From assembly GCA_951812955.1 (NCBI GenBank), contig OX638340.1, positions 3,200,001-3,264,000 of the forward strand: a stretch of DNA of 64,000 bases, given 5' to 3'. The notes beneath the pieces are model-generated. The model was not told the origin of the DNA. It searched no databases and saw only the letters and a program-made list of their open reading frames with translations. Below, one piece after another: positions 1 through 64,000 of the stretch. The translations under genes and the position numbers were made by a program. Numbering within the stretch: the first letter of the stretch is position 1; the number at the start of each line of letters is the position of its first letter. This DNA is from an uncultured Gemmatimonadota bacterium (GTDB taxonomy: Bacteria > JAAXHH01).

Positions 1-1521
1 CGGGTTCAGTTCGTCCAGCGTGCGGCGGGTAACTGCCGCGTAGATGCCCTCGATCGGCGTAGCAGGCGCCACGGACCAGTCGCTCCCCAGTGCGAGCCGC
101 GCGTCGGTATCCAGCAGCGAGCGGAAGGCGTAGGTCGTCTTGATCCGCTCGGGGCCGATGACCTTTTCAGCCCATCTGCCGTCGTCTATGGCGTGGTAGG
201 GCTGCATGCTGGGGATGATGTCGCGGGCGGCGAACAGCGCGATGTCGTCCGGCGCGATGTGCTGGGCGTGCTCGATACGGAAGCGTCGGTCCCGGGATCC
301 GTTCTCCGCCGCTACGCGGTCAAAGATACCTAATTGCATCCGGATGGCCCGGTCGCCAATGGCGTGGACCATCACGTGCAGCCCCGCCTTGTCGGCCCCG
401 GAGGTCCACGCGTACAGATCTTCCTCGGTGCTGATGAGCAGGCCCGTATCGTCCGGCGCGTCCGTAAAGGGCTCGAGGAAGGCGGCCGTGTGGGAACCCA
501 GAGAGCCGTCCACGAAGCCCTTGAGTCCACCGAGGCGAACCCACTCGTCTCCCCGGCCGGTGGAGTCGATCCGCGCCTTGAGCCGTTGCCAGTCCCACAG
601 CGGGATGGCGGCGTAGACGCGGGTTTTCATCCGGTCCTCGTTGCGCGCCCTTTCGAAGACTTCCACGTTGCCCCACGATCCCATGTCGTGTACCGAAGTG
701 ACGCCCTGAGCCGCCACGTAATCCATTGCCGCGTCCAGGGCGCGGTCCTTCAACGCGTCGGGCGCATCGGGAATGACCCTGTCGACGAGGTACATCGCGT
801 TGTCTTTAAGGATGCCCGCCGGTTCACCGTCGTCGTACCTCTCGATAGTGCCGCCGTCGACCTCCTCCGTTTCCCGCGTCACGCCCGCGGCGGACAGCGC
901 GGCCGTATTGGCCAGGGCCATGTGCCCATCGAGCCGGTTGACCCATACCGGGTTGTCCGTCGTCACCGAATCGATCCAGTCTCGGCGGGGAAGCTCTCCG
1001 CCCCATTGCTCGTGGTCCCAGTCGCCGCCGAGGATCCAGACACCCGGTTCGAGGTCCCTTGCGAATTCGGCGATTCGATCGATGAACACCTGCGGGGTCG
1101 GCGCGTCTCTCAACTGGACTGAGGAAAGGTTGAACCCACCCGATATGAAGTGCACATGGGAGTCGATAAAGCCCGGGGTGACGAGGCGGCCGCCGCCTTC
1201 GATCACGGACGTCTCGCCAGAGATATGCGCTTCGATCTCCTCGTTGTCACCCACAGCCAGGATTCGGCCGCCTGACACGGCCACGGCCTCGGTCCAGGGC
1301 AGGTCCGCCCGACCGGTCCACACGCGGGCGTCCCGGACGACCAGGGAGGCCGGCTCGTTCAGGGAGGCCGTCTCGTTGGAATCCGCACAACCCGTGGCGA
1401 TAACAGCTGTCGTGGCGGTAACAATTGTCACGACCGTCACGGCTGTCGCGGCCAACTCGTCCGTCGCGCCGGTCCAGCGCCGCGAAAGCATCACTAAAGT
1501 TGCAAAGACACGTCTCATCAT
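1..1521 (-). CDS. Metal-dependent amidohydrolase, partial (the 3' end runs off the window start); N-terminal signal/lipoprotein-like leader
   Basis: Reverse-strand translation from ATG (complement 1521) reads MMRRVFATLVMLSRRWTGATDELAATAVTVVTIVTATTAVIATGCADS...ISGETSVIEGGGRLVTPGFIDSHVH. The GFIDSHVH motif is the amidohydrolase HxH metal-binding signature. The frame is open to position 1, which is why the ORF track does not list it. The plus-strand ORFs 334..1122 and 773..1621 are its antisense shadows. Confidence 0.6.
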   Translation of the reverse strand, partial: MMRRVFATLVMLSRRWTGATDELAATAVTVVTIVTATTAVIATGCADSNETASLNEPASLVVRDARVWTGRADLPWTEAVAVSGGRILAVGDNEEIEAHISGETSVIEGGGRLVTPGFIDSHVHFISGGFNLSSVQLRDAPTPQVFIDRIAEFARDLEPGVWILGGDWDHEQWGGELPRRDWIDSVTTDNPVWVNRLDGHMALANTAALSAAGVTRETEEVDGGTIERYDDGEPAGILKDNAMYLVDRVIPDAPDALKDRALDAAMDYVAAQGVTSVHDMGSWGNVEVFERARNEDRMKTRVYAAIPLWDWQRLKARIDSTGRGDEWVRLGGLKGFVDGSLGSHTAAFLEPFTDAPDDTGLLISTEEDLYAWTSGADKAGLHVMVHAIGDRAIRMQLGIFDRVAAENGSRDRRFRIEHAQHIAPDDIALFAARDIIPSMQPYHAIDDGRWAEKVIGPERIKTTYAFRSLLDTDARLALGSDWSVAPATPIEGIYAAVTRRTLDELNP

Positions 1522-1587
1522 GTGCGTTGCCTGTTCCTTTCGGGTTACCAGTCGCCGGCGCTTCGGACGATCCCCCCGGCCTCACGG

Positions 1588-2727
1588 TTACCAGTCGGCC
1601 ACGCTGCCGTCCGTTTCGTAAAAGTGCTCGCCGCCCAGTTCTTCCTGGTACGGCACCCGGTTGCTTACGGCCTTCTCGTCGATCTCGATCCCCAGCCCCG
1701 GCTTGTCTGGCAGTTCGATATGGCCGTCGACGACCTGCCAGTTTTGTTTCAGTATATCCGCACCGAGCGCCCAGTCGACCTGCTCCTGGGCCAGGAAATT
1801 CGGAATCACGGCGTCCACGTGCATGCAAGAGGTGAAGGCCACGGGACCGATGGCGCAATGGGGGAGGACATGGATGTAATACGTCTCCGCCATGTTGGCG
1901 ATCTTCTTGAGTTCCGTGATGCCGCCGGCGTGGGATCCGTCGGGCTGGATGTAGGCTGCGGCCTGTTTTTCGAAGACCTGGCGAAACTCCCATCGGCTTA
2001 ACAACCGTTCCCCCGTGGCGATGGGAAAGGTGACGTGGTCCGAGACGAGCTTAAGGGCGTCCACGTTTTCCTGCGGCACCGGTTCTTCCACGAACATGGG
2101 CCGCATGTCCTTGATCTCGTGGCAGATCTCGATGGCCAGGGCGGGCGTCATCTTGCCGTGGAAATCGAAGGCCAGTTCCACTTCCGGTCCCACCCATTCC
2201 CGCATGAGGAAGGCGCATTCAACAAAGTGGTCGATGACGGCCGGCGGTTCGTGACCGCGCCACTTGCCGCCGGGGCCGGACTTGAAGGCCGTATACCCGC
2301 TTTCAAGCAGCAGGTCCAGCCGCTCCCGCGCCGCGGCCAGGCTTTCCTCGGCCAGGCTGCCAATGCCCCAGTGTGCGTAGACGCGGATGCGGTCCCGGAC
2401 TGCGCCTCCCAGCAGCTTGTAGACGGGAACACCGTAGTGTTTGCCGGCGATATCCCAGAGCGCCTGGTCCAGGGCGGACAAGGCGGTCATGAGGATGGCG
2501 CCGCCCCGGAAGAAGGCCGAGCGGTACATGTGCTGCCAATGATGTTCTATGCGCAGCGGGTCCTTGCCAACAAGGTAGTCCGCGAGTTCCCGTACCGCAC
2601 CTTCCACGCTTTCGGGCTTCCCTTCAAGCGTGGATTCACCCCAGCCGGATAGGCCCGTGTCCGTGGTGATCTTGACGAGCCGGGCCCGGTGGCGGGGGAA
2701 GAACTGTTCGACTGATGCGATTTTCAT
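1588..2727 (-). CDS. dgoD: D-galactonate dehydratase-like enzyme (enolase superfamily, mandelate racemase/muconate lactonizing family)
   Basis: 379 aa. The N-terminus (MKIASVEQFFP...VKITTDTGLSGWGE) and C-terminus (...FYETDGSVADW) closely parallel E. coli DgoD (...GWGEP... / ...DGSVAEW). The core motifs FDFHG and HCPLGP-like (HCAIGP) are present. Confidence 0.8.
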   Translation of the reverse strand: MKIASVEQFFPRHRARLVKITTDTGLSGWGESTLEGKPESVEGAVRELADYLVGKDPLRIEHHWQHMYRSAFFRGGAILMTALSALDQALWDIAGKHYGVPVYKLLGGAVRDRIRVYAHWGIGSLAEESLAAARERLDLLLESGYTAFKSGPGGKWRGHEPPAVIDHFVECAFLMREWVGPEVELAFDFHGKMTPALAIEICHEIKDMRPMFVEEPVPQENVDALKLVSDHVTFPIATGERLLSRWEFRQVFEKQAAAYIQPDGSHAGGITELKKIANMAETYYIHVLPHCAIGPVAFTSCMHVDAVIPNFLAQEQVDWALGADILKQNWQVVDGHIELPDKPGLGIEIDEKAVSNRVPYQEELGGEHFYETDGSVADW

Positions 2728-2837
2728 GGCAACCTCGCAAGCCGGGAGCGTCCCCGTTTTAAGGGAATGGTCGACGGTTCGGATCGATCGGGGCCCCGGT
2801 CATCGACCGGGCCGGTGGACGCGGAAGAAGGCACGGA

Positions 2838-3539
2838 TCATCTGCCGAAGAGCTGCTGCGGATCGATGGGTTCGATGGCATAACCGGCCGGGACGACGAA
2901 TATCGACGGGTCGACGGTATGGGGATTCACCTCGGTAGCCGTCAGGGTCATGGTCATGGCCGTACCGGGGAACGACGTAGAGATCTTAAGCGGAAAGCCG
3001 GAGAGTCCCTCGGTCCAGAAGGGCATGCTGTCCTTCAAGGCGCCCCCGAGGGAAGCGGCCAGATCCAGTTGAATCGCGTCGGTGACCCATATGTACTGTG
3101 TCATCGCGCCGGAAGGATTGGTACGTGTGATCTTGTATTTTCTGCATTCGTAGCCGGCTATGGTGATGGTTTCGTTTTCTTCTGCAATGACCGGTTTTAC
3201 CCGTTCTTTCAAATTCGGGTCCGCAACGATCTCGTAGGCCTTGCTGTTCATATGGCTGATGACGTAGCCCCGGCCCGTCGACCCGTCGATCACGACTTCG
3301 CCCATCGTCAGGCCAATCATGCCGCCCCGCATGACGATCTTCGTCTGCCCTTCCTTGATGTAGAGCCTGTATGACTCGGGCACCAGCATGGTAACCTGGG
3401 CGCGGTCCTGTATGTCGCCGCCGCTGAAGGCCACGTTGAAATGAAGACTGCCCTCGAAGGCGTTTTCTGCCGGTTGGGCTGTTGCGTGAGATGCCAGGAG
3501 GGAGCCCAGCAGCACTAAGATTGCCGCGTATCTTGTCAC
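2838..3539 (-). CDS. Secreted hypothetical protein (signal peptide; DUF4412-like is a guess)
   Basis: 233 aa; N-terminus MTRYAAILVLLGSLLASHATAQP is a signal peptide. No recognisable catalytic motif. It lies directly downstream of the cytochrome gene on the same strand. Confidence 0.45.
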   Translation of the reverse strand: MTRYAAILVLLGSLLASHATAQPAENAFEGSLHFNVAFSGGDIQDRAQVTMLVPESYRLYIKEGQTKIVMRGGMIGLTMGEVVIDGSTGRGYVISHMNSKAYEIVADPNLKERVKPVIAEENETITIAGYECRKYKITRTNPSGAMTQYIWVTDAIQLDLAASLGGALKDSMPFWTEGLSGFPLKISTSFPGTAMTMTLTATEVNPHTVDPSIFVVPAGYAIEPIDPQQLFGR

Positions 3540-3585
3540 GTCTGTCTGGCCCCGTCAGGTTCGAGGTTTGTGAAAAGCGGGATGC

Positions 3586-3957
3586 CTACTCTTCGGATAT
3601 GATGGTGAGCTCACCGGCGTGGCAGGTGTAGCAGGTTACGGGCTGCAGGTCTTCCTTGTTCATCACGTTCTCATTGATCGCCGCTACCTGCTCGTTGAGT
3701 TGCTCTACGAGACGAATGAATTCACGGCCGATCAGTTTGGTTTCCTTTTCGTCGCTTGGATAGTCTTTCAAATTGTGACAGTAGTCGCATTTTTCCCCGA
3801 TGCCGCTGCTGACCGTTTTCATGTAGTCTCGGATTTCGCGGGTGGAGAGATCCGTCAGGACCTGGACGTTCTTGGGCGCACGCTGGGCGTCTACGGTTGC
3901 GTCGACCAGGACCGTCATAACGAAACACGCGGCAATCACCGGTATGATCCGTTTCAT
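3586..3957 (-). CDS. Small secreted dihaem c-type cytochrome (photosynthetic-reaction-centre cytochrome c subunit-like family)
   Basis: Two CxxCH haem-binding motifs (CDYCH and CYTCH). Signal peptide MKRIIPVIAACFVMTVLVDATVDA. The start was chosen at the internal Met (MKRII) of the 131-aa track ORF. Confidence 0.6.
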   Translation of the reverse strand: MKRIIPVIAACFVMTVLVDATVDAQRAPKNVQVLTDLSTREIRDYMKTVSSGIGEKCDYCHNLKDYPSDEKETKLIGREFIRLVEQLNEQVAAINENVMNKEDLQPVTCYTCHAGELTIISEE

Positions 3958-4248
3958 CGCGATTCCTTTCCTCGTGGGCATTTGGGTATTGATTCGTGTC
4001 GCCTGGACGGTTTTCGTACGACCGGCGGTTGAGGAAACTTAGATATGCGCCGCCGCGCTGTCAAGGCCTTTAAGGTCCGTAGTCCCATGGCACCGGCCCT
4101 ATTTGTATTGACAGTTCCAGTCGTTTACCGTTTCAATATTTGTTGTCCGGTCCGGTGCCGGAGATGTCTCCCGGGGTTCTTCCCCGGTGCGGTATGACGC
4201 GGCCGGACCGCCGCTTTCCGTCGTTTTAAACCCTTCCTGGTATCCGCC

Positions 4249-6534
4249 GTGATGGATTCTGTTTTAAGCGCGCTCGGTTTGATTGAGGCTTCCGAACACC
4301 TGGCGTTCAGAACCACGGTCCCGATCTGGATCATCGTCCTTTTCGCCATGGTAATGGCCGGGCTCGTGATCCTGTTTTACCGTCGCATGCCCGTGGCGAC
4401 CTCGCCGGCGTGGAAATCCCTGTTTACCGCCCTGAAGATCCTGCCCCTGCTGCTGGTCGTATTCTGTCTCATGGAACCCGTCATCGTAACGTCCGAGGTC
4501 TCGCCCCGCCGGGGTTTCGTGTTGTTGCTGTTCGACGACTCCGGGAGCATGGGGATTCAGGATGGCGCGCGGGGCGTTGCCCGCGTGGATGCAGTAAAGC
4601 GGCGTTTCGTGGATGATGGACTGCTCGAGGAACTGGCCGGCCGGTTCAGGCTGAGGCCCTACCGGTTCGCGGACCGAACCGAACGGGTCTCGGACCTGGG
4701 AGAACTGGACGGTTCCGGGATCGCGACGGACATCGCGGGAGCGCTCGGGCAGGCCGCGGGCGAGTTCAGGGACCTGCCCGTGGCCGCCGTCGTGCTCGTT
4801 ACGGACGGTGCGGACAATGCGAGCACGGGAACGGACAACCTGGCGAACGCGGCCGCGTACCTCGCATCGCGGAACACGCCGGTCCATACCGTGGGGGTCG
4901 GCCGGGAACGGATCGACCGGGATGTCGAAATACTCAAGGTAGCCGCGTCCAACCGGGTCACTGAGGGTACGATAACCGACCTTGTCGTCACCCTGCGGAG
5001 TTCGGGATACGCCGGCCGGTCGATCGACCTGAACATCAAGGAAGGCGGACGCGTGGTGCAGACGGCGCCAGTGCGTCTCGGCCGGGACGGCGAAATTCAA
5101 CGGGTTCAGGTTTTCCTGTCTCCTGAATCGCCGGGCATTCTCGAATACTCGGCCGAAGTCGCCCCCCAGAACGCGGAGACGATCTCGGAGAACAACACCC
5201 AGGCGTTCCTGCTGGACAACCGGTCGAAGACAGGACGGGTCCTGTACGTGGAAGGATATCCACGCAGGGAGTTCAAGTTTATTCGAAGGGCCCTTGAAGA
5301 AGACCCCAGGATCGATATGGTCTCGATCGTCAGGATCTCTCCGGACGGGAGGATCTACCGGCAGGGCATCCGGGACCCGAAACTGGAACTTACGGCGGGT
5401 TATCCACGGAGCCGCGCGGAGCTGTTTGCTTACGACGCCATCGTTTTCGGAGATATCGAGGCGGCCTGGTTCACATCCGAGCAGTTGCGGTTAACCGAAG
5501 CGTTCGTAAGTGATCGCGGTGGCGGCTTCCTCATGATCGGCGGACTGAACTCGTTTCGTGAAGGAGGATACGCGGGGACGCCGATCGAAGACGTGCTCCC
5601 GGTTCAACTCACCGGCGAAAACTGGGCCATGGGTATCGTCGACCACGCCTTTCTCCTCGAACCGGCCGGGGAAGGAATCGACCATCCCCTGCTCCGTTTC
5701 GGATCGACCCCGGAGGAAAACAGGGCGATCTGGAGCGGCTTGCCGGAGCTGATCGGATACAACCGGGTCGGAGGCGTAAAACCCGGCGCCTCCGTGCTGG
5801 CGATCGACCCCGGTACCGACGTGCTTGAAGGATCGAACGTGCTCCTGGCCGTTCAGCGATACGGAAGGGGGCGATCCATGGCTTTTACCGGTTTCAGCAC
5901 GTGGCGCTGGCAGATGCATCTGCCGTCAGAAGACCAGTCGCACGAGCGGTTCTGGCGACAGATGATCCGCTGGGTCGCCCTCTACGCCCCCGGGCGGGTT
6001 ACGGTCGCCACGAACAGGTCGAATTACGGAGGTCACGAGCCGGTAATCATCGAAAGCCGGCTGTTTGACCAGGGATTCGAACCGGTCGACGGCACCGAAG
6101 TATGGGCTCACGTCACGGGTCCGGCCGGCCGGTCGGAATCCGTGCCGCTCGAGTGGGCCCTGGGGAAGGGTGGCCTGTACCGGGGCGAGTATCGTCCTGA
6201 ACTGGGCGGCATGCACAAGGTCGAGGTTACCGTCCGTTCCGCAGATGGCGAGCTGCTGCGCGATCAGACCGGGTTTACCGTGGCCCCTTCGGCCACGGAG
6301 TTCACGAACGCGGGACTGCGCGCGGAGGAACTTGAAAGGCTTGCCGGGTCCACGGGCGGCACGTACCTGCCCCTGTCCGAGGCGGGACGGTTGACCGAGT
6401 TGATTCAGCCCGTCGATGATACGGCTACGTCGATCCGCGAAAGAGACCTGCGGGACACGCCTTTCCTTTTCGCGGCCATACTGCTTTTTCTGAGCGCAGA
6501 ATGGTTTTTGAGGCGCCAGAAAGGACTGTCGTGA
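4249..6534 (+). CDS. Membrane-anchored vWA domain protein (N-terminal double-TM anchor family, BatA/TIGR02226-like) with a class-I glutamine amidotransferase/DJ-1-like region and a C-terminal TM
   Basis: 761 aa. Two N-terminal TM helices (VPIWIIVLFAMVMAGLVILFY, LKILPLLLVVFCLMEPVIV). The vWA MIDAS-like start is LLLFDDSGSM, followed by VVLVTDGADN. A C-terminal hydrophobic segment (PFLFAAILLFLSAEWFL) is followed by RRQK. The stop overlaps the next start (TGATG). Confidence 0.55.
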   Translation: MMDSVLSALGLIEASEHLAFRTTVPIWIIVLFAMVMAGLVILFYRRMPVATSPAWKSLFTALKILPLLLVVFCLMEPVIVTSEVSPRRGFVLLLFDDSGSMGIQDGARGVARVDAVKRRFVDDGLLEELAGRFRLRPYRFADRTERVSDLGELDGSGIATDIAGALGQAAGEFRDLPVAAVVLVTDGADNASTGTDNLANAAAYLASRNTPVHTVGVGRERIDRDVEILKVAASNRVTEGTITDLVVTLRSSGYAGRSIDLNIKEGGRVVQTAPVRLGRDGEIQRVQVFLSPESPGILEYSAEVAPQNAETISENNTQAFLLDNRSKTGRVLYVEGYPRREFKFIRRALEEDPRIDMVSIVRISPDGRIYRQGIRDPKLELTAGYPRSRAELFAYDAIVFGDIEAAWFTSEQLRLTEAFVSDRGGGFLMIGGLNSFREGGYAGTPIEDVLPVQLTGENWAMGIVDHAFLLEPAGEGIDHPLLRFGSTPEENRAIWSGLPELIGYNRVGGVKPGASVLAIDPGTDVLEGSNVLLAVQRYGRGRSMAFTGFSTWRWQMHLPSEDQSHERFWRQMIRWVALYAPGRVTVATNRSNYGGHEPVIIESRLFDQGFEPVDGTEVWAHVTGPAGRSESVPLEWALGKGGLYRGEYRPELGGMHKVEVTVRSADGELLRDQTGFTVAPSATEFTNAGLRAEELERLAGSTGGTYLPLSEAGRLTELIQPVDDTATSIRERDLRDTPFLFAAILLFLSAEWFLRRQKGLS

Positions 6535-7709
6535 TGAGCCTGATCACGGGCATGTGCGCGGGGCTGCTGGCCGCCGGCCTGCTCAGCGGCGGGCTGTTTA
6601 CGATGCAGCCGACCGATCCTCTCCGACAGCCGACCGCACCTCCCCAGCGGCCGTCCGATCCGCCCCTGCAGCCGTCCGATCCGCCGCAGCGGTCGGTCGA
6701 CCCACCCCGGCTGCCGTCCGCACCTCCCCAGCGGTCGGTCGATCCACCGGGCATGATGGAAACGGGCACGGCTTCCGGGTTGCAGTACGGATTGGTCATC
6801 GCGGGAATCGGCGGCGAAAAGAAGTACGTGGACCGCAATCTGGACTGGGCGCGGGGTTTCCGCGACGTTTTGAGTTCCGACTACGGTTTCTCGGAAGACC
6901 GGCTGACCCTGCTGGTCGAGGATCCGGCCGGCGTCGGCGGTTTCCCGGCGGTGAAGTCCACGCTGGCAGAGATTCGACGAGTCCTGGCCGCCCTGGCGGA
7001 TCTCATTCGTCCCGGCGACGATCTGTTCATCCTGCTGATCGGCCATGGCAGCGCCACGGACGCAGGCGCCAGGTTGAATATCCCCGGTCCGGACCTGAGG
7101 GCGGACATGCTGCGCGATGCGCTCGAAGAGATCGGGGCGCGGTACACGGTCGTGGTGAATGGCGCGAGTTCCAGCGCACCTTTCATCGAGGCACTTAGCG
7201 GTCCCGGTCGCGTGATCGTTACGGCGACCAAAAGCGGTGCCGAACGGCTATCCACGGTCTTTCCGGAGCACCTGCTCGCAGCACTGAAAGCGAAGGCGGG
7301 GGACCTGGACAAGGACGGACGGATCTCGGTGCTGGAGTCTTTTGTCTACGCGAGGAACAAGACCTCGGAATGGTACGCCGGCGAGGGGCTTCTGGCTACC
7401 GAACATCCGCTGCTGGACGACAACGGCGACGGAAGGGGGACCCGGGAACCGGGGCCCGGCGGTACGGATGGGATGCTGGCCGGCAGGGTGTACTTCGGCC
7501 GCAGATCGACTGCCGCGGTGAAATCGGGTTCTCCCGAGGAACGGTCGCTGCAGGCCGGCATGGAGGCGTTGCGCTGGCAGATCGATGAGCTCAAAGCCCG
7601 CAAGGACCAGGTGGATCCTGGTGAATACACGGCGCGCATGGAGGAGTTGCTGATTGAACTGGCACGGGTGACCAGGCGGCTCAGAACGCTGGAAGGGAAT
7701 CCGCCGTGA
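6534..7709 (+). CDS. Pro-rich-repeat protein with a legumain/peptidase C13-like (caspase-fold) domain, possibly a pseudo-peptidase
   Basis: Starts MSLITGMCAGLLAAGLLSGGLF (signal/TM). Then four copies of a PPQRPSDPP-type repeat. Then LVIAGIGG...DDLFILLIGHGS...YTVVVNGASSSAPF, which aligns in my reading with legumain VLVAGS...HVFIYFTDHGS...YIEACESGSM. The His-Gly is retained, but the Cys position reads Ala/Ser. The start is coupled to the upstream gene (1-nt overlap). Confidence 0.4.
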   Translation: MSLITGMCAGLLAAGLLSGGLFTMQPTDPLRQPTAPPQRPSDPPLQPSDPPQRSVDPPRLPSAPPQRSVDPPGMMETGTASGLQYGLVIAGIGGEKKYVDRNLDWARGFRDVLSSDYGFSEDRLTLLVEDPAGVGGFPAVKSTLAEIRRVLAALADLIRPGDDLFILLIGHGSATDAGARLNIPGPDLRADMLRDALEEIGARYTVVVNGASSSAPFIEALSGPGRVIVTATKSGAERLSTVFPEHLLAALKAKAGDLDKDGRISVLESFVYARNKTSEWYAGEGLLATEHPLLDDNGDGRGTREPGPGGTDGMLAGRVYFGRRSTAAVKSGSPEERSLQAGMEALRWQIDELKARKDQVDPGEYTARMEELLIELARVTRRLRTLEGNPP

Positions 7710-7767
7710 CGCGTGCCGTCTTGTCCTTGACGCATGGGCCGGAGCCGTTAACATATTCAGCGGTTGA

Positions 7768-9129
<1,362 letters not shown>

Positions 9130-9143
9130 GCGGAGCGCTTCCC

Positions 9144-9557
9144 ATGGCCGATACAAGGCCTATTAAACCCGGTGCCTCCGGGGCGTCCGAGACCAGGCGG
9201 CGCATGCGAACCAGAAAAAGAATCCGTTTGAGGTGGATTATCCTCGGCGTGATAGCCATCGTGTTCGGATATATCTATATCGGTGGCAGTTACGGCTGGT
9301 ACAACATGTGGAAACTCAGGCAGCAGAGATCCCAGTTGCAAACCGATTTAAAGGAGCTGGATTCCCGGAATCGGGTTCTGACCGACGAACTGGAACTGCT
9401 CGAGGGCGATGCCGAGGCGGATGAGCGGACGCGCTTCGAACTGGAAAGACTGGCCCGGGAGGAACACGGAATGGTCCGGGAAGACGAGTTGATTTACAGG
9501 TTCCCCGTGGAAGCAAAGGATACCACCGAAGCCGGAGTGCCGGAACCCGGCCCCTGA
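9144..9557 (+). CDS. ftsB: Septum formation initiator FtsB/DivIC-family protein
   Basis: 137 aa. Single TM (WIILGVIAIVFGYIYIGG) followed by a coiled coil (LRQQRSQLQTDLKELDSRNRVLTDELELLEGD). The conserved eno-ftsB neighbourhood is present. Confidence 0.75.
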   Translation: MADTRPIKPGASGASETRRRMRTRKRIRLRWIILGVIAIVFGYIYIGGSYGWYNMWKLRQQRSQLQTDLKELDSRNRVLTDELELLEGDAEADERTRFELERLAREEHGMVREDELIYRFPVEAKDTTEAGVPEPGP

Positions 9558-9584
9558 AGCAGTTTTTCCCTCCGGGACCTCCTC

Positions 9585-10370
9585 ATGGCCATACAATCCT
9601 CGGAAGCCATCGTGCTGAACCGGATACCGCTGGGGGATACCAGTCTCCTGGTCACGGTTTACGCCCGGGCCTTCGGCAAGGTAAAACTCGTGGCCCGCGG
9701 AGCGCGCCGCTCGAAGCGGGGGACGGCGTCTTTACTGCAACCATACCAGGTGATCACGGTATACTTCAACCACCGCACAAACCGCGAATTGCAGCAACTT
9801 TCGAAAGTCGAGGCGGGACCGTACTTCAGGCAGATCGGAGAAGACCTCACGAAGGTGGCTTATGCCAGCGCAGTTTGTGAACTGGTGAACAGGCTGGTCC
9901 TGGGCGAAGAGCCCGGCGAAGCGCTCTTCGGGCTGATCTTTCGCACGCTGGAAGCGATCGACCGGCAGTCCGCGGAATCGTGCGAAATGCTGTTCTGGCG
10001 CTTTCAGATCGAATTCGCCGATGTCTACGGCACCGGACCCGAGTTCACATCCTGCCTGGGATGCGGTGAGCGCCCGGAGGAAACGTCGGTCTGCTTCAGT
10101 CCGGCCCTGGGCGGGATTCTGTGCCGCGACTGCCAGGCGCAGGACGGCGAGGCGATGCGGATCTCCCTGGGTACCGCGCGGCTGTTGTCCCGCGTGCGCG
10201 AGTTGCCGCTGGAGAATCTGACGAGACTGAAGCCCGTGAGGACGTCGCGGCGCGAGATTCAGCGCGCAATCCGAGCCTTCTACCTGTTTCAGATGGACGA
10301 CGGACGGGAGTTGAAATCACTGAAATTCCTGGAGTCGATCGAGGAAGACAGTCGGGAGCGCCGGCAATGA
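9585..10370 (+). CDS. recO: DNA repair protein RecO
   Basis: 261 aa. N-terminal OB fold (EAIVLNRIPLGDTSLLVTVYAR) and a C-terminal Cys4 zinc motif (CLGCG...CRDC), typical of RecO. Confidence 0.85.
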   Translation: MAIQSSEAIVLNRIPLGDTSLLVTVYARAFGKVKLVARGARRSKRGTASLLQPYQVITVYFNHRTNRELQQLSKVEAGPYFRQIGEDLTKVAYASAVCELVNRLVLGEEPGEALFGLIFRTLEAIDRQSAESCEMLFWRFQIEFADVYGTGPEFTSCLGCGERPEETSVCFSPALGGILCRDCQAQDGEAMRISLGTARLLSRVRELPLENLTRLKPVRTSRREIQRAIRAFYLFQMDDGRELKSLKFLESIEEDSRERRQ

Positions 10371-11365
10371 AGAAGCACGGAACCGGGTACGACGCGGTAA
10401 CCTGGGGCGAAGGTTTTCTGCGCCTTACACCTAGGGGGCGGGAACGATTCGAGCAGGCCTCGGGGTTCGACGTTACCGTGGCCGGCGGCGCCCTGGAGAC
10501 GGCGGTCGGACTCGCAAGGCTTGGCCTCCGTACGGCCTGGCTTTCGGTCGTGGGCGACACGCCCCTGGGCATGAAGCTGGTCAACAAGGTCCGGGAGCAT
10601 GGGGTGGACACGGATCGCGTGGCCCGGTTGCCTGGAGGACGCACCGGGCTGTGTTACGCCGAGACGGGTAGCGCGCCGAGGCCGACCCGGACCTGGTACG
10701 ACATGGACGATACCGCCTTCCGTTCAACCCGATCGGGCACGGAGGACTGGCCTTCCGATCGCGAAACGGCCGTCCTGCACCTGGACCTCACGGCGCCCAT
10801 GCTCGATGCCGTCAACGCCTCCAGACTGGAAGCCGCCCTCGAATGCACCCGGGCCGCGAACAACCCGGTCAGTCTCCTGTTGGACGTACCGGGCGGGGAG
10901 CGCCTCGACGATGAAGTAGAAAAGCGGGTAGTCGATCTCGTGGATGCCGCGGAAATCCTCATGTTGACGCTACGTTCCCTCGAGACGATCTGTGGGTTCG
11001 AAGGGCCGCTGGCCACGGCGGTCGATCTGGCACGGACCCGGTTCGGCGCGAAACACACGGTGGTCGTGGATCACCGTCTCCCCGCGGCCGGCGTGGCGAC
11101 CTGGAGTGGCATCGCGGTTTCCCCCACCGGCGAGGCGTTCGAAGACCGTATAGACGGGATCAGGGTGATCGACACCGACGGCGCGCTGGGAGCCTTCGCG
11201 GCAGGTTGTCTACTCGGTTTACAGGAGGACTGCACCCGTTCCGCCTTGCGGTACGGCAGTGCCGCTGCCGCCCTGGCCTGTTCCGTACCCGGACCTTTAA
11301 ACTGGTTCACCAGGGAGGACCTGGAATTGCAGATCGAAGGAACCGGATCGAGGCTTCAGCGTTAG
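10367..11365 (+). CDS. PfkB-family carbohydrate kinase (2-dehydro-3-deoxygluconokinase KdgK-like)
   Basis: Internal start MKKHGTGYDAVTWGEGFLRL; the start overlaps the recO stop (ATGA). The ribokinase-like fold is suggested by the N-terminal GE(G/C) pattern and the C-terminal DTDGALGAF(AAG) anion-hole-like segment. The long track ORF from 10121 is an upstream extension in the same frame. Confidence 0.7.
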   Translation: MKKHGTGYDAVTWGEGFLRLTPRGRERFEQASGFDVTVAGGALETAVGLARLGLRTAWLSVVGDTPLGMKLVNKVREHGVDTDRVARLPGGRTGLCYAETGSAPRPTRTWYDMDDTAFRSTRSGTEDWPSDRETAVLHLDLTAPMLDAVNASRLEAALECTRAANNPVSLLLDVPGGERLDDEVEKRVVDLVDAAEILMLTLRSLETICGFEGPLATAVDLARTRFGAKHTVVVDHRLPAAGVATWSGIAVSPTGEAFEDRIDGIRVIDTDGALGAFAAGCLLGLQEDCTRSALRYGSAAAALACSVPGPLNWFTREDLELQIEGTGSRLQR

Positions 11366-11381
11366 ATCGATACGGATAAGT

Positions 11382-11411
11382 CCCGGCCGGGTGCCGGGTT
11401 TTTGTTTTTTT
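11382..11411 (+). terminator. Rho-independent terminator after the kinase gene
   Basis: Hairpin cccggc-cgggt-gccggg followed by tttttgttttttt. Confidence 0.55.
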
Positions 11412-11792
11412 CGTGACTCAAATCGAAGGAAAAGTGCATCCGGATTGTAGGTATTAAGATAGCGTCAATGTACCCGAGGTCATTTCGATTGCAGAAACCA
11501 TGGACGACTCGATAATCACAACAGATCATTTCGACCGTCCGCCCCGGGCTCAAACCCATAAGAGGAGGCAGGAAGATGGCAGGAAGATTCCTTATCATGC
11601 GGTCCATCACGCGTCCCAAGCCCTTCGTCACTGACGCGGGCACGCCGATCTCGTCTCCGGAGTGTTGTTGGCGCAATCCCTGACATACAAATCTGGTCAG
11701 GGTAACTGACGCACGTCCTCCGGAGCCGCGAGACCCACGTCAAGCGGTGTTTTTTTTTCTTGAGCGAACTCAACCGGAGGTAGAATCACTTC

Positions 11793-12221
11793 ATGTATAA
11801 TCCTGAATTCTGGGAAATCCGATTGGAACAGATTGATCTGGAGCAGTTTCCCAATGAAGCGAATATCTGGTACGAGACGGGGGAGGATCGGGTGCACAGG
11901 TATCAGCGCGAAGACCGGGTGGACGAACTGGCCGACTCGGTCTACGATTTCCTTTCCCAGTATCTGACCCAGAAACAGTGCGAGGTCGTGGTGCTGTATT
12001 TCATTTATCAAAAGACCCAGCAGGAGGCAGCGGATATCCTGGGCATCTCCCGCAGGGTCGTGAGCCAGCACTTGTTCGGGATTTGTCGGGAAGGCAAGCA
12101 TATAGGGGGCGCGGTCAACAAGTTGCGCAAACTGTGTGCCCGGCATGGAATCGACTTTCAACCTGCCGAGCAGACGTTCGAGACGCAGGAATTCCGCGAC
12201 CGGCTCGCCATTTCCGCCTGA
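11793..12221 (+). CDS. Small protein with a sigma-70 region-4-type HTH only (standalone sigma4 domain / putative transcription regulator)
   Basis: 142 aa. LTQKQCEVVVLYFIYQKTQQEAADILGISRRVVSQHLFG matches the sigma-70 region 4 pattern (L..RQREV..L.....S..EIA..LGIS..TV), but there is no region 2. RBS GGAGGT lies upstream. Local GC is clearly below the window average. Confidence 0.5.
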   Translation: MYNPEFWEIRLEQIDLEQFPNEANIWYETGEDRVHRYQREDRVDELADSVYDFLSQYLTQKQCEVVVLYFIYQKTQQEAADILGISRRVVSQHLFGICREGKHIGGAVNKLRKLCARHGIDFQPAEQTFETQEFRDRLAISA

Positions 12222-12258
12222 AAGACCATCCCGTACCGCTTCATGCCACTACGGAAAA

Positions 12259-12289
12259 GCCGCCGGAAGCACCATCTGGCGGCTTTTTT
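12259..12289 (+). terminator. Rho-independent terminator after the sigma4-like gene
   Basis: gccgccgg-aagcaccat-ctggcggc hairpin followed by tttttt. Confidence 0.6.
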
Positions 12290-12306
12290 AGTGAAAGAGA
12301 ATAAGC

Positions 12307-12900
12307 TTGATGGATCGTGATAGATTCTCGGACGCGATAGAGCGTATAGACGCCGCCAACGGCGCCGATCCGGAAACGGAAGAAGCAGAGGGCCGAACCT
12401 GGCCGAAGGCGTTGCTGTACGGCGTGCGGATGTCCGCCTGCCTGGAGGAACTGGCGGCAGACGCGTCGGAAGCGCTGTGCCTCGCCGTGCGTTGCCAGCA
12501 TATTCAAAGGTGGAAGATACCCCGCGAGGATTATCCCGTGGGCCGGCTCGGTTACCGGCAGTGGAGAACGGAACTGGCCGGGTACCATGCCCAGACCGCG
12601 GGCTCGATCCTGCGGGATGCCGGTTATGACGACGCACTCGTAGACCGGGTGAAGTCCCTCGTCAGAAAGGAAAGACTCAAGGCCGACCCGGAGGCGCAGA
12701 CCCTCGAGGACGTTGCCTGCCTGGTGTTTTTCCGGTACTACCTGCCCGCATTCGCGAAAAAGCACAAAGAGGAGAAACTGGTCGAAATCCTGGCAAGGAC
12801 CTGGAAGAAGATGTCGCCCGCGGGCCGGGCCGCGGCTCGAGCCATCGCCTTGACACCCGTACTGAAATCGTTGCTGGACCGTGCGATCCGGCAAGGTTAA
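12307..12900 (+). CDS. DUF4202-family hypothetical protein
   Basis: 197 aa. N-terminus DRFSDAIERIDAANGADP resembles the conserved DUF4202 start (RF..AI..IDAANAEDP); otherwise no motifs. Confidence 0.5.
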   Translation: MMDRDRFSDAIERIDAANGADPETEEAEGRTWPKALLYGVRMSACLEELAADASEALCLAVRCQHIQRWKIPREDYPVGRLGYRQWRTELAGYHAQTAGSILRDAGYDDALVDRVKSLVRKERLKADPEAQTLEDVACLVFFRYYLPAFAKKHKEEKLVEILARTWKKMSPAGRAAARAIALTPVLKSLLDRAIRQG

Positions 12901-12914
12901 CGAGCGATCTTATC

Positions 12915-14267
12915 ATGACCGAACACCGTTCTCCCAATATCGTATTCGTTTTTGGTGATCAGCACCGTTGGTGCAGTACCGGATTCGGCGGAAGCCGCCA
13001 GGTGCGCACGCCTTACATGGACCGCATGGCCCGGGAAGGCGTCGCCTTCGATCTGGCAGTCGCCAACGTTCCGGTCTGCACGCCCTGGCGGGCGGCGTTT
13101 CTTACCGGACAGTATCCGTTGACGACCGGCATGTTCATGAACGACGTGCGGCTGCCAGTGGACCGGCCGACACTGGGGACGGTCCTGCGCGCCGCGGGCT
13201 ACCGGACCGCGTACATCGGCAAATGGCATCTCGACGGCCCGTCGCGGGGTGGATTCACGCCGCCGGGCCCGCGCAGACAGGGATTCGATTTCTGGGCCGT
13301 GGGAAACTGCACCCACGACTACATGCACTCCGTGTACTACCGGGATACGGACGCGCCGCTGTACTGGGACGGGTACGACGCGGAGGCACAGACTTCCCTG
13401 GCCATCGAATACATCCAATCCGGAAAGCGGGACAGTCCCTTCGCGCTGGTCCTGTCATGGGGGCCGCCGCACAATCCCTACGAGGCGGTGCCTGCCAGAT
13501 ACCGCGATCTGTATCCGGCGGACGAGATCGAGGTGCGTCCCAACTGTACCGACCCAAACCGTGACGACATTGCGGGATACTACGCCCACATAACGGCCCT
13601 TGACGATCAACTGGCGCGCCTGGGGAATGCCCTCGATGAACAGGGGCTGATGGAGAACACGGTGTTCGTCTATACGTCGGACCACGGTGACATGCTCGGA
13701 TCACAGGGCCGGCAGCGCAAGCAGCACCCCTGGGACGAGTCCATCCGCGTCCCCTTCGTCATGCGTTGCCCGGACCAGGCGTACGGGGGGCTTCGCATCG
13801 AAACGCCGTTCAACGTGGTGGACATCATGCCGACGCTGCTCGGCCTGACCGGAATTCCCGCCCCCGGCGCCTGCGAGGGCAGGGACCACGCTCCGGCGGT
13901 GCGAGGCGACAACTTTACGGGAAACGAAGCCGCCTATATCATGAGTATCGTGCCCTTTTCGGAATACCGGGGCCAGCCCTGGCGGGGCATCCGGACCGAC
14001 GGGCATACCTACGTACGCAATCTCGACGGCCCCTGGCTGCTGTATGACAACCGGGAAGATCCCTGCCAGATGAGCAACCTGGCCGGCAGGGAAGAACATG
14101 CGGCGTTGCAGCGCCGGTTGGACGAACAACTGGAGAAAGAGATGGTCCGCCGGGGCGACGCACTGCTCCCCGCCGAGCATTACTTGGAGCGATTCGGCTA
14201 TGAAGTGAACGAAGTCGGCGCGATCCCGCACGACAATGCGGTTCGCCCGCCGGATCGACGCGCTTAG
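12915..14267 (+). CDS. Sulfatase (formylglycine-dependent arylsulfatase family)
   Basis: 450 aa. CTPWRAAFLTGQYP matches the C-x-P-x-R formylglycine motif plus the downstream LTG.YP. Also GKWHLDG and YTSDHGDMLGSQG. Confidence 0.85.
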   Translation: MTEHRSPNIVFVFGDQHRWCSTGFGGSRQVRTPYMDRMAREGVAFDLAVANVPVCTPWRAAFLTGQYPLTTGMFMNDVRLPVDRPTLGTVLRAAGYRTAYIGKWHLDGPSRGGFTPPGPRRQGFDFWAVGNCTHDYMHSVYYRDTDAPLYWDGYDAEAQTSLAIEYIQSGKRDSPFALVLSWGPPHNPYEAVPARYRDLYPADEIEVRPNCTDPNRDDIAGYYAHITALDDQLARLGNALDEQGLMENTVFVYTSDHGDMLGSQGRQRKQHPWDESIRVPFVMRCPDQAYGGLRIETPFNVVDIMPTLLGLTGIPAPGACEGRDHAPAVRGDNFTGNEAAYIMSIVPFSEYRGQPWRGIRTDGHTYVRNLDGPWLLYDNREDPCQMSNLAGREEHAALQRRLDEQLEKEMVRRGDALLPAEHYLERFGYEVNEVGAIPHDNAVRPPDRRA

Positions 14268-14309
14268 CCGGACCATGGCAACGATCCATTGAGACAAAGA
14301 GGTGACAAG

Positions 14310-17300
14310 ATGGCGGAGCAGGCCAATCTGCGCCTGATCGACCCCGTGCGGGATGCCGCGGCAATCGCCGAGATGTGGAACGAGAGCGATCTCGAGTGGC
14401 CCGGTACGTGGAACGGCGGCGTGCCCGCGGCGGCGCGGGATTACCGGGACTGGCACGAACGGAATGAATGCACTGCGGTCTATGTGTGGGCGGAGGGGGA
14501 GAAGATCGGCGGATACTGTTCCCTGGTATACGACAAGGACGATGACGAAGCCCTGTACCTCGCTCTGCTGAACGTGTCACCGCGTTTCCAGGGCCGGAGC
14601 ATCGGCCGGCGGATGCTCGTCCGCTCGGTGGAGAGGACCATCGAGGACAAGAAGACCCACCTCGATCTCGATACCTGGTCGGGGAACGTGAAGGCGATGG
14701 CGCCATACAAGCGGACGGGTTTCTTCTGGGACGCCGAAGCCTGGCCGTTGATGCGCAATTATATGCCCGCGATCCTTTCCATGCCGTGCACTCGGTACTT
14801 CTTCGACCGGCACGACTGGTACGAATCCCTGCAGAGGTCGATCGAGCAGGTGCCCGACGAGGAAGAATGGGAGGGACTTCGCGTATTCACTTACCGTTTC
14901 GTCGCTCGAGGGAACCGCTCATCGTCGGACTGTGGTGGCGCCGCGGGCGGCGCCGGCCCCGGCGGCCTGACACCACCGTCCGATGGGGCCGCGTCTGCCG
15001 AAAACCGGGAGGAATTGACGGTCCGGGTGGACCGGGAGGCCCGGCACGTGACGGCGGTGGAGACGGCGGAGTTGGCTGCGTGTGCGACGGTTGACGACAT
15101 CGAGCCGGTGCGGGGCGGCCGGACCACCCTGCGGTGGAGATTGCAAAACCGTAAGGATAAACCGGTTACTTTCTGGTTGACGGCGAAGGAGTCTGGCGAC
15201 CTGTCCATCGACTTTCACCATCGGGAGACCTTAGGCCCAGGTGAGACGGCTATTCTGGAGGCGCCGGTCAGCGTATCGGAAAAGGCCGTGGCCGTGGACA
15301 GGGATAAAACCGCACCGAGGGTCCGCACGGAGATCCGTTGGGACGATCTTCCCATCGTGCTCGCCACGGGCATTCGTCCGCGGGTCGAGATGACTTTCTC
15401 CATTGATCCCGGGGAGATCACGCTGGCGCCCGGCACACCACAGCTTGTGCGCGTAATCCTACACAGCCAACTGCCCGATGACGTCGAAGCGCAGGTCCGT
15501 CTCACCGTCTCAGACGGGCTTTCTGTGGACCGAAGCGCACACTCCGTCGCGGTTCCCGCCCGGGGGTACGGCGGATTCGAAACGGTCATCGAGGCGGACA
15601 GCCAGGGCGTTTTCGAATTGATCCTTTCGGGACGGGTGGAATGGAAGGGCGGAACGGTCGACCTGGCGGATTCGAAACACGCCGTCTTCGCGTTGGAACC
15701 GGGCGGACTGCTGTGTCACCAGGACGGTGCGGTACGGTTCGAGAACGAGATTTTCAGGGCCACCCTGGAGGCCGGGGGCGGCCAGTTGAAGATCAGGGAC
15801 CGGGCTACCGGGGGGTATCTGGGTACGGAAGGCGCGCGCCCGATTCCGCCGAAGTGGCCCAGCGAATACAGCGAATCGGACTTCAGGCTGAAAGCCGAAA
15901 GGGACGGGCACGGTGTCGTTCTCACGGCGACCTATGCACCGAAGAAAACGCCCGGCCTAATCTTCAGCCGGATCATCCGGTTGAACGCCGGCCCGGTCAT
16001 ATCCGTGGAGCACAGGTTGGAGAATACCGGATTCGACCCCCGAACCTTTCGCCTCTACCAGTTCGTGACGAACGGGGGCGCTGAGCTTTCGACACTGACG
16101 TTGCCGTTCCCGGAAGGGATGCTGAGCGTGCCGTGCGCCGACCGTCCCGCGCCGGATGACTACGACTTCAAGCACGGTGATTCATTCGCTGAGCGGTGGG
16201 GCGCATTTGAAATGGCTCACGGGACCATCGGGGTCCTCTGGCCCGGCGACCTGGACGAGATCGAATGGAACGGGTACGAATACCAGTCGGTGAGCCGGGA
16301 GACGACCTGCGCGCCGCAGTCTCGGGTATCCATTGGCCAGCTTCGTCTCTTCGTCGGTGCCGATGGATGGCGGGGCGTGCGCCGAGTCTGGCAACGGACG
16401 AACGGGCACCAGGTCGACCAGACAGTTCCACTCCCGCCGATTCTGAACGAATTCGAGGTGTCAGTCGATCCACCGATGGCCGTGGTCACAGGGGAAGAGG
16501 CCGATATCCGGTTCCGCGTGAAGCAATGGAAGACCCGGAAGGCCAGCGGAACCGTCACGTTTTTCATGCCCGACGGCTGGCGCTGCGATCCCATGTGGTT
16601 TTCTTTCTCGGATATAGACTGGCAACGACCCTTCGAAGGTTCGGTGCGACTGTCCACTTCCCAACCCCCGGGTGTGTACAACGGCCGGATGTTACTCGAA
16701 GGCGGGGAGCGCAACGTCGAGGCCGAACTGCCCCTCGTCCGGCTGACCGACGGGTCGGCCGTGGAGGTCCACGATGTGGAAACCGCTGGCCACAGGGTGT
16801 ATACCCTTCGAAACCAGCGGCTCGAGATCGATGTAGCTCCTTCCTTCCTCGGTTCCGTGAGCGCTATCCGGGACGCGGGAGGCGAATGCAATCATCTGGC
16901 TACCGCCTTTCCGAAACCCAGTGCTTTCGGCTGGAGCTACCCCTGGTATGGCGGACTGCAGCCCGAGGTATCATTGGACCGCCTGTCATGGACTGCGTCA
17001 CTCGAAGGCGAGGGTTTCACCGTGGAAACCGTCTCGTGTGCAGACGCCCTCGGCACGGAATGGACGGGCCTGCGCCAGCGTGCGCCGTTGTCGAAAGAAG
17101 CATCCCGAGGCCTTACCCTGGAACTCGATACCCTGACCCTGGGGAACAGTCCGGTTGTCAAGCTGGTATGGAGGCTGGTCAACGAGGGCGATGCCCACCG
17201 GAATCTGAGCGGAGGATGGAATCTGTTTCTGCAGCCCGACGGCGAACTGGACGACACCGTCCTGTTCTCGGCGGACTACGAACGAAAACAGAATCCCTGG

Positions 17301-17546
17301 TATTGCGACCACCGTGCCGGATCATGGGCTGCCGCCGCCAACCCGCGCACCGGGAGGACTTTCATACTGGTGTCGCCAGGGAATGAAGTCCGAATGGAGA
17401 GTTGGGGCACAGATGGGGGACACCTGAAGCTCAAGAAGAAGCACGAGGTCCCCGCCAGGGGCCGCTCGGAGATGACCGCGTATCTCGTCCTTGCCGGCTC
17501 CAGGGAAGAAGCGCGCCGCTATGCGATATTGAAGGATCTGCCCTGA
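14310..17546 (+). CDS. Large cytoplasmic protein: N-terminal GNAT N-acetyltransferase domain fused to about 900 aa of uncharacterised beta-rich sequence
   Basis: RBS AAGAGG 8 nt before the ATG at 14310. GNAT acetyl-CoA motif RFQGRSIGRRML within residues about 90-105. No signal peptide or TM. The remainder has no motif I recognise. A Gly/Ala-rich linker (SSSDCGGAAGGAGPGG) separates the two parts. Confidence 0.55.
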   Translation: MAEQANLRLIDPVRDAAAIAEMWNESDLEWPGTWNGGVPAAARDYRDWHERNECTAVYVWAEGEKIGGYCSLVYDKDDDEALYLALLNVSPRFQGRSIGRRMLVRSVERTIEDKKTHLDLDTWSGNVKAMAPYKRTGFFWDAEAWPLMRNYMPAILSMPCTRYFFDRHDWYESLQRSIEQVPDEEEWEGLRVFTYRFVARGNRSSSDCGGAAGGAGPGGLTPPSDGAASAENREELTVRVDREARHVTAVETAELAACATVDDIEPVRGGRTTLRWRLQNRKDKPVTFWLTAKESGDLSIDFHHRETLGPGETAILEAPVSVSEKAVAVDRDKTAPRVRTEIRWDDLPIVLATGIRPRVEMTFSIDPGEITLAPGTPQLVRVILHSQLPDDVEAQVRLTVSDGLSVDRSAHSVAVPARGYGGFETVIEADSQGVFELILSGRVEWKGGTVDLADSKHAVFALEPGGLLCHQDGAVRFENEIFRATLEAGGGQLKIRDRATGGYLGTEGARPIPPKWPSEYSESDFRLKAERDGHGVVLTATYAPKKTPGLIFSRIIRLNAGPVISVEHRLENTGFDPRTFRLYQFVTNGGAELSTLTLPFPEGMLSVPCADRPAPDDYDFKHGDSFAERWGAFEMAHGTIGVLWPGDLDEIEWNGYEYQSVSRETTCAPQSRVSIGQLRLFVGADGWRGVRRVWQRTNGHQVDQTVPLPPILNEFEVSVDPPMAVVTGEEADIRFRVKQWKTRKASGTVTFFMPDGWRCDPMWFSFSDIDWQRPFEGSVRLSTSQPPGVYNGRMLLEGGERNVEAELPLVRLTDGSAVEVHDVETAGHRVYTLRNQRLEIDVAPSFLGSVSAIRDAGGECNHLATAFPKPSAFGWSYPWYGGLQPEVSLDRLSWTASLEGEGFTVETVSCADALGTEWTGLRQRAPLSKEASRGLTLELDTLTLGNSPVVKLVWRLVNEGDAHRNLSGGWNLFLQPDGELDDTVLFSADYERKQNPWYCDHRAGSWAAAANPRTGRTFILVSPGNEVRMESWGTDGGHLKLKKKHEVPARGRSEMTAYLVLAGSREEARRYAILKDLP

Positions 17547-17614
17547 TCCCGCGCCGGCCGTCGGGAATGTCCGGAAGCATGGTTCGGTCGGATCACATCA
17601 TCCGAATGGATGCT

Positions 17615-18415
17615 TCATCCCCCGAAACCGTTTGAGCCCCATAAATCCGGGTTTTCCGTCAGGATTTCGGGACCGTCAGACAGGATGGCTACCGTGTGTT
17701 CGAAGTGGGCGGATAACTTGCCGTCGGCGGTCGAAGTCGTCCATTCGTCGTCGAGAACCCGGATGCGGTGCGCACCCGCGCACACCATGGGTTCGATGGC
17801 GATGACCATGCCCGGCCTGAGTCGGATGCCGCGTTTCGGCCTGCCGTAATTTGGTACCTGCGGTTCCTCCCAGAGGCTGCGGCCGATCCCGTGTCCGCAT
17901 AATTCCCGCACCACGGAAAACCCGTGGGATTCCGCGTGTTTCTGCACCGCGTGGCCGATGTCGCCGATTCGATTCCCCGGCTTCGCTTCCTCAATCCCCT
18001 TGTACACCGAAGCTCTCGTGACGTCCAGCAACCGCTGCGCCTCGGGTGAAATACGGCCGACGGGGAAGGTAAAGGCCGTGTCGCCGTGGTATTCATCGAT
18101 GATCACGGCGAAGTCGAGACTGAGGATGTCCCCTTCCTCGACCGTCCGCCGCGGGCTGGGGATTCCATGCACGATCTCCTCATTGATGGACGCGCATATC
18201 GTGGCGGGAAAGGGCGGATGGAAGGTGGGCCTGTATCCCAGGAAGGAGGAAGTGGCTTCGTAGCCCCCAATCATCTTACGGGCGATTTGGTCCAGTTCGG
18301 ACGTGGCGACGCCCGGCTTGACGGCTTCACCCATGCGTTGCAGCGTTGCGGTCGCGGCCTGGCCGCTTCGCCTTATGGTCTCGATCTGTTTTTCAGTCTT
18401 GAGAATAACGCCCAT
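17615..18415 (-). CDS. map: Methionine aminopeptidase type I
   Basis: MGVILKTEKQIETIRRSGQ...; metal-ligand context D..D..H..E..E (DFAVIIDEYHGD, HGIGRSLWEEP, IEPM). The start was chosen at the internal Met of the track ORF. Confidence 0.9.
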   Translation of the reverse strand: MGVILKTEKQIETIRRSGQAATATLQRMGEAVKPGVATSELDQIARKMIGGYEATSSFLGYRPTFHPPFPATICASINEEIVHGIPSPRRTVEEGDILSLDFAVIIDEYHGDTAFTFPVGRISPEAQRLLDVTRASVYKGIEEAKPGNRIGDIGHAVQKHAESHGFSVVRELCGHGIGRSLWEEPQVPNYGRPKRGIRLRPGMVIAIEPMVCAGAHRIRVLDDEWTTSTADGKLSAHFEHTVAILSDGPEILTENPDLWGSNGFGG

Positions 18416-18461
18416 AGCCTGAATCCGGATGACATACAATGGGAAACAATGTGCTCGTTAC

Positions 18462-18509
18462 GATGCTCGTAGCGCCCGGGTATGCGATGCTCGTAGCGCC
18501 CGGGTATGC
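18462..18509. repeat. Perfect 24-bp tandem direct repeat (x2, with a degenerate third copy upstream) in the divergent map/aldolase intergenic region
   Basis: gatgctcgtagcgcccgggtatgc occurs twice back-to-back, preceded by tgctcgttac. Confidence 0.8.
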
Positions 18510-18809
18510 ACTCGAAAGGCATGATCCGGAACGCCCCAAGCAAAATACAGGAGAAAGGGATGAAGTCAAGCGCATTCAGCCGGGGCTTTGAATCGACGCG
18601 CGAGCGGTTCCACACGGCCTGAAGACGTCCGAGGATCACGCGTAGACCGCGCCGCTTCCTGATGCTGGCGCCGCGCTGCCGCTCCCTTAAATATCTTGTC
18701 CCGTTCACCGGCGGCGTGTATGTTCAGTCGCGGGGAATCACCCTGTTGATTGCGGCCGTCAAGACTTTGTAGCGTGTAAACCAGACACCAGGAGTAAGTG
18801 AATAGTATT

Positions 18810-19805
18810 ATGGACCAATCAGCTCTCAACGAAGCGCCCGCGAGAAAGTGGCTGACCTACCGCCCTGAGATCAAGCTCATAGACTGCACGATACGGGACG
18901 GCGGCCTGATGAACGACCACCGTTTCGACGCGGATACGGTCAGGGCGGTCTACCGGGCCTGTGTCGCCGGCGGGATCGACTACATGGAAATCGGTTATAT
19001 CAACTCACGGCAGATCTTTTCCCCCGATGAGCACGGACCCTGGAAGTTCTGTGCCGAAGAGGATATCCGGGGCATCGTGGGCGACAACGACACACCGCTC
19101 AAACTTGCGGCCATGGCCGACGCGGAGAAGTCGGACTACAAGACCGACATTCTGCCTGCCGAGGACAGCGTGCTGGACATGATTCGCATCGCTACCTACA
19201 TACATCAGATCCCCCTTGCGCTGGACATGATCCAGGACGCCCACGACAAGGGCTATGAGACCACACTGAACCTGATGGCGGCATCGACGGTGCCCGAAAG
19301 CGAGATCGACGAGGCGCTTGCCATGCTGGCCGAATCCCAGGTCGGCGCCGTCTACGTGGTGGACAGTTTCGGCGCGCTGTACAGCGAACAGGTCGAAGCG
19401 CTCGTGGACAAGTTCCTGAACGCCCTGCAATCCACCGACAAGCAGGTGGGCATCCACGCCCACAACAACCAGCAACTGGCCTTCGCCAATACCATCCAGG
19501 CGCTGATCCGCGGAGCGAACTACCTGGACGCCAGCCTTGCAGGCCTTGGCCGTGGTGCGGGCAACTGCCCCATGGAACTGATCGTCGGGTTTCTTCACAA
19601 TCCGAAGTTCCGCCTGCGTCCGTTGCTGGAATGCATACAGTACGATGTCGAACCGATGCGGGCCGATCTGATGTGGGGATTCGATATTCCTTATATGATT
19701 ACGGGCCTTATGAACCAGCATCCCCGGTCGGGCATGCGGTTCAACGCGGCGAAGGAGCGGGGCAGCATGGCCAGGTTCTACGACGAGATGGAGGACGCCG
19801 GCTGA
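18810..19805 (+). CDS. DRE-TIM metallolyase (HMGL-like / pyruvate carboxyltransferase-type aldolase)
   Basis: LIDCTIRDGGLMNDHRFD (the TxRDG metal-site motif), the ...IHAHNN... His-x-His and the GLGRGAGN motifs of the HMGL-like family. The start is ambiguous (GTG 18798 or ATG 18810). Confidence 0.65.
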   Translation: MDQSALNEAPARKWLTYRPEIKLIDCTIRDGGLMNDHRFDADTVRAVYRACVAGGIDYMEIGYINSRQIFSPDEHGPWKFCAEEDIRGIVGDNDTPLKLAAMADAEKSDYKTDILPAEDSVLDMIRIATYIHQIPLALDMIQDAHDKGYETTLNLMAASTVPESEIDEALAMLAESQVGAVYVVDSFGALYSEQVEALVDKFLNALQSTDKQVGIHAHNNQQLAFANTIQALIRGANYLDASLAGLGRGAGNCPMELIVGFLHNPKFRLRPLLECIQYDVEPMRADLMWGFDIPYMITGLMNQHPRSGMRFNAAKERGSMARFYDEMEDAG

Positions 19806-19879
19806 CTGTCATTGGATCCTGCTTACTGGCAAGTCCCGTTTTATAGCCCGGCACACCGGCACCGGAATTCAACCTTACC

Positions 19880-21163
19880 GTGAGCTCAATGGTCACCGCG
19901 CTCGAACTGCGTATCGTGGAAAAGGTAGACGCCCTCCGCGAAGACATGCTTGCGTTTTTGCGGGAACTGATACGTATACCCTCGGTGAATCCGCCGGGTG
20001 ACGAATACCTGCCCTGCGCCCGGCTGGTGGACGATGGGTTGACGGCGCTTGGTTTCGAAACCCGCTTCGTGACCGACGAGCAACATCCGGATCATTCACC
20101 GGAACGGCCCAGGGTAAATGTGGTGGGCAGGCTTCCCGGCCGGTCGGCGATGCCCACGCTGCATTTCAACGGGCATACCGACGTGGTGCCTCCCGGTGAG
20201 CACTGGACGGTCGATCCCTTTGAAGGCGTGGTGAAGAACGGCAGGATCTACGGCCGTGGCGCTTGTGATATGAAGGGCGGTATCGCCGCTGCGCTTTTCG
20301 CGGCGGCGGCGGTGCGTGAAGCCGGCGTAAACCTGCACGGAAGCCTCGAATTCAGCGCCACGGTGGACGAGGAGACCGGCGGGTACGCGGGTATGGACGT
20401 TCTCGCCCGCAAAGGCCTGATTGCACCGGAACGGACTTCGTACGTCATCATTCCCGAGCCCTTCGGACCGGGCCGGATCTGCCTGGGGCACCGGGGCGTC
20501 TACTGGTTCCGTATCGATACGACGGGCCGGACCGCCCATGGCAGCATGCCCTTCCTGGGCGTCAGCGCCATCAGCCAGATGGAGCGAGTTTTGGGACGGG
20601 TGGAATCCGGGCTGATACCGGACCTTCAGACGCGTGTCACGGATATGCCCGTCGATCCTCCCGAGGCTCGCCGCGCCACGATCAACGTAAACGGGATTAC
20701 CGGCGGTCAGCCGGTCGAGGGGGTTGGTTCGCCGTGCGTCGCCGACCGGTGCTCCGCCGTGTTCGATCGCAGGTTTTTGAAAGAGGAATCCTTTGACGAC
20801 GTTAAAGGGGAGATTCAAGTCCTGATCGGCGAACTGACCGAGGCGGACCGGGATTTCTACGCGGAGCTGACCGACCTGATGATCGTTCACCCGGTTGAGA
20901 CCGACCGGAACGCCGAACTGGTGCGGACGGCCGCTCAAACGATCGAGGACCTCCTGGGCACGCCCGCGGATCTCGTGGCCAGTCCAGGCACCTATGACCA
21001 CAAACACGTGCGCAATACGGGAGGTGTAAAGCAGTGTATAGCCTATGGCCCCGGACTGCTGCATCTCGCCCACCAGCCCGACGAATACTGCGAGATCGAT
21101 CATCTTTTGAAGAGTTGCAAGGTCATGGCGCTCACCGCGGTCCGTTTGCTTGGCGCAGACTGA
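19880..21163 (+). CDS. M20-family metallopeptidase/deacylase (ArgE/DapE-like)
   Basis: 427 aa. Metal-binding context FNGHTDVVP, GRGACDMKGG, SATVDEETGG. Confidence 0.8.
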   Translation: MSSMVTALELRIVEKVDALREDMLAFLRELIRIPSVNPPGDEYLPCARLVDDGLTALGFETRFVTDEQHPDHSPERPRVNVVGRLPGRSAMPTLHFNGHTDVVPPGEHWTVDPFEGVVKNGRIYGRGACDMKGGIAAALFAAAAVREAGVNLHGSLEFSATVDEETGGYAGMDVLARKGLIAPERTSYVIIPEPFGPGRICLGHRGVYWFRIDTTGRTAHGSMPFLGVSAISQMERVLGRVESGLIPDLQTRVTDMPVDPPEARRATINVNGITGGQPVEGVGSPCVADRCSAVFDRRFLKEESFDDVKGEIQVLIGELTEADRDFYAELTDLMIVHPVETDRNAELVRTAAQTIEDLLGTPADLVASPGTYDHKHVRNTGGVKQCIAYGPGLLHLAHQPDEYCEIDHLLKSCKVMALTAVRLLGAD

Positions 21164-21176
21164 AAAGGAAGAAACG

Positions 21177-22334
21177 ATGGAATTCGAACTGAGCGGCGAC
21201 CAGGTCATGATGCGGGACACCGCCCGCCGGATCGCCGAGGAGAAATTGAAGCCCCACGCGCGAGACATCGACGAGCGCGAGGCGGTGCACCTGGAAACGA
21301 TCCGCGAACTCGGCGAGATGGGCTTCATGGCCATGATGGTTCCCGAGGAATACGGCGGCGCGGGCCTGGATACGGTCAGCTACGCACTGGCCGTTGAGGA
21401 GTTTTCCCGGGTCTGCGCGTCGACCGGCGTTTGCGTCTCGGTCAACAACTCCCTTTTCGCCGACGGCGTCTTTGCCTTCGGGTCCGAAGCACAGCGGAAG
21501 GCCTACCTGCCGCCGCTGGGTTGCGGCCACGCGCAGGCCTGTCTCGCGCTGACCGAGCCCGGCGCCGGGACCGATGTCGGCTCGACCGCCACGTCGGCCT
21601 TGAAGGACGGCGCGGATTATGTCATCAACGGCAAGAAGCATTTCGTGACCAACGGCGGTTTCGCGGACTACCTGCTCGTCCTGGTGACCACCGACCCGGG
21701 AACGGGCCACCGCGGCCTGAGTATGCTCCTCGTTGAAAAGGGCACGCCGGGGTTCGCCGTCGGTCGCCAGGAACAGAAGCTCGGGATCCGGGGATCGGAT
21801 ACCAGCGAACTGTTATTCGAGGATTGCCGCGTGCCGCAGACTAATCTACTGGGAGAGGAAGGCCGGGGCCTCAACCTCGCGCTCTCGATCCTGAACGGCG
21901 GCCGTATCGGTATCGCGGCGCAGGCCCTGGGCATAGCGCAGGGGGCCTACGACGCCTCCGTGCGGTACGCGAAGGAAAGGACCCAGTTCGGCAAGCCCAT
22001 CGCCGGGTTTCAGGCGATCGCCTTCAAACTGGCCGAGATGGCCACCGAACTCGAAGCGGCCCGTCTCATGACCTACAAGGCCGCGTGGCTGAAAGATGCC
22101 GGAAGGGACTACATCACGGCATCGTCCATGGCCAAGCTCTACGCGTCGGAGGCCTCTATTCGAATCACGAACGAAGCCATCCAGATCCACGGTGGTTACG
22201 GCTATATTCGTGACTTCGACGTGGAGCGATTCTACCGGGACGCGCGGATCACCACCCTTTACGAAGGTACCTCGGAAGCCCAGAAAATCGTCATCTCCCG
22301 CAATATCCTGAAGGCGGACGGCGCCGGTTCCTAG
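21177..22334 (+). CDS. Acyl-CoA dehydrogenase (short/medium-chain type)
   Basis: MEFELSGDQVMMRDTARRIAEEKL...; C-terminal YEGTSEAQKIVISRNIL with the catalytic Glu context; RBS AAGGAAG upstream. The start was chosen at the internal Met of the track ORF (21150). Confidence 0.9.
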   Translation: MEFELSGDQVMMRDTARRIAEEKLKPHARDIDEREAVHLETIRELGEMGFMAMMVPEEYGGAGLDTVSYALAVEEFSRVCASTGVCVSVNNSLFADGVFAFGSEAQRKAYLPPLGCGHAQACLALTEPGAGTDVGSTATSALKDGADYVINGKKHFVTNGGFADYLLVLVTTDPGTGHRGLSMLLVEKGTPGFAVGRQEQKLGIRGSDTSELLFEDCRVPQTNLLGEEGRGLNLALSILNGGRIGIAAQALGIAQGAYDASVRYAKERTQFGKPIAGFQAIAFKLAEMATELEAARLMTYKAAWLKDAGRDYITASSMAKLYASEASIRITNEAIQIHGGYGYIRDFDVERFYRDARITTLYEGTSEAQKIVISRNILKADGAGS

Positions 22335-22435
22335 ACCGGGCGGTCCGTCCTTCGTTAGTAACGTGGGGATCCGTCCTGGCCCCATTGTGACCCATTGTTT
22401 TGCCTTGACAACCTACCAAACAAGTGTATGGTATA

Positions 22436-22464
22436 TTGACACTTACGTTTGCTGGCCATATATT
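22436..22464 (+). promoter_or_regulatory. Near-consensus sigma70-type promoter (TTGACA-17 nt-TATATT) about 95 nt upstream of the parE-like gene; a second TTGACA-16 nt-TATGGT lies 30 nt further upstream
   Basis: ttgacacttacgtttgctggccatatatt; preceded by ttgacaacctaccaaacaagtgtatggt. The intergenic GC is well below the window average. Confidence 0.4.
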
Positions 22465-22558
22465 GTGTCAATTAGATGGTTCAACACGACATGTTCTAAT
22501 ACCGGCGTGGTGTTGGATGTGTCTTGCGTCCTGATCTATTGCTACGGAGAAAGAAACC

Positions 22559-24553
22559 ATGGCGACCCGGAACGGTTCCGGCAACGGGAAGGATCTCCAT
22601 ACACAACTCGACTTGCTGACGCAATCTGACGACGCGGCGGGCGCCGGGTCCAGGAACGGAAACGGACCGCGCGACGGAGGTGCGCCTGAGAACGGAAACG
22701 TTGTCGAGGCAGACAGCGGTGCGCGGTCTGCCGGGGACGGTGGAACACCAGCCGCTGCAGACGCCGCCGTCTACGACGAAAGCAAGGTCAAGACCCTTTC
22801 GTCGCTGGAACACATCAGGCTGCGGACCGGCATGTACATCGGCCGGCTCGGCAGCGGCAGCGACCAGGAGGACGGCATCTACGTGCTCCTGAAGGAAGTG
22901 ATCGACAACGCCGTAGACGAGTTCATCATGGGGCACGGCCGGAAGATCGACGTGAACATCGAAGACAACCGCGTCCGCGTCCGCGACTTCGGCCGCGGGA
23001 TCCCCCTGGGCAAGGTCGTGGAATGCACCTCGATCATCAACACGGGGGCCAAGTACAACGACGAGGTATTCCAATTCAGCGTGGGGCTGAACGGCGTGGG
23101 CGCCAAGGCGGTCAACGCCCTTTCCGTCAATTTCAGGGTCGTGGCCTATCGTGACGGCCGCTTCGCGGAGGCGGTCTACGAGCGGGGGCGGCTGCTCGGC
23201 CAGAACGAGGGCGGTGCGGACGAACCGGACGGTACCTACGTGGAATTCCTGCCCGACGAGGAGATCTTCGGGGAATACGCTTACCAGACGGACTATGTCG
23301 AACGACGCATGTGGAACTACGCCTGCCTGAACAGCGGCCTCCGCATGATCTTCAACAAGAAGCGTTTCGTATCCCGGTACGGGCTGCTGGATTTCCTGAA
23401 GGCCGAGGTAGGGGACAACATCCTTTATGAACCCTCCTACCACAAGAGCCAGTACATCGAGTTCTCCTTCACCCACACCACCAACTACGGCGAGACGCTC
23501 TTCTCCTTCGTGAACGGCCAGTACACCGCGGACGGAGGGTCCCATCAGAGCGCATTCCGAGAAGGCATACTCAAGGGCGTCAACGAGTATTTCAAGAAGA
23601 GCTACGGCGGAGTGGATGTGCGGGAGTCCATCGCGGGGGCCATCGCCATCAAGCTCAAGGATCCGATTTTCGAGTCCCAGACCAAGAACAAGCTGGGCAA
23701 TACAGAGATCAGGGGCTGGCTGGTTTCGGAAATCCGCAGCGCCGTGGTGGACTTCCTCCATAAAAACCAGGAGCCCGCCCAGAAGATCCAGGACAAGATC
23801 ACCCAGAACGAGCGCCTCCGGAAAGAACTGAACGCGGTCAAGAAGGAAGCCCGGGAGGCGGCACGGCGCATCGCCATCAAGATCCCCAACTTCAAGGACT
23901 GCAAGTACCACTTCGGCCACGCCAAATACGGCGAGGATTCCTCCATCTTCATCACCGAGGGGCCGTCGGCCGCCGGTTCGATGGTTTCGGCGCGGGACCC
24001 GCTGACCCAGGCGATATTCGGGTTGAAGGGCGTGCCGCTGAACGTTTTCTCCCGCACCCGGGCGGCCATTTACAAGAATGAAGAGCTGTACAACCTCATG
24101 ATGGCCCTCGGCATCGAGGACGGGATGTCCAACCTGCGTTTCAACAAGGTAATCATCGCGACGGACGCCGACTACGACGGCTACCACATACGAAACCTCC
24201 TGATGACCTTCTTCCTGAGCTACTTCGAGGATCTGGTGCTCGCCGGCCACGTCCACATCCTGGAAACGCCGCTCTTCCGGGTCCGCAACACGAAGGAAAC
24301 CGTTTACTGCTACAGCGAGAAGGAACGCAACGCCGCCCTCGATCGTATCCGGAGCGCCGAGGTGACCCGGTTCAAGGGCCTGGGCGAGATCTCGCCGGGA
24401 GAGTTCGGCCAGTTCATCGGTTCCGACATGCGGCTCGTGAAGGTCAACGTCCGTTCCATCCACAGCATACCGGACACCCTCACCTTCTACATGGGCAAGA
24501 ACACGCCCGAGCGCAGGGATTACATCGTGGAAAACCTGCTGGACGAAGTATAG
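22559..24553 (+). CDS. Type IIA topoisomerase ATPase subunit (divergent ParE/GyrB-like; FCB-type topoisomerase IV B subunit) with about 85-aa low-complexity N-terminal extension
   Basis: LEHIRLRTGMYIGRLGSG...GIYVLLKEVIDNAVDEF (GHKL ATPase N-box), GRGIPLGKV, and a TOPRIM region (EGPSAAGS, DADYDGYHI). The minus-strand 1326-aa track ORF 22496..26476 is an antisense shadow of this gene and the next. Confidence 0.8.
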   Translation: MATRNGSGNGKDLHTQLDLLTQSDDAAGAGSRNGNGPRDGGAPENGNVVEADSGARSAGDGGTPAAADAAVYDESKVKTLSSLEHIRLRTGMYIGRLGSGSDQEDGIYVLLKEVIDNAVDEFIMGHGRKIDVNIEDNRVRVRDFGRGIPLGKVVECTSIINTGAKYNDEVFQFSVGLNGVGAKAVNALSVNFRVVAYRDGRFAEAVYERGRLLGQNEGGADEPDGTYVEFLPDEEIFGEYAYQTDYVERRMWNYACLNSGLRMIFNKKRFVSRYGLLDFLKAEVGDNILYEPSYHKSQYIEFSFTHTTNYGETLFSFVNGQYTADGGSHQSAFREGILKGVNEYFKKSYGGVDVRESIAGAIAIKLKDPIFESQTKNKLGNTEIRGWLVSEIRSAVVDFLHKNQEPAQKIQDKITQNERLRKELNAVKKEAREAARRIAIKIPNFKDCKYHFGHAKYGEDSSIFITEGPSAAGSMVSARDPLTQAIFGLKGVPLNVFSRTRAAIYKNEELYNLMMALGIEDGMSNLRFNKVIIATDADYDGYHIRNLLMTFFLSYFEDLVLAGHVHILETPLFRVRNTKETVYCYSEKERNAALDRIRSAEVTRFKGLGEISPGEFGQFIGSDMRLVKVNVRSIHSIPDTLTFYMGKNTPERRDYIVENLLDEV

Positions 24554-24559
24554 GACCCC

Positions 24560-26551
24560 ATGGCCTACGCCGATACCCTCTTCGACGACTACTATCTGAA
24601 GTACGCCTCCTATTTCATCAAGGACCGCGCAATACCGGAGATCGACGACGGCCTTAAGCCGGTACAGCGCCGCATACTCCATACCCTCTTCGAGATGGAC
24701 GACGGGAAGTACCACAAGGTCGCCAACGTGGTGGGCCAGACCATGCGGTACCATCCCCACGGGGACCAGTCGATCTTCGGGTCGCTGGTCAACCTGTCCA
24801 ACAAGGACATGTTCATCGATAAGCAGGGCAACTTCGGGTCGATCCTGACCGGCGACCCCGCCTCTGCCGCCCGGTACATCGAATGCCGCCTGACGCCGCT
24901 GGCCAAGGAGGTGCTGTACGACCCGGAAATCACCGAATTCGTGGATTCCTATGACGGGCGCAACCGGGAGCCGGTGGCTTTTCCGGCGAAGATTCCCGTG
25001 CTCCTCGCCCTGGGCGCCGAAGGCATCGCCTCGAGCATGGCGACCCGGATCCTGCCCCACAACCTCATCGAGCTCATGGAGGCCCAGATCGCCTGTCTCG
25101 GGGACGAACCTTTCGAGATCCTGCCCGATTTTCCCACGGGGGGCCTGGTAGACGCCTCGGAATACAACGACGGCAACGGGAAGGTGATGGTCCGTGCCAG
25201 CCTGGACGTGCGGGATCCCAAGCGTATCGTCATCCGCCAGTTGCCCTTCGGTTCGACCACCGAAAGTCTGATCGCTTCCATCGAGGCGGCCGCGAAGAAG
25301 AACAAGCTCAAGATCGCCGGCATCTCCGACTTCACGGCGGACGAGGTTGAAATCGAAATCCGGCTGGCGCGGGGCGTGCACTCCGAGGAAACGGTGGATG
25401 CCCTCTACGCCTTCACCGACTGCGAGTCGTCCATATCCACCAACGTGCTTCTCATCCGGGATGGCCACCCCTGCATACTGCCCGTTACCGACGTCCTGAA
25501 GCACAATACCCGCAGGCTCCTGGAGATCCTCGAGGCTGAGCTTAAAATCGAGCGCAAGCAGTTGCACGCGAAACTCCGCGCGAAGACGCTTGAGCAGCTT
25601 TTTATCAAGGAGCGGATCTACAAACGCATCGAGGAGGTACGGGAACAGGACAAGATCCATGATGCGATCCGGGAGGGATTCGAGCCCTTCGAGTCCAAGG
25701 TGAAGGACCTGACTCCCGAAGATATCGATACGTTGCTCAAGGTACCGATCCGCCGGATCTCCCTGTACGACATAAACCGCGCCAATGAGGAGATGAAGGG
25801 CATAAGGAACCGCCTGCGCGAGATCCGGGATCACCTGGGTCATCTCTCGGCCTATGCGGTCACGCTGCTCGAAGGGCTCATCGAGCGGTACAGGGAGGCC
25901 TTTCCGCGCCGAACGACCCTCGCTTCCTTCAAGCGGGTAGACGCGCGGGAAGCGGCGCAGCGGAACCTCGCACTGAAGTATGACCGGACGACCGGGTATC
26001 TCGGTTACGGTCTGAACACCGGCGACACCCTCTTCGACGTATCGCCGTACGACCGCGTGCTCGTGATCCGCAAGACAGGCGCCTACGCGCTCCACGACGA
26101 GATCGAACGGCTCTTCGTGGACAAGGGCATGCTGTACTGCGGGTTCGTCGATCCCGAGCGCGTGTTCACGATGATCTACCGGGACAGGAAAGGCCATCCC
26201 TATGTCAAACGGTGCAAGCTGGAAAAGTTCATTCTGAACCGGGGATACGAACTGGTTCCCGATGGCTGCCGGATCCTGCACCTGACCACCGACGAGGACG
26301 TCACGGCGACGGTTACCTTCAAGCCCACGCCCCGCATGCGGGTTTTCGAGGAGGTCTTCGACCTGGCCATCTTTCCGGTCAGGGGGAACCGGGCCAAGGG
26401 CATCCGCCTGGCCCCCAAGGCACTCAAGGGCGTGAAACTGTCCCGGAGACCGGAACGGGGAGATACTCCGGATCAATCGGAAGCTGCTTCAAACCCGGAG
26501 GATCCCGGCCGGTCCGCGCACCGGGCCGATCCCAAGGAAGGAAAGGACTGA
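24560..26551 (+). CDS. Type IIA topoisomerase A subunit (short ParC/GyrA-like, 663 aa)
   Basis: DGLKPVQRRILHTL, YHPHGD and AAARYIECRLT (catalytic Tyr in the AAxRYTE context). It is shorter than canonical GyrA and lacks most of the C-terminal beta-pinwheel. Confidence 0.8.
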   Translation: MAYADTLFDDYYLKYASYFIKDRAIPEIDDGLKPVQRRILHTLFEMDDGKYHKVANVVGQTMRYHPHGDQSIFGSLVNLSNKDMFIDKQGNFGSILTGDPASAARYIECRLTPLAKEVLYDPEITEFVDSYDGRNREPVAFPAKIPVLLALGAEGIASSMATRILPHNLIELMEAQIACLGDEPFEILPDFPTGGLVDASEYNDGNGKVMVRASLDVRDPKRIVIRQLPFGSTTESLIASIEAAAKKNKLKIAGISDFTADEVEIEIRLARGVHSEETVDALYAFTDCESSISTNVLLIRDGHPCILPVTDVLKHNTRRLLEILEAELKIERKQLHAKLRAKTLEQLFIKERIYKRIEEVREQDKIHDAIREGFEPFESKVKDLTPEDIDTLLKVPIRRISLYDINRANEEMKGIRNRLREIRDHLGHLSAYAVTLLEGLIERYREAFPRRTTLASFKRVDAREAAQRNLALKYDRTTGYLGYGLNTGDTLFDVSPYDRVLVIRKTGAYALHDEIERLFVDKGMLYCGFVDPERVFTMIYRDRKGHPYVKRCKLEKFILNRGYELVPDGCRILHLTTDEDVTATVTFKPTPRMRVFEEVFDLAIFPVRGNRAKGIRLAPKALKGVKLSRRPERGDTPDQSEAASNPEDPGRSAHRADPKEGKD

Positions 26552-26552
26552 C

Positions 26553-27533
26553 ATGACCCTGGAGATGCGCATCGGCCTCGGGCAGTTCAACGTGCTCACC
26601 GACGAGAAACTGGCCTACATCAAGCAACTGGGCGCCGACGATTTCCTCATGAATACGCCGAAGCTGCCCGGCGATGAGCGCTGGGAACTGACGGACCTGG
26701 TCGACCTGAAACGGCGGGCGGATGACGCCGAGTTGCGGCTCATGGCGCTGGAAAACGTGCCGGTTACATTCTACGACAGGGCCATGCTGGGCTTGCCGGG
26801 CCGCGACAGCCAGATCGAGAACATGAAGTACACCATCCGGAACATGGGCCGGGCGGGCATTCCCATCCTGGGGTATCACTGGATGCCCAGCGCCGTGTGG
26901 CGCACCCCGGATCCCGCCGTACTCCGCGGCGGGGCAACGGCCACACGCTTCGATTTCGAGGCGCATAGGGACGCGGAACTCACCCATGGCCGCGTTTTCA
27001 CGGCCGACGAGATGTGGGAGAACTACGTATACTACATGTCGAGGATCCTGCCGGTTGCCGAGGAAAGTAACGTCAAGCTCGCCGTGCATCCGGACGACCC
27101 GCCCGTACCCATGCTGGGCGGCGTGGCCCGGATCTTCAGCAGCTTCGAGGGGTTCAAGCGGGCCATGGACGCCTTTGACAGCCCGTACCATGGCCTCGAT
27201 TTCTGCATGGGCTGCTGGTCGGAGATGGGCGGCCATGACTACGTGTTAAAGGCCGTTCGGCACTTCGGCGGCCAGGGCAAAATCATCTACGTCCATTTCC
27301 GTGACGTGCAGGGAAACGTCCCCTGTTTCAACGAGTGCTTCATCAACGAGGGCAACGTCGACCCCTACGAGGTCATGAAAACCCTGAAAGACGTCGGTTT
27401 CACTGGGTTTATGATCACCGACCACGTCCCGGACTTCGTGGATGATACCGACTGGAATCACCGGGGGCGCGCCTACGCCATCGGGTACATGACGGCCATG
27501 TTGGAAATGGTCAACAAGTTGCGGCCGGCCTAG
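26553..27533 (+). CDS. uxuA: D-mannonate dehydratase (UxuA-like, xylose-isomerase-like TIM barrel)
   Basis: 326 aa, about 2 nt after the parC-like stop. MRIGLGQFNVLTDEKLAYIKQLGADDF... resembles the UxuA N-terminus in my reading; length and composition fit. Family assignment is from memory, not a search. Confidence 0.65.
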   Translation: MTLEMRIGLGQFNVLTDEKLAYIKQLGADDFLMNTPKLPGDERWELTDLVDLKRRADDAELRLMALENVPVTFYDRAMLGLPGRDSQIENMKYTIRNMGRAGIPILGYHWMPSAVWRTPDPAVLRGGATATRFDFEAHRDAELTHGRVFTADEMWENYVYYMSRILPVAEESNVKLAVHPDDPPVPMLGGVARIFSSFEGFKRAMDAFDSPYHGLDFCMGCWSEMGGHDYVLKAVRHFGGQGKIIYVHFRDVQGNVPCFNECFINEGNVDPYEVMKTLKDVGFTGFMITDHVPDFVDDTDWNHRGRAYAIGYMTAMLEMVNKLRPA

Positions 27534-30223
27534 AGTGAAAACCAGTAGTTGAATTTCAGCAGGAAGATGTTCGACGGATAGGTGTCGAACAGGTCGTTCA
27601 GATCCTGCCCGGCCGAAAACCCGCCTGTGCCGCCCGAGCGGCTGCGCTGCTGCTGCCACACGAGAAACAGGGTCGAGCCCGGCGTATATTCCCAACGCAA
27701 GACCAGGTTGGAACGGAACTGGCGGAAATTGAAGTCGGGATCGTCGAAGGAGTAGTCCGTCTGCCCGTCCTGGTTTTCGTCCACGCGATAAACCTCGTCC
27801 GAATCGTCGTATGCCAGCTGGTCGTTCGAAAACACGTCGAACCGGTCGCTGAATCGGGAGGACCGCGTGTCCGTGATACGCTTGAACCGGGTGTAGCGGC
27901 CGGCCGATACGAAAGGCTGGCCGTAGTACTGGATGGACATGTTGTTGGTGATGCTGTAGTTGAGCCGGATCCCGATCCCCAGCGTCTTCTGGTCGACGCG
28001 ACCCAGCAGGTAGCGACTGTCATCCCGGAACGATTCGTTGGACACGTACTGCAACTCGTTCCAGTTGGTATTGAAAAACGGATTGATGCGGATGTTCATG
28101 GCGTTGCTCGGCCGGTACCGCATGGATAGATACGTCCAACTCGAGCGTCCCGCGTCATCGCGGCGCCGGTTGTAGCCGCCGCCAATGCCGAAACTGACGG
28201 GCTTGCGTCCATCGGTGTCGACATCGAGGTTGAACTCCACGTATCCCGGTGTCTTCACCGACGGGCCGCCGCGCAGGGCGGTGGTGGACAAACCCTCGAA
28301 TTCCGAGTTCATGTTCATCCACACCCACCAGTAATTGCTGAACTGGCCGCCCCCGTTGATGTTGCCGCCCAGGAATTTACGTTCCCTGCCGAAGTTGAAC
28401 CCCTGCCACTGGTTCATGAATACGTTGAACTGGCGGAAGATCCGATTCGGTTTTTCCGACCGGTAACCAAACCAACTGGTCTGCATGAAGACGTCGGCCT
28501 GGCGCAGGAAGCCCACGTCGTTAAGCTCGAGACCTGGCGAGCGCCAGGTTCCGGAGATCCCCATGTTCCACGGGCTGTTTCCCGATCGGCCTATGCCGAA
28601 GCTCCCGCCATGGCCGCTCATGGCGGTCAGCGTGGAATCCAGCGCCACGTAGGAAGCGTCGGGACGCTGGTAGTACCGCGCCGAATTGCGCTGCACGCGG
28701 ATAAGCGCTTCCGGTTCGCCCCGGATGTGGCTGAACGACATGCTCGCGTTGAGCCAGTAGGTCCGGTCGCTCCACTGGTGGCGGAAATCGATCCCGCCCG
28801 TGTAGGCCGCCCGGTTGAGGAAATCGAAGTGGGCCTTGTTGTTGTTCCGGTTGGTCGCCGTGAGCATTGTGCCCAGCGCCGTCTCCCCGTCGTTGAAGTC
28901 CTGCTGAATGCGCGCGACCAGGTAGTTGGTCAGCGGTTCCACGGATTCCTCGCTCCGCGCGCCATCCGTGTCTATTCTGGCGGTGGCTTCCCCGGTAACC
29001 GCTTCCACGATGCCGAGGGACAGGCCGCCCGGTGTCTTCCCGGTGATCTTCGCGGCGGCGAGTATGGGCGTATTCCGGGGCATGTCCATGGACTGGCCGT
29101 CCGAGAGGTCCGGATTCCGCTGGGGGGACCGGCCGATTCGCCGTGAGTAGAACAACTGGTCGTTCCGGAAAGGGCCGCCGCCGCCAACGCCGAACTCGGT
29201 GATGTTCTTTCCTTCGACGAACAGGGGCCGGCGTTCTTCGAAAAACAACTCGAAGGCCGACAGGTTGACCCTCGAAGGGTCCGCCTCGACCTGGCCGAAG
29301 TCAGGGTTCACGGCCAGATCCATGGTCAGGTTGCCGGCCAGCCCGATCTTGCCGTCCAGTCCGATGCGCCCGTCGGCGCTCTGGCCGTCGCGGAAGGGAT
29401 TTCGCGCCTCGGCCTGGAACCGGTTGAGGTCACCCACCACATAGGGCAGGATCTCAATCCGGTGGGAAGACTCGATGCCTTCCAGTCCGCGCAGTTCACC
29501 GAAAAGGCTGACCCAGCCCGGCGAATTGCGGTGGATGTGCTGCCAGCCCGAACGCTCCTCGCGGCGGTAGAGCCTTCTCTGGACCTGGAGGCCCCATACC
29601 TGTCCCTCCTCGCCGGAGAACCTCAACTGGCTCAGGGGTATGCGCATCTCGGCGAGCCATCCCTCTTCGTCGATGGTGGACGCGCCGTACCATACGGGAT
29701 CCCAGCTCGCGTCCCAGTCGTCTCCGTCGTTCGATATGGCTTCGTCGCCCCGGCCTCCGGAGGCGGTCAGCGTAAAGGAAAAGGCCGTGCGCTTGTCGTG
29801 ATAGCTGTCGAAATGAATCTCGACCCAGTCGTTGTCCCAGTCGTCCCGCCGAGTTACGCGGCTGGTGATCCGGTCCGGTTCGGTATCGAAGGCACGGATC
29901 AGCACGTAGAGGTTGTGATCGTCGAAGAGGATTTTGAAAGCCGTCTGCTGCGTGGGTTCCGCGCCGTCATCGGGATCAAGCTGGGTAAATTCGCCGGACC
30001 ATTTGACGTCGTCCCAGGCTTGATCATCTCCCCTACCATCGATATCGGGAGGCAGGGACGCGATATGCCGCGTGTTGTACACCCGTCTTTCCGGTGCCGG
30101 TTGATTTGCTTCGGATTCCACCGGCCCCACGATGGCCAGGGTGATCAGGATCGTCATCCACCGTTGCAGGTTGTTCAGAAACAATGTATTGCCTCCAGCC
30201 AGTTTCAAGTCATTGCCGACCAT
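27530..30223 (-). CDS. DUF5916/CBM9-like outer-membrane protein (carbohydrate-binding family 9-like N-domain plus large beta-barrel)
   Basis: Signal peptide (...MTILITLAIVGPVESEA). The acidic, Trp-rich N-domain DIDGRGDDQAWDDVKW resembles the CBM9/DOMON-like start of DUF5916 proteins. C-terminus ...NIFLLKFNYWFSL has an aromatic terminal pattern typical of OM beta-barrels. Alternative start at 30157. Confidence 0.55.
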   Translation of the reverse strand: MVGNDLKLAGGNTLFLNNLQRWMTILITLAIVGPVESEANQPAPERRVYNTRHIASLPPDIDGRGDDQAWDDVKWSGEFTQLDPDDGAEPTQQTAFKILFDDHNLYVLIRAFDTEPDRITSRVTRRDDWDNDWVEIHFDSYHDKRTAFSFTLTASGGRGDEAISNDGDDWDASWDPVWYGASTIDEEGWLAEMRIPLSQLRFSGEEGQVWGLQVQRRLYRREERSGWQHIHRNSPGWVSLFGELRGLEGIESSHRIEILPYVVGDLNRFQAEARNPFRDGQSADGRIGLDGKIGLAGNLTMDLAVNPDFGQVEADPSRVNLSAFELFFEERRPLFVEGKNITEFGVGGGGPFRNDQLFYSRRIGRSPQRNPDLSDGQSMDMPRNTPILAAAKITGKTPGGLSLGIVEAVTGEATARIDTDGARSEESVEPLTNYLVARIQQDFNDGETALGTMLTATNRNNNKAHFDFLNRAAYTGGIDFRHQWSDRTYWLNASMSFSHIRGEPEALIRVQRNSARYYQRPDASYVALDSTLTAMSGHGGSFGIGRSGNSPWNMGISGTWRSPGLELNDVGFLRQADVFMQTSWFGYRSEKPNRIFRQFNVFMNQWQGFNFGRERKFLGGNINGGGQFSNYWWVWMNMNSEFEGLSTTALRGGPSVKTPGYVEFNLDVDTDGRKPVSFGIGGGYNRRRDDAGRSSWTYLSMRYRPSNAMNIRINPFFNTNWNELQYVSNESFRDDSRYLLGRVDQKTLGIGIRLNYSITNNMSIQYYGQPFVSAGRYTRFKRITDTRSSRFSDRFDVFSNDQLAYDDSDEVYRVDENQDGQTDYSFDDPDFNFRQFRSNLVLRWEYTPGSTLFLVWQQQRSRSGGTGGFSAGQDLNDLFDTYPSNIFLLKFNYWFSL

Positions 30224-30616
30224 CGATTCCCGCGCTGCAACTATGACAAGGGAACGGTCGAAAAGGTTGCGTTTTTTCGACCTGCGCGGTCTCACGATGC
30301 GACGTCGGCGCCGAGACGTACTGCATACACTCCGGCGGGCCTTCTTATTCACATAACCCTTCCGGTTTTCCCCGGAGCGGATGCACTTGTCCTTTCTACC
30401 CGGCCGGCGACGGGCATACGGTGCGGTACGGTGCGGAATATGCTTTTGCCTGACGGAATCACGACTGCATATTACAGGACAGGTGGTACAGGTCCCGCCT
30501 ATCGCGCAGTGACGATCGCGATACGGTATTCCGCACGACCCGTTCCGCCAGGCGCGGCGTCCGCGCGCCCGTAACCCGTGCAGTTCCCCACACTCCGCAG
30601 TACGTGGAGATCCCAC

Positions 30617-32122
30617 ATGTCAGGTGGTCGACTGAACGTACTCTTCATCATGACCGACCAGATGCGGGCGGACTGCATGTCCCGCGTCGGCCACGCCGTG
30701 GTCCGAACGCCCCACCTCGACGGGCTCGCGTCCGACGGCGTCCTCTTCCGCCGGGCCTATGTGCAATCGGCCGTATGCGGTCCCAGCCGCATGTGCTTCT
30801 ACACGGGCCGGTATCCCCACGCCAACCGGTCGCCGTGGAACGAAGTGCCCCTGCCCGCGGACGAGAAGACCATGGGCCACTACTTCGGCGACGCGGGCTA
30901 CCGCGCGGCCCTGTGCGGCAAGACGCACTACACGCCCGATCCGTTAGTCGATCCCTCGGCGCAACCTGAACAGGGGATCCGCCGGACGGCCCTTGCCGGC
31001 CTGGAACCCTGGGAGTTGAACGATGGCCGGGGCGAAGGTTGGCTGGCGCATCTCAGAAGCCGGGGATACGCCGAGGAGGTCGCCGGCGATCCGTTCCGGG
31101 TGGACATGCCCGCGGATGCCGACCGGGACCATTCCGCCTACCCCACGCGGTTCAGGCGGGAAGACAGCGATACCGCGTTCATGACGGACCGGGCCATGGC
31201 CTTCATGGACGGGGCCGGGGATTCGCCCTGGTTTCTGCACCTCTCCTACTTCAAGCCCCACCTGCCCATCGTGGCGCCCTATCCGTACAACGAGCTGTAC
31301 GATCCCGCCGATTCCCCCGCCCCGAACCGGTCGCCGGAGGAACTGGAGCGTCCCCATCCTTTCCACGTCCCCTTCCGTATCGAACGCGGCGGCGTGGCCT
31401 ACGACGACGAGGACGTGTGGCGCCAGCGAAGGGCGACCTACTACGGGCTGATTACGGAGATCGACGACCACCTGGGCAGGCTGTTCCACTTCATGAAGGA
31501 CCGTGGGCTCTGGGAGAACACACTGATCGTCTTTACCTCGGACCACGGCGAATACGTGGGCGACCACTGGATGTTCGAGAAGGAACTCTTCTACGACGAA
31601 GCGTACAACGTGCCCTTCATCGTCCGCGACCCCCGTTCCTGCGCCGACGGTACGCGCGGGAGGATGATGGACGAATTCGTCGAATCCCTCGACGTCCTGC
31701 CGACCTGCCTGGACGCGTGCGGTCTGGAGACGCCGCCCGTCCTGCAGGGCCGTTCGCTCGTTCCCCTCCTGCGAGGCGAACATGGGTCCGGCTGGCGCAA
31801 AGAAGTCTTCGCCGACTGGGACTTCCGGTTCTACTGGACGCCGAAGAAACTCGGCATCCCGTCGGAGAAATGCCGGGGATGGATGGTGCGGGACGACCGG
31901 TTCAAGTACTGGCATTTCAACGGCATGCCCGACGTGCTATTCGACCTGGCGACGGATCCCGGAGAACTTCGGAATGTCGCCGGCGATCCCCGTTATGCAG
32001 AGACGATCGAGGACCTTCGCGTGAGACTGATGGACTGGCGTATGTCCAACGAGGACGAGAGCCGGGTCAGTTGGACTTACGAACGCCGCCCCGGATTCGG
32101 GCGCAATCCCTTCGTGGCGTGA
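30617..32122 (+). CDS. Sulfatase (formylglycine-dependent)
   Basis: MSGGRLNVLFIMTDQ...SAVCGPSRMCFYTGRYPH (C-x-P-S-R plus TGRYP); FTSDHGEYVGDH. Confidence 0.85.
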   Translation: MSGGRLNVLFIMTDQMRADCMSRVGHAVVRTPHLDGLASDGVLFRRAYVQSAVCGPSRMCFYTGRYPHANRSPWNEVPLPADEKTMGHYFGDAGYRAALCGKTHYTPDPLVDPSAQPEQGIRRTALAGLEPWELNDGRGEGWLAHLRSRGYAEEVAGDPFRVDMPADADRDHSAYPTRFRREDSDTAFMTDRAMAFMDGAGDSPWFLHLSYFKPHLPIVAPYPYNELYDPADSPAPNRSPEELERPHPFHVPFRIERGGVAYDDEDVWRQRRATYYGLITEIDDHLGRLFHFMKDRGLWENTLIVFTSDHGEYVGDHWMFEKELFYDEAYNVPFIVRDPRSCADGTRGRMMDEFVESLDVLPTCLDACGLETPPVLQGRSLVPLLRGEHGSGWRKEVFADWDFRFYWTPKKLGIPSEKCRGWMVRDDRFKYWHFNGMPDVLFDLATDPGELRNVAGDPRYAETIEDLRVRLMDWRMSNEDESRVSWTYERRPGFGRNPFVA

Positions 32123-32153
32123 CCGATCTTCCCCACGAAGTACCGGAGCCGAG

Positions 32154-33002
32154 ATGAGCCGGCTGTTCTTCCTGGCAAGGAGATTCGTCGCGGGGGAATC
32201 CCTCGAGGCCGCTGTAGACGTCGTCCGGTCGTTGAACGACGCGGGACTCGACGTGACGTTGAACATGCTCGGCGAAGGCACCCTGGAAAGGGAAAAGGCG
32301 GAAGACGCAGTCAGGCAGTATCTCGTGATGCTGGATCTGATCCGGGAGGGTGCGCTCCAGGCCAATATCTCCGTCAAACTCACCCATCTGGGACTGGACA
32401 TCGACGAAGCGTACTGCACGGATAACCTGAGCCGCATCCTGGAGGCCGCGAAGGAGCGGGACATCTTCATCCGGCTGGATATGGAAGGTTCGCCCCATAC
32501 GCAGCGGACCCTCGACATCTTCTACACCCTGTACGACCGCTACAGGAATGCCGGCGTGGTGATCCAGGCCATGCTGCTGCGCAGTCCCCACGACATCTTC
32601 GTGCTCAACAAAATCGGCGCCCGCGTGAGGCTGTGCAAGGGATCCTACCGTGAATCCTCCGAACTGGCCCTGCAGCGCATGCCCAACATCCGCGGCGCCT
32701 TTCTGTCCATTGCGGAACAACTGCTCAAGGACGGCCGTTTCCCCGCCTTCGCGACCCATGACGACTATCTGATCGAAGGCGTGACCCGGAACGCCGAGCG
32801 GCTGGAGGTCCCTCGGGACCAGTTCGAGTTTCAGATGCTGTACGGCCTGCGTCCCGGATTCCAGAAGGAGATGCGCGCAAGGGGCTTTCGCATGCGGATC
32901 TACGTGCCCTTCGGAACGGAGTGGATGCCCTACTTCTATCGTAGGCTCAGGGAACGCAAGGAGAACGTGTGGTTCGTCCTCCGGAACCTGGTCAGACGCT
33001 GA
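32154..33002 (+). CDS. Proline dehydrogenase family protein (PRODH domain)
   Basis: 282 aa. The C-terminal pattern FEFQMLYGLRP...RIYVPFGTEWMPYFYRRLRERKENVWFVL matches the PRODH family signature region. Confidence 0.7.
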   Translation: MSRLFFLARRFVAGESLEAAVDVVRSLNDAGLDVTLNMLGEGTLEREKAEDAVRQYLVMLDLIREGALQANISVKLTHLGLDIDEAYCTDNLSRILEAAKERDIFIRLDMEGSPHTQRTLDIFYTLYDRYRNAGVVIQAMLLRSPHDIFVLNKIGARVRLCKGSYRESSELALQRMPNIRGAFLSIAEQLLKDGRFPAFATHDDYLIEGVTRNAERLEVPRDQFEFQMLYGLRPGFQKEMRARGFRMRIYVPFGTEWMPYFYRRLRERKENVWFVLRNLVRR

Positions 33003-33172
33003 GCTCGACGCCAGCCTGTATACGCCCGGACTCCTAATCTTTAATATGTAACATACATCTCCCTTGTGAAGTCGTAAGTAATAACCGTGATGACCGCATA
33101 CGCAATGTTCCACGGTAATCAACGCGCGGTAATCAACGAAAAAAATCGGTTTGCCTGCATGGGAGGTGTCGA

Positions 33173-34042
33173 ATGTTTACGCTCGCGTATAGGGTTTTTA
33201 CCATTGCCACGGTTCTCACGTTGCTGCCCGGCGGCTTGACGGGTTCTACCGGAGATGCGTTCGCAGAGGTCAGACATTATTCCAAATCGGTCGCATTCGA
33301 GCCGGGCGGCCACCTAGATGTCAAGACTCGACAGGGCAGTATTGACCTTACGACATGGGACCGTAACGAGGTGGAAATCGTTGCCCGAATCGAGTCACCT
33401 TTCGACATCGACGCCGACTACGCGAGAAAGATCGTATCGGCGCTGCAAATCGAAGTGGAGAGATCCGGGGGATCGTTGCGGATCCGGTCCGACTACGACG
33501 ATATTCCTGTTTACAAACGATGGTTTTTCAGTATGCGGCAACACCCCCTCGTCCATTACGAAATCCGAATGCCGAGGCGTACCCATCTTACATTGGAGGT
33601 CCGTCATACGGATACGACGATCCAGGGTGTGGAAGGCGCGATTCGTGTCAATGCGCATTACAGCACAGTAACGGGTGTGGGCTGGACGGGTCTCGTGCGC
33701 CTCGACATGGATCATGGTAAGCTCAGGCTGGAAAAACTTGAAGGCTCTGTCGAACTGGATGCGAAACATGCGGACGTGCGCATGGAAGCGATCCGGCTCA
33801 ACGGTGATACGCGAATACACGCGCATCGCGGTGAAACGGAATTGTACCTGCCGCGCCATCAGGGGCTCGATCTCTACTCCGATATCAGCCACGAAAGCGA
33901 ACTAGACTCCGATTTCAAGATTTCGTCAGGGGATTTCGAGCGCGGCGAAGGAATCATATCCGGCACGATAAACGGGGGCGGCTCTTTGCTCGAACTCCGC
34001 GGCGACCACACAAGATTCCGGTTGAGAACAAGCGGGTTGTAA
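33173..34042 (+). CDS. Secreted DUF4097-like beta-strand repeat protein (putative adhesin fold)
   Basis: Signal peptide MFTLAYRVFTIATVLTLLPGGLTGS. Repeated strand-turn units (GSIDLTTWD, GSLRIRSD, GAIRVNAH, GSVELDAKHADVRMEA, GDTRIHAHRGETEL). Confidence 0.45.
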   Translation: MFTLAYRVFTIATVLTLLPGGLTGSTGDAFAEVRHYSKSVAFEPGGHLDVKTRQGSIDLTTWDRNEVEIVARIESPFDIDADYARKIVSALQIEVERSGGSLRIRSDYDDIPVYKRWFFSMRQHPLVHYEIRMPRRTHLTLEVRHTDTTIQGVEGAIRVNAHYSTVTGVGWTGLVRLDMDHGKLRLEKLEGSVELDAKHADVRMEAIRLNGDTRIHAHRGETELYLPRHQGLDLYSDISHESELDSDFKISSGDFERGEGIISGTINGGGSLLELRGDHTRFRLRTSGL

Positions 34043-34358
34043 TCCCGTTACACGCTTATCCCGATACAACCTGGCTCGTGCGGTCTACCCGACTCGCCCT
34101 GAAGTTCATCCATACCCATACTCGCCGGATCAGTACCGCGAACCTTACCGAATCGGCCGCACGCCACTACGGTACCCCGACCAAGCGTATTGTACGTGCC
34201 CGCCGTCATGCGGCGTACCGCAATCTCTGCGCCTCTTTCCGCCGTATAATCATTGACAACGTCAAGCCTGTGACATCATAATCTGGAAACCATTCGCGGC
34301 AGCATCATATTTCGTGGGTTCAGGACTACTGAAATACCCCGGGAGGGGAGGTTCGTTC

Positions 34359-34553
34359 GTGACGGACTTGACTTTTCCGTTGTGCCAGAAATGTAATGTG
34401 GGCGTGTTGATTCCGCTCTCCGACTACGGCCGTGACGGCGCGACGATCGAGTACAAGGCCTGGGCATGCACTAATCCCGATTGCGGATTCAACATCCGCA
34501 TCGACAACGGCGATATCAGTTACGGAAGACCCATGGCGCAGTCTCACAAGTGA
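34359..34553 (+). CDS. Small four-Cys zinc-ribbon protein (64 aa)
   Basis: GTG start preceded by GGGAGGGGAGG. CQKC...(27 aa)...CTNPDC. Immediately upstream of tsaD. An alternative GTG lies at 34314. Confidence 0.35.
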   Translation: MTDLTFPLCQKCNVGVLIPLSDYGRDGATIEYKAWACTNPDCGFNIRIDNGDISYGRPMAQSHK

Positions 34554-34568
34554 GCCGAATGAGGCGCG

Positions 34569-35678
34569 ATGCTCATCCTCGGAATCGATACTTCCTGTGA
34601 CGAAACCGCGGCCGCCGTCGTGCGCGATGAAACGACCGTCCTTTCCAACGTAATCTCATCGCAGGGCATACATAATGAATACGGGGGCGTCGTTCCGGAA
34701 CTGGCCTCCCGGGCCCACCTGTCCCTTCTCCTGCCTGCAATCGAATCGGCCCTGCATCAGGCTTCCTGCGAACCGGACGGCCTGGATGCCGTCGCCGTGA
34801 CCTATGGGCCGGGCCTCGCGGGCTGCCTTTTGATCGGGCTTACCACGGTCAAGTCCATCGCGCTGGCCATGGACAAGCCCCTGGTCGGCGTGAATCATAT
34901 CGAAGGCCACGTGTTCGCGGGGCGCCTGGCGGACGGGGAACTCGACCCTCCGTTCATCGCGCTAGTCGTATCCGGCGGACACACGCAACTGGTGCACGTC
35001 GAGCGGTGGGGCACGTACCATATCCTGGGCAATACCCGCGATGACGCGGCCGGCGAGGCCTTCGACAAGGTAGCCAGGCTGATGCGGGTAGGGTACCCTG
35101 GCGGTCCCGTCATCGATCGGCTGTCCCGCGACGGCGATCCCGGTTTCCTGGACTTTCCCCGGACCTACCTGGATCCGGAGGGATTCGAGTTCAGTTTCAG
35201 CGGCCTCAAGAACGCCATGCGCATGTATCTTTCCAAACGGTCGGAAGCGGAGATCGACCGCGACCTGGCCCATATCGCCGCGGCATTCCAGGAAGCCGTC
35301 GTAGACGTGCTGGTCGACAAGTCCATGGCCGCCGCCGCGTCCGTCGGGGTGGACGCTGTACTGATCACGGGCGGCGTGGCGTGCAACGGCCGTCTGCGCG
35401 AGCGGATGACCGAAAGGGGCGCCGAACTGGGGTTCAAGGTGGTCTATCCCCCACCCATTCTCTGCACGGACAACGGGGCCATGATCGCGGCGGCCGGGGC
35501 CTACCGGTTCCGCCAGGGGCAACGGGACGGGCTTTCGCTTTCCGTCCAGCCTCGCGCGCGCCTGTCCGCTTACAACGGAGTCGGGCTGAACGGGCAGGCC
35601 GGGCAGGCCGGGCAGGCCGGGCAGTCCGCGAGAGTCCGGTCCGGCGGTCAGTCCTCAAACCGAAGCAGTGGACCATGA
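34569..35678 (+). CDS. tsaD: tRNA N6-adenosine threonylcarbamoyltransferase TsaD (Kae1/Gcp)
   Basis: MLILGIDTSCDETAAAVV...GGVVPELASRAH... The C-terminus carries a GQAGQAGQAGQ tail (9-bp DNA repeat x3); the stop overlaps the next start (ATGA). Confidence 0.9.
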   Translation: MLILGIDTSCDETAAAVVRDETTVLSNVISSQGIHNEYGGVVPELASRAHLSLLLPAIESALHQASCEPDGLDAVAVTYGPGLAGCLLIGLTTVKSIALAMDKPLVGVNHIEGHVFAGRLADGELDPPFIALVVSGGHTQLVHVERWGTYHILGNTRDDAAGEAFDKVARLMRVGYPGGPVIDRLSRDGDPGFLDFPRTYLDPEGFEFSFSGLKNAMRMYLSKRSEAEIDRDLAHIAAAFQEAVVDVLVDKSMAAAASVGVDAVLITGGVACNGRLRERMTERGAELGFKVVYPPPILCTDNGAMIAAAGAYRFRQGQRDGLSLSVQPRARLSAYNGVGLNGQAGQAGQAGQSARVRSGGQSSNRSSGP

Positions 35679-36988
35679 ACCTCATTGCGTCCTATTTCAG
35701 GTTCGAAGAGCGCAATACGAACTGGCGGGCCGAAGTCACCGGCGGCCTGACCACCTTCATGACGATGGCCTACATCGTCGCCGTAAACCCCGGCATCCTG
35801 TCTGAAGCGATGGGCCAGTCGTTGTTCGGGGAACTATTGTTCGCCACGTGCGTGTCCGCCGCGTTCGGCACGTTGCTGATGGCGCTGCTTGCGAACTATC
35901 CCTTTGCCCTGGCGCCCGGCATGGGACTCAACGCATTCTTCACCTACACCATCGTGTTGGGCATGGGCGTGGACTGGCGTATCGCCCTCGCCGTGGTACT
36001 CGCATCGGGTATTCTGTTTCTTCTGCTCACGTTTCTCCGGGTGCGGGAAGCGATAATCACAGCGGTTCCGGAACCGCTGAAGCGTGCGACCGCGGCCGGC
36101 ATCGGACTGTTCATCGCGTTCATCGGGCTCAAGAACGCCGGCGTCATCGTGGACGATCCGGCCACGCTGGTCAGCCTGGGCGACGTAAGGTCCTGGCCGG
36201 TTGGTCTGACCCTCGCGGGCATGTTGGCCATGGGCGTAATGCTGGCACGGGGAATGCGTGGTTCGATCCTGCTGGGTGTGGCCGGGGTCGCATTCCTGGC
36301 CATGGTATTCGGCGTGACGCCGTGGCCGGCGGGCGTAGCGAGCATGCCCACCTGGCCGTCGACCCTGTTCGGCGAGGCGGTCGTCAACCTGCCACTTGTC
36401 CTGGACTCGGCGATGCTGCACCTCGTGTTCGCCTTCCTGTTCGTGGACCTGTTCGATACCATGGGGACACTGGTCGGACTCTCGGAACGATCGGGTTTCC
36501 TGGACCGGCAGGGCCGGCTTCCCCGGGCTAACCGCGCGCTGCTCGCAGACTCCGTCGGTACGGTTTTCGGCAGTGTGATGGGCTCAGCGACCGTGACCAC
36601 ATACATAGAGAGCGCCACCGGCATTTCTTCCGGGGCGCGGACTGGATTCGCCAGCCTGGTGGTCGCCTTGCTGTTCCTCGGCACGTTGTTCCTGACCCCA
36701 CTGGTCGAATCGATACCAGTATTCGCCACCGCGCCCGCGCTGATTGTCACGGGTGTATTGATGATGGCTTCGGCGGCGCGGGTGAACTGGAGCGACGCGT
36801 CGGAAGCGGTACCCGTTTTTCTTACGTTGATTTCGATTCCGTTGACGTTTAGTATTGCCGACGGCCTGGCCGTCGGTTTCGTCGCCTATCCGGTCATCAA
36901 AAGACTGAGCGGCAGGGGCGGGGAAGTACATCCGCTCGTCGACGTCCTGGCGCTTGTCTTTATCGCACGATACGTTTTCATGACGTGA
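35675..36988 (+). CDS. NCS2-family nucleobase permease (AzgA-like purine/xanthine-uracil permease)
   Basis: MNLIASYFRFEERNTNWRAEVTGGLTTFMTMAYIVAVNP... is a typical AzgA-like N-terminus; multiple TM helices. The 35381 track start is an out-of-gene upstream extension. Confidence 0.8.
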   Translation: MNLIASYFRFEERNTNWRAEVTGGLTTFMTMAYIVAVNPGILSEAMGQSLFGELLFATCVSAAFGTLLMALLANYPFALAPGMGLNAFFTYTIVLGMGVDWRIALAVVLASGILFLLLTFLRVREAIITAVPEPLKRATAAGIGLFIAFIGLKNAGVIVDDPATLVSLGDVRSWPVGLTLAGMLAMGVMLARGMRGSILLGVAGVAFLAMVFGVTPWPAGVASMPTWPSTLFGEAVVNLPLVLDSAMLHLVFAFLFVDLFDTMGTLVGLSERSGFLDRQGRLPRANRALLADSVGTVFGSVMGSATVTTYIESATGISSGARTGFASLVVALLFLGTLFLTPLVESIPVFATAPALIVTGVLMMASAARVNWSDASEAVPVFLTLISIPLTFSIADGLAVGFVAYPVIKRLSGRGGEVHPLVDVLALVFIARYVFMT

Positions 36989-37055
36989 TGTCTCGTTAAA
37001 GGGCCTGTACCCGTGCCCTCCAATCATCACCTGATTTCGTAGGGAGGTTTTCATT

Positions 37056-39890
37056 ATGCGCACTACGAGCGTGATATTGCTCTTGCTGTTCAGTGTATGG
37101 CCGGCGGCTGCCCAGGAGACCGGCAGCCTGGCCGGCAGGATCGCAGCCGATGACGGAATGGCGTTGTTCGGCGCCAATATCGTGATCGGGGGTGACGCGA
37201 TCGATGAATTGCGCGGAACGACGAGCGACGGCGAGGGGGCCTTTCGCGTCGACGGCCTGCCGCCTGGCGTATATGACGTGACGGCCTCCTTTCTTGGCTA
37301 TGAATCGGTCACCATGGCCGCCGTGGCGGTCCTGGGTGGCGAAACCACGCGGCTTGACATCGGCCTTGTGGCTACGACGCTGATCGGGCAGCAGGTCGTG
37401 GTTTCCGCGTCGCGTAAACAGGAGAAGCTGCTCGACGCGCCGGCTTCCGTATCCGTAGTCGAGCTGGACGAGATCATGAACCGGCCGTCGTTGTCGGTAA
37501 CCGACTATATCAAGGACCTGGGTGGCGTGGACCAGGCCAAGGTCGGCGTTTCCCAGAGCTCCACTGTGATCCGGGGATTCAACCGCACGTTTACCGGGTC
37601 CCTCCTGCAGATGGTGGACAACCGGATCGCGCGGATCGCCTCGCTCCGGCTCAACATGGGCAGTTCCATCCCCATCACTAGCGAGGACATCCAGCGCATC
37701 GAGGTCGTCCGCGGACCGGGTTCCGCCCTTTACGGTCCCAACAGCGCCAACGGGGTCATGCACATCGTGACCCGATCGCCCATCGGTTCGGAAGGCAACT
37801 CGTTGGCCGTGTACGGCGGGGAGCGCAGTCTGCGCAAGGCGACCTTCCGGCACGCCAGCAGTGTCGACGAAAAGATAGGGTTCAAGGTTTCGGGCGAGTA
37901 TTCGAAGGCCCGGGAATGGGAATACAATGACCCCGCGGAGGTCAGTCCCCGGGACTACGACAACGAACGCCTGCTCGGGGAGATACGAATCGACCTTCGT
38001 CCCACGGACGACCTGTCCATCATCGGCTCGGCGGGGTATTCCCGGATCAAAGCCATCCAGATGACCGGGCAGGGCGCGGCGCAGGCCGTCGACTGGTCCA
38101 CCCGGTTCTTCCAGGCGCGAACGCAGTACAAGGGCTGGTTCGCCCAGATCTTTCTCAACATGAACGACGCGGGCGAGACCAAGCTTCTCCGGACCAACCA
38201 GCCGATCGTGGATACCTCGAGATTGACCGTGGTGCAGCTTCAGCATAACTTCGGGCTGGGCGACCGGCAGCAGTTCACCTATGGCGCGGACATGTTGCTG
38301 ACCCGGCCCAACACTGGAAACACGACCCACGGTCAATACGAAGACCGCGACAATCTGGACGAGTATGGCCTTTACATTCAAAGCGAAACGAACCTGAACG
38401 ACCAGGTCAGCCTGATGCTGGCCGGCCGGCTGGACGAGCACAGCAAGAACGAAAACCCGGTGTTCTCACCCCGCGCGGCCCTGGTCTACAAACCTTCGAC
38501 GGAGAGCACGCTTCGGCTTACCTACAACCGGGCGTTCGGCACACCCAGTTCGGTGCATTACTTTCTCGATCTGATAGCGAGTTCCGACCCATACGGCCTG
38601 GGCATGAATTTCGGCGCCCTGGGTCTGGGATCGGACCGCACCATCGATTTGCGCACGCAGGGCGTCAACTCGCAGTTCACGTTTCGTCGGGGCGACAACG
38701 GCCTGCCCATGTACCGTTCGCCCTTCGCTCCCGTGGCGGGGCTGCCCGTGGACACCTATCTCCCCATGAACGATCCGGCCAGCACCAATCTCCTCTGGGG
38801 CGTGGCGCGCGGCGCAGTGCTTGCGCAGCTAACGCCGCAGCTCCAGGCGCTGGCGGTCCCCCTCATCACGCAGTATTTGATTTCGCTTGGGATTCCGGCT
38901 CAGAACGCGGGGCAATTGGCATCCCAGCAGGCGACGCAACTGGCCGCCGCGTTCCCGGGCGTCATCCCGTCCGCGCTTCCTGGGCTCACGAATTCACTGG
39001 GCATACTGGACACAGGTACAGGTACCTTCAATCCGGTCGATCCCGCATCGGTAAGGAACATCGACCCGATAAGACCGTCCATTACCGAGACGTTTGAAGT
39101 GGGATACAAAGGCGTCATCGACAACAAGCTGGTACTGACCGCGGATTTCTACCGGAACAAGATACACGATTTCATCAGCTCGATTCATATCGTGACGCCC
39201 AATGTCTTCCTCGATCCCGGACCGCTGAGCACGGCCCTGGGAGCGGGAATCGCGCAGCATCTGGCCGCGCCCGAGAACGCGCAATTGGCTGGTGCGCTCA
39301 ACGCGCTCGATGACCCGGCCGCGGGCGTAGGCGGCAACGGCAATGGAACGCCGGTGGACGAACTGACCGGTATATTCGTGAGTACTGCGGCCTCGATACC
39401 GTTTGGCACGGCGACCCCGGAAGAGGCTTCGGACCCCAACGCCGTGATGCTGACTTACCGCAACTTCGGAGAAGTTACGTACTACGGCACGGACATCGGG
39501 TTCTCCTATTATCCCAGCGACGTGTGGAACCTGTCGGGCAGTTATTCCTATATCAACACGAACCTGTTCGAGAACGTGGACGGCATCGACGATATACCAT
39601 TGAACGCGCCGCGTCACAAGCTATCCATGGCGATTGGGTTCAAGCCGTCGGGCACGCCGCTCACCCTCGGCGCCCGCGTGCGGTACCGCGGGCAATTCGA
39701 GATGGCCGATGGCGTGTATGTGGGGGACGTCGAGTCTCATTCCGTCGTAGACTTGAACGCCTCCTATGCGTTTTCGAATCTCACCCTGAGCGTAGAGGCC
39801 GGGAATCTGTTCAATAGCGAGTACCAGGCGTTTGTCGGAGCGCCAATGATCGGGCGCATGGTCATGGCGGGTCTTGCGGTGCGTTTCTGA
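37056..39890 (+). CDS. TonB-dependent outer-membrane receptor with N-terminal carboxypeptidase-regulatory-like domain
   Basis: Signal peptide, then AQETGSLAGRI...GVYDVTASFLGYES (CarbopepD_reg-like). Plug region DAPASVSVVE..., VIRGFN, EVVRGPGSALYG. Terminal ...AGLAVRF. Confidence 0.8.
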   Translation: MRTTSVILLLLFSVWPAAAQETGSLAGRIAADDGMALFGANIVIGGDAIDELRGTTSDGEGAFRVDGLPPGVYDVTASFLGYESVTMAAVAVLGGETTRLDIGLVATTLIGQQVVVSASRKQEKLLDAPASVSVVELDEIMNRPSLSVTDYIKDLGGVDQAKVGVSQSSTVIRGFNRTFTGSLLQMVDNRIARIASLRLNMGSSIPITSEDIQRIEVVRGPGSALYGPNSANGVMHIVTRSPIGSEGNSLAVYGGERSLRKATFRHASSVDEKIGFKVSGEYSKAREWEYNDPAEVSPRDYDNERLLGEIRIDLRPTDDLSIIGSAGYSRIKAIQMTGQGAAQAVDWSTRFFQARTQYKGWFAQIFLNMNDAGETKLLRTNQPIVDTSRLTVVQLQHNFGLGDRQQFTYGADMLLTRPNTGNTTHGQYEDRDNLDEYGLYIQSETNLNDQVSLMLAGRLDEHSKNENPVFSPRAALVYKPSTESTLRLTYNRAFGTPSSVHYFLDLIASSDPYGLGMNFGALGLGSDRTIDLRTQGVNSQFTFRRGDNGLPMYRSPFAPVAGLPVDTYLPMNDPASTNLLWGVARGAVLAQLTPQLQALAVPLITQYLISLGIPAQNAGQLASQQATQLAAAFPGVIPSALPGLTNSLGILDTGTGTFNPVDPASVRNIDPIRPSITETFEVGYKGVIDNKLVLTADFYRNKIHDFISSIHIVTPNVFLDPGPLSTALGAGIAQHLAAPENAQLAGALNALDDPAAGVGGNGNGTPVDELTGIFVSTAASIPFGTATPEEASDPNAVMLTYRNFGEVTYYGTDIGFSYYPSDVWNLSGSYSYINTNLFENVDGIDDIPLNAPRHKLSMAIGFKPSGTPLTLGARVRYRGQFEMADGVYVGDVESHSVVDLNASYAFSNLTLSVEAGNLFNSEYQAFVGAPMIGRMVMAGLAVRF

Positions 39891-39970
39891 TACGAAACCG
39901 GCGATAATTCGCTTGACAAATCCGCATATGTTCATATTCTATAAGTAATTATGCAGTGTGAACATCTTAT

Positions 39971-40013
39971 CCGCGCCGACGCGAAATAACAACCGAAACC
40001 GCGTCGGCGCCGG
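39971..40013 (+). promoter_or_regulatory. Perfect 11-bp inverted repeat (gcgccgacgcg / cgcgtcggcgc, 16-nt loop) in the 5' leader of the second TonB-dependent receptor gene; TTGACA-16-TATTCT promoter-like element just upstream (about 39925-39952)
   Basis: Seen directly in the sequence. No T-run follows, so it is not a classical terminator. Confidence 0.4.
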
Positions 40014-40059
40014 ACCCTGGATTCCTAAAGACTCATACATGCAGGAAGGAACCGCTTAG

Positions 40060-42834
40060 ATGCGACTGGCAGGCATTTTGCTCGCCTTGATCATGACGGC
40101 GATCCCGGCGGCGGCACAGGAGACGGGCAGTCTGGGCGGCAGGATCGTATCGGACAGCGGAGAGTTTCTCTTCGGAGCCACCGTCGTGGTCAAAAGTCCC
40201 GCGATCGATGGGTTGCGGGGCTCGACGAGCGATGACAGGGGAATGTACCGCGTAGACGGACTTCCCGCCGGGGTGTACGAGGTCTCCGTTACTTTCCTGG
40301 GTTACGAGTCGTTTACCACGACCGGGGTCATGGTTCGCGGCGGTGCGCGCACGGCAAGGGATTTCGTGCTGGCCGCTTCGGTGCTCGTGGGCCAGGAGGT
40401 CGTGGTCTCGGCCTCCCGGAAGCGTGAAAAGGCCCTGGACGCTCCGGCGTCCGTCGAAGTGATCGAAATGCGGGACATCAAGGATTCCCAGGCGCTGGCC
40501 GTCAATGAACACATCAAGGACCTCAGCGGCGTCGATTACGCGAAGACGGGCGTCGTACAGGCCAGCACCGTGATCCGGGGATTCAACAAGGCGATATCGG
40601 GTCTCCTGCTTACCATGGTGGACAACCGGATCGCGCGGATCCCGTCGTTGCGTATCAACTCCTTTCAGGTCATTCCCATCACCAGCGAGGACATCGAACG
40701 CATCGAGATCGTCCGGGGCCCGGGTTCGGCGCTTTACGGTCCCAACAGCTCAAACGGCGTGATGCACATCATTTCGCGCTCCCCATTCGGGTCGGAGGGT
40801 AACTTCGTATCCCTTTCCGGGGGAGAACGCAGCCTGCGCAAGGCCTCCTTCCGCCATGCCAGCAGCGTCAATGACAAGATCGGACTCAAGATCTCCGGCA
40901 AGTACCTGAAGGCCCGGGACTGGGAATTCCACGATCCGGAGGAAATCGTGCCGCGGGATTTCGGTATCCAAGGCCAGTACGGAGAGATCAGGCTCGACTT
41001 GCGGCCTACGGAAGAACTGACGTTCATCACATCGGCCGGGTACTCCAAAAGCAGCAGCATCCAGATGACGGGACAGGGTTCGGCACAGGGCAAAGACTGG
41101 CTGTATACACATCTCCAGGGCCGCATGCAGTACAAGGGCTGGTTCGGCCAGTTCTTCTACAACAAGAGCGATGCGGGAGAAACCAGGCTGCTTCGCACCG
41201 ATGAAAGCATCGTGGACAAGTCGTCGCTGACGGTCATGCAGTTGCAGCACACCAGGGACATCGGCCAGCGCCAGCAGTTCGTCTACGGGGTGGACCTGCT
41301 GCTCACCCGTCCCCGGACCGAGGGGACCATTCACGGCGACAACGAGGACGATGACGAGACCAATGAATTCGGGGTTTACCTGCAGAGCGAGACCAGGTTT
41401 ACCGACCAGGTGAGCCTGATGCTGGCCGGCCGCCTGGACGAGCACAACAGGCTCGATAACGTTGTATTCTCGCCCAGGGCGGCGCTGGTACTCAAGCCCA
41501 ATCCGGAAAGCACCTTCAGATTCACCTATAACCGGGCGTTCAACACGCCGACGGTGACGTCGTTCTCGCTGGACTTGAAGGCGGTCAACGATGCCTTTGG
41601 TTTCGGCGCGCTTTTCGGCGACCAGGGCCTGGGTCCCGACAACACCATCGACATCCGGTCCTACGGCGCGGCCAACGCCTTCACATTCCGCCGGGACGAA
41701 GCCGGCCTCCCCATGTACCGGTCTCCTTTCGCCACGGTTTCCGGGCTATCGAGGGATACCTTCCTGCGTCTCGATGATCCGGTCGCGACCAACATGCTGT
41801 GGGGTGCGGCAAGGGAACTGTTCGTCACTGAGATGGTCAAGCAACTGGGTGAGGACAGCGGGGGCATCGTAACGCCGGAACTGGCCGCGGAGTTCACCAA
41901 CGTGATCCCTGTGCAGCTCTCGGGACTGAGGAACAGCCTTGGGCTGCTCAGTCCTGAAACGGAAGCCTTTATTCCTCTGGACGCATCATCCGTCCAGGAC
42001 TTAGACAAGATACGCCCGACCATCACGCAGACCTTTGAGGTCGGATACAAGGGCGTGATCAAGAACAAACTGGTTCTGGCAGCCGATTTCTACCGCACGC
42101 AGATGACCGACTATACCCTGCCTCTATGGATTTTCACGCCTTCCGTGTTTCTCGACGCCGAGTCTGTCCGAACCGCACTGAGACAGGGTATCGACGACTA
42201 TCTGGCCGCCCCCGAGAACGCGCTGCTTGCCAGTCTGATCGTTCTGCTCGACCAACCGGGTCTCGGCGGCAACGGGAACGGCGACCACGGGGATGAAATC
42301 AACGGATACATCGATCAGATCGCGGACGGCGCCGCGATGATCCCCTTCGGAACCATCACGCCGGAGCAGGTCTCCGATCCCACGGCGGTGGCGTTGACTT
42401 ACCGGAATTTCGGCGACGTCACGGTCTACGGCGCCGACATGGGGTTTTCCTATTTCCCCAACAGGTCCTGGAACATCACGGGCAGCTACTCCTTCATCAA
42501 CCAGAACCTGTTCGAGAACGTGGAAAGCCTCGGCGACGTTCCCCTCAACGCGCCGAAGCACAAGTTCAGCGGAGGCGTTACGTTCCGGCCGGCCAAATGG
42601 CCCCTGACTCTGGGTGGCAAGCTCAGTTACCGGGGCCCCTTCCCCATGCTGGACGGCGTGTACGGAGGGCCGATCGACTCCTATACGCTATTCGATGTAA
42701 ACGCCGCGTACGAGTTCGCGCCCCTTACCATCAGCGTGGAAGCCAGCAACCTTTTAAACAACCAATACCGTTCCTTCATCGGCGCGCCTGAAATCGGCCG
42801 GTTGCTTTCCGCCGGCGTGGCCGTACGTTTCTGA
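40060..42834 (+). CDS. TonB-dependent outer-membrane receptor, tandem paralogue of 37056..39890
   Basis: Same architecture and collinear sequence (AQETGSLGGRI...GVYEVSVTFLGYES...DAPASVEVIE...VIRGFN...AGVAVRF). Confidence 0.8.
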   Translation: MRLAGILLALIMTAIPAAAQETGSLGGRIVSDSGEFLFGATVVVKSPAIDGLRGSTSDDRGMYRVDGLPAGVYEVSVTFLGYESFTTTGVMVRGGARTARDFVLAASVLVGQEVVVSASRKREKALDAPASVEVIEMRDIKDSQALAVNEHIKDLSGVDYAKTGVVQASTVIRGFNKAISGLLLTMVDNRIARIPSLRINSFQVIPITSEDIERIEIVRGPGSALYGPNSSNGVMHIISRSPFGSEGNFVSLSGGERSLRKASFRHASSVNDKIGLKISGKYLKARDWEFHDPEEIVPRDFGIQGQYGEIRLDLRPTEELTFITSAGYSKSSSIQMTGQGSAQGKDWLYTHLQGRMQYKGWFGQFFYNKSDAGETRLLRTDESIVDKSSLTVMQLQHTRDIGQRQQFVYGVDLLLTRPRTEGTIHGDNEDDDETNEFGVYLQSETRFTDQVSLMLAGRLDEHNRLDNVVFSPRAALVLKPNPESTFRFTYNRAFNTPTVTSFSLDLKAVNDAFGFGALFGDQGLGPDNTIDIRSYGAANAFTFRRDEAGLPMYRSPFATVSGLSRDTFLRLDDPVATNMLWGAARELFVTEMVKQLGEDSGGIVTPELAAEFTNVIPVQLSGLRNSLGLLSPETEAFIPLDASSVQDLDKIRPTITQTFEVGYKGVIKNKLVLAADFYRTQMTDYTLPLWIFTPSVFLDAESVRTALRQGIDDYLAAPENALLASLIVLLDQPGLGGNGNGDHGDEINGYIDQIADGAAMIPFGTITPEQVSDPTAVALTYRNFGDVTVYGADMGFSYFPNRSWNITGSYSFINQNLFENVESLGDVPLNAPKHKFSGGVTFRPAKWPLTLGGKLSYRGPFPMLDGVYGGPIDSYTLFDVNAAYEFAPLTISVEASNLLNNQYRSFIGAPEIGRLLSAGVAVRF

Positions 42835-42977
42835 AAGATCCCCACCGAGCGGGTTGTTAACCTTTTGAACACGGACAGCCGTTTATGACGGCGGACGCTT
42901 CCGGCGCCCGCTCTTTGCCTTTCCGCGCGGCGCGGGTACCTGCCTCGTCCATAAAATCGAAACTTTGTCCGGGGGTT

Positions 42978-43019
42978 TTTCGTGCAATCGAGTATGGACT
43001 TTCGTGCAATCGAGTATGG
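42978..43019. repeat. Tandem 22-bp direct repeat (tttcgtgcaatcgagtatgg x2), putative operator, upstream of the promoter of the large outer-membrane gene
   Basis: Two identical 20-nt cores separated by 2 nt. Confidence 0.7.
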
Positions 43020-43080
43020 GCTTGTTCCGGGCGGGCATGTTCCGGTGCGCCGAACGGTTCCCTGAAGGTCCAATATTGGC

Positions 43081-43109
43081 TTGACACCAAGTGCGGCTTC
43101 CCGTAAGAT
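43081..43109 (+). promoter_or_regulatory. Near-consensus sigma70-type promoter (TTGACA-17 nt-TAAGAT), followed by RBS AAGGAG and the ATG at 43135
   Basis: ttgacaccaagtgcggcttcccgtaagat. Confidence 0.45.
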
Positions 43110-43134
43110 GTGTCCATCTTCAAGGAGACTGAAA

Positions 43135-46100
43135 ATGCCACATAGGTTGCGGTTTATTCTGGCGTTCCTGTGCCTGCTGGCCATGCCTGCGGCAGCGTTC
43201 GCCCAGGGGGATTACTTCGGGCGGAACAAGGTCCAATACCGCGACTTCAAGTGGGAAATCATCTCCACGCCCCACTTCGAAATCTACTTCTACCAGGGAG
43301 AGGAAGAGGCGGCCTACGATGCCGCCCGGATGGCGGAACGGTCCTATAACCGTCTGAGCCGCATACTGCAGCACAGGTTTAGCGACAAGATCCCAATCAT
43401 CCTGTACGCCTCCCATACCGATTTCCAGCAGACCAACGTCCTGCCGGGCTTCATCAGCGAGGGCACCGGCGGCGTGACGGAATTCAACAAGAACCGCATA
43501 CTGCTGCCCTTCACGGGATCGTACGCGGAACTGGAGCACGTACTCACCCACGAACTCGTTCACGCCTTCCAGGGTGACGCGATCTACGGCGCCGGTCCCG
43601 GCGTCTCCATCCTGAATCCCATGGCCTTCATCGCCCCGCTGTGGTTCATGGAGGGCATGGCGGAGTACCTGTCCCTTGGCCGAATCGACGCCTATACCCA
43701 CATGTGGCTGCGCGACGCGGCGCTGCAGGGATACCTCCCAGCGTCCATCCCCGCCATGGACTACAGTTTCGGCGTCTACCGGTTCGGCCAGGCGCTCTTC
43801 GCCTACATCGGCGAACGGTACGGAGATCGCAAGATCGGCGAGATTCTCCGCAAGACCGGCCGCCTGCGAAACGTGAACGAAGCCTTCCGTTCGTCCATCG
43901 GTAAGGATATCGAGAAGCTTTCCGACGAATGGAACGAGCACGTGCGCCAGACCTACCTGCCACAGATCAAGGATTACGAAAAGCCGCAGGCCTTTGCCCG
44001 GCAACTGACCGACGTCAGGGAATCCCGGGCGGGTATACATCTCGCCCCGGCGATTTCGCCGCGTGGAGACAAGCTGGTTTTCATCTCAAATAAAAGCCTG
44101 TACAACGATATCTACCTGGCCTCCGCCATCAACGGCGAGGTGATCTCCAAGCTGGTCGAGGGCGAACGCTCGGCCGATTTCGAGTCCCTCCGGTTTTTCT
44201 CCACGTCCATTTCCTGGTCGCCCGATGAGCAGTACATCGCCTTTCCGGCCAAGGTGGGGGCGCGGGACGCCTTGTATGTCATGGACGTGAGGAAGAGGAA
44301 GGTCGTCCGGCGCATCAAGGTCGATCTCGACGGCGCCACGTCGCCGAGTTGGTCGCCCGACGGCAGCCAGCTGGTCTTCGTCGGCCTGCAGGGCGGACAG
44401 TCGGACCTGTACGTGATAGACGCCACGGGAGGGAACCTGCGCGCCCTGACCCAGGACCGGTACACCGATCGTGATCCCGTGTGGTCGCCCGACGGCAGCC
44501 AGATCGCTTTTTCCACGGACCGGGGCGACGTGACCAATTTCCGGACGCTCACTTTCGGTTATCAGCAATTGGCGGTATACGACCTGGCCACGGGGGAAGT
44601 CGATAAGATCCCCGACCAGATCGGAAAAAGCATCTCGCCTCAATGGTCCGCCGATGGCGAGAAGATCGCCTTCATATCGGACCGCACCGGTATTTCCAAT
44701 ATTTTTATTCGGGACATGAAATCAGGCGAGACCTACCAGATTACCAACATCCTCACCGGGGTGACCAACGTTACGGCCGCGGGTCCCGCCATAAGCTGGG
44801 CGCAGAAGGCTGACCGGCTGGTTTTTTCTTCCCTGTCCTGGGGCGGATTCGACCTGTTCTCCATCAGCGATCCGGTGTCGCTGATGAAAGAGCCCTACGA
44901 TCACGCAAAATCGGCGACGCCAGGCGCCTCTCCCGATGCAGCGCAACTGGCCCCTCCGCTCAGGACCGAACCTTCGGAAGAAACCGCCGACGGCGAGGAC
45001 GGCGATGGTACATCGCTGGACCCGGAAGTGGCAATCGACGGTATCGAGTCCGCGTCACCGGACTCAGACGCCGACTCCGACACGAGTCAGTCGATTTCAG
45101 CGCAGGACGACGAGAAGGTCACCGAGGAGAAGGTTACCGAGGAGAAGGATACCGAGGAGAAGGTCACCGAGGGGAAGGTTACCACGATCCAGACCGTACT
45201 TACGGAATCTCCCGATACGACGTCCACCACGAATGAAACCACACCGCGGGAGGAGCCGGAGGAGACAGGAAGTTCCGATCTTCTGCAGCAGCCGGAGTTT
45301 CCTTTCGGTCCCGTCACCAGAGGAATCGGGCCGGGTGGCGAATTGCCGGATACTACCGCATGGATCGACGGCACCTTCACGAAGAAGAAATACTCCCCCG
45401 ACTTCGGCCTCGACTATATCGGCGGGAATGCGGGTTACGCCACGAACGTCGGTCTGGTGGGAAGTTCCCTTCTTTCCTTCAGCGATATCCTGAATAACCA
45501 CAAGATTCTGGTGGGAGCCAACGTATTCGGTTCCCTGACGGACGCGAACCTGCTGCTTCAGTACACCAACCTGACTCGGCGCGTCAACTGGAGCGTGGCG
45601 GCTTTTCAGTACAGCTATGATCTGTTCTACAACTACCAGAGCCCCATCCTTACCCAGGTTACGACCCAGATCAATCGCGGCGTGCATCTCTTCGTAAGCC
45701 GGCCTTTCAGCAAGTTCAGCCGCTTGGAACTGGGTATTCAGGGGGTGCACAGGTCCCGTGAGCTGGTGGATGTGAGTTTCAATTACTTCGGCATCCGCCG
45801 GAACCGGCGCGGGAGCCTGGGCAGCGTGAATTTCGTGCAGCCCACCGCCGCCCTGGTCACCGATCACACGCTCTATGGCGTTACCGGACCGATCGCCGGC
45901 GCCCGGGGCCGCATCGAAATAACCCCGACTTTCGGCGAACTCCAGTACACGCGCGCCTTCATCGATTACCGAACGTACATCAACGTAATGCAGCGGTACG
46001 CCTTTGCCTTTCGCCTGTTCGGACTGGCCAGCGAGGGGCGCGACCAGGAACTCTTTCCCTTTGGCGGGCCCTATGATTTTCGTGGCGCCAACTACTGGTC

Positions 46101-46602
46101 CGTCTGGGGGAGCAAGGTCGCGATGGTCAACGCGGAGTTCCGTTTTCCTTTAGTCGATGTGCTGGCCATGGGGTGGCCGCTGCCGCTGGTCTTCCAACAG
46201 ATCCGGGGCTCGTTGTTCATCGACGCAGGCAGTGCTTGGGACCAGAACACAAGCGCCGTGCAGGCCAATCAGTATGCGGGCTATCCCAATGTGGGAGACT
46301 TCGTCGACGGGTCGCTGATGCGGGACAACGGGCTGGGGCCCGGCATGATGGAAGAACTGTCGGGCAGTCCGGTCGCCGTGGCCTACGGCATCGGTGCGCG
46401 GGCGCGTGTGGGTTTCCTGATACTGAAGTTTGATATAGCCCGTCAGTTCGACCTCGGTAAACGGCCCTCCTGGTACAACAACGAGAACCTTCCCACTGTG
46501 CCCAGGGGACTGGAGTCCGAGTTTCCAGGCACGCGTTCGTACCGTCTGAGGAATGCGCTGAACGATACCCAGTTCTTCTTCACGATCGGCGCCGATTTCT
46601 AG
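43135..46602 (+). CDS. Large outer-membrane fusion protein: N-terminal HExxH (zincin/peptidase-MA-like) region, PD40/TolB-like beta-propeller repeats, acidic (EEKVT)n linker, C-terminal Omp85/BamA-like beta-barrel
   Basis: Signal peptide MPHRLRFILAFLCLLAMPAAAFAQ. HELVHAF zincin motif. Repeated SPDGSQLVF / SPDGSQIAF / SADGEKIAF PD40 blades. Tandem repeat EEKVTEEKDTEEKVTEGKV. C-terminal GSLFIDAGSAWD...FFFTIGADF resembles BamA-family barrel ends. Confidence 0.55.
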   Translation: MPHRLRFILAFLCLLAMPAAAFAQGDYFGRNKVQYRDFKWEIISTPHFEIYFYQGEEEAAYDAARMAERSYNRLSRILQHRFSDKIPIILYASHTDFQQTNVLPGFISEGTGGVTEFNKNRILLPFTGSYAELEHVLTHELVHAFQGDAIYGAGPGVSILNPMAFIAPLWFMEGMAEYLSLGRIDAYTHMWLRDAALQGYLPASIPAMDYSFGVYRFGQALFAYIGERYGDRKIGEILRKTGRLRNVNEAFRSSIGKDIEKLSDEWNEHVRQTYLPQIKDYEKPQAFARQLTDVRESRAGIHLAPAISPRGDKLVFISNKSLYNDIYLASAINGEVISKLVEGERSADFESLRFFSTSISWSPDEQYIAFPAKVGARDALYVMDVRKRKVVRRIKVDLDGATSPSWSPDGSQLVFVGLQGGQSDLYVIDATGGNLRALTQDRYTDRDPVWSPDGSQIAFSTDRGDVTNFRTLTFGYQQLAVYDLATGEVDKIPDQIGKSISPQWSADGEKIAFISDRTGISNIFIRDMKSGETYQITNILTGVTNVTAAGPAISWAQKADRLVFSSLSWGGFDLFSISDPVSLMKEPYDHAKSATPGASPDAAQLAPPLRTEPSEETADGEDGDGTSLDPEVAIDGIESASPDSDADSDTSQSISAQDDEKVTEEKVTEEKDTEEKVTEGKVTTIQTVLTESPDTTSTTNETTPREEPEETGSSDLLQQPEFPFGPVTRGIGPGGELPDTTAWIDGTFTKKKYSPDFGLDYIGGNAGYATNVGLVGSSLLSFSDILNNHKILVGANVFGSLTDANLLLQYTNLTRRVNWSVAAFQYSYDLFYNYQSPILTQVTTQINRGVHLFVSRPFSKFSRLELGIQGVHRSRELVDVSFNYFGIRRNRRGSLGSVNFVQPTAALVTDHTLYGVTGPIAGARGRIEITPTFGELQYTRAFIDYRTYINVMQRYAFAFRLFGLASEGRDQELFPFGGPYDFRGANYWSVWGSKVAMVNAEFRFPLVDVLAMGWPLPLVFQQIRGSLFIDAGSAWDQNTSAVQANQYAGYPNVGDFVDGSLMRDNGLGPGMMEELSGSPVAVAYGIGARARVGFLILKFDIARQFDLGKRPSWYNNENLPTVPRGLESEFPGTRSYRLRNALNDTQFFFTIGADF

Positions 46603-46684
46603 GAAACTCCTCCAGCATCGGCCGCGGTCGGTCCATCCTTCGTTGAATCACCATTGCCCGAACGCGGAGATACGGCAGGTATAC

Positions 46685-47617
46685 ATGCATACGTCAGAAG
46701 AGATCAGAGCCTTAAGGGAGCAGCACTATAACGCCACACTTACCGAAATCCATGAACTGAATCCCGAACTCTGGATCATCCGGGTGAAACCGGACGAAGA
46801 TCTCCCGCCGTACCAACCCGGGCAGTACACCACCCTCGGTCTGGGTGACTGGGAACCCACCAACGATCCGGCCCATAACGAGGACGTAAACGAGAAACTC
46901 AAGAACAAACTCGTCCGCCGTGCCTACTCCATGTCCTTTCCCATGTATGAGGACGATCCCGGTCAATTGCTGGATCCGGCGGACATGGATTACTACGAGT
47001 TCTACATTACGCTCGTGGCCCGCGACGGCGAAGAAGGCCAGGATCCTTCTCTCACGCCCAGGCTGTGGATGCTGAAGGAGGGCGACCGGCTCTGGATGGG
47101 GCCGAAGGTGACCGGCCATTACACCCTGGAATACATAGCTCCGGACGACCAGGTCATTTTTGCGGCGACGGGCACCGGCGAGGCGCCCCACAACTGCATG
47201 ATCGCCGATCTGATGCGTAACGGCCACAAACCCGACATCATATCTTTGGTCTGCGTGCGATACGCCCGGGACCTGGGATACCAGGCCACCAACGAGCGGC
47301 TTGAGCGCCTGCATCCGAATTATTATTACATCACGCTCACTACCCGGGAAGCGCAGAACCTCAACCGCAAGGTGTATATACAAGACCTGGTAAGGACCGG
47401 GGAACTGGAGGAGCAGACCGGTATCGTCCTGGATCCGGAAAGGACCCACGTGTACATCTGTGGAAACCCGGACATGATCGGCGTGCCCAAATACACCAGG
47501 GAAGGCGACAAGTCCTATCCCTCGCCAACCGGCCTGGTCGAGCTGCTCGAATCGCGTGGATTCAAGGCGGATCATCGCAGGGACAAGGGCAACATACACT
47601 TCGAGGAATACTGGTAA
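46685..47617 (+). CDS. Ferredoxin-NADP+ reductase-type flavoprotein (plant-type FNR family)
   Basis: RRAYSMS (the RxYS FAD-binding motif), GTGEAPH (NADP-binding), and an aromatic C-terminus ...HFEEYW. Confidence 0.75.
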   Translation: MHTSEEIRALREQHYNATLTEIHELNPELWIIRVKPDEDLPPYQPGQYTTLGLGDWEPTNDPAHNEDVNEKLKNKLVRRAYSMSFPMYEDDPGQLLDPADMDYYEFYITLVARDGEEGQDPSLTPRLWMLKEGDRLWMGPKVTGHYTLEYIAPDDQVIFAATGTGEAPHNCMIADLMRNGHKPDIISLVCVRYARDLGYQATNERLERLHPNYYYITLTTREAQNLNRKVYIQDLVRTGELEEQTGIVLDPERTHVYICGNPDMIGVPKYTREGDKSYPSPTGLVELLESRGFKADHRRDKGNIHFEEYW

Positions 47618-47730
47618 TCCATGGCCCGACCGGTCGGCGGAGGGATGCGCAGATGACCCGCCTGCCGGTCCTGCCGATCGCTCCGTTCGCCCGAGCCGGT
47701 CCGCGCATTCCGTACAACGAAGAGGCCGCC

Positions 47731-48684
47731 ATGCGGAAACAGACGCCGGACTCGGATGGAAGCCCCGGGGTATCCGGCAGCACCGTCCCTGCCTGCAACG
47801 ACCTGGAAGTGCTGGTGAAGGCACGGGCATGCGTTCTGCCGCACCGGGGTGCCGCCGGGATCAACATCGATCCGGCGCCGGATGCCAACGGCCGTCCCGC
47901 GACTTTCTGCAGGAGTTTTACGGGAATCATCGAGTCCTTCGGCGGGCGCGTGGAGTCGCTCAAGCAGGGCGACCGTGTCGTTGCCTGCCATACCGAAGGC
48001 GGCCTGTCGGAATACCATAGCGTACCCGCGTACCACATCGTAAAATTGCCGAACGGCATCAGTTTTGAAGAAGGCGCCATCTCTACCCTCATGCCGACGG
48101 TACTGAACGGCGTGGAACGCGCGCAGGTGAAAGGCAGATCGGTTTTCGTCAGCGGTGCGGGAACCACCGGGTTGCTGAGCACCCAGGTCGCGCGCCTATC
48201 GGGCGCCACGACCGTAATCGTGTCGGATCTGCACGCGACGCGCCTGCAGCGGGCGCGGAGTGCCGGGGCGGACACCGTGATCAATGCCTCGACGGAAGAT
48301 GTCCACCGGCGTGTCATGGAGAGGACCGGGGGCCAGGGCGTGGACGTATGCCTTGAATGCGCTGGCAACGAGGCTTCTTTCAGCCAGTGCGCGGCGATGC
48401 TGCGGCCGATCGGAAAACTCGTCGTCCTCAAAACCGTTACACACCCGATGTCCATCGATTTGGGGGATTGGTCGGAACGATCGCTCCAACTGATCATGGG
48501 CCGCGAGCAACCGCATGAAACGCCTTACCTGGTGGAGAAGGGATTGAGGCTGGCCGGCATCGAAGCCGTCAGGCTGCGTCCCCTTCTGACCCATGTGTTC
48601 CCCGTGCATCGCATTGCCGAAGCTGTCGAACTGATCGACGGCCATCCTAACCTGGCCGTTGAAGTCGCGCTGATATGGACGTAG
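47731..48684 (+). CDS. MDR-superfamily oxidoreductase (zinc-independent alcohol dehydrogenase/quinone reductase-like)
   Basis: NDLEVLVKARACVL (GroES-like start), a GAGTTGLLSTQVARLSGA Rossmann motif, and ...CLECAG. Start uncertain (47653 or 47731). Confidence 0.6.
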   Translation: MRKQTPDSDGSPGVSGSTVPACNDLEVLVKARACVLPHRGAAGINIDPAPDANGRPATFCRSFTGIIESFGGRVESLKQGDRVVACHTEGGLSEYHSVPAYHIVKLPNGISFEEGAISTLMPTVLNGVERAQVKGRSVFVSGAGTTGLLSTQVARLSGATTVIVSDLHATRLQRARSAGADTVINASTEDVHRRVMERTGGQGVDVCLECAGNEASFSQCAAMLRPIGKLVVLKTVTHPMSIDLGDWSERSLQLIMGREQPHETPYLVEKGLRLAGIEAVRLRPLLTHVFPVHRIAEAVELIDGHPNLAVEVALIWT

Positions 48685-48795
48685 GGATCGGCCGGATACA
48701 GTGTCCTATAATGCTTGACACCCACGCCGGCGTGTTCATACTTTCAAGCCGCCGGGGAAGGGACACGAGTTCTTTCGAAAGGATATGAACGCGCT

Positions 48796-49494
48796 TTGTC
48801 ATCCGAAGTCAGTATCCTGAATCTGATTCTGGATTCGGGCACCGTCGCAAAGGTCGTCATTGTCGTCCTTCTGATCTTCTCCATCGTTTCATGGGCGATC
48901 ATGGCGGAGCGCTGGCGGTACTTTCGACGGGCCCAGGCGCAGTCTCGGCAGTTCCTCGCTTTCTTCAAGTCGCAGCGCAATTACAATCAGGTCTATACCG
49001 CCGCTTCAAAGTGGCCCTGCAGTCCCGCCGCCGTAGTGTTCCGGGCGGTGTACGAGAAGCATGCGTCGGCCTTTTCTCCCCAGGATGGAGAAGCTGACCG
49101 GTCCAGGGAGATCGACCAGGACCTGCTGGAATCCGTCTATCGCGACCTGCGTCTGGCCGCCCACCGGGAACTGGCCCGGTTCGAGAATAGACTGCCCGTA
49201 CTGGCCACTGCGGGAAGCGTGTGCCCGTTTCTCGGCCTGTTCGGAACGGTGTGGGGCGTCATGACCGCTTTTCTGGACATCAGTACCAAGGGCTCCACCA
49301 ACATCGTCGTCGTGGCGCCCGGTATCGCGGAGGCCTTGATCACGACGATCGCCGGCCTTGCCGTGGCCATTCCGGCCATGGTGGCGTACAACTACTTCGT
49401 GCAGCGATCGAGAGATCTGGGCCTGGAGCTAGAGGACCTGGCCACCGCGGTCTTGAACATCCTCCAGTTGCGGGGACGCCATGAACTCGTTTGA
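48796..49494 (+). CDS. tolQ: TolQ/ExbB-family proton channel
   Basis: SILNLILDSGTVAKVVIVVLLIFSIVSWAIM is a typical TolQ N-terminal helix; three TMs. Putative TTG start at 48796, 81 nt downstream of the 48715 ORF-track start (no in-frame ATG intervenes). Confidence 0.75.
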   Translation: MSSEVSILNLILDSGTVAKVVIVVLLIFSIVSWAIMAERWRYFRRAQAQSRQFLAFFKSQRNYNQVYTAASKWPCSPAAVVFRAVYEKHASAFSPQDGEADRSREIDQDLLESVYRDLRLAAHRELARFENRLPVLATAGSVCPFLGLFGTVWGVMTAFLDISTKGSTNIVVVAPGIAEALITTIAGLAVAIPAMVAYNYFVQRSRDLGLELEDLATAVLNILQLRGRHELV

Positions 49495-49903
49495 TTTCAA
49501 TAGCGCGGGTTCGCCCCGCGCCCTGTCTGAAATCAACGTGACGGCGCTGGTCGACGTGATGACCGTGCTACTGATCATCTTCATGATCACAACGCCGATG
49601 ATCCAGAGCGGCGTCCAGGTGGACCTGCCCAAGGCGACCGCGGCCGCGCCGGATCTGGCCGAAGGACTGGTTATCACGGTGACGAGCGAGGGTTCGCTGT
49701 ACCTGGAAGACCGGGAGCTTTCGATCAGTCAGTTCGACGGGGTGTTCCAGGCGATATTCGAGGAGCAGCAGGATAAACCGGTGTTTATCCGCGGAGACGA
49801 ACGGGTGCCCTACGGCACCGTTATTGCCGTGCTGGATAAACTCAAGGAGCACGGTGTCACCCAGATAGGACTGGCGACCAGTCTGAGACCGTCACGACAA
49901 TGA
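49481..49903 (+). CDS. tolR: TolR/ExbD-family protein
   Basis: INVTALVDVMTVLLIIFMITTPM (the ExbD TM) plus a periplasmic domain; the start overlaps the tolQ stop. Confidence 0.8.
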   Translation: MNSFDFNSAGSPRALSEINVTALVDVMTVLLIIFMITTPMIQSGVQVDLPKATAAAPDLAEGLVITVTSEGSLYLEDRELSISQFDGVFQAIFEEQQDKPVFIRGDERVPYGTVIAVLDKLKEHGVTQIGLATSLRPSRQ

Positions 49904-50523
49904 CACGCATGATCTGGGCTTCAGGCATCCTGCATATCGCGGCCATCGCCGGGCTCATCGGATGGAACACCTGGTGGCCCTCAACGGCGTCTTCCCGGGA
50001 TCAGCAGGTCTTCCGGGTCGACCTGGTAACGCTGGGCGAAACGCCATCGATTCGGCGTCCACCTCTGGTCGACGAGGACTACGAAGTCGTCTCGCGGAAG
50101 GAGGCCGCCGCACCGCAGGAGGAGGCGGCGCTGGCGCTCGAACGGACACCGCGCCTGGTGCCCGAACAACCGGATCCCGGTCCGGAAACGCCCCGGTCTT
50201 TCGAGACGGATTCCCCGGAAATCCGCCTGGACGAGCGGGACTTCGAGTTTCCATACTACCTCGGCATGATGCAGAGAAAGATACGGCAGCATTTCACGGT
50301 GCCCAGGATGCTGGGCGTTACGCACCTCGAGACGGTCATTTATTTCCGCGTGGTACGGTCGGGCCGGATTACCGGCGCCGTCGTTACGCACTCGTCTTCC
50401 AACCCGGTCTTCGACCTTGCGGCGCAGCGGGCGTTGAATGCGGCCGACCCGCTGCCGCCGCTGCCTGAAGGTTACCAGAAATCCTATCTGGGCGTGCATT
50501 TCGCCTTTCAATACGCGTTATGA
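49900..50523 (+). CDS. TolA/TonB-family energy transducer (short)
   Basis: N-terminal TM (ILHIAAIAGLIGW), a Pro/Glu-rich linker and a C-terminal TonB_C-like fold (...VIYFRVVRSGRITGAVVTHSSSNPVFDLAAQRAL). The position between tolR and tolB supports TolA. Confidence 0.65.
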   Translation: MTRMIWASGILHIAAIAGLIGWNTWWPSTASSRDQQVFRVDLVTLGETPSIRRPPLVDEDYEVVSRKEAAAPQEEAALALERTPRLVPEQPDPGPETPRSFETDSPEIRLDERDFEFPYYLGMMQRKIRQHFTVPRMLGVTHLETVIYFRVVRSGRITGAVVTHSSSNPVFDLAAQRALNAADPLPPLPEGYQKSYLGVHFAFQYAL

Positions 50524-50557
50524 AGCAGGCGCGACCGTCTGAAATCTCCCAGCAGCC

Positions 50558-52045
50558 ATGATCGAATTCCTGTACAGTAAATCCGCGAAGAAAAGACCAT
50601 ACCGCCGGCCGGGTTGGGTCTGGCCGTTGCGGTTACTCCTTGCGGCGATCGTCCTGCCCTCCCTCGGCGAAAAGACCGTGTCGGGCCAGGACGAGGTCAA
50701 TCTCAGCGTACAGGCCCGCGTCTCCCCCCGCATACCGATCGCTTTCAAGCCCTTCTCGCCCGCGGATGGAACGGAGTTACACGCCGCCCTGCGGGACACC
50801 ATCAACCAGGTGCTCATGCGGGACCTCGCGTATTCCGGCGTGTTCGCCGTGCGGGACCTTTCCATCCCGGCCCGGGTCGGAGACGGCGGCGGCTCGCAGG
50901 TGCTGACGGACGTTTCCGGCGACACGACCTATGTGTTCCTGGATGCCGCCGGCGAGGTGGATCTCGAGTTGCTTCGCAAGCTGTCGGTGCAGGTCATGGT
51001 GTCGGGATCGTACGAAGTCTCGGGGTCCCAGGTGGAAATCGCGTTGCGGCTGGTCGACGTGGGTACCCGGCGAACGATCGTGGAGAAGGGGTACGCCGCC
51101 TTCGATCTGACCCTGAGGCGGATCGTACATCTCATGGCGGACGACATCGTATTCCAGTTGACCGGGGACCGGGGCATCGCGCAGACCCGCATCGTATTCG
51201 TCTCCCAGCGCAGCGGCGCGCCGGAACTGTACATATCGGACTACGACGGTTTCAATGTCCGCCAGTTGACCCGTGACCGATCCCGGAAATACTCGCCGAA
51301 CTGGTCGCCGGATGGCACCCGGATCGCCTACACGTCCTACAGGGACGGCCCCCACGAACTGTATTACCTCGACCTGCGGAGCGGTGAAACCAGCAAGGTT
51401 TCTTTCGATGGCAAAACGGTGTTGTCGCCACGCTGGTCGCCGGACGGACGGCACCTGATCCTGGGCTTGATCTCGGAGGGGCTTTCAAAGCTCTACATCA
51501 GCACGCTGAACGGAAACAGGCTGATCCCGCTGGCGACCGGTTACGGGATCAACGTTTCGCCGTCCTGGTCACCGCGGGGGGACCAGGTGGCATATATGTC
51601 GGACCGATTGACACAGAAGCACCTTTTCGTTATCAATATAGACGGTTCGAACGACCATCGGATCACCTTTGAAGGGGGTTACAACGGATCGCCCGCATGG
51701 TCGCCCCGGGGCGACCGCATCGCCTTCGTGGGCGGCGACCTGGTGCCAAGACGGCAGGGAGGCTCCGAACGGGTCTTCAACATCTACACCTGCGACGTCA
51801 ACGGCAGCAACATCGTGAAACTCACGGGTGTCCGCGGGCAGGAAGGCGACAACGTGAACCCGACCTGGTCCCCGGATGGCCTGCAGATCCTTTTCAGTTC
51901 CGACCGGACCCGCAGGAACGAGTACCACGTCTACCGCATGTATTGGAACGGGGGGGACGTCCACCCTGTCGTCACCGAGGGCAACAACCGTCAACCCAGT
52001 TGGGGACCGAGACCCGACGGCATCGTAACGGTCCTGGACGAATGA
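50558..52045 (+). CDS. tolB: Tol-Pal system beta-propeller protein TolB
   Basis: N-terminal TolB domain followed by at least five PD40 blades (YSPNWSPDGTRIAY, LSPRWSPDGRHLIL, VSPSWSPRGDQVAY, GSPAWSPRGDRIAF, VNPTWSPDGLQILF). Confidence 0.85.
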   Translation: MIEFLYSKSAKKRPYRRPGWVWPLRLLLAAIVLPSLGEKTVSGQDEVNLSVQARVSPRIPIAFKPFSPADGTELHAALRDTINQVLMRDLAYSGVFAVRDLSIPARVGDGGGSQVLTDVSGDTTYVFLDAAGEVDLELLRKLSVQVMVSGSYEVSGSQVEIALRLVDVGTRRTIVEKGYAAFDLTLRRIVHLMADDIVFQLTGDRGIAQTRIVFVSQRSGAPELYISDYDGFNVRQLTRDRSRKYSPNWSPDGTRIAYTSYRDGPHELYYLDLRSGETSKVSFDGKTVLSPRWSPDGRHLILGLISEGLSKLYISTLNGNRLIPLATGYGINVSPSWSPRGDQVAYMSDRLTQKHLFVINIDGSNDHRITFEGGYNGSPAWSPRGDRIAFVGGDLVPRRQGGSERVFNIYTCDVNGSNIVKLTGVRGQEGDNVNPTWSPDGLQILFSSDRTRRNEYHVYRMYWNGGDVHPVVTEGNNRQPSWGPRPDGIVTVLDE

Positions 52046-52055
52046 AAGAGACAAG

Positions 52056-52862
52056 ATGAGCGTAAGGTCTTCAATGAACCGGGCCCGATGCATCCTGTCA
52101 GCCCTTTGCACCCTGGTTATTGCAGGCGCGTGCGGCGTGCAGTCCGACCTGACCAACCTGAAGAACGACACCACGCATTTGCGGGCCCAGATGCAGGTCA
52201 TGCGCGAGGAGGTCGCCCTCCAGGAGGACATCGACTCGCTGAAGGTCCACATCGGACGCCTTGAAACCCTGATGCGGGAACAGATGAACGAGATGTGGGA
52301 AATGCGGGCGGACCTGGGACAGCGGGTCAGCGGCCTGGAAAGCCAGTTGCAGATCCTCGCTACGCGTATATCGGAAAGCGACCGTCAGTTCTCGGCCCTG
52401 GTTCGCAGTCTGGAGAGGCTTCAGGCCCAGTGGAGCGCCACCGAACGGCCGGATACTACTTCCACGGAGCAGCCCCGATCCGTCGACCCCGGCGAACTGT
52501 ACGACCTCGCCTTGAGAGACTACCAGCAGGGCAGTTATGACGTGGCGGTCCGGCAGTTTTCCCAGTACATGGAGTATTTTCCGAACTCGGACCTGGCGGA
52601 CGACGCGCAGTACTATATCGGCGATTGCTATTATACGCAGAGTCTGTATACCCAGGCGCTAGACGCCTACGAGCAGTTGTTGAGCGCCTATCCGGACGGA
52701 AACAAGGTCCCTGCCACGCTGCTGAAGATTGCCTTCATCAAAGTCGCCAGGAAAGAACTGCCCGCGGCGAGGTCCTACCTGGAACGCGTCGTCGGTGAAT
52801 TTCCCGGTACCGAGGAGGCCCAGCTCGCAAGAATGAGACTGGATCTGATGTCGGACGAATAA
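52056..52862 (+). CDS. cpoB: Tol-Pal-associated TPR lipoprotein CpoB/YbgF
   Basis: Lipobox (LVIAGAC), a coiled-coil region and C-terminal TPRs (YDLALRDYQQGSYDVAVRQFSQYMEYFPNSDLADDAQYYIGDCYY). Confidence 0.7.
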   Translation: MSVRSSMNRARCILSALCTLVIAGACGVQSDLTNLKNDTTHLRAQMQVMREEVALQEDIDSLKVHIGRLETLMREQMNEMWEMRADLGQRVSGLESQLQILATRISESDRQFSALVRSLERLQAQWSATERPDTTSTEQPRSVDPGELYDLALRDYQQGSYDVAVRQFSQYMEYFPNSDLADDAQYYIGDCYYTQSLYTQALDAYEQLLSAYPDGNKVPATLLKIAFIKVARKELPAARSYLERVVGEFPGTEEAQLARMRLDLMSDE

Positions 52863-53074
52863 TTTGCTTTACTTTGGCAACCGAATCCGAGATTATGTTG
52901 TGGAAGTGAGGCAGGTTCAATCATACGTGATTTTGGTGAAATGGTAGCATCATGCCTGGTCTTTTACTGCGCTGCTGGATTGCCGCAATGGTTGAAACGG
53001 ATGTTAAGCGATGAACGGCAAGATTAACCCGAATTGCGCTGTATGGGTAACCTAACCATGGGAAGGAGTTCTAC

Positions 53075-53728
53075 ATGAAACGATGGAGCAACACGGCTTC
53101 GATGCTGGCGCTCTGTGTTCTGGTCGCCGCACCCGTGTGGATGGGTGCGTGCTGCGCCGTATCCCGGGGACCTTCCGCGGAGGAACTGGCCGCCATGGAA
53201 GCCGAGCGGCAGCGGGCCGTAGAGGATTCCCTCAGGGCGGTGCGCGCTGAAGAAGAAGCCCGGCTCGCGGCTGAAGAAGAGGCCCGGCGGATGGCAGAAG
53301 AGGAAGCTCGGCTCGCCGCGGAGGAAGAAGCCCGGCTCGCTGCCGAAGAGGAAGCCCGGCTCGCTGCCGAGGCGGCAGCCCTGCACGCAGAGAGGATGTC
53401 TCTGTCGACCATCTACTTCAATTACGACCGTTCCAATGTCCGGGAAGACCAGCGACCGGCTCTGGATGAGAACGCCCAAAAGTTGCGGGAGTACCAGCCC
53501 GAAGACATGGTGGTTGTCGAGGGCCACGCTGATGAGCGGGGTACGATCGAATACAACCTGGCGCTGGGCGAACGGCGCGCCCAGGCGGTCAAGACCTATC
53601 TCGTGGATGCGGGCGTGGCGGACAGCCGCATCGAAACCGTCAGTTTCGGTGAAGAGAAACCGGCGGTCATGGGCAGCGACGAAAGCGCCTGGTCGCAGAA
53701 CCGCCGAGTGGAGCTTATGCGGAAGTAA
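53075..53728 (+). CDS. pal: Peptidoglycan-associated lipoprotein Pal (OmpA-family) with a repetitive EEARLAAEE linker
   Basis: Lipobox (WMGAC). OmpA-like domain motifs IYFNYDRSNVRED, VEGHADERGT.EYNLALGERRA, NRRVEL. Five or more copies of EEARLAAEE-type units in the linker. Confidence 0.85.
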   Translation: MKRWSNTASMLALCVLVAAPVWMGACCAVSRGPSAEELAAMEAERQRAVEDSLRAVRAEEEARLAAEEEARRMAEEEARLAAEEEARLAAEEEARLAAEAAALHAERMSLSTIYFNYDRSNVREDQRPALDENAQKLREYQPEDMVVVEGHADERGTIEYNLALGERRAQAVKTYLVDAGVADSRIETVSFGEEKPAVMGSDESAWSQNRRVELMRK

Positions 53729-53758
53729 GCCGAAAGCACCACGGGTAACGTGTCGTAC

Positions 53759-53791
53759 AGGGGCGGCCATGCACTGGCCGCCCTTTTTTTA
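53759..53791. terminator. Bidirectional terminator hairpin between the convergent pal and amidohydrolase_2 genes
   Basis: gggcggcc-atgcac-tggccgccc followed by ttttttt on the plus strand. Confidence 0.6.
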
Positions 53792-54682
53792 TGCTTCCGG
53801 CAGGAACGCCTTCCAGTTTTCATAGATCATGTTGTGTATGGCCTCTTCCGGAAAAACGGGCAGGGATGTATTTTGCGTCAGGTCGTTCACCTTCCACTGT
53901 CCCGCTATGACCTGTGCCGGCGTTGCCGAGGGAAAATCGGAACCGAAGATCAACTTGTGCTCCACCCCATACTCCAGGGCGGACATGAATGCCATGTAAT
54001 GGCGCAGCGGACGGTAGTGCAGCGCCGATATGTCCGCGTAGAGGTTCGGATGCTTTCGGATCAGGACCACGCATTCGTCCTCCCACGGATGTCCCATGTG
54101 GGCAATCATCATCCGCAGGTCCGGGCACGCCACCGCGATGTCCTCGAGCTGAATAGGATTGGCCCACTTGAGGGGACCCGGCCGCACGAAGGACGTGCCC
54201 TGGTGCCAGATGACGGGGATATCCAGCGCTTCCGCTTTCCTGAACAGGGGCAGGTAAGCCGGGTCCTGGGGGTCGAAGTGCTGGTAGATCGGCGCGACCT
54301 TCAATCCACGCAGTCCGAGTTCGTTTACGTTGTATTCGAGCTGTTCGACGGCGTCCTCGTCATTGGGATCGACGGAACACCAGCCGATGAAACGGTCCGC
54401 GTTCTCCGCCACGAATCCCGCGACGAGTTCCTGGGGCACGTTCACCCCGCAATAAGGCGCCTTCAACCCGAACACCACAACCCTGTCGCAGTCCTCCGTC
54501 GCCTTAAGCAGCGTTTCGGGCGTGGAGTCGAAGGCGTTCTTGTACCGGTCTTCGTGACCCGCGTAGTAAACGTCGTCGGACAGGCGCATCTTGGCCTTCT
54601 TCGCCGCATAGGCGAATTCCACGAATTCATCGGACATGTGATCCGGGTACCACATCAGGTTGGTGTGGATGTCGACTAGCAT
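53789..54682 (-). CDS. Amidohydrolase_2 (PF04909-like TIM-barrel metal-dependent hydrolase/decarboxylase family)
   Basis: MLVDIHTNLMWYP (the start HxH-like), ...VIWHQG..., IAHMGHPWEDE, FGSDFP. Start at the internal Met; the upstream part of the track ORF overlaps the ATPase gene. Confidence 0.7.
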   Translation of the reverse strand: MLVDIHTNLMWYPDHMSDEFVEFAYAAKKAKMRLSDDVYYAGHEDRYKNAFDSTPETLLKATEDCDRVVVFGLKAPYCGVNVPQELVAGFVAENADRFIGWCSVDPNDEDAVEQLEYNVNELGLRGLKVAPIYQHFDPQDPAYLPLFRKAEALDIPVIWHQGTSFVRPGPLKWANPIQLEDIAVACPDLRMMIAHMGHPWEDECVVLIRKHPNLYADISALHYRPLRHYMAFMSALEYGVEHKLIFGSDFPSATPAQVIAGQWKVNDLTQNTSLPVFPEEAIHNMIYENWKAFLPEA

Positions 54683-56544
54683 GTCTCTTCTCCCCCGGGG
54701 TTCGTGTGGTCGTTTCCACGGCCTAAGCTCGCGCGGATCATGTCCGCGGCTTCTTCCAGATTGAAACAGCCGGGATCGACGGGAATCCCTGCCGCGTGGA
54801 CGGCGGTCATCAGATTGCATAGACCCGGCAGCCCGGGCCGCTCCGGCCTCTCGGGCCTCCCGGACCGCTCCGCCCGCCCCTGCGCGGACGCATCGACCGC
54901 GGCCTCCCGGGCGAACAGACGCTCCGGCGTGGTGTCCGCCGCAATGCCGCCGTTCTCCATGACCAGGACCCGGTCCGCCAGGCGGGAGACCAGGTCCATG
55001 TCATGGGTGATCAGGAAAAGAGTCGCCCCCCCATCCTTGCAGGCTTTGAAAATCGCCTCGACCTGTCGTACGCTTTGCGGATCGAGACCGGACGTGGGCT
55101 CGTCGAGGGCGAGGACGGATGGTTCCATGACCAGTATTCCGGCGATCGCGGCCCTGCGTTTTTCTCCGCCGCTTAGCGACAGGGGATGCCGATGCGAGAA
55201 CTGTGCGGGATCGAGGCGGACCCGTTCCAGCGCCCGGTTCACCAGGCTCTCGATTTTCGAATCTTCCGTGCCTGTTTGCCTGGGACCGAAGGCCACGTCG
55301 TCGAAAACGGTTTCCTCGAACAACTGGGCTTCCGGGAACTGGAAGACCAGCCCCACCTTCTGACGCAGCTTCCGCAGGTCGGTTTCCTTGGAGGTTACGT
55401 CCCCACCATCGACCCGAACCGTGCCCGAATCCGCTTTTAGCAGGCGGTTCATGTGCTGGATCATCGTGGACTTACCGGAACCGTTCGGTCCGGTCAGTGC
55501 GACGCAATCCCCGGGGTACACCCGCGTGGTCACACCGCGCAACGCCGAGATCGCCAGGGAAGTTCCGGGGGAATAGGTATGGCACACCCGGTCGAATTCG
55601 ATGATGGGCGGCGTGGCCGGAATCGCCCCCGCCGGCGGATCGACCGGTTTCTCAATAACCTCCGAACTTGCATCGGACGATGGCATGGTCCCCGGCATTA
55701 GGGACGGAGGCCTGGGCATCCTGCCAGAAAGCCACTGCACAAGGGAATCGGGATGGACGGTACCGGCCGGTACCGGAAGCCCGCGTGCGCGCAAGGCGTC
55801 CGACAGCCGCTCGGACAGCGGTGCCTCGAGTCCGTGTGCCGCGAGCCGTTCCGTATCCCGGAATACTTCCTCCGGCGTTCCCTCCGCTGCGACGGCCCCA
55901 TCCACCACCATCGCGATGCGGTCCATCCGGACGGCTTCCTCGGGAGACTGCGTGATGAAGACCACGCTGAGCCGGTATTCATCCACGATAGACAGGAGCA
56001 GGCCGAGGATGTCCTGCCGGTCGCCGGGGTCCAGTGACGAGGTGGGCTCGTCGCAAATGAGGTACCGGGGACGCATAGAGACCACGGAAGCGATAGCCAC
56101 GCGTTGTTTTTCGCCGCCGGACAGCCTGTGGGGCGGATAATGGCGGTACTTTTCCAGGTGGAACCGGTCGAGCGCCCACGCGACCCGCCGGTGGATCTCC
56201 CTCGATGGCAGGCCGAGGTTTTCGAGCCCGAAAGCCACCTCACGCTCGACCGTGGTCGAGACCAGCTGGTTGTCCGGGTTCTGGAAGATCATCCCGGTTC
56301 GCTGGTGGACCTGCCACGTGTTCGACGGTTCGGCCGTATCCAGGCCATCCACCAGGACCCGGCCGGACTGGGGTACGATCAACCCGTTTAAACAGCGGGC
56401 GAGGGTGCTCTTTCCCGAGCCGTTGGGGCCGATCACGGCCACGCTTTCGGATTCGCCGATTTCCAAAGACAGGCCTCGCAGCGTGGGGACCGCGTTTCCC
56501 GGCTGGACCCGGTAACTGAACGTTACGTCTTTGGCGATGATCAA
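54676..56544 (-). CDS. Fused tandem ECF-type ABC ATPase (EcfA1-EcfA2-like)
   Basis: Two complete NBDs. Walker A GPNGSGKST twice; LSGGEKQRV and LSGGEKRRA signatures. MIFQNPDNQL and LVFQFPEAQLFEETVFDDVAFG are typical EcfA Q-loop regions. Confidence 0.8.
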   Translation of the reverse strand: MIIAKDVTFSYRVQPGNAVPTLRGLSLEIGESESVAVIGPNGSGKSTLARCLNGLIVPQSGRVLVDGLDTAEPSNTWQVHQRTGMIFQNPDNQLVSTTVEREVAFGLENLGLPSREIHRRVAWALDRFHLEKYRHYPPHRLSGGEKQRVAIASVVSMRPRYLICDEPTSSLDPGDRQDILGLLLSIVDEYRLSVVFITQSPEEAVRMDRIAMVVDGAVAAEGTPEEVFRDTERLAAHGLEAPLSERLSDALRARGLPVPAGTVHPDSLVQWLSGRMPRPPSLMPGTMPSSDASSEVIEKPVDPPAGAIPATPPIIEFDRVCHTYSPGTSLAISALRGVTTRVYPGDCVALTGPNGSGKSTMIQHMNRLLKADSGTVRVDGGDVTSKETDLRKLRQKVGLVFQFPEAQLFEETVFDDVAFGPRQTGTEDSKIESLVNRALERVRLDPAQFSHRHPLSLSGGEKRRAAIAGILVMEPSVLALDEPTSGLDPQSVRQVEAIFKACKDGGATLFLITHDMDLVSRLADRVLVMENGGIAADTTPERLFAREAAVDASAQGRAERSGRPERPERPGLPGLCNLMTAVHAAGIPVDPGCFNLEEAADMIRASLGRGNDHTNPGGEETC

Positions 56545-57704
56545 GGCAGTTGATCCAGCGCCACGCGGCCGGCGGCTTCCCGGACGGCCGCATACACGTC
56601 GGCGAGCGGAACGCCGCTGCTGAGCGCAGCCTGGCGGCAGTCTTCGTATTCGGGGGTATATCGCCGGGAATCCCCGTGTTCCACGACCTTGATCCGGATC
56701 GCGCCGTAGGGGGTTTCAACGGTGGTTTCGCTACGGGGCAGCACGCTGCGTGAGACGGGGTAAGTTCTGAGGCCTATGGTCGTCGTTTCTCGGAAGATCA
56801 GCCCGGACAACCGCCCGGTCAATGCGGCCGGCGCAAGCACAGTGAGCAGTACGCCCGGCCGGTTTTTCTTCATGATCACCGGTGTAAGGAAGGCGTCCAG
56901 CGCGCCGGCTTCGAGCAGCAGGTCCACGACGTGGCCGTAGAACTGCGGATTCATGTCGTCGATCTGCGTTTCCAGGATCTGCACGGAACCTCCGCCGGCC
57001 ACTTCTCCAGCCACTTCGCCGGCCTCGCCCGTACACAGCCTGGCGACGTGCCCATCTCCCCGGTCATTGTCGTCCCCCCCGTAGCCCATGTTCCGCAGCG
57101 TGAAACCGGTTCTGATCATCGGTCCCGCCGACAAGGCGGTTAAAAAGGCGCATCCCGGCAGGTCGATGGGGGCGTGGTCGACGGGTTGTATTGCGGCGCC
57201 TCTCATCAGGGCGGCCTGGAGTGGCGGCGTGGATTCGATACCCGCGGCGAAGGGCAGTGCTACGTGGTGGAGGGATTCGATCCCGAGCAGGTGGAGGGCG
57301 TTGCAGAGGAGCAGAATGCGCAGGGCCGTGTGACGTCCGCCCAGCGCTTCCACGGTCGGCGCCTGGTCCTCCGTCCCCCGCAGTCCGTTTACGTTCTTTT
57401 CCAGGTGGTCGATCACCCTCGTGATGAGTACGGCGGCCGGTGAGTCCGCTCCGCCTCCCGGTATGGCACGGCAGGTCTCTGGCACGGACGCCTCGGCACA
57501 CGACAGCGAGGTGTACGTCACCCGGTACCCGGCGACAAGCCCCTCAGTAACGTTGATCCCGCAATCCACGCCATGATGGCTCTTCATGGCTGATTCAAGC
57601 GCGATCGGGTCCACTCCCGCGTCGATCATCGCGGCGAGCAGCATGTCCGCGGTAAGGCCGGACAACTGGTCGAAGTATCCTGCCAAAGCCATTGGACCCG
57701 CCAT
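56541..57704 (-). CDS. larC: LarC-family protein (DUF111; nickel insertion protein of nickel-pincer nucleotide cofactor biosynthesis)
   Basis: N-terminus MALAGYFDQLSGLTADMLLAAMIDAGV parallels the LarC start (..DCFSGISGDM.LGAL.D.GV). Length about 387 aa. Confidence 0.65.
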   Translation of the reverse strand: MAGPMALAGYFDQLSGLTADMLLAAMIDAGVDPIALESAMKSHHGVDCGINVTEGLVAGYRVTYTSLSCAEASVPETCRAIPGGGADSPAAVLITRVIDHLEKNVNGLRGTEDQAPTVEALGGRHTALRILLLCNALHLLGIESLHHVALPFAAGIESTPPLQAALMRGAAIQPVDHAPIDLPGCAFLTALSAGPMIRTGFTLRNMGYGGDDNDRGDGHVARLCTGEAGEVAGEVAGGGSVQILETQIDDMNPQFYGHVVDLLLEAGALDAFLTPVIMKKNRPGVLLTVLAPAALTGRLSGLIFRETTTIGLRTYPVSRSVLPRSETTVETPYGAIRIKVVEHGDSRRYTPEYEDCRQAALSSGVPLADVYAAVREAAGRVALDQLP

Positions 57705-57706
57705 CC

Positions 57707-58459
57707 CTATTCGTGTTTCCGGTTGATGAGGCCGGCCGCGTAACCGGCGTTGAACCCGCCGTCGATATTCACCACCGTAACGCCCGAAGCGCAGCTGTTC
57801 AGCATGGCCAGGAGCGCTGCCAGCCCATTGAAACTGGCGCCATACCCGACGCTGGTCGGTACGGCTATCACCGGTCTGGAGACCATTCCGCCGACCACGC
57901 TGGGCAGGGCGCCCTCCATACCCGCCGCGACGACGAGCACCGATGCGTTCATGATGGCCTCATGGTGGGAAAGGAGCCGGTGGATGCCGGCCACGCCGAC
58001 GTCGTAGAGACACTCGACCCGATTGCCCAGTACCCGGGCCGTAACCGCGGCTTCTTCGGCCACCGGGATATCGCTCGTGCCCGCCGAGACGACCAGCACC
58101 TCCCCGATGCCCAGGTCCCGCCAGGAGTCCTGGACCACGATCGTCCGGGCCGCCTCGTGGTACTCCGCGCCGGGACACCGCGCCGCCACGGCGTCGTACA
58201 TGGCCGGAGTCGCCCGGGTGGCGAGCAGGTCGCTCCCAGACGCGACAATGCGTTCCGCGATACCGGCCACCTGGCCGTCGGTCTTCCCCGTGCAGAAGAT
58301 CACCTCGGGAAACCCGCACCGCATCGCCCTGTGGTGGTCCACCCGCGCGTAACCGAGATCCTCGAAGGGCAAGGACCGCAGCCTGCTCGACGCCTCGTCA
58401 ACCGACAGATCGCCGGCGCGGACCTGTTGGAGCAACTGCCTGATCTGCGATTCGTTCAT
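57707..58459 (-). CDS. larB: LarB (PurE-like pyridinium-3,5-biscarboxylic acid mononucleotide synthase)
   Basis: About 250 aa. IRQLLQQVRAGDLSVDEA, DHHRAMRCGFPEVIF, VVSAGTSDIPVAEEAAVTA, MEGALPSVVGG, VPTSVGYGASFNGLAALLAMLNSCASGVTVVNIDGGFNAG. This is collinear with the LarB family as I recall it. Confidence 0.8.
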   Translation of the reverse strand: MNESQIRQLLQQVRAGDLSVDEASSRLRSLPFEDLGYARVDHHRAMRCGFPEVIFCTGKTDGQVAGIAERIVASGSDLLATRATPAMYDAVAARCPGAEYHEAARTIVVQDSWRDLGIGEVLVVSAGTSDIPVAEEAAVTARVLGNRVECLYDVGVAGIHRLLSHHEAIMNASVLVVAAGMEGALPSVVGGMVSRPVIAVPTSVGYGASFNGLAALLAMLNSCASGVTVVNIDGGFNAGYAAGLINRKHE

Positions 58460-58526
58460 GAGTGGCTACAAGGTCTTCGGGGGCTGATTCGCTTACGGAG
58501 TTCCGCTGTGACACTCCATCTGGTCA

Positions 58527-58627
58527 TACGGTGACGCCCCTGACGGATTATATGGTGAAGGCCCTACCTGGTTGTGGTTGTACGGTGGCGCCCTTGCCTG
58601 GGTTGTGCGGTGACGCCATTGCCCCGG
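58527..58627. promoter_or_regulatory. Three imperfect about 21-bp direct repeats (tacggtgacgcccctgacgg / tacggtggcgcccttgcctgg / tgcggtgacgccattgccccgg) in the upstream region of larB
   Basis: Seen directly in the sequence. Spacing is 54 and 25 nt. Located 70-170 nt upstream of the larB start codon on the opposite strand. Confidence 0.45.
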
Positions 58628-58644
58628 GCCGGCGCCTGCCGCGT

Positions 58645-59928
58645 CTATTCCTCAATCGTAGTTTCTCCGTCCAGCACTTCGATGCGCGCGCCAGAGGCAT
58701 GGCGCGCCTGCTGCAGTCTTGCCGCCACTGCCTCCGCTTCACGCATCACGCGCAGCACGTTGCGCCCGAGGATCTTCAGGACATCCTCGTCCGAATAACC
58801 CCGCCGGATCAGTTCGGCCGTCAGCATGGGATAGGTGGACACATCCTCCAGTCCCACCGGGACCGTGGAAATGCCGTCGTAATCGCCGCCGATGCCGATG
58901 TAATCGATGCCGGCTACCTGCCGGATGTGATCGATATGGTCGGCCACCTGTGCCAGGGTGGCAGGCGGCGTGGGATTGGCCTCGTTCCAGGTGGCCATGC
59001 CTTCCGCCACCGATTCATCCGTACTGCCCGGCATCGCCGCGAGCCGCTCCCGCTCTTCGTTGCGCTTCACGCCGTGAAGGCGGGTTTCTTCCGAGATATA
59101 AGCAGGTACGAAGGTGACCATGACCACGCCGTTGTTATCGACCAGGCGCTCCAGGACGTCGTCGGGGACGTTGCGCACGTGGTTGCACATGGCCAGGGAC
59201 GAGGAATGGCTGAAGATGACGGGGGCCTCCGAAACGTCCAGGGCGTCCCGCATGGTCGCCGGGGAGACGTGGGACAGGTCCACCAACATGCCCAGGCGGT
59301 TCATCTCCCGGACCACCTCTTTTCCGAATTCCGTCAGGCCGTCGACCGCGACGGTGTCTGTAGCCGAATCGGCCCAGGGCACGTTGCGGCTGTGGGTCAG
59401 CGTCATGTATCCGACGCCCAGCCGGTGGAACATGCGGAGCGCGCCGAGGGAGGAGTCAATGGAATGTCCTCCTTCAATGCCCAACATGGACGCGATCCTG
59501 CCTGCCGCGAAGGCCGCTTCCACTTCGTCCGCCGTAGCGGCCAGTTGGAATGTGTCCGGATACCGGGCGGCCATCTGGTACACGATATCGATTTCCTCCA
59601 TGGTCGCGCGCACGGCTTCTTTTCCCTGCATGGAAGCGGGTACGTAAACCGACCAGAACTGGGCGCCGAGCATGCCCTCGCGCAGGCGGGGAATGTCGGT
59701 ATGCAGGTCCGGCTGCGATTCGGCGATGTCAATCGACCAGACGTCCCGGTTCGCCTTCCTGCGAATCTGCCAGGGAAGGTCGTTGTGCCCGTCGATCAGC
59801 GGGACTTTCGCGTGCAGTGCCCTGGCGCGTTCGACGGGATCTTCGGGCATGGGCTCTTCGGCCGGCGCACAGGCGGATGTCAGCGCGACGAGACATAGGC
59901 CAGTCAGCAACAGGATGAGTGAATGCAT
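58645..59928 (-). CDS. Membrane dipeptidase (peptidase M19 / renal dipeptidase family), lipoprotein
   Basis: MHSLILLLTGLCLVALTSACAP (lipobox). PLIDGHNDLPW, ...VDLSH..., GIGGDYDGI are characteristic of M19. Confidence 0.85.
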   Translation of the reverse strand: MHSLILLLTGLCLVALTSACAPAEEPMPEDPVERARALHAKVPLIDGHNDLPWQIRRKANRDVWSIDIAESQPDLHTDIPRLREGMLGAQFWSVYVPASMQGKEAVRATMEEIDIVYQMAARYPDTFQLAATADEVEAAFAAGRIASMLGIEGGHSIDSSLGALRMFHRLGVGYMTLTHSRNVPWADSATDTVAVDGLTEFGKEVVREMNRLGMLVDLSHVSPATMRDALDVSEAPVIFSHSSSLAMCNHVRNVPDDVLERLVDNNGVVMVTFVPAYISEETRLHGVKRNEERERLAAMPGSTDESVAEGMATWNEANPTPPATLAQVADHIDHIRQVAGIDYIGIGGDYDGISTVPVGLEDVSTYPMLTAELIRRGYSDEDVLKILGRNVLRVMREAEAVAARLQQARHASGARIEVLDGETTIEE

Positions 59929-60262
59929 GATTCCTCCGGGGTGAATCCAGTATATTGTAGGTCCAACTGTGTCAGGCCGAGGATTGGATATACGCACGGA
60001 AGGCTAAGAAAGCTGTATGCGCGTACCCATTCCTCGTGTAGTCAGTCTCCACTAAAATTAACGATATTCAGGTCAGGGCAAGGGATATTTGGGTGATTGC
60101 GCCGCTAGAACTCACCCATCCGGACGGTTCGTTGCACCCCATGGTACCTGGCATGATAGCGCTTTGAACCGCTGTCGAAATCTCATGTTGCCATTCCCAT
60201 GATACCGGGTTACTTTTCACTGGTCCAAGTGACCCGATACCCCCCCATTCCAAGGAGTCCGC

Positions 60263-61273
60263 ATGGCTCGATTTACCATTCTCGCGCCCGGCAATCCCGA
60301 TAATCCCGGTCCCAATCAGTATATCAGGGACGAACTGGAAACGATTGGCGCCGAGCTCAGGATACGTCCCTTCAGCACACTAGAGGAAATGCTGGAAGAG
60401 GCCCGGGACGTGGACGGCTTTACCCAGGGCGGCCTGACCTATAATCGGGAAACCGTGGAGCAACTGCCCGACCGCATACGCGTTGTGGGCGCGGGCGGGA
60501 TCGGCGTGGACTTCATCGACGTGGAAGCGGCCACGGAACGGGGGATCATCGTATACAACATCCAGGGCGTTTTCGAACGGGAGGTCGCCCAGCACGCCAT
60601 GATGCTGCTGCTTGCGTGCGCCCGCCGGCTGATGCCCATCAACCGGTCCATGATCGAAGGCACCCCCGTCAGCCGCGGCACCATTCAACCTGTATACGAG
60701 CAGACCCTCGGCCTCGTGTCCTTCGGGAATATCGGCCGGGCCATGGCGAAGATCGCCACCGGTTTCGATCTGCGTATCATTGCCTGCGATCCCTTCGTCA
60801 GCCAGGCCGCCGCCGATCCCTGGGGCGTGACGATGGTGGACCAGGAAACGCTGTTCAAGGAATCCGACTTCGTTTCGTGCCATGTACCCCTGACGCCCAG
60901 TACCCACCACATCATCGGGGAGCGGGATTTCCGGAACATGAAACCCTCCGCCTACTTCATCAACACGGGACGCGGCAAGGTCGTGGACGAAAAGGCGCTC
61001 ATCGAGGCGTTGCAGGAAGGGCGGCTCGCCGGCGCAGGGCTGGACGTGCAGGAGCAGGAGCCCCCGGCTCCGGACAACCCGCTGCGCAAGATGGATAACG
61101 TGGTCCTCACACCCCATTACGCTTCCGCGTCGGTTCGGGGTGGGATCGAGCGCGCAAGAAAAGCAGGCCAGCAACTGGTCACCATTCTCAGTGGCCGCTG
61201 GCCCGACGACGGCCTCGTAAATCCCGCCGTAAAGAAACTCGCCGCCGAAAAATGGGGCATGCCCGCAGAGTGA
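60263..61273 (+). CDS. D-isomer-specific 2-hydroxyacid dehydrogenase (NAD-binding)
   Basis: GLVSFGNIGRAMAK (GxGxxG), FINTGRGKVVDEKAL, LDVQEQEP, VLTPHYAS. Confidence 0.85.
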   Translation: MARFTILAPGNPDNPGPNQYIRDELETIGAELRIRPFSTLEEMLEEARDVDGFTQGGLTYNRETVEQLPDRIRVVGAGGIGVDFIDVEAATERGIIVYNIQGVFEREVAQHAMMLLLACARRLMPINRSMIEGTPVSRGTIQPVYEQTLGLVSFGNIGRAMAKIATGFDLRIIACDPFVSQAAADPWGVTMVDQETLFKESDFVSCHVPLTPSTHHIIGERDFRNMKPSAYFINTGRGKVVDEKALIEALQEGRLAGAGLDVQEQEPPAPDNPLRKMDNVVLTPHYASASVRGGIERARKAGQQLVTILSGRWPDDGLVNPAVKKLAAEKWGMPAE

Positions 61274-61303
61274 CCGGGTGACCGGCGAAGGCACGGATCC
61301 TCC

Positions 61304-62008
61304 ATGTTCTACGATACCGTGATTTTTGATGCGGCGGGTACCCTCGTCGGCCGGGATTCTCCGGATTTCTTCGAGGAGTTCTTCGTTGTCGCGGCCGGGG
61401 AGCTCGGGACCGAGGTGACACTGAACCAGGTGAAGGCCGCGCTTTCGAAATCCATGGAGGAACCGCGGTTCCGGCTTCGCGAAGGACGCATGAGCACGCC
61501 GGAGCAGACGCGCCGGTACTTTCTGGATCTCTACGCCCACGTGTTGAACGGAGCGGGCGTTGAGGGTGACCTGGCGCAGGGGTTACAGGCGTACTACGAC
61601 CGGTTCCAGGACGGCAGGTACCTGGACGTGTACAGCGACGTCCGGCCCACGCTGGAAGCGCTGAAGACCGGTGGCATGCGCCTCGGGGTGCTGTCGAACT
61701 GGTCGGAACACCTCGCGCTGGTCCTGGAGCGGCTCGACCTGGACCGGTACTTCTCCTTCCTCGTCGTTTCCGCCGAAGTCGGATGTGAAAAGCCCGACGA
61801 GGAGATCTTCCGCCTGGCCCTGGATCGTGCGGAAACCCCGATCGACCGCATCCTGTACATCGGAGACTACCCGGAGGAGGACATCCTGCCCGCCGAGCGT
61901 ATCGGGCTGGATGCCCTCCTCATCGATCGGTACGACAAGTACGGGCGATATCGCCTGCCCACCATCAACACATTGACGGATGTCCCCGGACTGATTGGCC
62001 TCTCATGA
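61304..62008 (+). CDS. HAD-superfamily hydrolase (subfamily IA-like)
   Basis: VIFDAAGTL (the DxxGT motif I), LGVLSN (motif II), YIGD (motif IV context). Confidence 0.75.
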   Translation: MFYDTVIFDAAGTLVGRDSPDFFEEFFVVAAGELGTEVTLNQVKAALSKSMEEPRFRLREGRMSTPEQTRRYFLDLYAHVLNGAGVEGDLAQGLQAYYDRFQDGRYLDVYSDVRPTLEALKTGGMRLGVLSNWSEHLALVLERLDLDRYFSFLVVSAEVGCEKPDEEIFRLALDRAETPIDRILYIGDYPEEDILPAERIGLDALLIDRYDKYGRYRLPTINTLTDVPGLIGLS

Positions 62009-62019
62009 GGGAAGCGTCC

Positions 62020-62138
62020 TGAACGAGTGCGTCAAGAACGAAGGTGTGTCATGAACGAAGGCGAACCATGAACGAAGACGTGGCATGAACGAGTGCAAAC
62101 CATGAACGTAGGCGAACCATGAACATAGGCGAACCATG
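62020..62138. repeat. Tandem array of 17-bp repeats (consensus catgaacgaaggcgaac; five clean copies plus one or two degenerate 5' copies). The final copy supplies the ATG start codon of the downstream oxidoreductase.
   Basis: Copies at 62050, 62067, 62084, 62101 and 62118, then catgac... at 62135 where ATG 62136 is the gene start. 17 is not a multiple of 3. Confidence 0.85.
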
Positions 62139-63377
62139 ACAGAGAAACCGATCCGCGTAGGCGTAGTGGGCGTGGGCCGCGGGAAGAGTTTCGCGCAGAC
62201 CGCGTCCGGCGCCGTGGGCATGCAGCTCGTCGCGCTGTGCGACACCTGGGAGGAGCGGTTGCAGCAGTTGGCCGGGGAACTCTCCGTCGCCGCGTACACC
62301 GATTACGACGCATTCCTCACCCACGACATGGACGCCGTCGTCCTGGCCAACTACTTCCACCAACACGCGCCGTTCGCCATCAAGGCTCTGCGGGCGGGGC
62401 GGCACGTCATGAGCGAGACGGCCTCCAACGCCACCCTGGCCGAGGGGGTGGCCCTGTGCCGGACCGTTGAGGAGACCGGCCGGATCTACATGTTGGCCGA
62501 GAACTATCCGTACACGGTCTTCAATCAGGAGATGCACCGGTTGTACGGCGAGGGGGAGATCGGCGAGGTAACCTATGCCGAGGGGGAGTACAACCACCCC
62601 ATGGCCCGGGACGACAGCCTCCGCCTGTCACCGGGATTCGACCACTGGCGGGCGTGGATTCCCTCCACCTATTACTGCACCCACGCCCTGGCTCCGCTGG
62701 TATACATCACCAATACGCGGCCGGTTGGCGTGAACGCCCTTGCCATCGCGCGGCCCGAGCGCACCCTCACGCTCAGGAGAGGAGACCCGGGGTCTGTCAT
62801 CCTCTGCCGCATGGACAATGGCGCGGTGTTTCGGATCTTCGGACTCAGTATGCCGGGCCACAGCAACTGGTACCGCGTGCACGGCGAACGGGGCGCCATG
62901 GAGATCACGCGGGGACCGGGATACTTCGGACCGGGAGAGGTGCGGGTGTGGCATGAGCCGTGGCACCTGGAACCCGGCCAGGAAGCGGAACGGGTATACC
63001 GGCCGGACTGGCCCGAACACGGCGATCTCGCCCGCGAGGCTGGGCACGGGGGTGGCGACTTCTGGACCAGTTTCCATTTTGCCCGGGCCATCCGTTCGGG
63101 CGAACAGCCCTTCCTGGACGTCTACCGCGGCGTAGCCATGTCGTCGGTGGGCATCCTGGCCTGGAAAAGCGCGCTGGAAGACGGGCGCCCCTTCGAAGTG
63201 CCCGATTTCAGGGACGAGGACGACCGTAAATCCTGGGAGAACGACCACTGGTCGCCCTGGCCCGGACATGCCGGACCGGGACAGCCGCCTCCCAGCATAC
63301 TCGGCCGTCGCGACCCGGCTCCGGAACATATCCCATACGCCCGTCGCATATGGAAGGACATGGGTTACGAGGGGTAA
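62136..63377 (+). CDS. Gfo/Idh/MocA-family NAD(P)-dependent oxidoreductase
   Basis: IRVGVVGVGRGKSF (N-terminal Rossmann GxGxxG), then ...FIEKP-like ANYFHQHA..., and a long C-terminal alpha/beta domain. Confidence 0.8.
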   Translation: MTEKPIRVGVVGVGRGKSFAQTASGAVGMQLVALCDTWEERLQQLAGELSVAAYTDYDAFLTHDMDAVVLANYFHQHAPFAIKALRAGRHVMSETASNATLAEGVALCRTVEETGRIYMLAENYPYTVFNQEMHRLYGEGEIGEVTYAEGEYNHPMARDDSLRLSPGFDHWRAWIPSTYYCTHALAPLVYITNTRPVGVNALAIARPERTLTLRRGDPGSVILCRMDNGAVFRIFGLSMPGHSNWYRVHGERGAMEITRGPGYFGPGEVRVWHEPWHLEPGQEAERVYRPDWPEHGDLAREAGHGGGDFWTSFHFARAIRSGEQPFLDVYRGVAMSSVGILAWKSALEDGRPFEVPDFRDEDDRKSWENDHWSPWPGHAGPGQPPPSILGRRDPAPEHIPYARRIWKDMGYEG

Positions 63378-63435
63378 AAAAGGCTTGCCTTTGGAAGTCC
63401 CGTTCCGTATTTTAGGACGGCTTTTGAGGGTCCGC

Positions 63436-63510
63436 GACCCCATCGTCTAGCCTGGCCAAGGACACCGCCCTTTCACGGCGGCAACACGGGTTCAAATCCC
63501 GTTGGGGTCA
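63436..63510 (+). tRNA. tRNA-Glu (anticodon UUC); CCA not encoded
   Basis: GACCCCATCGTCTAGCCTGGCCAAGGACACCGCCCTTTCACGGCGGCAACACGGGTTCAAATCCCGTTGGGGTCA. Near-identical architecture to E. coli tRNA-Glu (CGUCUAG D-arm, CCCUUUCACGG anticodon loop, GGTTCAAATCC T-loop). Perfect 7-bp acceptor stem. Confidence 0.9.
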
Positions 63511-63534
63511 TATGGAATAACCGGAAATGGCAAA

Positions 63535-63565
63535 GGGGATTGCGTGTGTGCGCAATCCCCTTTTT
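63535..63565 (+). terminator. Rho-independent terminator downstream of tRNA-Glu
   Basis: ggggattgcg-tgtgtg-cgcaatcccc hairpin followed by ttttt. Confidence 0.6.
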
Positions 63566-63608
63566 GCTTTCATGCCGTCCGGTTTGCTTTCTGTGCCGTC
63601 CGGGGGCG

Positions 63609-64000
63609 TCAGTGGACGAAAGGAACGACCCGGATGACTTCGATCGTACCTGCGGGAGTGAATTGCCAGACCGCCACGAATCCCGTGGCGAGGTCGCCGT
63701 TCTCGTCCCAGTCCAAAGGCATGGCCGCGCCTTCGTAGTTGATCAGGCCGCCGTCGGCCAAGATGCGTAACCCGTTCGCGATGCTGCTCGCCTCGGCAAT
63801 CACGAGTTCACCGGGCGGTCTGCCGATCGTTCGCAGCCGGTCCCGGATGGCCGCTCCCTCCAGGCTGCCCGCTGCCTGGGCCGCGAGGGCCAGGGCCACG
63901 GTGGCATCATAAGTCTGTTTCACATAGGGAAACGGGGGAGGGTTGCCATAGGCGCTTTTGTACCCGTTCTCCCAGGCCAGCGCCGATGGCGTGTCCTGCG
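63609..64000 (-). CDS. Periplasmic branched-chain amino-acid-type ABC substrate-binding protein (LivK-like), C-terminal part; the 5' end runs off the window
   Basis: The reverse frame is open to the window end. ...YGNPPPFPYVKQTYDATVALALAAQAAGSLEGAAIRDRL...GLINYEGAAMPLDWDENGDLATGFVAVWQF fits the type-I periplasmic binding-protein C-lobe. Confidence 0.55.
   Translation of the reverse strand, partial: QDTPSALAWENGYKSAYGNPPPFPYVKQTYDATVALALAAQAAGSLEGAAIRDRLRTIGRPPGELVIAEASSIANGLRILADGGLINYEGAAMPLDWDENGDLATGFVAVWQFTPAGTIEVIRVVPFVH

Follow-up and report, generated by a model that had tools for sequence, protein, structure and literature searches.

The window analyzed here, the whole 64-kb stretch of DNA, carries a gene for a 142-amino-acid helix-turn-helix (HTH) protein that contains sigma-70 region 4 only (sig4), located between a pfkB-family kinase gene and a DUF4202 gene. 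The 380-nt "intergenic" stretch ahead of sig4 is a conserved leader comprising a Shine-Dalgarno sequence (SD1), an upstream open reading frame (uORF), a C-rich element A, a hairpin at the uORF stop, an element B, a terminator and the Shine-Dalgarno sequence of sig4 (SD2). Coordinates and the basis for each feature are as follows.

11382..11411, + strand: intrinsic terminator 1 of the upstream pfkB-family kinase gene (6-bp GC stem, T-rich tail)
11432..11458, + strand: conserved motif AAGTGCATCC-N6-(G)T(A/G)GTA, candidate operator or promoter element (conservation)
11563..11568, + strand: SD1 (AGGAGG), ribosome binding site of the uORF and 5' strand of helix H1 (conservation, minimum free energy (MFE) fold)
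11576..11683, + strand: uORF of 35 codons with stop codon TGA at 11681-11683 (ORF translation, conservation)
11649..11662, + strand: element A (TCTCGTCTCCGGAG), C-rich switch strand (RNAalifold, pair counts)
11678..11702, + strand: hairpin over the uORF stop, CCCTGAC...GTCAGGG (folding, conservation)
11717..11733, + strand: element B (CCTCCGGAG, anti-SD2) and the 5' arm of the terminator (GCGAGA) (folding, pair counts)
11725..11758, + strand: putative attenuator, an intrinsic terminator hairpin at 11725-11748 with U9 at 11750-11758 (folding)
11774..11780, + strand: SD2 region of sig4 (CCGGAGG), paired with B in the predicted terminator state (full-length MFE fold, covariation)
11793..12221, + strand: sig4, gene for the 142-aa HTH protein (ORF, Pfam, homologs, structure model)
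12258..12290, + strand: strong intrinsic terminator 2, end of the monocistronic unit (fold energy)

The leader was compared across 80-81 loci out of 256 or more GTDB loci, the sources being metagenome-assembled genomes (MAGs) of uncultivated organisms. Its architecture is common to nearly all 80 loci, with protein identity ranging from 48 to 100%, and further conserved blocks lie upstream of SD1. Among 19 close relatives the mean pairwise difference is 0.11 for element B and the terminator, 0.17 for the uORF and 0.45 for the spacer past the upstream terminator. The covariance model R1 gave exactly one match in the 64-kb window (11639-11797, 104 bits) and, over the 0.97 Mb of the 81 sources, a single match in each of 79, abutting the sig4 ATG in 79 of 79. 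An Rfam scan for a small RNA, suggested by an earlier reading made from the sequence alone, returned no family match in the window (Rfam 15, E <= 10) beyond weak terminator look-alikes, and nine diverse loci gave none at the gathering score. A metagenome scan with the 15-mer CTCCGGAGCCGCGGG (120 matches, one with a sig4 gene, none with a following T-run) was uninformative because the pattern is too GC-rich and unspecific. Within the phylum Latescibacterota the predicted leader switch is conserved throughout, and Rfam has no family for it.

SD1 is positioned 7 nt ahead of the uORF ATG; AGGAGGC is invariant in the 19 close relatives, and nearly all 80 loci have AAAGGAGGC together with ATG. Of 81 leaders, 69-72 were assigned by script a uORF that spans 10-40 codons and has both an SD and a start codon, and inspection by eye added more. 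The spacing from SD1 to ATG is 4-9 nt, the ORF ends near element A in nearly every leader, and the stop falls 2-25 nt past the core of A in most. One leader (L019) carries a 9-nt in-frame insertion in the uORF that keeps the frame intact. Divergence over the three codon positions is 0.269/0.174/0.161, with no third-position excess; the peptide lacks conservation between clades, and the reading frame through the conserved GCCTCC element changes from clade to clade. A conserved peptide is ruled out by the missing third-position relaxation together with this change of frame, a pattern that indicates that the peptide is not under selection and that the ORF itself is kept. The sequence-only reading had pointed to this 35-codon ORF and its AGGAGG, and the translation quoted there is exact; what stands is a real conserved feature with a strong ribosome binding site, which is best read, from its sequence pattern, as a leader ORF and not as a peptide gene or sRNA. 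The hairpin reported around the uORF stop was also recovered, as a 7-bp stem (11678-11684 with 11696-11702) whose base is kept and whose interior is variable in relatives; it would form an apical hairpin within the antiterminator loop.

The T9 run described downstream of the uORF is present and functional-looking, although it occupies 11750-11758, one base off the 11749-11757 first given. With its hairpin it ends 35 nt ahead of the sig4 start codon. In a per-sequence hairpin test, 76 of 81 leaders had a hairpin and T-tail (median dG -14.6) with very different stem sequences, most as a GC hairpin followed by T6-9. The L029-L047 clade has a weak hairpin (-8 kcal/mol) and a T5 run only, and the window's stem carries a weakening C-to-A change compared with relatives. 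Covariation of the terminator helix in fixed columns is slight because stem lengths differ between clades. The gap between U-run and SD2 is only 15-35 nt, too short for a separate promoter, and sig4 would therefore be expressed only by read-through.

Complementarity across about 80 loci defines four mutually exclusive helices: SD1 with A (H1), A with B and the terminator 5' arm (H2), the terminator itself, and B with SD2 (H4). Element A lies inside the 3' end of the uORF and has SD1 or the B-terminator segment as alternative partners; that segment (11717..11733) provides the 3' strand of the antiterminator H2, and B, whose motif occurs once per locus, pairs alone with SD2. RNAalifold predicted H2 unprompted. 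An alignment made without fitting to H2 had 82% of its 1278 cells paired in this helix (slid controls, 44-55%), compensatory change was seen in 12 of 18 pairs, the strongest of the helices, and 0 of 500 shuffles were as good, a control that here and below overstates significance because the sequences are phylogenetically related. Cognate H2 duplexes have an energy of -26.1 kcal/mol, compared with -21.4 when the partners are non-cognate and -18.4 when they are shuffled, and in the window the duplex (-24.7 kcal/mol) is the MFE structure of the nascent RNA up to 11735. Helix H1 is paired in 78.9% of cells (2 of 500 shuffles equal), with modest covariation and a generic GGAGG:CCTCC core, and H4 in 78.6% (7 of 10 pairs compensatory, 0 of 500 shuffles), figures that in both cases reflect a partly automatic complementarity because A and B are CCTCC-rich and both of their partners are SD sequences. 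When the register was fixed rigidly, support for H4 was only marginal (68 and 36 of 1000 permutations); examples of its pairs are TCCTCCAAA/TTTGGAGGA in L051 and CCTCTCTCCG/CGGAGAGAGG in L073. The full-length MFE fold of the window leader consists of H1 (11564-69 with 11653-58), the terminator and H4 (11717-11723 with 11774-11780). The stability of the whole-leader fold is not unusual (z = -1.31), a value that is compatible with a switch and uninformative.

What sequence and covariation show is the set of four alternative pairings, with the uORF and the terminator hairpin, all conserved throughout the phylum. The most probable reading of this arrangement, to which we assign a probability of about two in three, is a ribosome-dependent transcription attenuator that controls sig4 and is coupled to a second, SD-sequestering layer. 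The leader has what is expected of an attenuator: a predicted leader ORF with its own ribosome binding site (AGGAGG, 7-nt spacer, ATG, 35 codons), a predicted intrinsic terminator between this ORF and the gene (11725-11758), and in H2 an antiterminator that is exclusive with the terminator and overlaps the ORF. Codon runs for a sensed amino acid of the trp/his type are not conserved across clades. As in erm/cat-type systems, an SD is sequestered (H4) by a segment that alternative pairing can release, B being also part of H2.

In the proposed mechanism, sig4 would form one monocistronic unit gated by a 5' leader of roughly 300 nt, with strong initiation at SD1 of the 35-codon uORF. Pairing of A with SD1 and the start region would make H1 an anti-antiterminator, and pairing of A with B and the terminator 5' arm would make H2 the antiterminator. 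In the OFF state, A would be held in H1 or lie under a ribosome that is completing the uORF, the hairpin of the terminator would form with its U9, and any read-through RNA would have SD2 paired with B in H4, so that this state would act on both transcription and translation. In the ON state, A would be free and SD1 occupied, either because a ribosome is held on or close to the start of the uORF or because followers arrive once the first ribosome is released; H2 would then form, abolish the terminator and sequester the anti-SD strand B, leaving sig4 transcribed and translatable. Since occupancy of A and SD1 would set the choice of helix, expression of sig4 would report ribosome traffic on the uORF. 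We infer uORF translation, termination at the hairpin and the translation state that gives ON from this layout, and the ON/OFF logic could be opposite to that proposed.

Several characterized leaders resemble this arrangement in part. In the vmlR leader of Bacillus subtilis, a ribosome stalled on the uORF blocks the anti-antiterminator and the antiterminator forms, with translation attenuation in addition (PMC9226507). The sig4 leader shares with it a leader uORF, an antiterminator and an intrinsic terminator that exclude each other and a candidate anti-antiterminator, a structural decision that would be set by the position of the uORF ribosome, and a second, predicted translational layer. The two differ in that there is no sequence or structural homology and that sig4 encodes an HTH regulator instead of an ABCF resistance factor; in the sig4 leader, moreover, the uORF itself would supply, with its Shine-Dalgarno sequence and start region, the 5' strand of the candidate anti-antiterminator, and a single antiterminator helix would capture the anti-SD strand along with the terminator arm. 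In the duf1127 leader of Sinorhizobium meliloti, the availability of ribosomes is monitored through base pairing between the uORF ribosome binding site and uORF codons rich in C (PMC12218461). In both leaders a uORF ribosome binding site can pair with a C-rich stretch inside the uORF and a small gene is the target, but the elements are unrelated in sequence, and the C-rich codons of duf1127 lie at the uORF start, where accessibility promotes attenuation (PMC12218461), whereas in the sig4 leader the C-rich element lies at the uORF 3' end and its accessibility would promote antitermination via the terminator arm. Classical attenuators (trp, his, leu, thr, pheA) share the 1:2, 2:3, 3:4 pairing logic and the intrinsic terminator, and ermC the masking of SD2 by an upstream complementary segment. 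Unlike these and the erm/cat systems, the sig4 leader has no family-wide regulatory codon runs or conserved peptide, its segment 1 is an SD and not coding sequence, and its target is not a biosynthetic or resistance gene.

The codons within element A permit a second reading, in which a leader peptide senses proline (or another amino acid, or EF-P), with Pro codons in A stalling the ribosome and setting the choice between terminator and antiterminator as in mgtL/mgtP or trp/his. The GCCTCC element is mostly read xxG-CCT-CCx, giving S/P-P-P (e.g. YPPPER, SPPVR; 55 of 68 by script), and the stop follows within a few codons. Polyproline stalls ribosomes. The clade of the window, however, codes S-S-P-E-C-C-W with a single Pro, at least 8 leaders use another frame (L035, L044, L054, L055, L059, L072, L073, L077), and the nucleotides are conserved regardless of frame and covary with their RNA partners. 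A ribosome stalled at this position would moreover cover A and lead to termination, making starvation the OFF condition, which is odd for a regulator, and we consider this reading unlikely.

It is improbable that the segment from the upstream motif to U9 is instead an independent small gene that has a terminator of its own and yields either a dual-function sRNA or a micropeptide of 35 aa that contains Cys. The strong SD, ATG, ORF and terminator are all there, and nine distant loci have a similar stand-alone unit downstream of sig4 (the same 10-mer, an SD, a 10-codon ORF, a stop hairpin and a terminator) with no gene behind it, so that such units can exist alone. At sig4, however, the short gap between U-run and SD2 leaves no room for a promoter, the element abuts the gene wherever R1 matched, and the pairing of B with SD2 and of A with B and the terminator arm ties it to the sig4 ribosome binding site; the codon-position divergence and the differences in peptide between clades also count against a micropeptide. 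A terminated leader could additionally act in trans as a by-product, which is compatible with the attenuator.

We likewise give little credence to a purely translational switch (a thermosensor, ligand riboswitch or protein-binding leader) in which the uORF is incidental and the hairpin and U-run are structural or a site for Hfq or another protein. Sequestration of SD2 by B, the weak terminator of the L029-L047 clade and the extra conserved blocks upstream of SD1 would all fit such a switch. Against it are the regular presence of SD1 and a correctly spaced ATG with an ORF ending near A, the canonical GC hairpin and T-run of most leaders, the lack of an Rfam match and the fact that no conserved aptamer-like multi-helix junction was seen. 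Ribosome-dependent attenuation remains our preferred reading of the leader.

The protein that this attenuator would control matches Pfam Sigma70_r4 at residues 58-95 (E 1.1e-8; PF04545, 34.8 bits, cut-off 24.1) and Sigma70_r4_2 (PF08281, 26.9 bits, cut-off 25.7), and a Sigma70_r2 match was absent at E <= 1, consistent with the original description of a stand-alone sigma4-type HTH without region 2. NCBIfam sigma70-ECF aligned over profile positions 86-155 only and scored below its cut-off (35.3 versus 42.9). Only about 50 residues lie N-terminal to the HTH, and the same length is seen in 34 homologs. An AF2 model has pLDDT > 90 over residues 50-120, with fold matches including SigD4, SigF r4 and SigE r4; Foldseek against the PDB gave only generic sigma4, YlxM and KorA HTH matches, none at E <= 0.001. 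The family has 117 close matches, occupies 256 loci among the species representatives of GTDB and, at E <= 1e-10, spans 209 clusters formed at 50% identity, and a cluster look-up of distant homologs yielded no taxonomy or useful names. It is strongly conserved over its whole length, with an invariant N-terminal motif M-x-N-P-D/E-F-W-E, an invariant recognition helix ISRRVVSQHLFG and, C-terminal to this helix, a conserved R-x-G-K-x-V-GGA beta-hairpin, which is at odds with the suggested decay of an ECF sigma factor. A split sigma factor of the SigO/RsoA type with an adjacent region-2 partner was rejected, as no such gene was seen among the neighbors in any clade; these neighbors are MgsA, TMEM14-like, pfkB and DUF4202 genes, and a partner may still be encoded elsewhere in the genome. 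Matches to LuxR/GerE (PF00196, 12.5 bits, cut-off 23.5) were below threshold. YlxM/UPF0122 (PF04297; PDB 1S7O, 1XSV) and sigma-70 region 4 offer the closest likeness, a small stand-alone sigma4-type HTH after a helix; of the solved structures these match the protein best in sequence, and they are also among the fold matches. Unlike YlxM, the protein falls below the family cut-offs (PF04297, 22.3 versus 22.7; NCBIfam YlxM, 26.9 versus 80), carries its own N-terminal motif and beta-hairpin, and never has ffh as a neighbor, the genes alongside being pfkB and DUF4202 or MgsA and the TMEM14-like gene. By these comparisons sig4 encodes a small, ancient HTH protein of the sigma-70 region-4 type for which DNA binding is predicted.

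The drop in GC content that first drew attention to the locus is real, from about 0.65-0.70 to 0.455-0.57 across roughly 11300-12300, and arises because sig4 has a low GC2 (0.329) and the leader is non-coding. Both flanking terminators are likewise confirmed: terminator 1 has the stem CCCGGC-CGGGT-GCCGGG at 11382-11398 followed by TTTTTGTTTTTTT, with a T-run preserved among relatives, and terminator 2 has a 14-bp stem (dG -27.5 kcal/mol, z = -5.1, 0 of 200 shuffles equally stable). A simple terminator scanner overlooked terminator 2. Every feature first described at this locus recurs in related genomes, so chance is not the explanation. The gene order eno-ftsB-recO-pfkB-[sig4]-DUF4202-sulfatase is found in all close relatives, among which sig4 is 85-92% identical versus 61-91% for the flanking genes. 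The codon-usage comparison proposed earlier gave a GC3 of 0.706 for sig4, matching the 0.68-0.79 of its neighbors, and in every lineage sig4 GC3 follows genome GC, from 0.49 to 0.87. In L015 a 3-kb insertion (a SEC-C protein and a DNA methylase) separates pfkB from the unit, and motif, leader and gene stay together as one block. That the islet is horizontally acquired and carries a decayed ECF sigma remnant, as its GC dip, flanking terminators and solitary region 4 had suggested, is very hard to reconcile with this synteny, identity, host-like GC3, undivided block and full-length conservation from Met1 on, and we regard it as extremely improbable; the accompanying idea of a regulatory module is supported. 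Judged by sequence comparison, the islet is an old, vertically inherited one-gene unit and not foreign DNA.

Upstream of the leader switch, 76 of 80 loci carry the exact 10-mer AAGTGCATCC on the same strand as sig4, with 290-430 nt between it and the ATG of the gene, and an 18-mer of the motif is unique in the window at up to 3 mismatches. The 10-mer itself has a second exact copy in the window, on the - strand (30379-30388), where a DUF5916/CBM9 gene follows about 165 nt downstream. A sigma-70 promoter scan of 10500-13500 returned no sites; in distant clades TTGACA-N17-TAnnnT occurs between the 10-mer and SD1. The 10-mer may be the operator of the sig4 regulator. Tentatively, and as a rather doubtful extension, the sigma4-only protein, the 10-mer (-N6-GTGTA) and the uORF attenuator may form a previously undescribed phylum-wide circuit, in which the protein would bind the 10-mer at its own and a few other promoters and its synthesis would be licensed by translational status via the leader, while in some lineages a companion SD-rich small RNA (10-codon ORF, same motif) could titrate leader CCUCC strands in trans.

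Latescibacterota and relatives (Zixibacteria and sponge-associated "Gemmatimonadetes" MAGs) are uncultivated, and their gene regulation is almost uncharted. The leader provides a deeply conserved candidate cis-regulatory RNA, present once per locus in nearly all sources and new to Rfam, and would offer a testable case, from beyond Proteobacteria and Firmicutes, of attenuation that depends on the ribosome. It is also compactly designed, as a single antiterminator helix would remove the terminator and the anti-SD strand together. An uncharacterized sigma4-only family with a candidate operator may further make regulon prediction possible in these phyla.

The 380-nt "intergenic" stretch ahead of sig4, the gene for a 142-aa protein with a sigma-70 region-4 helix-turn-helix (HTH), is a conserved leader. 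Pairwise differences among 19 close relatives average 0.11-0.17 in the upstream motif block, the Shine-Dalgarno of a small upstream ORF (SD1 and uORF), the uORF, pairing strand B with the terminator, and the Shine-Dalgarno of sig4 (SD2), vs 0.45 in the spacer that follows the terminator of the kinase gene. The following layout, in window positions, was found again in nearly all of 80 sig4 loci from related genomes, and the regulatory module proposed in the sequence-only reading is supported by this shared uORF, set of alternative helices and terminator.

11382-11398: GC hairpin with T-rich tail after the kinase gene
11563-11568: SD1, AGGAGG with a 7-nt gap; consensus GAAAGGAGGC, then 4-9 nt, then ATG
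11576-11683: uORF, 35 codons; 10-40 codons across loci
near the uORF 3' end: pairing strand A, CCGCCTCCnGAGGG; window form TCTCGTCTCCGGAG
2-25 nt past A: uORF stop, mostly TGA, followed by a variable hairpin
11678-84 with 11696-702: stop-codon hairpin of the window, 7 bp
after the variable hairpin: strand B, CCCTCCGGAG
after B: putative attenuator, GC hairpin plus T6-9; window T9 at 11750-11758
15-35 nt: spacer from T-run to SD2
before the sig4 ATG: SD2, CGGAGGAGA
11793-12221, plus strand: sig4, 142-aa ORF, above the Pfam thresholds for Sigma70_r4 and r4_2
about 12258-12290: very stable terminator closing the unit, dG -27.5 kcal/mol, z = -5.1
11564-69 with 11653-58, and more: helix H1 (SD1:A), window minimum free energy (MFE) fold
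11725-29 with 11744-48, 11732-34 with 11739-41: terminator stem, MFE fold
11717-23 with 11774-80: helix H4 (B:SD2), MFE fold
11649-54 with 11728-33, 11655-62 with 11718-25: helix H2 (A with B and the terminator 5' arm), nascent fold

A covariance model trained on 45 leaders matched the window once (11639-11797, 104 bits) and gave exactly one copy, always adjoining the sig4 start, in 79 of 81 sources (0.97 Mb), the other two being a truncated contig and the most divergent locus; nothing in Rfam matched the leader. Between GGAGG of SD2 and the start codon of sig4 there is an unusually wide gap, conserved at 11-13 nt (window 11776-11795 and all loci).

Applied to 36 diverse leaders, RNAalifold returned, unprompted, a single helix joining A to the 3' end of B and the terminator 5' arm, and extension by eye showed the whole of A to be complementary to the whole of B plus this arm. 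This helix, H2, pairs in 81% of cells with 11/17 pairs compensatory on leader alignment A3 (none of 500 shuffles did as well in either paired cells or covariation score), in 79.9% with 12/18 on A5, and in 82.0% with 12/18 on A6, a model-derived alignment of 77 distinct sequences fitted to structure other than H2 (shuffles 0/500; slid controls 44-55% paired). Mean duplex energy was -26.1 kcal/mol for cognate partners, vs -21.4 for non-cognate and -18.4 for shuffled ones. H4 pairs in 78.6% of cells (7/10 pairs compensatory, shuffles 0/500) and was only marginal in a rigid-register test; H1 pairs in 78.9%, with covariation limited beyond its GGAGG:CCTCC core. A hairpin with a T-tail immediately after it occurs in 76 of 81 leaders (median dG -14.6 kcal/mol), with stems as different as GCGAGAC/GTCACGC, GCGGGCGCAG.., GCACTGCGAG.. 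and CCACGAGCA... The full-length window MFE combines H1, terminator and H4, and a nascent transcript that stops at 11735 adopts H2, with the stop-codon hairpin inside.

At the level of sequence, these data establish a strongly initiated short ORF with the switch strand A inside it, a predicted antiterminator that excludes the terminator and includes the anti-SD strand B, and a spacing too short for sig4 to have a promoter of its own. With no ribosome on the transcript, H1 would form first and hold A, the terminator would form and B would mask SD2, leaving sig4 off; a ribosome on A while the terminator is transcribed would likewise leave it off. If SD1 and the start region were occupied while A stayed free, H2 would form, giving read-through transcription, an exposed SD2 and sig4 expression. 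This state could arise if a ribosome were kept close to the start, or if others followed after the first ribosome's release, which would come about 75 nt before RNA polymerase gets to the U-run.

Sensing of proline codons by the leader is less consistent with the data: the invariant GCCTCC encodes Pro-Pro in some clades and is read in a different frame in at least 8 leaders, and uORF peptides are otherwise unrelated between clades. Conservation of the 35-aa ORF was borne out for the ORF, which is kept across loci, and failed for its peptide sequence, which is not kept. Divergence by codon position in the window clade (close relatives of the window locus) is 0.269, 0.174 and 0.161, with no third-position excess; a 9-nt insertion in one locus (L019) keeps the frame, and a 1-nt deletion in two others (L012, L013) alters the uORF tail alone. 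An independent sRNA or micropeptide gene in this segment is also less consistent with a leader that adjoins sig4 throughout, as is a purely translational switch, which B:SD2 pairing would allow, with the recurrent T-tailed hairpin.

The 142-aa protein belongs to a conserved, uncharacterised family of sigma4-only regulators. A Pfam search left region 2 unmatched, as the sequence-only reading had claimed. The homology search gave 117 matches covering the whole query (89-167 aa, mostly 120-145), and an exhaustive profile search (E <= 1e-10) gave 209 clusters at 50% identity of small proteins matching end to end. Loci were confirmed in 256 GTDB species representatives, nearly all Latescibacterota, "Gemmatimonadetes"-labelled MAGs, Zixibacteria or Handelsmanbacteria. 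The alignment contains an invariant motif from Met1, M-x-N-P-D/E-F-W-E (first codons ATG TAY AAY CCN GAY TTY TGG GA, nearly invariant at the protein level in all loci), and an invariant recognition helix with its flank, KTQxE..ILGISRRVVSQHLFGI..R.GK.VGGA.NKLRK. None of the curated families reaches its cut-off for this protein: the sigma70-ECF profile matches region 4 alone (35.3, cut-off 42.9), YlxM scores 26.9 (cut-off 80) and Pfam UPF0122 22.3 (cut-off 22.7). The AlphaFold model (pLDDT > 90 at residues 50-120) comprises a long helix, a three-helix sigma4 HTH, a beta-hairpin and another helix, and the nearest solved structures are YlxM (1S7O, 1XSV) and sigma region-4 domains. The conserved neighbours include no region-2-only partner and no anti-sigma gene. 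Full-length conservation, with invariant residues from Met1, rules out a decayed sigma remnant.

An ECF remnant brought in by horizontal transfer is the least consistent alternative, and the unit is not a horizontal acquisition. The low-GC islet is real (0.455-0.57 across roughly 11300-12300, vs about 0.65-0.70 before the drop), as are its flanking terminators, the small ORF with its RBS, the stop-codon hairpin and the T9 run; the observations of the sequence-only reading held and its interpretation did so only in part. The dip is due to the low GC2 of sig4 (0.329), an amino-acid composition effect, and to the non-coding leader (GC 0.528). The gene's GC3 resembles that of its neighbours (0.706 vs 0.68-0.79) and tracks the host genome over 80 loci from 0.49 to 0.87. 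Gene order (eno-ftsB-recO-pfkB-[unit]-DUF4202-sulfatase) is the same in 21 close relatives, among which sig4 proteins are 85-92% identical vs 61-91% for neighbouring proteins. In one locus (L015, 2519-5560) a 3-kb insertion, possibly a small mobile or RM island, encodes a DNA methylase fragment and a SEC-C-motif protein and separates pfkB from the upstream motif, leader and sig4, which are intact as one block.

The upstream kinase is of the PfkB family and ends at 11365. Its longest ORF (GTG at 10121) overlaps recO by 250 nt (10121-10370); because the PfkB domain begins no earlier than residue 112, the true start is probably an internal ATG (MKKHGTGYD..) just past the recO stop, around 10370-10400. 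DUF4202 (12307-12900) directly follows the unit in the window clade, as it does in a marine MAG (L020, 75% identical) and a Zixibacteria MAG (L024); it may have a functional link with sig4. In other Latescibacterota the unit is preceded by an MgsA/RarA ATPase and followed by a TMEM14-like gene.

Upstream of the leader, 290-430 nt before the sig4 ATG, 76 of 80 loci carry the 10-mer AAGTGCATCC without mismatch and in the orientation of sig4 (window 11432-11441, plus strand). It extends to AAGTGCATCC-N6-GTGTA(a/t) (11432-11458) and comes after an A/T-rich tract. It is duplicated in tandem, 21 nt apart, in L006, L008, L010 and L011, and in distant clades it is followed, 29-62 nt on, by a canonical TTGACA-N17-TAnnnT. 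Its invariance parallels that of the recognition helix; the motif could serve the sigma4-only protein as its operator or represent an unusual kind of promoter element, and we hypothesize that sig4 is autoregulated. A second exact window copy (30379-30388, minus strand; about 0.1 expected by chance) has no GTGTA half and is in apparently non-coding sequence ahead of a minus-strand DUF5916/CBM9 protein gene, whose likely ATG (~30214) follows after about 165 nt.

Nine distant loci have a second small unit, with an extra copy of the motif at its head, immediately after sig4 (L037:6412, L049:6372, L050:3192, L053:1762, L054:2936, L055:2855, L056:6381, L057:4204, L059:6457). In it, AAGTGCATCC-N6-GTGTA is followed by about 100 conserved nt (..GCCCGATGCTGATCGATCAG..CCGGAGGCCCGG..), GAAAGGAGG, a 10-codon ATG ORF containing CCTGGAGG in 8 of 9 loci (peptides include MEPNTWRCAV and MLTLNLEGIS), a stop-codon hairpin and a strong terminator with no gene behind; L057 has the SD and TGGAGG, and no ATG or GTG ORF was called there. 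This SD-rich unit could be a trans-acting partner of the leader's CCUCC strands.

The three-ribosome-state attenuation logic proposed for the sig4 leader is that of the vmlR leader (PMC9226507), and it has similarities to the sensing of ribosome availability that has been put forward for the S. meliloti duf1127 leader (PMC12218461). Control of sig4 would be uORF-dependent attenuation, a known control type, coupled with SD masking and attached to an uncharacterised regulator family.

Follow-up and report, generated by a model that had tools for sequence, protein, structure and literature searches.

A GNAT acetyltransferase joined to tandem Ig-like and galactose-mutarotase-like β-domains represents a widespread, previously undescribed prokaryotic protein family

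In silico analysis of a 64,000-nucleotide stretch of DNA from an uncultured Gemmatimonadota bacterium (hereafter the window) placed two neighboring genes on the forward strand, both where a preliminary description of the sequence had located them. The first (12915..14267, +) encodes an S1 formylglycine-type sulfatase of 450 aa, predicted to be cytoplasmic, that matches the Pfam Sulfatase family with an E value of 2.5e-58 and also SGSH_C, and whose sulfatase motif C55-T-P-W-R59 is encoded at nt 13077..13091. The second, 42 nt downstream, is a complete gene, stop included (14310..17546, +), which read from its ATG encodes 1078 aa plus stop, not the 1079 aa given earlier; counted from an upstream TTG the open frame spans 14289..17546. 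The ATG at 14310 is supported by a Shine-Dalgarno sequence read 5 nt upstream of it (GAGGTG, 14299..14304, +) and by the homologue alignment, in which 32 homologues start with MAEQANLRLIDP-like N-termini. Homologue searches found 51 homologues, and since full-length ones occur at 21-96% identity, the gene can be taken, from its sequence, as real far beyond chance. No transmembrane segment is predicted in either protein, since no 19-residue Kyte-Doolittle window rises above 1.08 in the downstream protein or 1.23 in the sulfatase. The N-terminus of the downstream protein is already part of the GNAT fold, with β1 at residues 7-9 of the AF2 model, which agrees with the cytoplasmic location previously assigned to it.

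The proposed N-terminal GNAT domain was confirmed. The GNAT core comprises residues 1-148 (14310..14753, +), of which residues 21-138 match Acetyltransf_1 (PF00583) with an E value of 6e-10 and 39.8 bits against a cutoff of 20.7, and the same family matches 33 of 33 members of the homologue alignment. The domain has the GNAT alpha/beta fold and the marks of the superfamily, namely a profile score above the curated threshold, a motif A loop of the form Q/R-x-x-G-x-G/A and the motif B Asn/Tyr of the CoA site. Motif A reads Q94-G-R-S-I-G99-R100 and lies in RFQGRSIGRRML (residues 92-103); among 61 diverse bacterial and archaeal sequences G95 is conserved in 72%, G99 in 77% and R100 in 82%, and in motif B residues T122, W123, N126, Y133, K134, G137 and W140 are invariant. 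The CoA-binding and catalytic-Tyr motif of the GNAT is intact. The core is followed by an extension specific to the family (residues 149-262; 14754..15095, +), made of helices at 152-173 and a small β-sheet, in which W170, Y171, D183 and D241 are invariant, and the GNAT together with this ~110-residue extension forms the most conserved part of the protein. A Gly/Ala-rich stretch does exist where a Gly/Ala linker had been reported; it is, however, a disordered Gly/Ala/Ser/Pro-rich insertion within the extension (residues 202-232; 14913..15005, +; pLDDT <50) restricted to the Gemmatimonadota-like clade, not a general inter-domain linker, as it is represented by 92% gaps in the diverse alignment and is absent from all members of the homologue alignment below ~55% identity.

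Pfam and NCBIfam scans placed residues ~200-1078 in no family, so that ~850 of the 1078 residues lie outside every curated family model. Scans of the full protein against Pfam, NCBIfam and PADLOC returned the GNAT and weak Ig-like matches and nothing defence-related, and sequence and profile searches of PDB sequences returned small GNATs alone and no mutarotase. Full-length Foldseek against the PDB retrieved Ig/MG strings of hydin, complement and alpha-2-macroglobulin at TM 0.1-0.16, a generic β-sandwich similarity. Profile search and the predicted structure resolved the remaining ~800 residues into known folds: an Ig-like domain followed by a tandem duplication of a unit consisting of an Ig-like domain and a galactose-mutarotase-like β-supersandwich. 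The first Ig-like β-sandwich (residues ~263-345; 15096..15344, +) was delineated from AF2 secondary structure, Pfam and hhalign, with weak matches to the Ig-like Pfam family FixG_C in 25 of 33 members. The first repeat unit then pairs Ig-like β-sandwich 2 (residues ~346-460; 15345..15689, +), recognized from the AF2 model and HYDIN/VesB-like Ig matches, with supersandwich A (residues ~461-705; 15690..16424, +), which contains the AE628xW630 motif, W644 and W687. The second pairs Ig-like β-sandwich 3 (residues ~706-814; 16425..16751, +), recognized from the AF2 model and its hhalign match to Ig-like domain 2, with supersandwich B (residues ~815-1078; 16752..17543, +), in which N835, P868, W875, PWYGG 878-882, W918, G920, T943, S947, N958 and W1006 are conserved. 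Alignment by hhalign gave a probability of 91.8% for Ig-like domains 1 and 2 and of 97.4% (E 1.1e-11) for domains 2 and 3, and the internal duplication of the C-terminal part was detected with probabilities of 96.7% and 97.4%. Both mutarotase-like domains show the β-supersandwich fold, which on fold-level comparison serves as an accessory domain in many glycosidases, phosphorylases and lyases; they resemble aldose 1-epimerases (3mwx, 1l7j and others) and BDI_1685 (5cd6) at just 7-14% identity, and accessory domains of GH2, GH15, GH31, GH36, GH38, GH65, GH94, GH97 and several polysaccharide lyases. In the present protein, however, the catalytic domain joined to the supersandwiches is an acetyltransferase instead of a glycosidase, phosphorylase or lyase. 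The suggestion that the large part is glycan-binding or hydrolase-like is thus borne out at the level of fold, and the alternative suggestion of a novel fold is not.

The conservation pattern of these domains bears on whether they could themselves be enzymes. Across ~850 C-terminal residues just five polar residues, E628, N835, T943, S947 and N958, are conserved at 90% or more, the conserved positions being chiefly Trp, Gly and Pro, and overall conservation is three-fold below that of the GNAT. In the diverse alignment of residues 233-1078, E628 is the sole conserved acid (97%) and no His is conserved at 80% or more. Because there is one conserved acid and no conserved His, the C-terminal domains look non-catalytic. 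The catalytic set of mutarotases is His/His/Asp/Glu, as in L. lactis GalM, and since no His is conserved in the C-terminal domains this set is absent, as judged from sequence conservation. These results weigh against the idea of a bifunctional enzyme, in which one or both mutarotase-like domains would act as an epimerase, hydrolase or lyase on the same substrate before or after the GNAT. The supersandwich fold does include true enzymes (aldose 1-epimerases), the fold matches include characterized glycosidases, for example GH174 endo-1,3-fucanases, E628 is nearly invariant within its AExW motif, and the fungal fusion RmNag, a GH3 beta-N-acetylglucosaminidase joined to a GNAT (PDB 4zm6; PMC4680927), offers a precedent for coupling a glycosidase to an acetyltransferase. 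Nevertheless, a conserved carboxylate pair such as that of a glycoside hydrolase catalytic domain was not found, the query has no match to the Aldose 1-epimerase family PF01263 at E <= 1, Aldose_epim is absent from the 20 families that have a match at E <= 0.1 in at least one of the 33 members, and there is no sequence match to any GH or PL family; we regard bifunctionality as quite improbable. As a lead toward sulfated glycans the GH174 fucanase was set aside, being one among many equal fold-level matches.

The family is large, widespread and previously undescribed. The C-terminal 618 aa are matched by 403 clusters at 50% identity, dominated by proteins of ~1030-1100 aa that carry the module at the same offset, and near-full-length copies are present in all of the best 80 loci from species-representative genomes. 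Bacterial members occur in Gemmatimonadota/Latescibacterota, Chloroflexota, Armatimonadota, Zixibacteria and Acetothermia, and archaeal members in Bathyarchaeia, Thermoplasmata, Theionarchaea and Asgard archaea. Matches of ~690-730 aa lacking a GNAT also occur, and a stand-alone C-terminal module was considered; of these, the two examined in context both proved to be the second half of a split gene whose first half, encoding the GNAT and Ig-like part, sits immediately upstream. Matches at odd offsets were truncated fragments, and none had a different catalytic N-terminus. The association of GNAT and scaffold was shown to be obligate. Additional GNAT genes near some homologues were considered as paralogues of the family and gave no match at E < 1e-3. 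Current annotation reads only 'GNAT family N-acetyltransferase', and a literature search for a GNAT plus mutarotase-like architecture found nothing relevant.

The genetic context at this locus suggests that the sulfatase and the GNAT-fusion gene are probably co-transcribed in this genome, as they lie on the same strand and the 42-nt gap between them contains no terminator-like site. It had been proposed that the neighboring sulfatase uncovers an amine on a sulfated glycosaminoglycan-like substrate and that the GNAT re-acetylates it, in a bacterial version of the heparan breakdown that takes place in lysosomes. The adjacency is kept in 16 of 17 close-clade loci (>=70% identity), the 17th retaining a remnant, but among the 63 distant loci it occurs just once, in an Anaerolineae genome (L057). 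None of seven distant contexts inspected one by one contained a sulfatase, nor does Sulfatase appear among the 25 most frequent Pfam families listed for 113 immediate neighbors. Since the entire ~25 kb region, with its housekeeping genes, is syntenic across the close clade, conservation of the pair there carries little information. The sulfatase adjacency is a trait of one clade and not a family-wide feature, and the proposed functional link is not upheld. The heparan analogy would further need an N-sulfatase that exposes an amine, and the nearest solved relatives of the sulfatase are carbohydrate O-sulfatases, which expose a hydroxyl: YidJ-like 2qzu, the CS/DS 4-O-endosulfatase 6j66 and the GlcNAc-6-O-sulfatase 5g2v. 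The SGSH_C-type C-terminal subdomain of the sulfatase would be in keeping with the analogy; it is, however, not specific to N-sulfatases, because the second, unrelated sulfatase of the window also matches SGSH_C. The window ORFs that were scanned included no enzyme for sulfatase maturation, whether FGE or anSME, and the window genes that had been read as a sulfated acidic glycan pathway form no compact locus but lie dispersed between housekeeping genes such as those for enolase, RecO, MetAP, two type IIA topoisomerase subunits forming a pair, and acyl-CoA dehydrogenase. HGSNAT, the lysosomal heparan-alpha-glucosaminide N-acetyltransferase of the analogy, is a membrane protein with several transmembrane passes that has no kinship with GNATs and acts across the membrane of the lysosome. 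It shares with the present protein the proposed chemistry, transfer of an acetyl group to the free amine of a glucosamine within a glycan under degradation; the present protein, in contrast, is predicted to be soluble, cytoplasmic and GNAT-based, and a partner N-sulfatase step is not supported. As a family-level function the sulfatase-coupled model is largely refuted, and we hold it to be very unlikely; a tempting sulfatase-acetyltransferase pathway annotation is thereby removed as unsupported.

Conserved partners were sought by all-vs-all clustering of 1126 neighbor ORFs and a Pfam census of the 113 immediate neighbors, and neither revealed a family-wide conserved neighbor. The recurrent neighbors were limited to generic ABC ATPases and to subclade-specific Aminotran_5 and MurJ-like genes, the commonest immediate ones being ABC exporters and class-V aminotransferases (8 of 113 each). 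Heterodimeric ABC exporters lie immediately downstream of the homologue at loci L003, L042, L045, L047 and L051 and within ~3 kb at L044 and L038, five EcKL/APH-like kinases precede the homologue at L011, and L092 has an island that is rich in GNATs and also includes an APH gene and ABC exporters. Such contexts would suit a xenobiotic or antibiotic modifier, in which the GNAT would N-acetylate an amino-sugar small molecule (aminoglycoside-like, for instance), the supersandwiches would bind its sugar rings, and the exporters or kinases would act alongside. Consistent with this, the closest GNATs include AAC(6') enzymes, acetyltransferases for streptothricin and phosphinothricin, and the tabtoxin resistance protein. 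The exporter and kinase contexts are, however, confined to subclades, and neither an exporter nor a kinase accompanies the gene in the window. ABC ATPases rank in any case with the most common of all genes, and the 24 of 63 loci with one inside 10 kb are not clearly above expectation. Known resistance GNATs, moreover, are 150-200 aa long and need no scaffold, and an antibiotic-modifying role appears unlikely.

A solitary gene distributed widely in both prokaryotic domains, standing apart from any conserved metabolic partner, would also fit a protein or peptide acetyltransferase, in which the GNAT acetylates proteins at a lysine or at the N-terminus, with the Ig/supersandwich array serving as a protein-interaction or oligomerisation scaffold. 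In profile and structure searches NAA30, NAA50, Ard1 and RimI match as strongly as small-molecule GNATs, and the Ig/MG strings recovered by full-length Foldseek come from protein-binding scaffolds (TM just ~0.1-0.16). Against this, the fold of the two largest domains is overwhelmingly tied to carbohydrate enzymes in solved structures, and nothing resembling the regulatory domains of the known large protein acetyltransferases turned up in Pfam, NCBIfam and PDB searches; action on proteins appears rather unlikely. The logic of such an enzyme would resemble that of the large bacterial protein acetyltransferases of the Pat/PatZ type. Pat itself carries its GNAT at the C-terminus, its large part being an acyl-CoA-synthetase-like domain of the NDP-forming type; in the present protein, by contrast, Pfam, NCBIfam and PDB-sequence profile searches detected no acyl-CoA-synthetase-like domain.

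Taken with the fold assignments, these data lead us to propose, tentatively and as somewhat short of probable, that the protein is a cytoplasmic, acetyl-CoA-dependent N-acetyltransferase whose non-catalytic scaffold binds a carbohydrate-containing amine. The N-terminal GNAT and its extension would form the catalytic unit, and the ~800-residue scaffold, of the kind that flanks catalytic domains in large glycosidases, would bind and position the acceptor. The acceptor would most likely be a carbohydrate-containing amine, for example a de-N-acetylated amino-sugar oligosaccharide or glycoconjugate, either taken into or made in the cytoplasm, and the N-acetylated product would be ready to be catabolized further or salvaged, much as happens with bacterial glucosaminide N-acetyltransferases. 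Here we infer that the scaffold binds carbohydrate, what kind of acceptor is used and that the acetyl group goes to nitrogen rather than oxygen. In favor of this reading, some loci have carbohydrate-related genes nearby (GH95, GH20, alpha-amylase, CBM9, LacI/SBP and GFO/IDH/MocA). Two observations count against a carbohydrate scaffold. The diverse alignment of the C-terminal domains shows no clearly conserved polar sugar-binding constellation, and the neighbor census holds no conserved carbohydrate-active neighbor. A mutarotase-like fold is also present in the YidC P1 domain and the NDH subunit PnsB2, neither of which has a proven sugar role, and this too counts against it.

Among the closest known systems are the C. 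acetobutylicum glucosamine/glucosaminide N-acetyltransferase (5kf1) and the GlcN N-acetyltransferase region of RmNag. These are tandem GNATs of ~300 aa, to which RmNag adds a true GH3 catalytic region, whereas the present protein combines a single GNAT and its unique extension of 110 aa with 800 aa of Ig-like and supersandwich domains, and lacks a glycosidase catalytic domain. No sequence-level relationship to either was found, and the structural scores are no better than those to GNATs of other specificities. A bolder and more doubtful reading is that the protein is the founding member of a pan-prokaryotic family in which a GNAT takes the place of the glycosidase catalytic domain on a glycosidase-type β-scaffold, giving a processive or polymer-directed cytoplasmic glycan N-acetyltransferase or else a glycan-sensing acetyltransferase. 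If the scaffold does bind glycans, the protein would show a new means of giving a GNAT its substrate specificity, and it might supply a step missing from the salvage of amino sugars or de-N-acetylated glycans. Members of the family are frequent in uncultured lineages from sediments and the subsurface, Anaerolineae, Bathyarchaeia and Asgard among them, and what is understood of carbon metabolism in these lineages comes almost wholly from annotation.

Both ORFs of the preliminary description were found at its coordinates, the sulfatase at 12915..14267 (+) and the GNAT fusion at 14310..17546 (+), with a spacing of 42 nt; the fusion product counts 1078 aa rather than the 1079 aa given there. The first in-frame opening of the large ORF is a TTG at 14289, and the start at ATG 14310 was upheld by a GAGGTG Shine-Dalgarno sequence 5 nt 5′ of it, by 32 homologues that align at the N-terminus from its Met, and by the gene calls on related contigs. 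No hydrophobic segment that could serve as a TM helix or signal peptide was present in either protein, as had been noted for the fusion, which agrees with a cytoplasmic location.

GNAT profiles matched residues 21–138, confirming the N-terminal acetyltransferase domain, and curated family libraries returned nothing for the rest of the protein except weak Ig-like matches. An AlphaFold2 model built from a 33-sequence alignment was confident (pLDDT 85.4, pTM 0.75) and showed a GNAT core (residues 1–148), a helical and β extension (149–262) broken by a disordered insert (202–232), and an all-β region C-terminal to the extension. Profile-profile comparison showed that two galactose-mutarotase-like supersandwich domains, A (461–705) and B (815–1078), are homologous to each other (96.7%, E 3.5e-10), as are the Ig-like domains preceding them (346–460 and 712–812; 97.4%). 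Since both Ig-supersandwich pairs are thus related, the order is GNAT, extension, Ig1, Ig2-supersandwich A, Ig3-supersandwich B. The combination of folds in the C-terminal region is a familiar one, seen typically in large glycosidases outside their catalytic parts, and the suggestion of a novel fold no longer holds. The Gly/Ala-rich stretch proposed as a linker does exist, but it is an insertion of the close clade (17 loci with ≥70% identity), with 92% gaps elsewhere in a 61-sequence alignment.

A word-indexed search yielded 51 homologues of 1040–1110 aa (21–96% identity), and an exhaustive phmmer search matched residues 461–1078 to 403 clusters at 50% identity, 109 of them below 1e-30 and most of them 1030–1100 aa long and matching at a common offset. 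Species-representative genomes held at least 572 tblastn-confirmed candidates, although the patterns searched for are GNAT-domain ones and some weak candidates may therefore be GNAT-only. The best 80 of these cover nearly the full length, although frameshifts or contig ends interrupt a few, and come from bacteria (Gemmatimonadota/Latescibacterota-labelled MAGs, Zixibacteria, many Anaerolineae, Actinomycetota, Armatimonadota and Acetothermia) and archaea (Bathyarchaeia, Nitrososphaerota, Thermoplasmata, Theionarchaea and Asgard archaea). In four close-clade chromosome or contig assemblies (L021, L022, L023 and L027, at ~10001..13200) the match to the GNAT fusion was interrupted by stop codons or breaks in frame; genuine pseudogenes or assembly indels could account for these and for the sulfatase remnant at L090.

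Several matches of ~690–730 aa lacked the GNAT domain. In the two seen in context, a separate gene of 346–404 aa lies directly upstream, with a 4-nt overlap at locus L094, and aligns to residues 15–400, i.e., GNAT, extension and Ig1; both are split versions of the fusion protein. The remaining odd-offset matches were N-terminally truncated or still carried the GNAT, and none of the odd-offset matches bore an alternative catalytic domain on the scaffold. A stand-alone C-terminal module was rejected on these grounds, and GNAT and scaffold are obligately coupled. One island around a split version (L092 1..16400; GCA_019217005.1, JAHBNG010000004.1) also contains seven separately encoded GNAT-type genes, with no detectable paralogy to the family, together with an APH-type kinase, a GFA-domain gene and ABC ATPase/exporter genes.

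Conservation was measured on the 61-sequence alignment, which spans the family's bacterial and archaeal range. Invariant residues were T122, W123, N126, Y133, K134, G137 and W140 in GNAT motif B, W170, Y171, D183 and D241 in the extension, and W630, P868, G882 and G920 in the C-terminal part, and columns conserved at ≥90% made up 15.5% of the GNAT core, 13.2% of the extension and 1–6% of the β domains. Only five polar residues of the C-terminal 850 aa, E628, N835, T943, S947 and N958, reached the ≥90% level, and no His was conserved. A bifunctional enzyme using E628 is improbable on this pattern, even with true enzymes among proteins of this fold. Our reading, tentative but the best supported of those considered, is a cytoplasmic N-acetyltransferase that would transfer acetyl from acetyl-CoA onto an amine, the acceptor being recognised by the family-specific extension and the non-catalytic glycosidase-type scaffold; such recognition would point to a carbohydrate-containing amine. 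One precedent is the bacterial glucosaminide N-acetyltransferase, by which GlcN residues are re-acetylated ahead of hydrolysis, and a second is the fungal GH3-GNAT fusion RmNag (PMC4680927); both were among the comparison matches. We hold this reading short of even confidence because no particular substrate is favoured by the GNAT core or by the neighbourhoods. The GNAT matches N-terminal acetyltransferases equally well, and a protein acetyltransferase with an interaction scaffold is an unlikely alternative. None of the component folds is new, and the reaction is probably one usual for GNATs; the C-terminal 850 aa fall outside every curated model, and we found no literature on a GNAT plus mutarotase-like architecture. 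The architecture is undescribed and conserved across both prokaryotic domains. The protein does not constitute a categorically new system, though it would repay biochemical characterisation.

The close clade shares ~25 kb of synteny: enolase, DivIC, RecO, PfkB, sigma-r4-like, DUF4202 and sulfatase genes up to the GNAT fusion and, beyond it, MetAP (opposite strand), HMGL-like, M20 peptidase, acyl-CoA dehydrogenase and a type IIA topoisomerase pair. By tblastn, a sulfatase adjoins the family gene in 16 of the 17 close loci, the other retaining a 99-aa remnant (L090 9645..9917), whereas it does so in just one of the 63 distant loci (L057). In seven distant contexts, examined one gene at a time, the neighbours were not sulfatases but ABC exporters, a histone-deacetylase-like gene, GH95, five EcKL kinases, a class-V aminotransferase with a MurJ-like flippase, and a PEP-utilising protein with an amidohydrolase. 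When 1126 neighbour ORFs were clustered and 113 immediate neighbours surveyed by Pfam, 132 families were found, the commonest, ABC_tran and Aminotran_5, each in only 8 proteins; no partner is conserved across the family. The exporter and kinase neighbours found in subclades would suit an antibiotic or xenobiotic acetyltransferase, which we consider rather unlikely. The five kinases are tandem EcKL/APH-like paralogues directly upstream of P0051, the most divergent member (L011 699..6387; GCA_016839845.1). In an Anaerolineales subclade (L039, L040, L049, L050, L052, L053, L063, L065, L071) the genes 3′ of the family gene are consistent, a class-V aminotransferase (8 loci) and/or a MurJ/Polysacc_synt_3-like flippase (11 loci), which may point to a connection with envelope glycan synthesis confined to this lineage.

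The upstream sulfatase (450 aa; Pfam Sulfatase, E 2.5e-58) carries C55-T-P-W-R59 and an SGSH_C-type C-terminal subdomain. By analogy with eukaryotic heparan degradation, in which an N-sulfatase precedes an N-acetyltransferase, the preliminary description had put forward as a hypothesis that the GNAT could re-acetylate a desulfated amino sugar. Among solved structures, the nearest to this sulfatase are carbohydrate O-sulfatases rather than sulfamidases, and the adjacency is not conserved in the family, an outcome that the preliminary description had itself named as refuting the proposal; this specific pathway is not supported. As a clade-local arrangement, sulfatase coupling draws on the local adjacency and probable co-transcription and is very improbable. 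The 42-nt gap held no terminator-like site, and a strong terminator-like hairpin lies upstream of the sulfatase at 11382..11398. After it, co-directional and just upstream of the sulfatase, come genes for a 142-aa sigma-70 region-4 HTH-only protein and a DUF4202 protein (within 11793..12900; gaps of 85 and 14 nt), an order kept through the sulfatase in the close clade; these two genes, the sulfatase and the GNAT fusion may form one transcription unit.

A second S1 sulfatase lies at 30578..32122, its start probably being the internal Met of MSGGRLNVLFIMTDQ. An SGSH_C match is common to both sulfatases, and since neither has a signal peptide or TM segment both are apparently cytoplasmic; the window ORFs scanned included neither a formylglycine-generating enzyme nor an anaerobic sulfatase-maturating radical-SAM gene. 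Within 22559..27533, a GyrB-like protein (664 aa) and a short GyrA/ParC-like protein (663 aa) are encoded in succession, with a UxuA-like mannonate dehydratase/xylose-isomerase-like TIM-barrel gene only 1 nt downstream, an odd pairing of type IIA topoisomerase and sugar-acid enzyme whose order is kept at two homologue loci (L001, L002). A 1028-aa CBM9 plus DUF5916 protein is encoded at 27530..30616 (minus), with the UxuA-like gene on one side and the second sulfatase on the other; a CBM9-containing giant protein also occurs near a Latescibacteria homologue (L005). Adjacent LarC-like (Ni_insertion) and LarB-like (AIRC) genes at 54676..58459 (minus), beside a double ABC ATPase, suggest nickel-pincer cofactor biosynthesis.

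Follow-up and report, generated by a model that had tools for sequence, protein, structure and literature searches.

A subfamily of "WD40-like Omp85" proteins was defined in 2014 (Heinz & Lithgow, Front Microbiol 5:370; PMC4104836). Table S2 of that paper gives PF01103 together with multiple PF07676 domains for the group; Table S3 gives the best TolB hit and the "best aminopeptidase hit" of each member (e.g. 1z5h and 4fgm), with no POTRA match listed for the members shown there. Example members in these tables include H1XQ58, D0MEQ5, D0MCT8 and B3QRX6. A 2024 summary of the group refers to "divergent WD40 and peptidase domains" (PMC11358297). Literature searches found no functional or experimental study of any WD40-like Omp85 member. 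The best experimental precedent for an enzyme domain placed N-terminal to an Omp85 barrel is PlpD (PL-Omp85, formerly "type Vd"). Its enzyme domain acts on envelope components and is periplasmic, though it was long thought to be secreted (PMC11116518).

The protein described here is encoded in a window of 64,000 nucleotides (the whole stretch of DNA that was analysed). It combines an Omp85 barrel, a PD40/TolB-like propeller and an aminopeptidase-like domain without POTRA, and it belongs to the WD40-like Omp85 subfamily; the three parts and their order are the same as in the group tabulated in PMC4104836, and nothing differs in kind. The architecture, which the first-pass annotation had implied to be unusual, is thus not new and was already catalogued in 2014. 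The classical Omp85 definition, which includes POTRA, does not cover the protein; POTRA-less subfamilies are still recognised in the tabulated classification (PMC4104836). The window copy differs from the group in that its genome is Latescibacterota-like (87% identity to the best genome match; the accessible part of PMC4104836 does not name this phylum), in a strain-specific EEKVT repeat of the linker, and in a peptidase domain closer to the M9/M30 endopeptidases than to the M1 aminopeptidases. PlpD has one POTRA, a short linker and a phospholipase; whereas the window protein has no POTRA, a long disordered linker, and a metallopeptidase with a propeller.

Gene model and domain architecture

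The ORF listed on the + strand (43081..46602) starts from a TTG. The start used is the ATG at 43135, 7 nt past the AAGGAG, and the upstream alignments showed the same MP.. start codon in all orthologues. The length of 1156 given earlier holds for codons including the stop, but the protein has 1155 residues. Reading of the sequence revealed no lipobox at the signal peptide, and a QYFGxNKVQY segment at the mature N-terminus is nearly invariant across the family. The AlphaFold2 model of the full protein (pLDDT 79.5, pTM 0.81) runs from a helical/sheet N-domain through a six-bladed propeller (residues 300-585) and a disordered stretch (598-734) to 16 strands (758-1153). Pfam, this model and Foldseek together demonstrate that the proposed fusion of three modules is real. 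The features of the locus are listed in Table 1.

Table 1. Positions of the features at the locus, counted from the first nucleotide of the window
Feature	Position	Strand	Basis or remark
Conserved block TCGAAAC	42957..42963	+	Kept in 8/9 orthologous upstream regions with diverged flanks
22-bp repeat, copy 1 (extra copy), TTTCGTGCAATCGAGTATGGAC	42978..42999	+	Tandem Repeats Finder; only in the species-level clade of the window
22-bp repeat, copy 2 (counterpart of the single element of relatives); core CGTGCAATC at 43003-43011	43000..43021	+	Orthologue alignment
Perfect 10-bp palindrome CCAATATTGG	43070..43079	.	One base 5' of the -35 hexamer
Sigma-70-type promoter, TTGACA-17 nt-TAAGAT	43081..43109	+	Consensus scan and orthologue conservation
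RBS AAGGAG	43122..43127	+	7 nt before ATG; invariant in orthologues
CDS, WD40-like Omp85 protein, 1155 aa + stop	43135..46602	+	ORF, Pfam domains, AlphaFold2 model
Signal peptide, MPHRLRFILAFLCLLAMPAAAFA then Q	43135..43203	+	Sequence reading; putative cleavage site
Gluzincin metallopeptidase domain, residues about 28-295	43216..44019	+	
HELVH, residues 139-143	43549-43563	+	Within the gluzincin domain
E173 in WFMEGMAEY, probable third zinc ligand	43651-43653	+	
Six-bladed PD40/TolB-like beta-propeller, residues about 300-585	44032..44889	+	Pfam, structure matches, model
Disordered acidic, Ser/Thr- and Pro-rich linker, 151 aa, residues 588-738	44896..45348	+	AlphaFold2 pLDDT
15-bp tandem repeat, 5.1 copies, encoding (EEKVT)n inside the linker	45108..45183	+	Tandem Repeats Finder
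16-strand Omp85 beta-barrel, residues about 745-1155, C-terminal Phe	45367..46599	+	Pfam, AlphaFold2, Foldseek
L6 motif FRGA (F982-R983-G984-A985)	46078-46089	+	Conservation in 110 sequences
Beta-13 motif FIDAG (F1028-I-D1030-A-G1032)	46216-46230	+	Conservation in 110 sequences

The N-terminal domain has the HExxH motif and a downstream Glu ligand in a thermolysin-like fold, as in the gluzincins of clan MA(E); the zincin motif seen at first reading does lie in such a fold. H139, E140, H143 and E173 do not vary in any of the 110 homologues, whose identity goes down to about 45%; this demonstrates the conservation of the catalytic motifs. The match to Peptidase_MA_2 (PF13485; residues 73-270) scored 28.1 bits against a gathering threshold of 32.4, and is precomputed for many homologues, where it is marked as weak; the match to M9 (PF01752) also stayed below the Pfam threshold (20.1 bits, cutoff 26). 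That both scores fall under the curated cutoffs speaks against a peptidase reading. The N-domain profile of the family aligns with M9 collagenase across HExxH and WxEGxAEY, and matches only the catalytic subdomain of the collagenase 7wss (E 4e-6). The sequence identity of the domain to the M9 collagenases, the M30 enzymes hyicolysin and lugdulysin, and Peptidase_MA_2 is only 12-17%; unlike these, it shares one polypeptide with a propeller and a barrel, and the protein contains no collagenase activator or recruitment domain. The M1-type GxMEN motif is absent from the protein sequence, where the corresponding conserved segment is EGTGGVTE, and this absence favours an endopeptidase. Zinc peptidase activity is predicted for the domain.

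The propeller was matched by Pfam PD40 (2.5e-22), and TolB structures are its best matches both by sequence (E 6e-19) and by Foldseek (2.5e-11). The strand list of the AlphaFold2 model gives six blades, in agreement with the "at least five" counted earlier. Pfam matches of the Tricorn_N/Tricorn_2nd type were also found. The domain differs from TolB in that the Pfam search of the protein gave no TolB_N match, and the TolB equivalog TIGR02800 reached 141.4 bits against a cutoff of 343, with only the propeller positions matching; the true TolB is encoded 4 kb downstream.

The linker contains 25% Asp+Glu and has pLDDT <50 over residues 620-734; the predicted disorder leads straight into strand 1 of the barrel. 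No POTRA (PF07244) match at E <= 1 was found in the Pfam search of the protein, which demonstrates its absence. The acidic (EEKVT)n linker encoded by 15-bp DNA repeats proved to be real. Its length varies from 55 to 179 aa across the family, and the repeats differ between relatives: EEKVT occurs only once in P0002, a 95% relative, and unrelated linker repeats are present in others. A long low-complexity linker of this kind could suit a surface-displayed module as well.

The barrel was recognised by the Omp85 profile PF01103 (35.4 bits, cutoff 24; residues 802-1106), and the 16 predicted strands agree with the Omp85 superfamily barrel. BamA barrels were matched by Foldseek at about 1e-8, with TM-scores of 0.56-0.59 against barrel-only structures, and the family profile also matched the F. 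nucleatum BamA 9ccg (1.1e-6). In the homologue alignment of 110 sequences, conservation is high for R983 (109), G984 (104), F1028 (103), D1030 (109) and the terminal Phe (102). The lid-lock pattern, (V/I)RG(Y/F) at the tip of L6 with FxDxG on strand 13, is present; among family members the fourth residue of the L6 motif is A, V, Y or L. A DxLGNHN-like turn follows strand 2. Long connections occur at L6 (969-993), L7 (1036-1082) and L8 (1105-1144), with short turns between; together with the lid-lock motifs they indicate the canonical Omp85 topology, with the start of strand 1 on the periplasmic side. The structure prediction demonstrates the BamA/TamA-like C-terminal barrel that had been proposed. 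The protein shares with BamA/TamA the 16 strands, the L6 (V/F)RG, the beta-13 FxDxG and the C-terminal aromatic residue; however, it has no POTRA, its BamA equivalog score is 25.9 against a cutoff of 297, and its N-terminus is an enzyme with a propeller on a disordered linker.

Upstream region and the tandem repeat

Comparison of nine lineages showed that the -35 hexamer CTTGACAC is invariant, and that the -10 hexamer is GTAAGATG in eight and GTATGATG in L058. The consensus scan by itself was not significant (2 sites found vs 1.4 expected). Both hexamers and the RBS were kept amid diverged orthologous upstream regions, which supports the promoter and RBS assigned earlier; conservation of the promoter across the nine diverged lineages, bar the one base in L058, is evident from the alignment. 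Transcription would start from this sigma-70-type promoter of the gene itself. The palindrome CCAATATTGG is perfect in only some relatives, with the ATTGG portion best conserved, and is not enriched elsewhere in the window. The TCGAAAC block reads CTGCAAC in L005, the exception among the nine regions.

Tandem Repeats Finder detected 2.1 copies of a 22-bp repeat (42978-43023). The 20-mer within it occurs exactly twice in the 64-kb window, with no further copy there, and zero times in shuffles. The paired sites had been taken as an operator under tight control. The two copies were found in the window, L001 (99% protein identity) and L118 (98%); L003 (95%) and seven more distant relatives lack the duplication, and relatives at 95% to 80% carry one copy. 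The repeat is therefore not a conserved two-site operator: by sequence comparison, the element was duplicated recently, at the species level, and all more distant relatives have it in single copy. Unrelated tandem duplications of 17-25 bp are present in four or more other intergenic regions of the window and point to a general slippage process, and the duplication in the window strain is read from these sequences as a recent slippage event.

The ancestral element itself was kept while its flanks diverged, and is therefore probably functional. Its core CGTG(C/A)AATC is retained in 8/9 lineages (L008 has one change and an inserted base), about 70-80 nt 5' of the -35 hexamer, and the element with the core CGTGCAATC probably serves as a site for a regulator or as an UP-like site. 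The two 20-nt sites might also form a functional tandem operator that gives tighter regulator control in the window strain. The conserved single element, the persistence of the duplication in three sampled genomes, and the spacing of 22 bp, which is about two helical turns and therefore puts both copies on one DNA face, would fit such an operator; however, the restriction to the closest relatives, the lack of further copies in the window, the unrelated duplications elsewhere, and a C to G mutation already present in the core of one copy in L118 make it unlikely.

Distribution, gene neighbourhood and possible role in the envelope

At least 594 species genomes of FCB-type phyla have confirmed relatives, and the 80 of them that are listed belong to Latescibacterota, Eisenbacteria, Gemmatimonadota, Zixibacteria, Ignavibacteria and Bacteroidota. 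The N-domain forms 866 clusters (50% identity, E <= 1e-30). The family is widespread, and its spread looks vertical. Downstream of the gene are an FNR-like NAD_binding_1 protein, a zinc ADH, TolQ, TolR, a TolA-like protein, TolB, a YbgF-like TPR protein and Pal. The position upstream of the FNR-like reductase and Tol-Pal reported in the first-pass annotation is correct for the window, but only members of the close Latescibacterota clade share the Tol-Pal linkage. Directly upstream, in the window and all close relatives, is a pair of CarboxypepD_reg-type TonB-dependent receptor genes in the same orientation; beyond the close clade the receptor genes are not adjacent. Between them and the barrel gene is a spacer of 300 nt that contains the conserved promoter of the latter. 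Such receptor genes upstream in the Latescibacterota clade would be compatible with a surface peptidase supplying the importers, and so count against a periplasmic location.

The favoured reading, of moderate confidence, is an outer-membrane-anchored, periplasm-facing zinc endopeptidase in envelope protein turnover. After Sec export and signal-peptide cleavage, the barrel would be inserted into the outer membrane, and the N-terminal module would be kept in the periplasm, attached through some 150 residues of flexible, acidic linker. The Omp85 strand/loop pattern puts the N-terminus of strand 1 in the periplasm, and therefore the linker should be periplasmic too. The N-terminal domains of the Omp85 proteins tested so far are all periplasmic (PMC11116518). 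The periplasmic orientation of the module is thus suggested by the topology rules and by analogy. No support was found for the surface exposure proposed earlier, and the topology and the PlpD precedent (PMC11116518) would place the linker and enzyme in the periplasm.

A role in outer-membrane-protein quality control is a minor possibility. The POTRA-less barrel might recognise the beta-signal of stalled or misassembled proteins via strand 1, as BamA does, and hand these substrates to the tethered propeller-peptidase, as a single-polypeptide analogue of BepA or DegP at BAM. BepA is an M48 zinc peptidase with TPR that works in the periplasm at the outer-membrane assembly site (BAM), and in the tricorn and prolyl-oligopeptidase type a propeller admits unfolded substrates to a peptidase. 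The likeness to both is a functional analogy only; the window protein has no M48 homology, and its catalytic type is unlike that of tricorn and the S9 enzymes. The retained L6 RG, beta-13 FxDxG, DxLGNHN-like turn and C-terminal Phe, the BamA structure matches, the invariant peptidase motifs, the propeller matches to substrate-channelling tricorn types, and the broad, vertical-looking distribution are consistent with such a machine, and Heinz & Lithgow proposed for the subfamily a role related to outer-membrane-protein assembly (PMC4104836). However, it is purely inferred: the barrel could be a mere anchor, and PlpD, with a barrel not known to be an insertase, retains the Omp85 motifs too.

A type V-like, surface-displayed protease appears quite unlikely. 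Here a barrel helped by BAM would export the peptidase-propeller passenger, with the linker through the pore, and the exposed peptidase would degrade extracellular proteins for peptide uptake by the adjacent TonB-dependent receptors. Besides those receptor genes and the earlier suggestion, this would suit the nearest peptidase folds, M9 and M30, which are secreted endopeptidases, and the long Ser/Thr/Pro/acidic linkers common in surface proteins. However, the receptors are adjacent only in the close clade and lie beyond the spacer with its promoter; a folded module of about 62 kDa that includes a propeller must cross a 16-strand barrel with the conserved L6 lid-lock in its lumen; the protein has neither POTRA nor an autotransporter-like alpha-helical plug, only a linker predicted to be disordered (55-179 aa); and PlpD as a "type Vd" precedent was overturned (PMC11116518).

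Very unlikely is a non-catalytic scaffold, a BamA-BamB-like or TolB-like adaptor with a structural zinc site, whose propeller and zincin-like domain would serve only to bind partners (for example Pal, peptidoglycan or BAM lipoproteins) and to connect the outer membrane with the cell wall or the Tol system: the subfamily was called reminiscent of a BamA-BamB fusion (PMC4104836), the propeller is closest to TolB, and the gene lies upstream of Tol-Pal in the close Latescibacterota clade; however, all 110 sequences keep the general-base E140, the two His ligands and E173, a pattern typical of active enzymes and not of pseudo-peptidases, TolB_N is missing and the protein falls far short of the TolB equivalog cutoff, the downstream genes include a genuine TolB, and relatives outside the clade lack the Tol-Pal adjacency.

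For the periplasm-facing endopeptidase, the N-terminal module would be a catalytically competent M9/M30-like enzyme directly before the six-bladed TolB-like propeller, which may bind or gate substrates, and the barrel would act as the membrane anchor. Its substrates are presumed to be periplasmic or envelope polypeptides. In Gemmatimonadota, the neighbours read in representative sequences have housekeeping functions (RsfS-like, ribosomal proteins L9 and S6, and SMC); these neighbours and the broad distribution fit a core envelope function better than niche nutrient acquisition. The most likely job of the protein would be the proteolysis of such polypeptides, that is, the turnover or quality control of envelope proteins.

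Domain architecture and the peptidase site

The ORF claimed by the first-pass annotation is real. It was listed from a TTG codon in the ORF listing of the window, and the ATG shared by every orthologue, 7 nt 3' of AAGGAG, gives a protein of 1155 residues (see table). The fusion of zincin, propeller and barrel had also been read correctly, as both the domain search and the structural model agree. The Pfam search found PD40 repeats (2.5e-22, with DPPIV_N also matched), the Omp85 domain PF01103 (35.4 bits vs a cutoff of 24), a sub-threshold Peptidase_MA_2 match (28.1 bits vs 32.4), and weaker matches to BSP, M9 and M61. The NCBIfam matches were a partial TolB-propeller and a weak BamA, both far under the equivalog cutoffs. 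Identity as TolB, as BamA or as an M1 aminopeptidase was rejected on membership tests. POTRA domains were detected neither by Pfam at E <= 1 nor in the AlphaFold2 model.

The AlphaFold2 model was built from an alignment of 110 full-length homologues (A3), and has five parts (mean pLDDT 79.5, pTM 0.81). The C-terminal region, whose end had been noted to resemble BamA/TamA-type barrels, is modelled as a 16-strand barrel, and its long connections correspond in position to loops L6, L7 and L8 of Omp85 barrels. A Foldseek search of the PDB matched TolB structures (2.5e-11) and many BamA barrels (about 1e-8; TM-score 0.56-0.59 vs barrel-only entries), and the family profile matched the Fusobacterium BamA by sequence (1.1e-6). 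The conserved barrel features include the L6 lid-lock motif F-R983-G984-A (R in 109/110 and G in 104/110 homologues), the lid-lock motif F1028-x-D1030-x-G in strand 13, and the C-terminal Phe (102/110). The protein is shown to comprise a Sec-type signal peptide, a gluzincin domain, a TolB-like propeller, a disordered leash and a canonical POTRA-less Omp85 barrel. The mature N-terminus, QGDYFGRNKV followed by QY, directly follows the predicted signal-peptide cleavage site. The family shows almost no variation in this segment (consensus QYFGxNKVQY), although model confidence is low there. It may serve in docking or strand augmentation, by analogy with the TolB N-terminus or the lid of PlpD (a patatin-like Omp85 protein), each of which binds a partner strand.

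The comparison list for the N-domain was headed by the M30 lugdulysin (16.7) and the M9 Grimontia collagenase (16.2), followed by the M1 aminopeptidases and tricorn factor F3 (12-14.5) and thermolysin (9.7). The N-domain profile also matched the M9 collagenase 7wss (E 4e-6) across HExxH and the WxEGxAEY helix. No substitution of H139, E140, H143, E173 or E177 occurs among the 110 sequences, and the M1 exopeptidase motif GxMEN was not found in the protein sequence. On this collagenase match, the invariant residues and the lack of GxMEN, the N-domain looks like an active endopeptidase of the M9/M30 type, rather than an M1-like enzyme. A representative search with the N-domain gave no evidence for a soluble, barrel-less paralogue, since the short matches look like truncated or frameshifted gene calls.

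Coordinates of the gene, its protein domains and other features in the window
Feature	Window position (strand)	Residues	Remark
ORF as listed	43081-46602 (+)		TTG start
Coding sequence	43135-46602 (+)	1-1155	ATG start
Signal peptide			N-terminal part of model
Mature N-terminus	43204-43233	24-33
Mixed alpha/beta domain		about 30-295	model
Peptidase_MA_2 match		73-270	Pfam
Propeller		about 300-585	strand list: six four-stranded blades
Linker		588-738	25% acidic
Segment with pLDDT <50		620-734	model
Sixteen long beta-strands		758-1153	model
Omp85 PF01103 match		802-1106	Pfam
Long connections (L6, L7, L8)		969-993, 1036-1082, 1105-1144	model
15-bp repeat	45108-45183		5.1 copies
22-bp repeat	42978-43023		2.1 copies
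Palindrome	43070-43079		10 bp, perfect
Promoter	43081-43109		TTGACA-17-TAAGAT, promoter scan
Gap to FNR-like gene	46603-46684		82 nt from the stop codon
TonB-dependent receptor genes	37056-39890, 40060-42834 (+)		tandem paralogues
Gene with CBM9_1 and DUF5916 domains	27533-30616 (-)		1028 aa
Pal/OmpA-family gene	53075-53728
24-bp repeat in that gene	53249-53388		about 5 copies
Intergenic duplication	18461-18509		24 bp x2, 100% identical
Intergenic duplication	58576-58623		25 bp x1.9
Intergenic duplication	62031-62139		17/34-bp x3-5
Intergenic duplication	63563-63603		21 bp x2, just after tRNA-Glu

Repeats in the linker and the upstream region

The linker is also rich in Ser, Thr and Pro, and its length varies from 55 to 179 residues across the family. 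The 15-bp repeat that encodes the EEKVT units was confirmed by Tandem Repeats Finder. EEKVT is expanded in the window protein; the 95% relative (P0002) has one unit. Other homologues have internal repeats of their own: P0004 and P0006 contain PETASAMDDTLSA, and P0012 contains GDAEDTSE-like units. The 15-bp repeat is therefore one instance of a repeat-prone, hypervariable leash. The Pal-like OmpA-family protein encoded in the window has another repeat-encoded linker of this kind, in its N-terminal region.

Upstream regions were aligned from relatives at 99, 98, 95, 91, 87, 85, 83, 83, 82 and 80% protein identity. Five conserved blocks stand amid diverged flanks in nine lineages: TCGAAAC and CGTG(C/A)AATC (each in 8/9 lineages), an extended -35 block ATTGGCTTGACAC with an invariant CTTGACAC part, a -10 block GTAAGATG (8/9 lineages; GTATGATG in L058, an 83% relative), and a short leader with the ribosome-binding site, CCATCnTCAAGGAG, in which AAGGAG is invariant. 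The promoter and ribosome-binding site proposed in the first-pass annotation are thus borne out by conservation among the orthologous regions. As evidence for the promoter, this conservation is much stronger than the consensus scan, which alone gave 2 sites vs 1.4 expected and was not significant.

The two identical 20-nt sites are present, and Tandem Repeats Finder reported them as a 22-bp repeat. Shuffled sequences never contained the 20-mer, which has exactly two occurrences in the window. However, they do not form a conserved two-site operator. The 22-bp unit is doubled only in the window and in the 99% and 98% relatives (L001 and L118), the second copy in L118 having a C-to-G change in the core; it is single-copy in the 95% relative and in all more distant ones. 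We conclude that the doubling is a recent slippage duplication rather than a designed feature, which leaves the suggestion of tight repressor/activator control from two sites weak. A conserved single upstream element exists, and from its sequence conservation it is probably a protein-binding site.

A regulon defined by further copies of the 20-nt site gained no support. No extra copies were found in the window even with 3 mismatches, and the one further window match to the 9-nt core is at chance level. A scan of metagenome contigs with TTCGTGCAATCNNNTATGG, a pattern too short to be informative in so large a database, returned at least 120 matches, almost all of them fortuitous and in unrelated contigs of low GC content (median 44% vs 61% for the window); L118 was the only orthologous locus among them.

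A perfect palindrome, CCAATATTGG, lies one base 5' of the -35 and is partly conserved in relatives. Neither the palindrome nor the extended -35 block is enriched elsewhere in the window. In the repeat-family search the palindrome resembled the 3' half of the 22-bp unit (TCGAGTATGG vs TCCAATATTGG), and it could be a second putative binding site for the same factor. The Rfam search of the upstream region gave no match. L058 has its own distinct small duplication, ATGTGGACGCGCAAATGGACGCG, directly 3' of the conserved CGTGCAATC core (positions 9830-10006 of that locus), so that the same spot appears duplication-prone in more than one lineage. Other intergenic tandem duplications in the window have mutually unrelated units, and slippage-type duplications seem common in the non-coding DNA of this genome.

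Distribution and gene neighbourhood

The 'WD40-Omp85 / WD40-like' subfamily with a TolB-like propeller was defined by Heinz & Lithgow 2014; Table S2 of that paper gives PF01103 and multiple PF07676 domains for it, and members such as H1XQ58 of Caldithrix abyssi, D0MEQ5 and D0MCT8 of Rhodothermus marinus, and B3QRX6 are each given a 'best aminopeptidase hit' in Table S3 (PMC4104836). A 2024 paper described 'divergent WD40 and peptidase domains' in this group (PMC11358297). According to Hanson et al. 2024, such Omp85 subfamilies 'have not been well characterized'. Specialists count the WD40-like proteins among the conserved, uncharacterised subfamilies that are 'intriguing targets' (PMC11116518). 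No functional study of a member was found in our literature searches.

A word-indexed search returned thousands of matches. The MAGs that supplied the full-length ones carry the labels Zixibacteria, Latescibacteria and Eisenbacteria, and the protein names are unspecific, for example 'BamA/TamA family outer membrane protein', 'PD40 domain-containing protein' or 'Tol biopolymer transport system component'. At least 594 loci were confirmed in a scan that took a single genome for each GTDB species, and the 80 matches listed come from Latescibacterota (best 87% identity), Eisenbacteria, Gemmatimonadota, Zixibacteria, Ignavibacteria and Bacteroidota. Searching with just the N-domain and no filter gave 866 clusters at 50% identity (E <= 1e-30), in which this domain sits near the N-terminus and most proteins have 900-1200 aa. 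We place the protein in this known, experimentally uncharacterised subfamily as a new member of Latescibacterota type; the window adds no new kind of system and little beyond another member.

The gene is preceded by two TonB-dependent receptor (TBDR) genes of the CarboxypepD_reg-Plug-barrel type. This receptor pair has no SusD-like partner gene between or after, and is kept in all close relatives. Further 5', the CBM9_1 and DUF5916 protein is probably a carbohydrate-binding outer-membrane or secreted protein. On the 3' side, the described neighbours were recovered: an FNR-like NAD_binding_1 protein, a zinc ADH, TolQ, TolR, a TolA-like TonB_2 protein, TolB, a YbgF-like TPR protein and Pal. The scan found no intrinsic terminator in the gap before the FNR-like gene, and a single transcript may span the Omp85 gene, the FNR-like gene and the ADH gene, perhaps with tol-pal as well.

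All relatives above about 80% identity share the order TBDR-TBDR-[gene]-FNR-like-ADH-TolQRAB-YbgF-Pal, which Eisenbacteria, Gemmatimonadota, Zixibacteria and Ignavibacteria lack. The 'TolB' matches in these four phyla are only the gene's own propeller or an unrelated PD40 protein. Representative sequences from Gemmatimonadota suggest conserved housekeeping neighbours (an RsfS-like gene, ribosomal proteins L9 and S6, and SMC). Clustering of the flanking ORFs revealed clade-specific synteny only and no partner gene conserved across phyla. The Tol-Pal adjacency is confined to the close clade, and is therefore not evidence of a functional link.

Topology and possible function

Strand 1 of Omp85 barrels begins in the periplasm and the long L6-L8 loops lie outside, which would place both the leash and the peptidase-propeller module in the periplasm. 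The strongest experimental parallel comes from PlpD: its enzyme domain, for years believed to be secreted, has been located in the periplasm by experiment (PMC11116518). We give roughly even chances to a mechanism in which the barrel would anchor the protein in the outer membrane and the leashed module would cleave envelope polypeptides on the periplasmic side.

Among the rival explanations, a dedicated quality-control machine for outer-membrane proteins, with the barrel as beta-signal receptor, is unlikely but stands first. Its most novel form, a one-polypeptide device, is rated slightly lower: the POTRA-less barrel would capture the beta-signals of stalled or misfolded outer-membrane proteins, and the covalently tethered, propeller-gated zinc endopeptidase would destroy them. 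If true, such a device would do the job of BepA/DegP at the BAM of Proteobacteria, in Latescibacterota, Gemmatimonadota, Eisenbacteria and related phyla, and no member of the Omp85 family would have been assigned a proteolytic function before it. A surface-displayed protease supplying the adjacent TonB-dependent receptors is more doubtful again; the surface exposure suggested by the first-pass annotation is weak, as the Omp85 topology and the PlpD precedent favour the periplasm. Least probable is a non-catalytic scaffold, set against a fully invariant catalytic site.

The analysis contributes a confident three-domain model, together with evidence for strict conservation of the catalytic site, for an M9/M30-like rather than M1-like peptidase, for a hypervariable, repeat-prone leash, and for the lineage-specific nature of both the Tol-Pal adjacency and the upstream tandem repeat. 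Establishing which side the tethered peptidase faces, and what it cuts, would extend the known roles of the Omp85 scaffold beyond insertion and translocation. The WD40-like Omp85 proteins occur in at least 594 species genomes from several poorly studied phyla, and the family deserves experiments.
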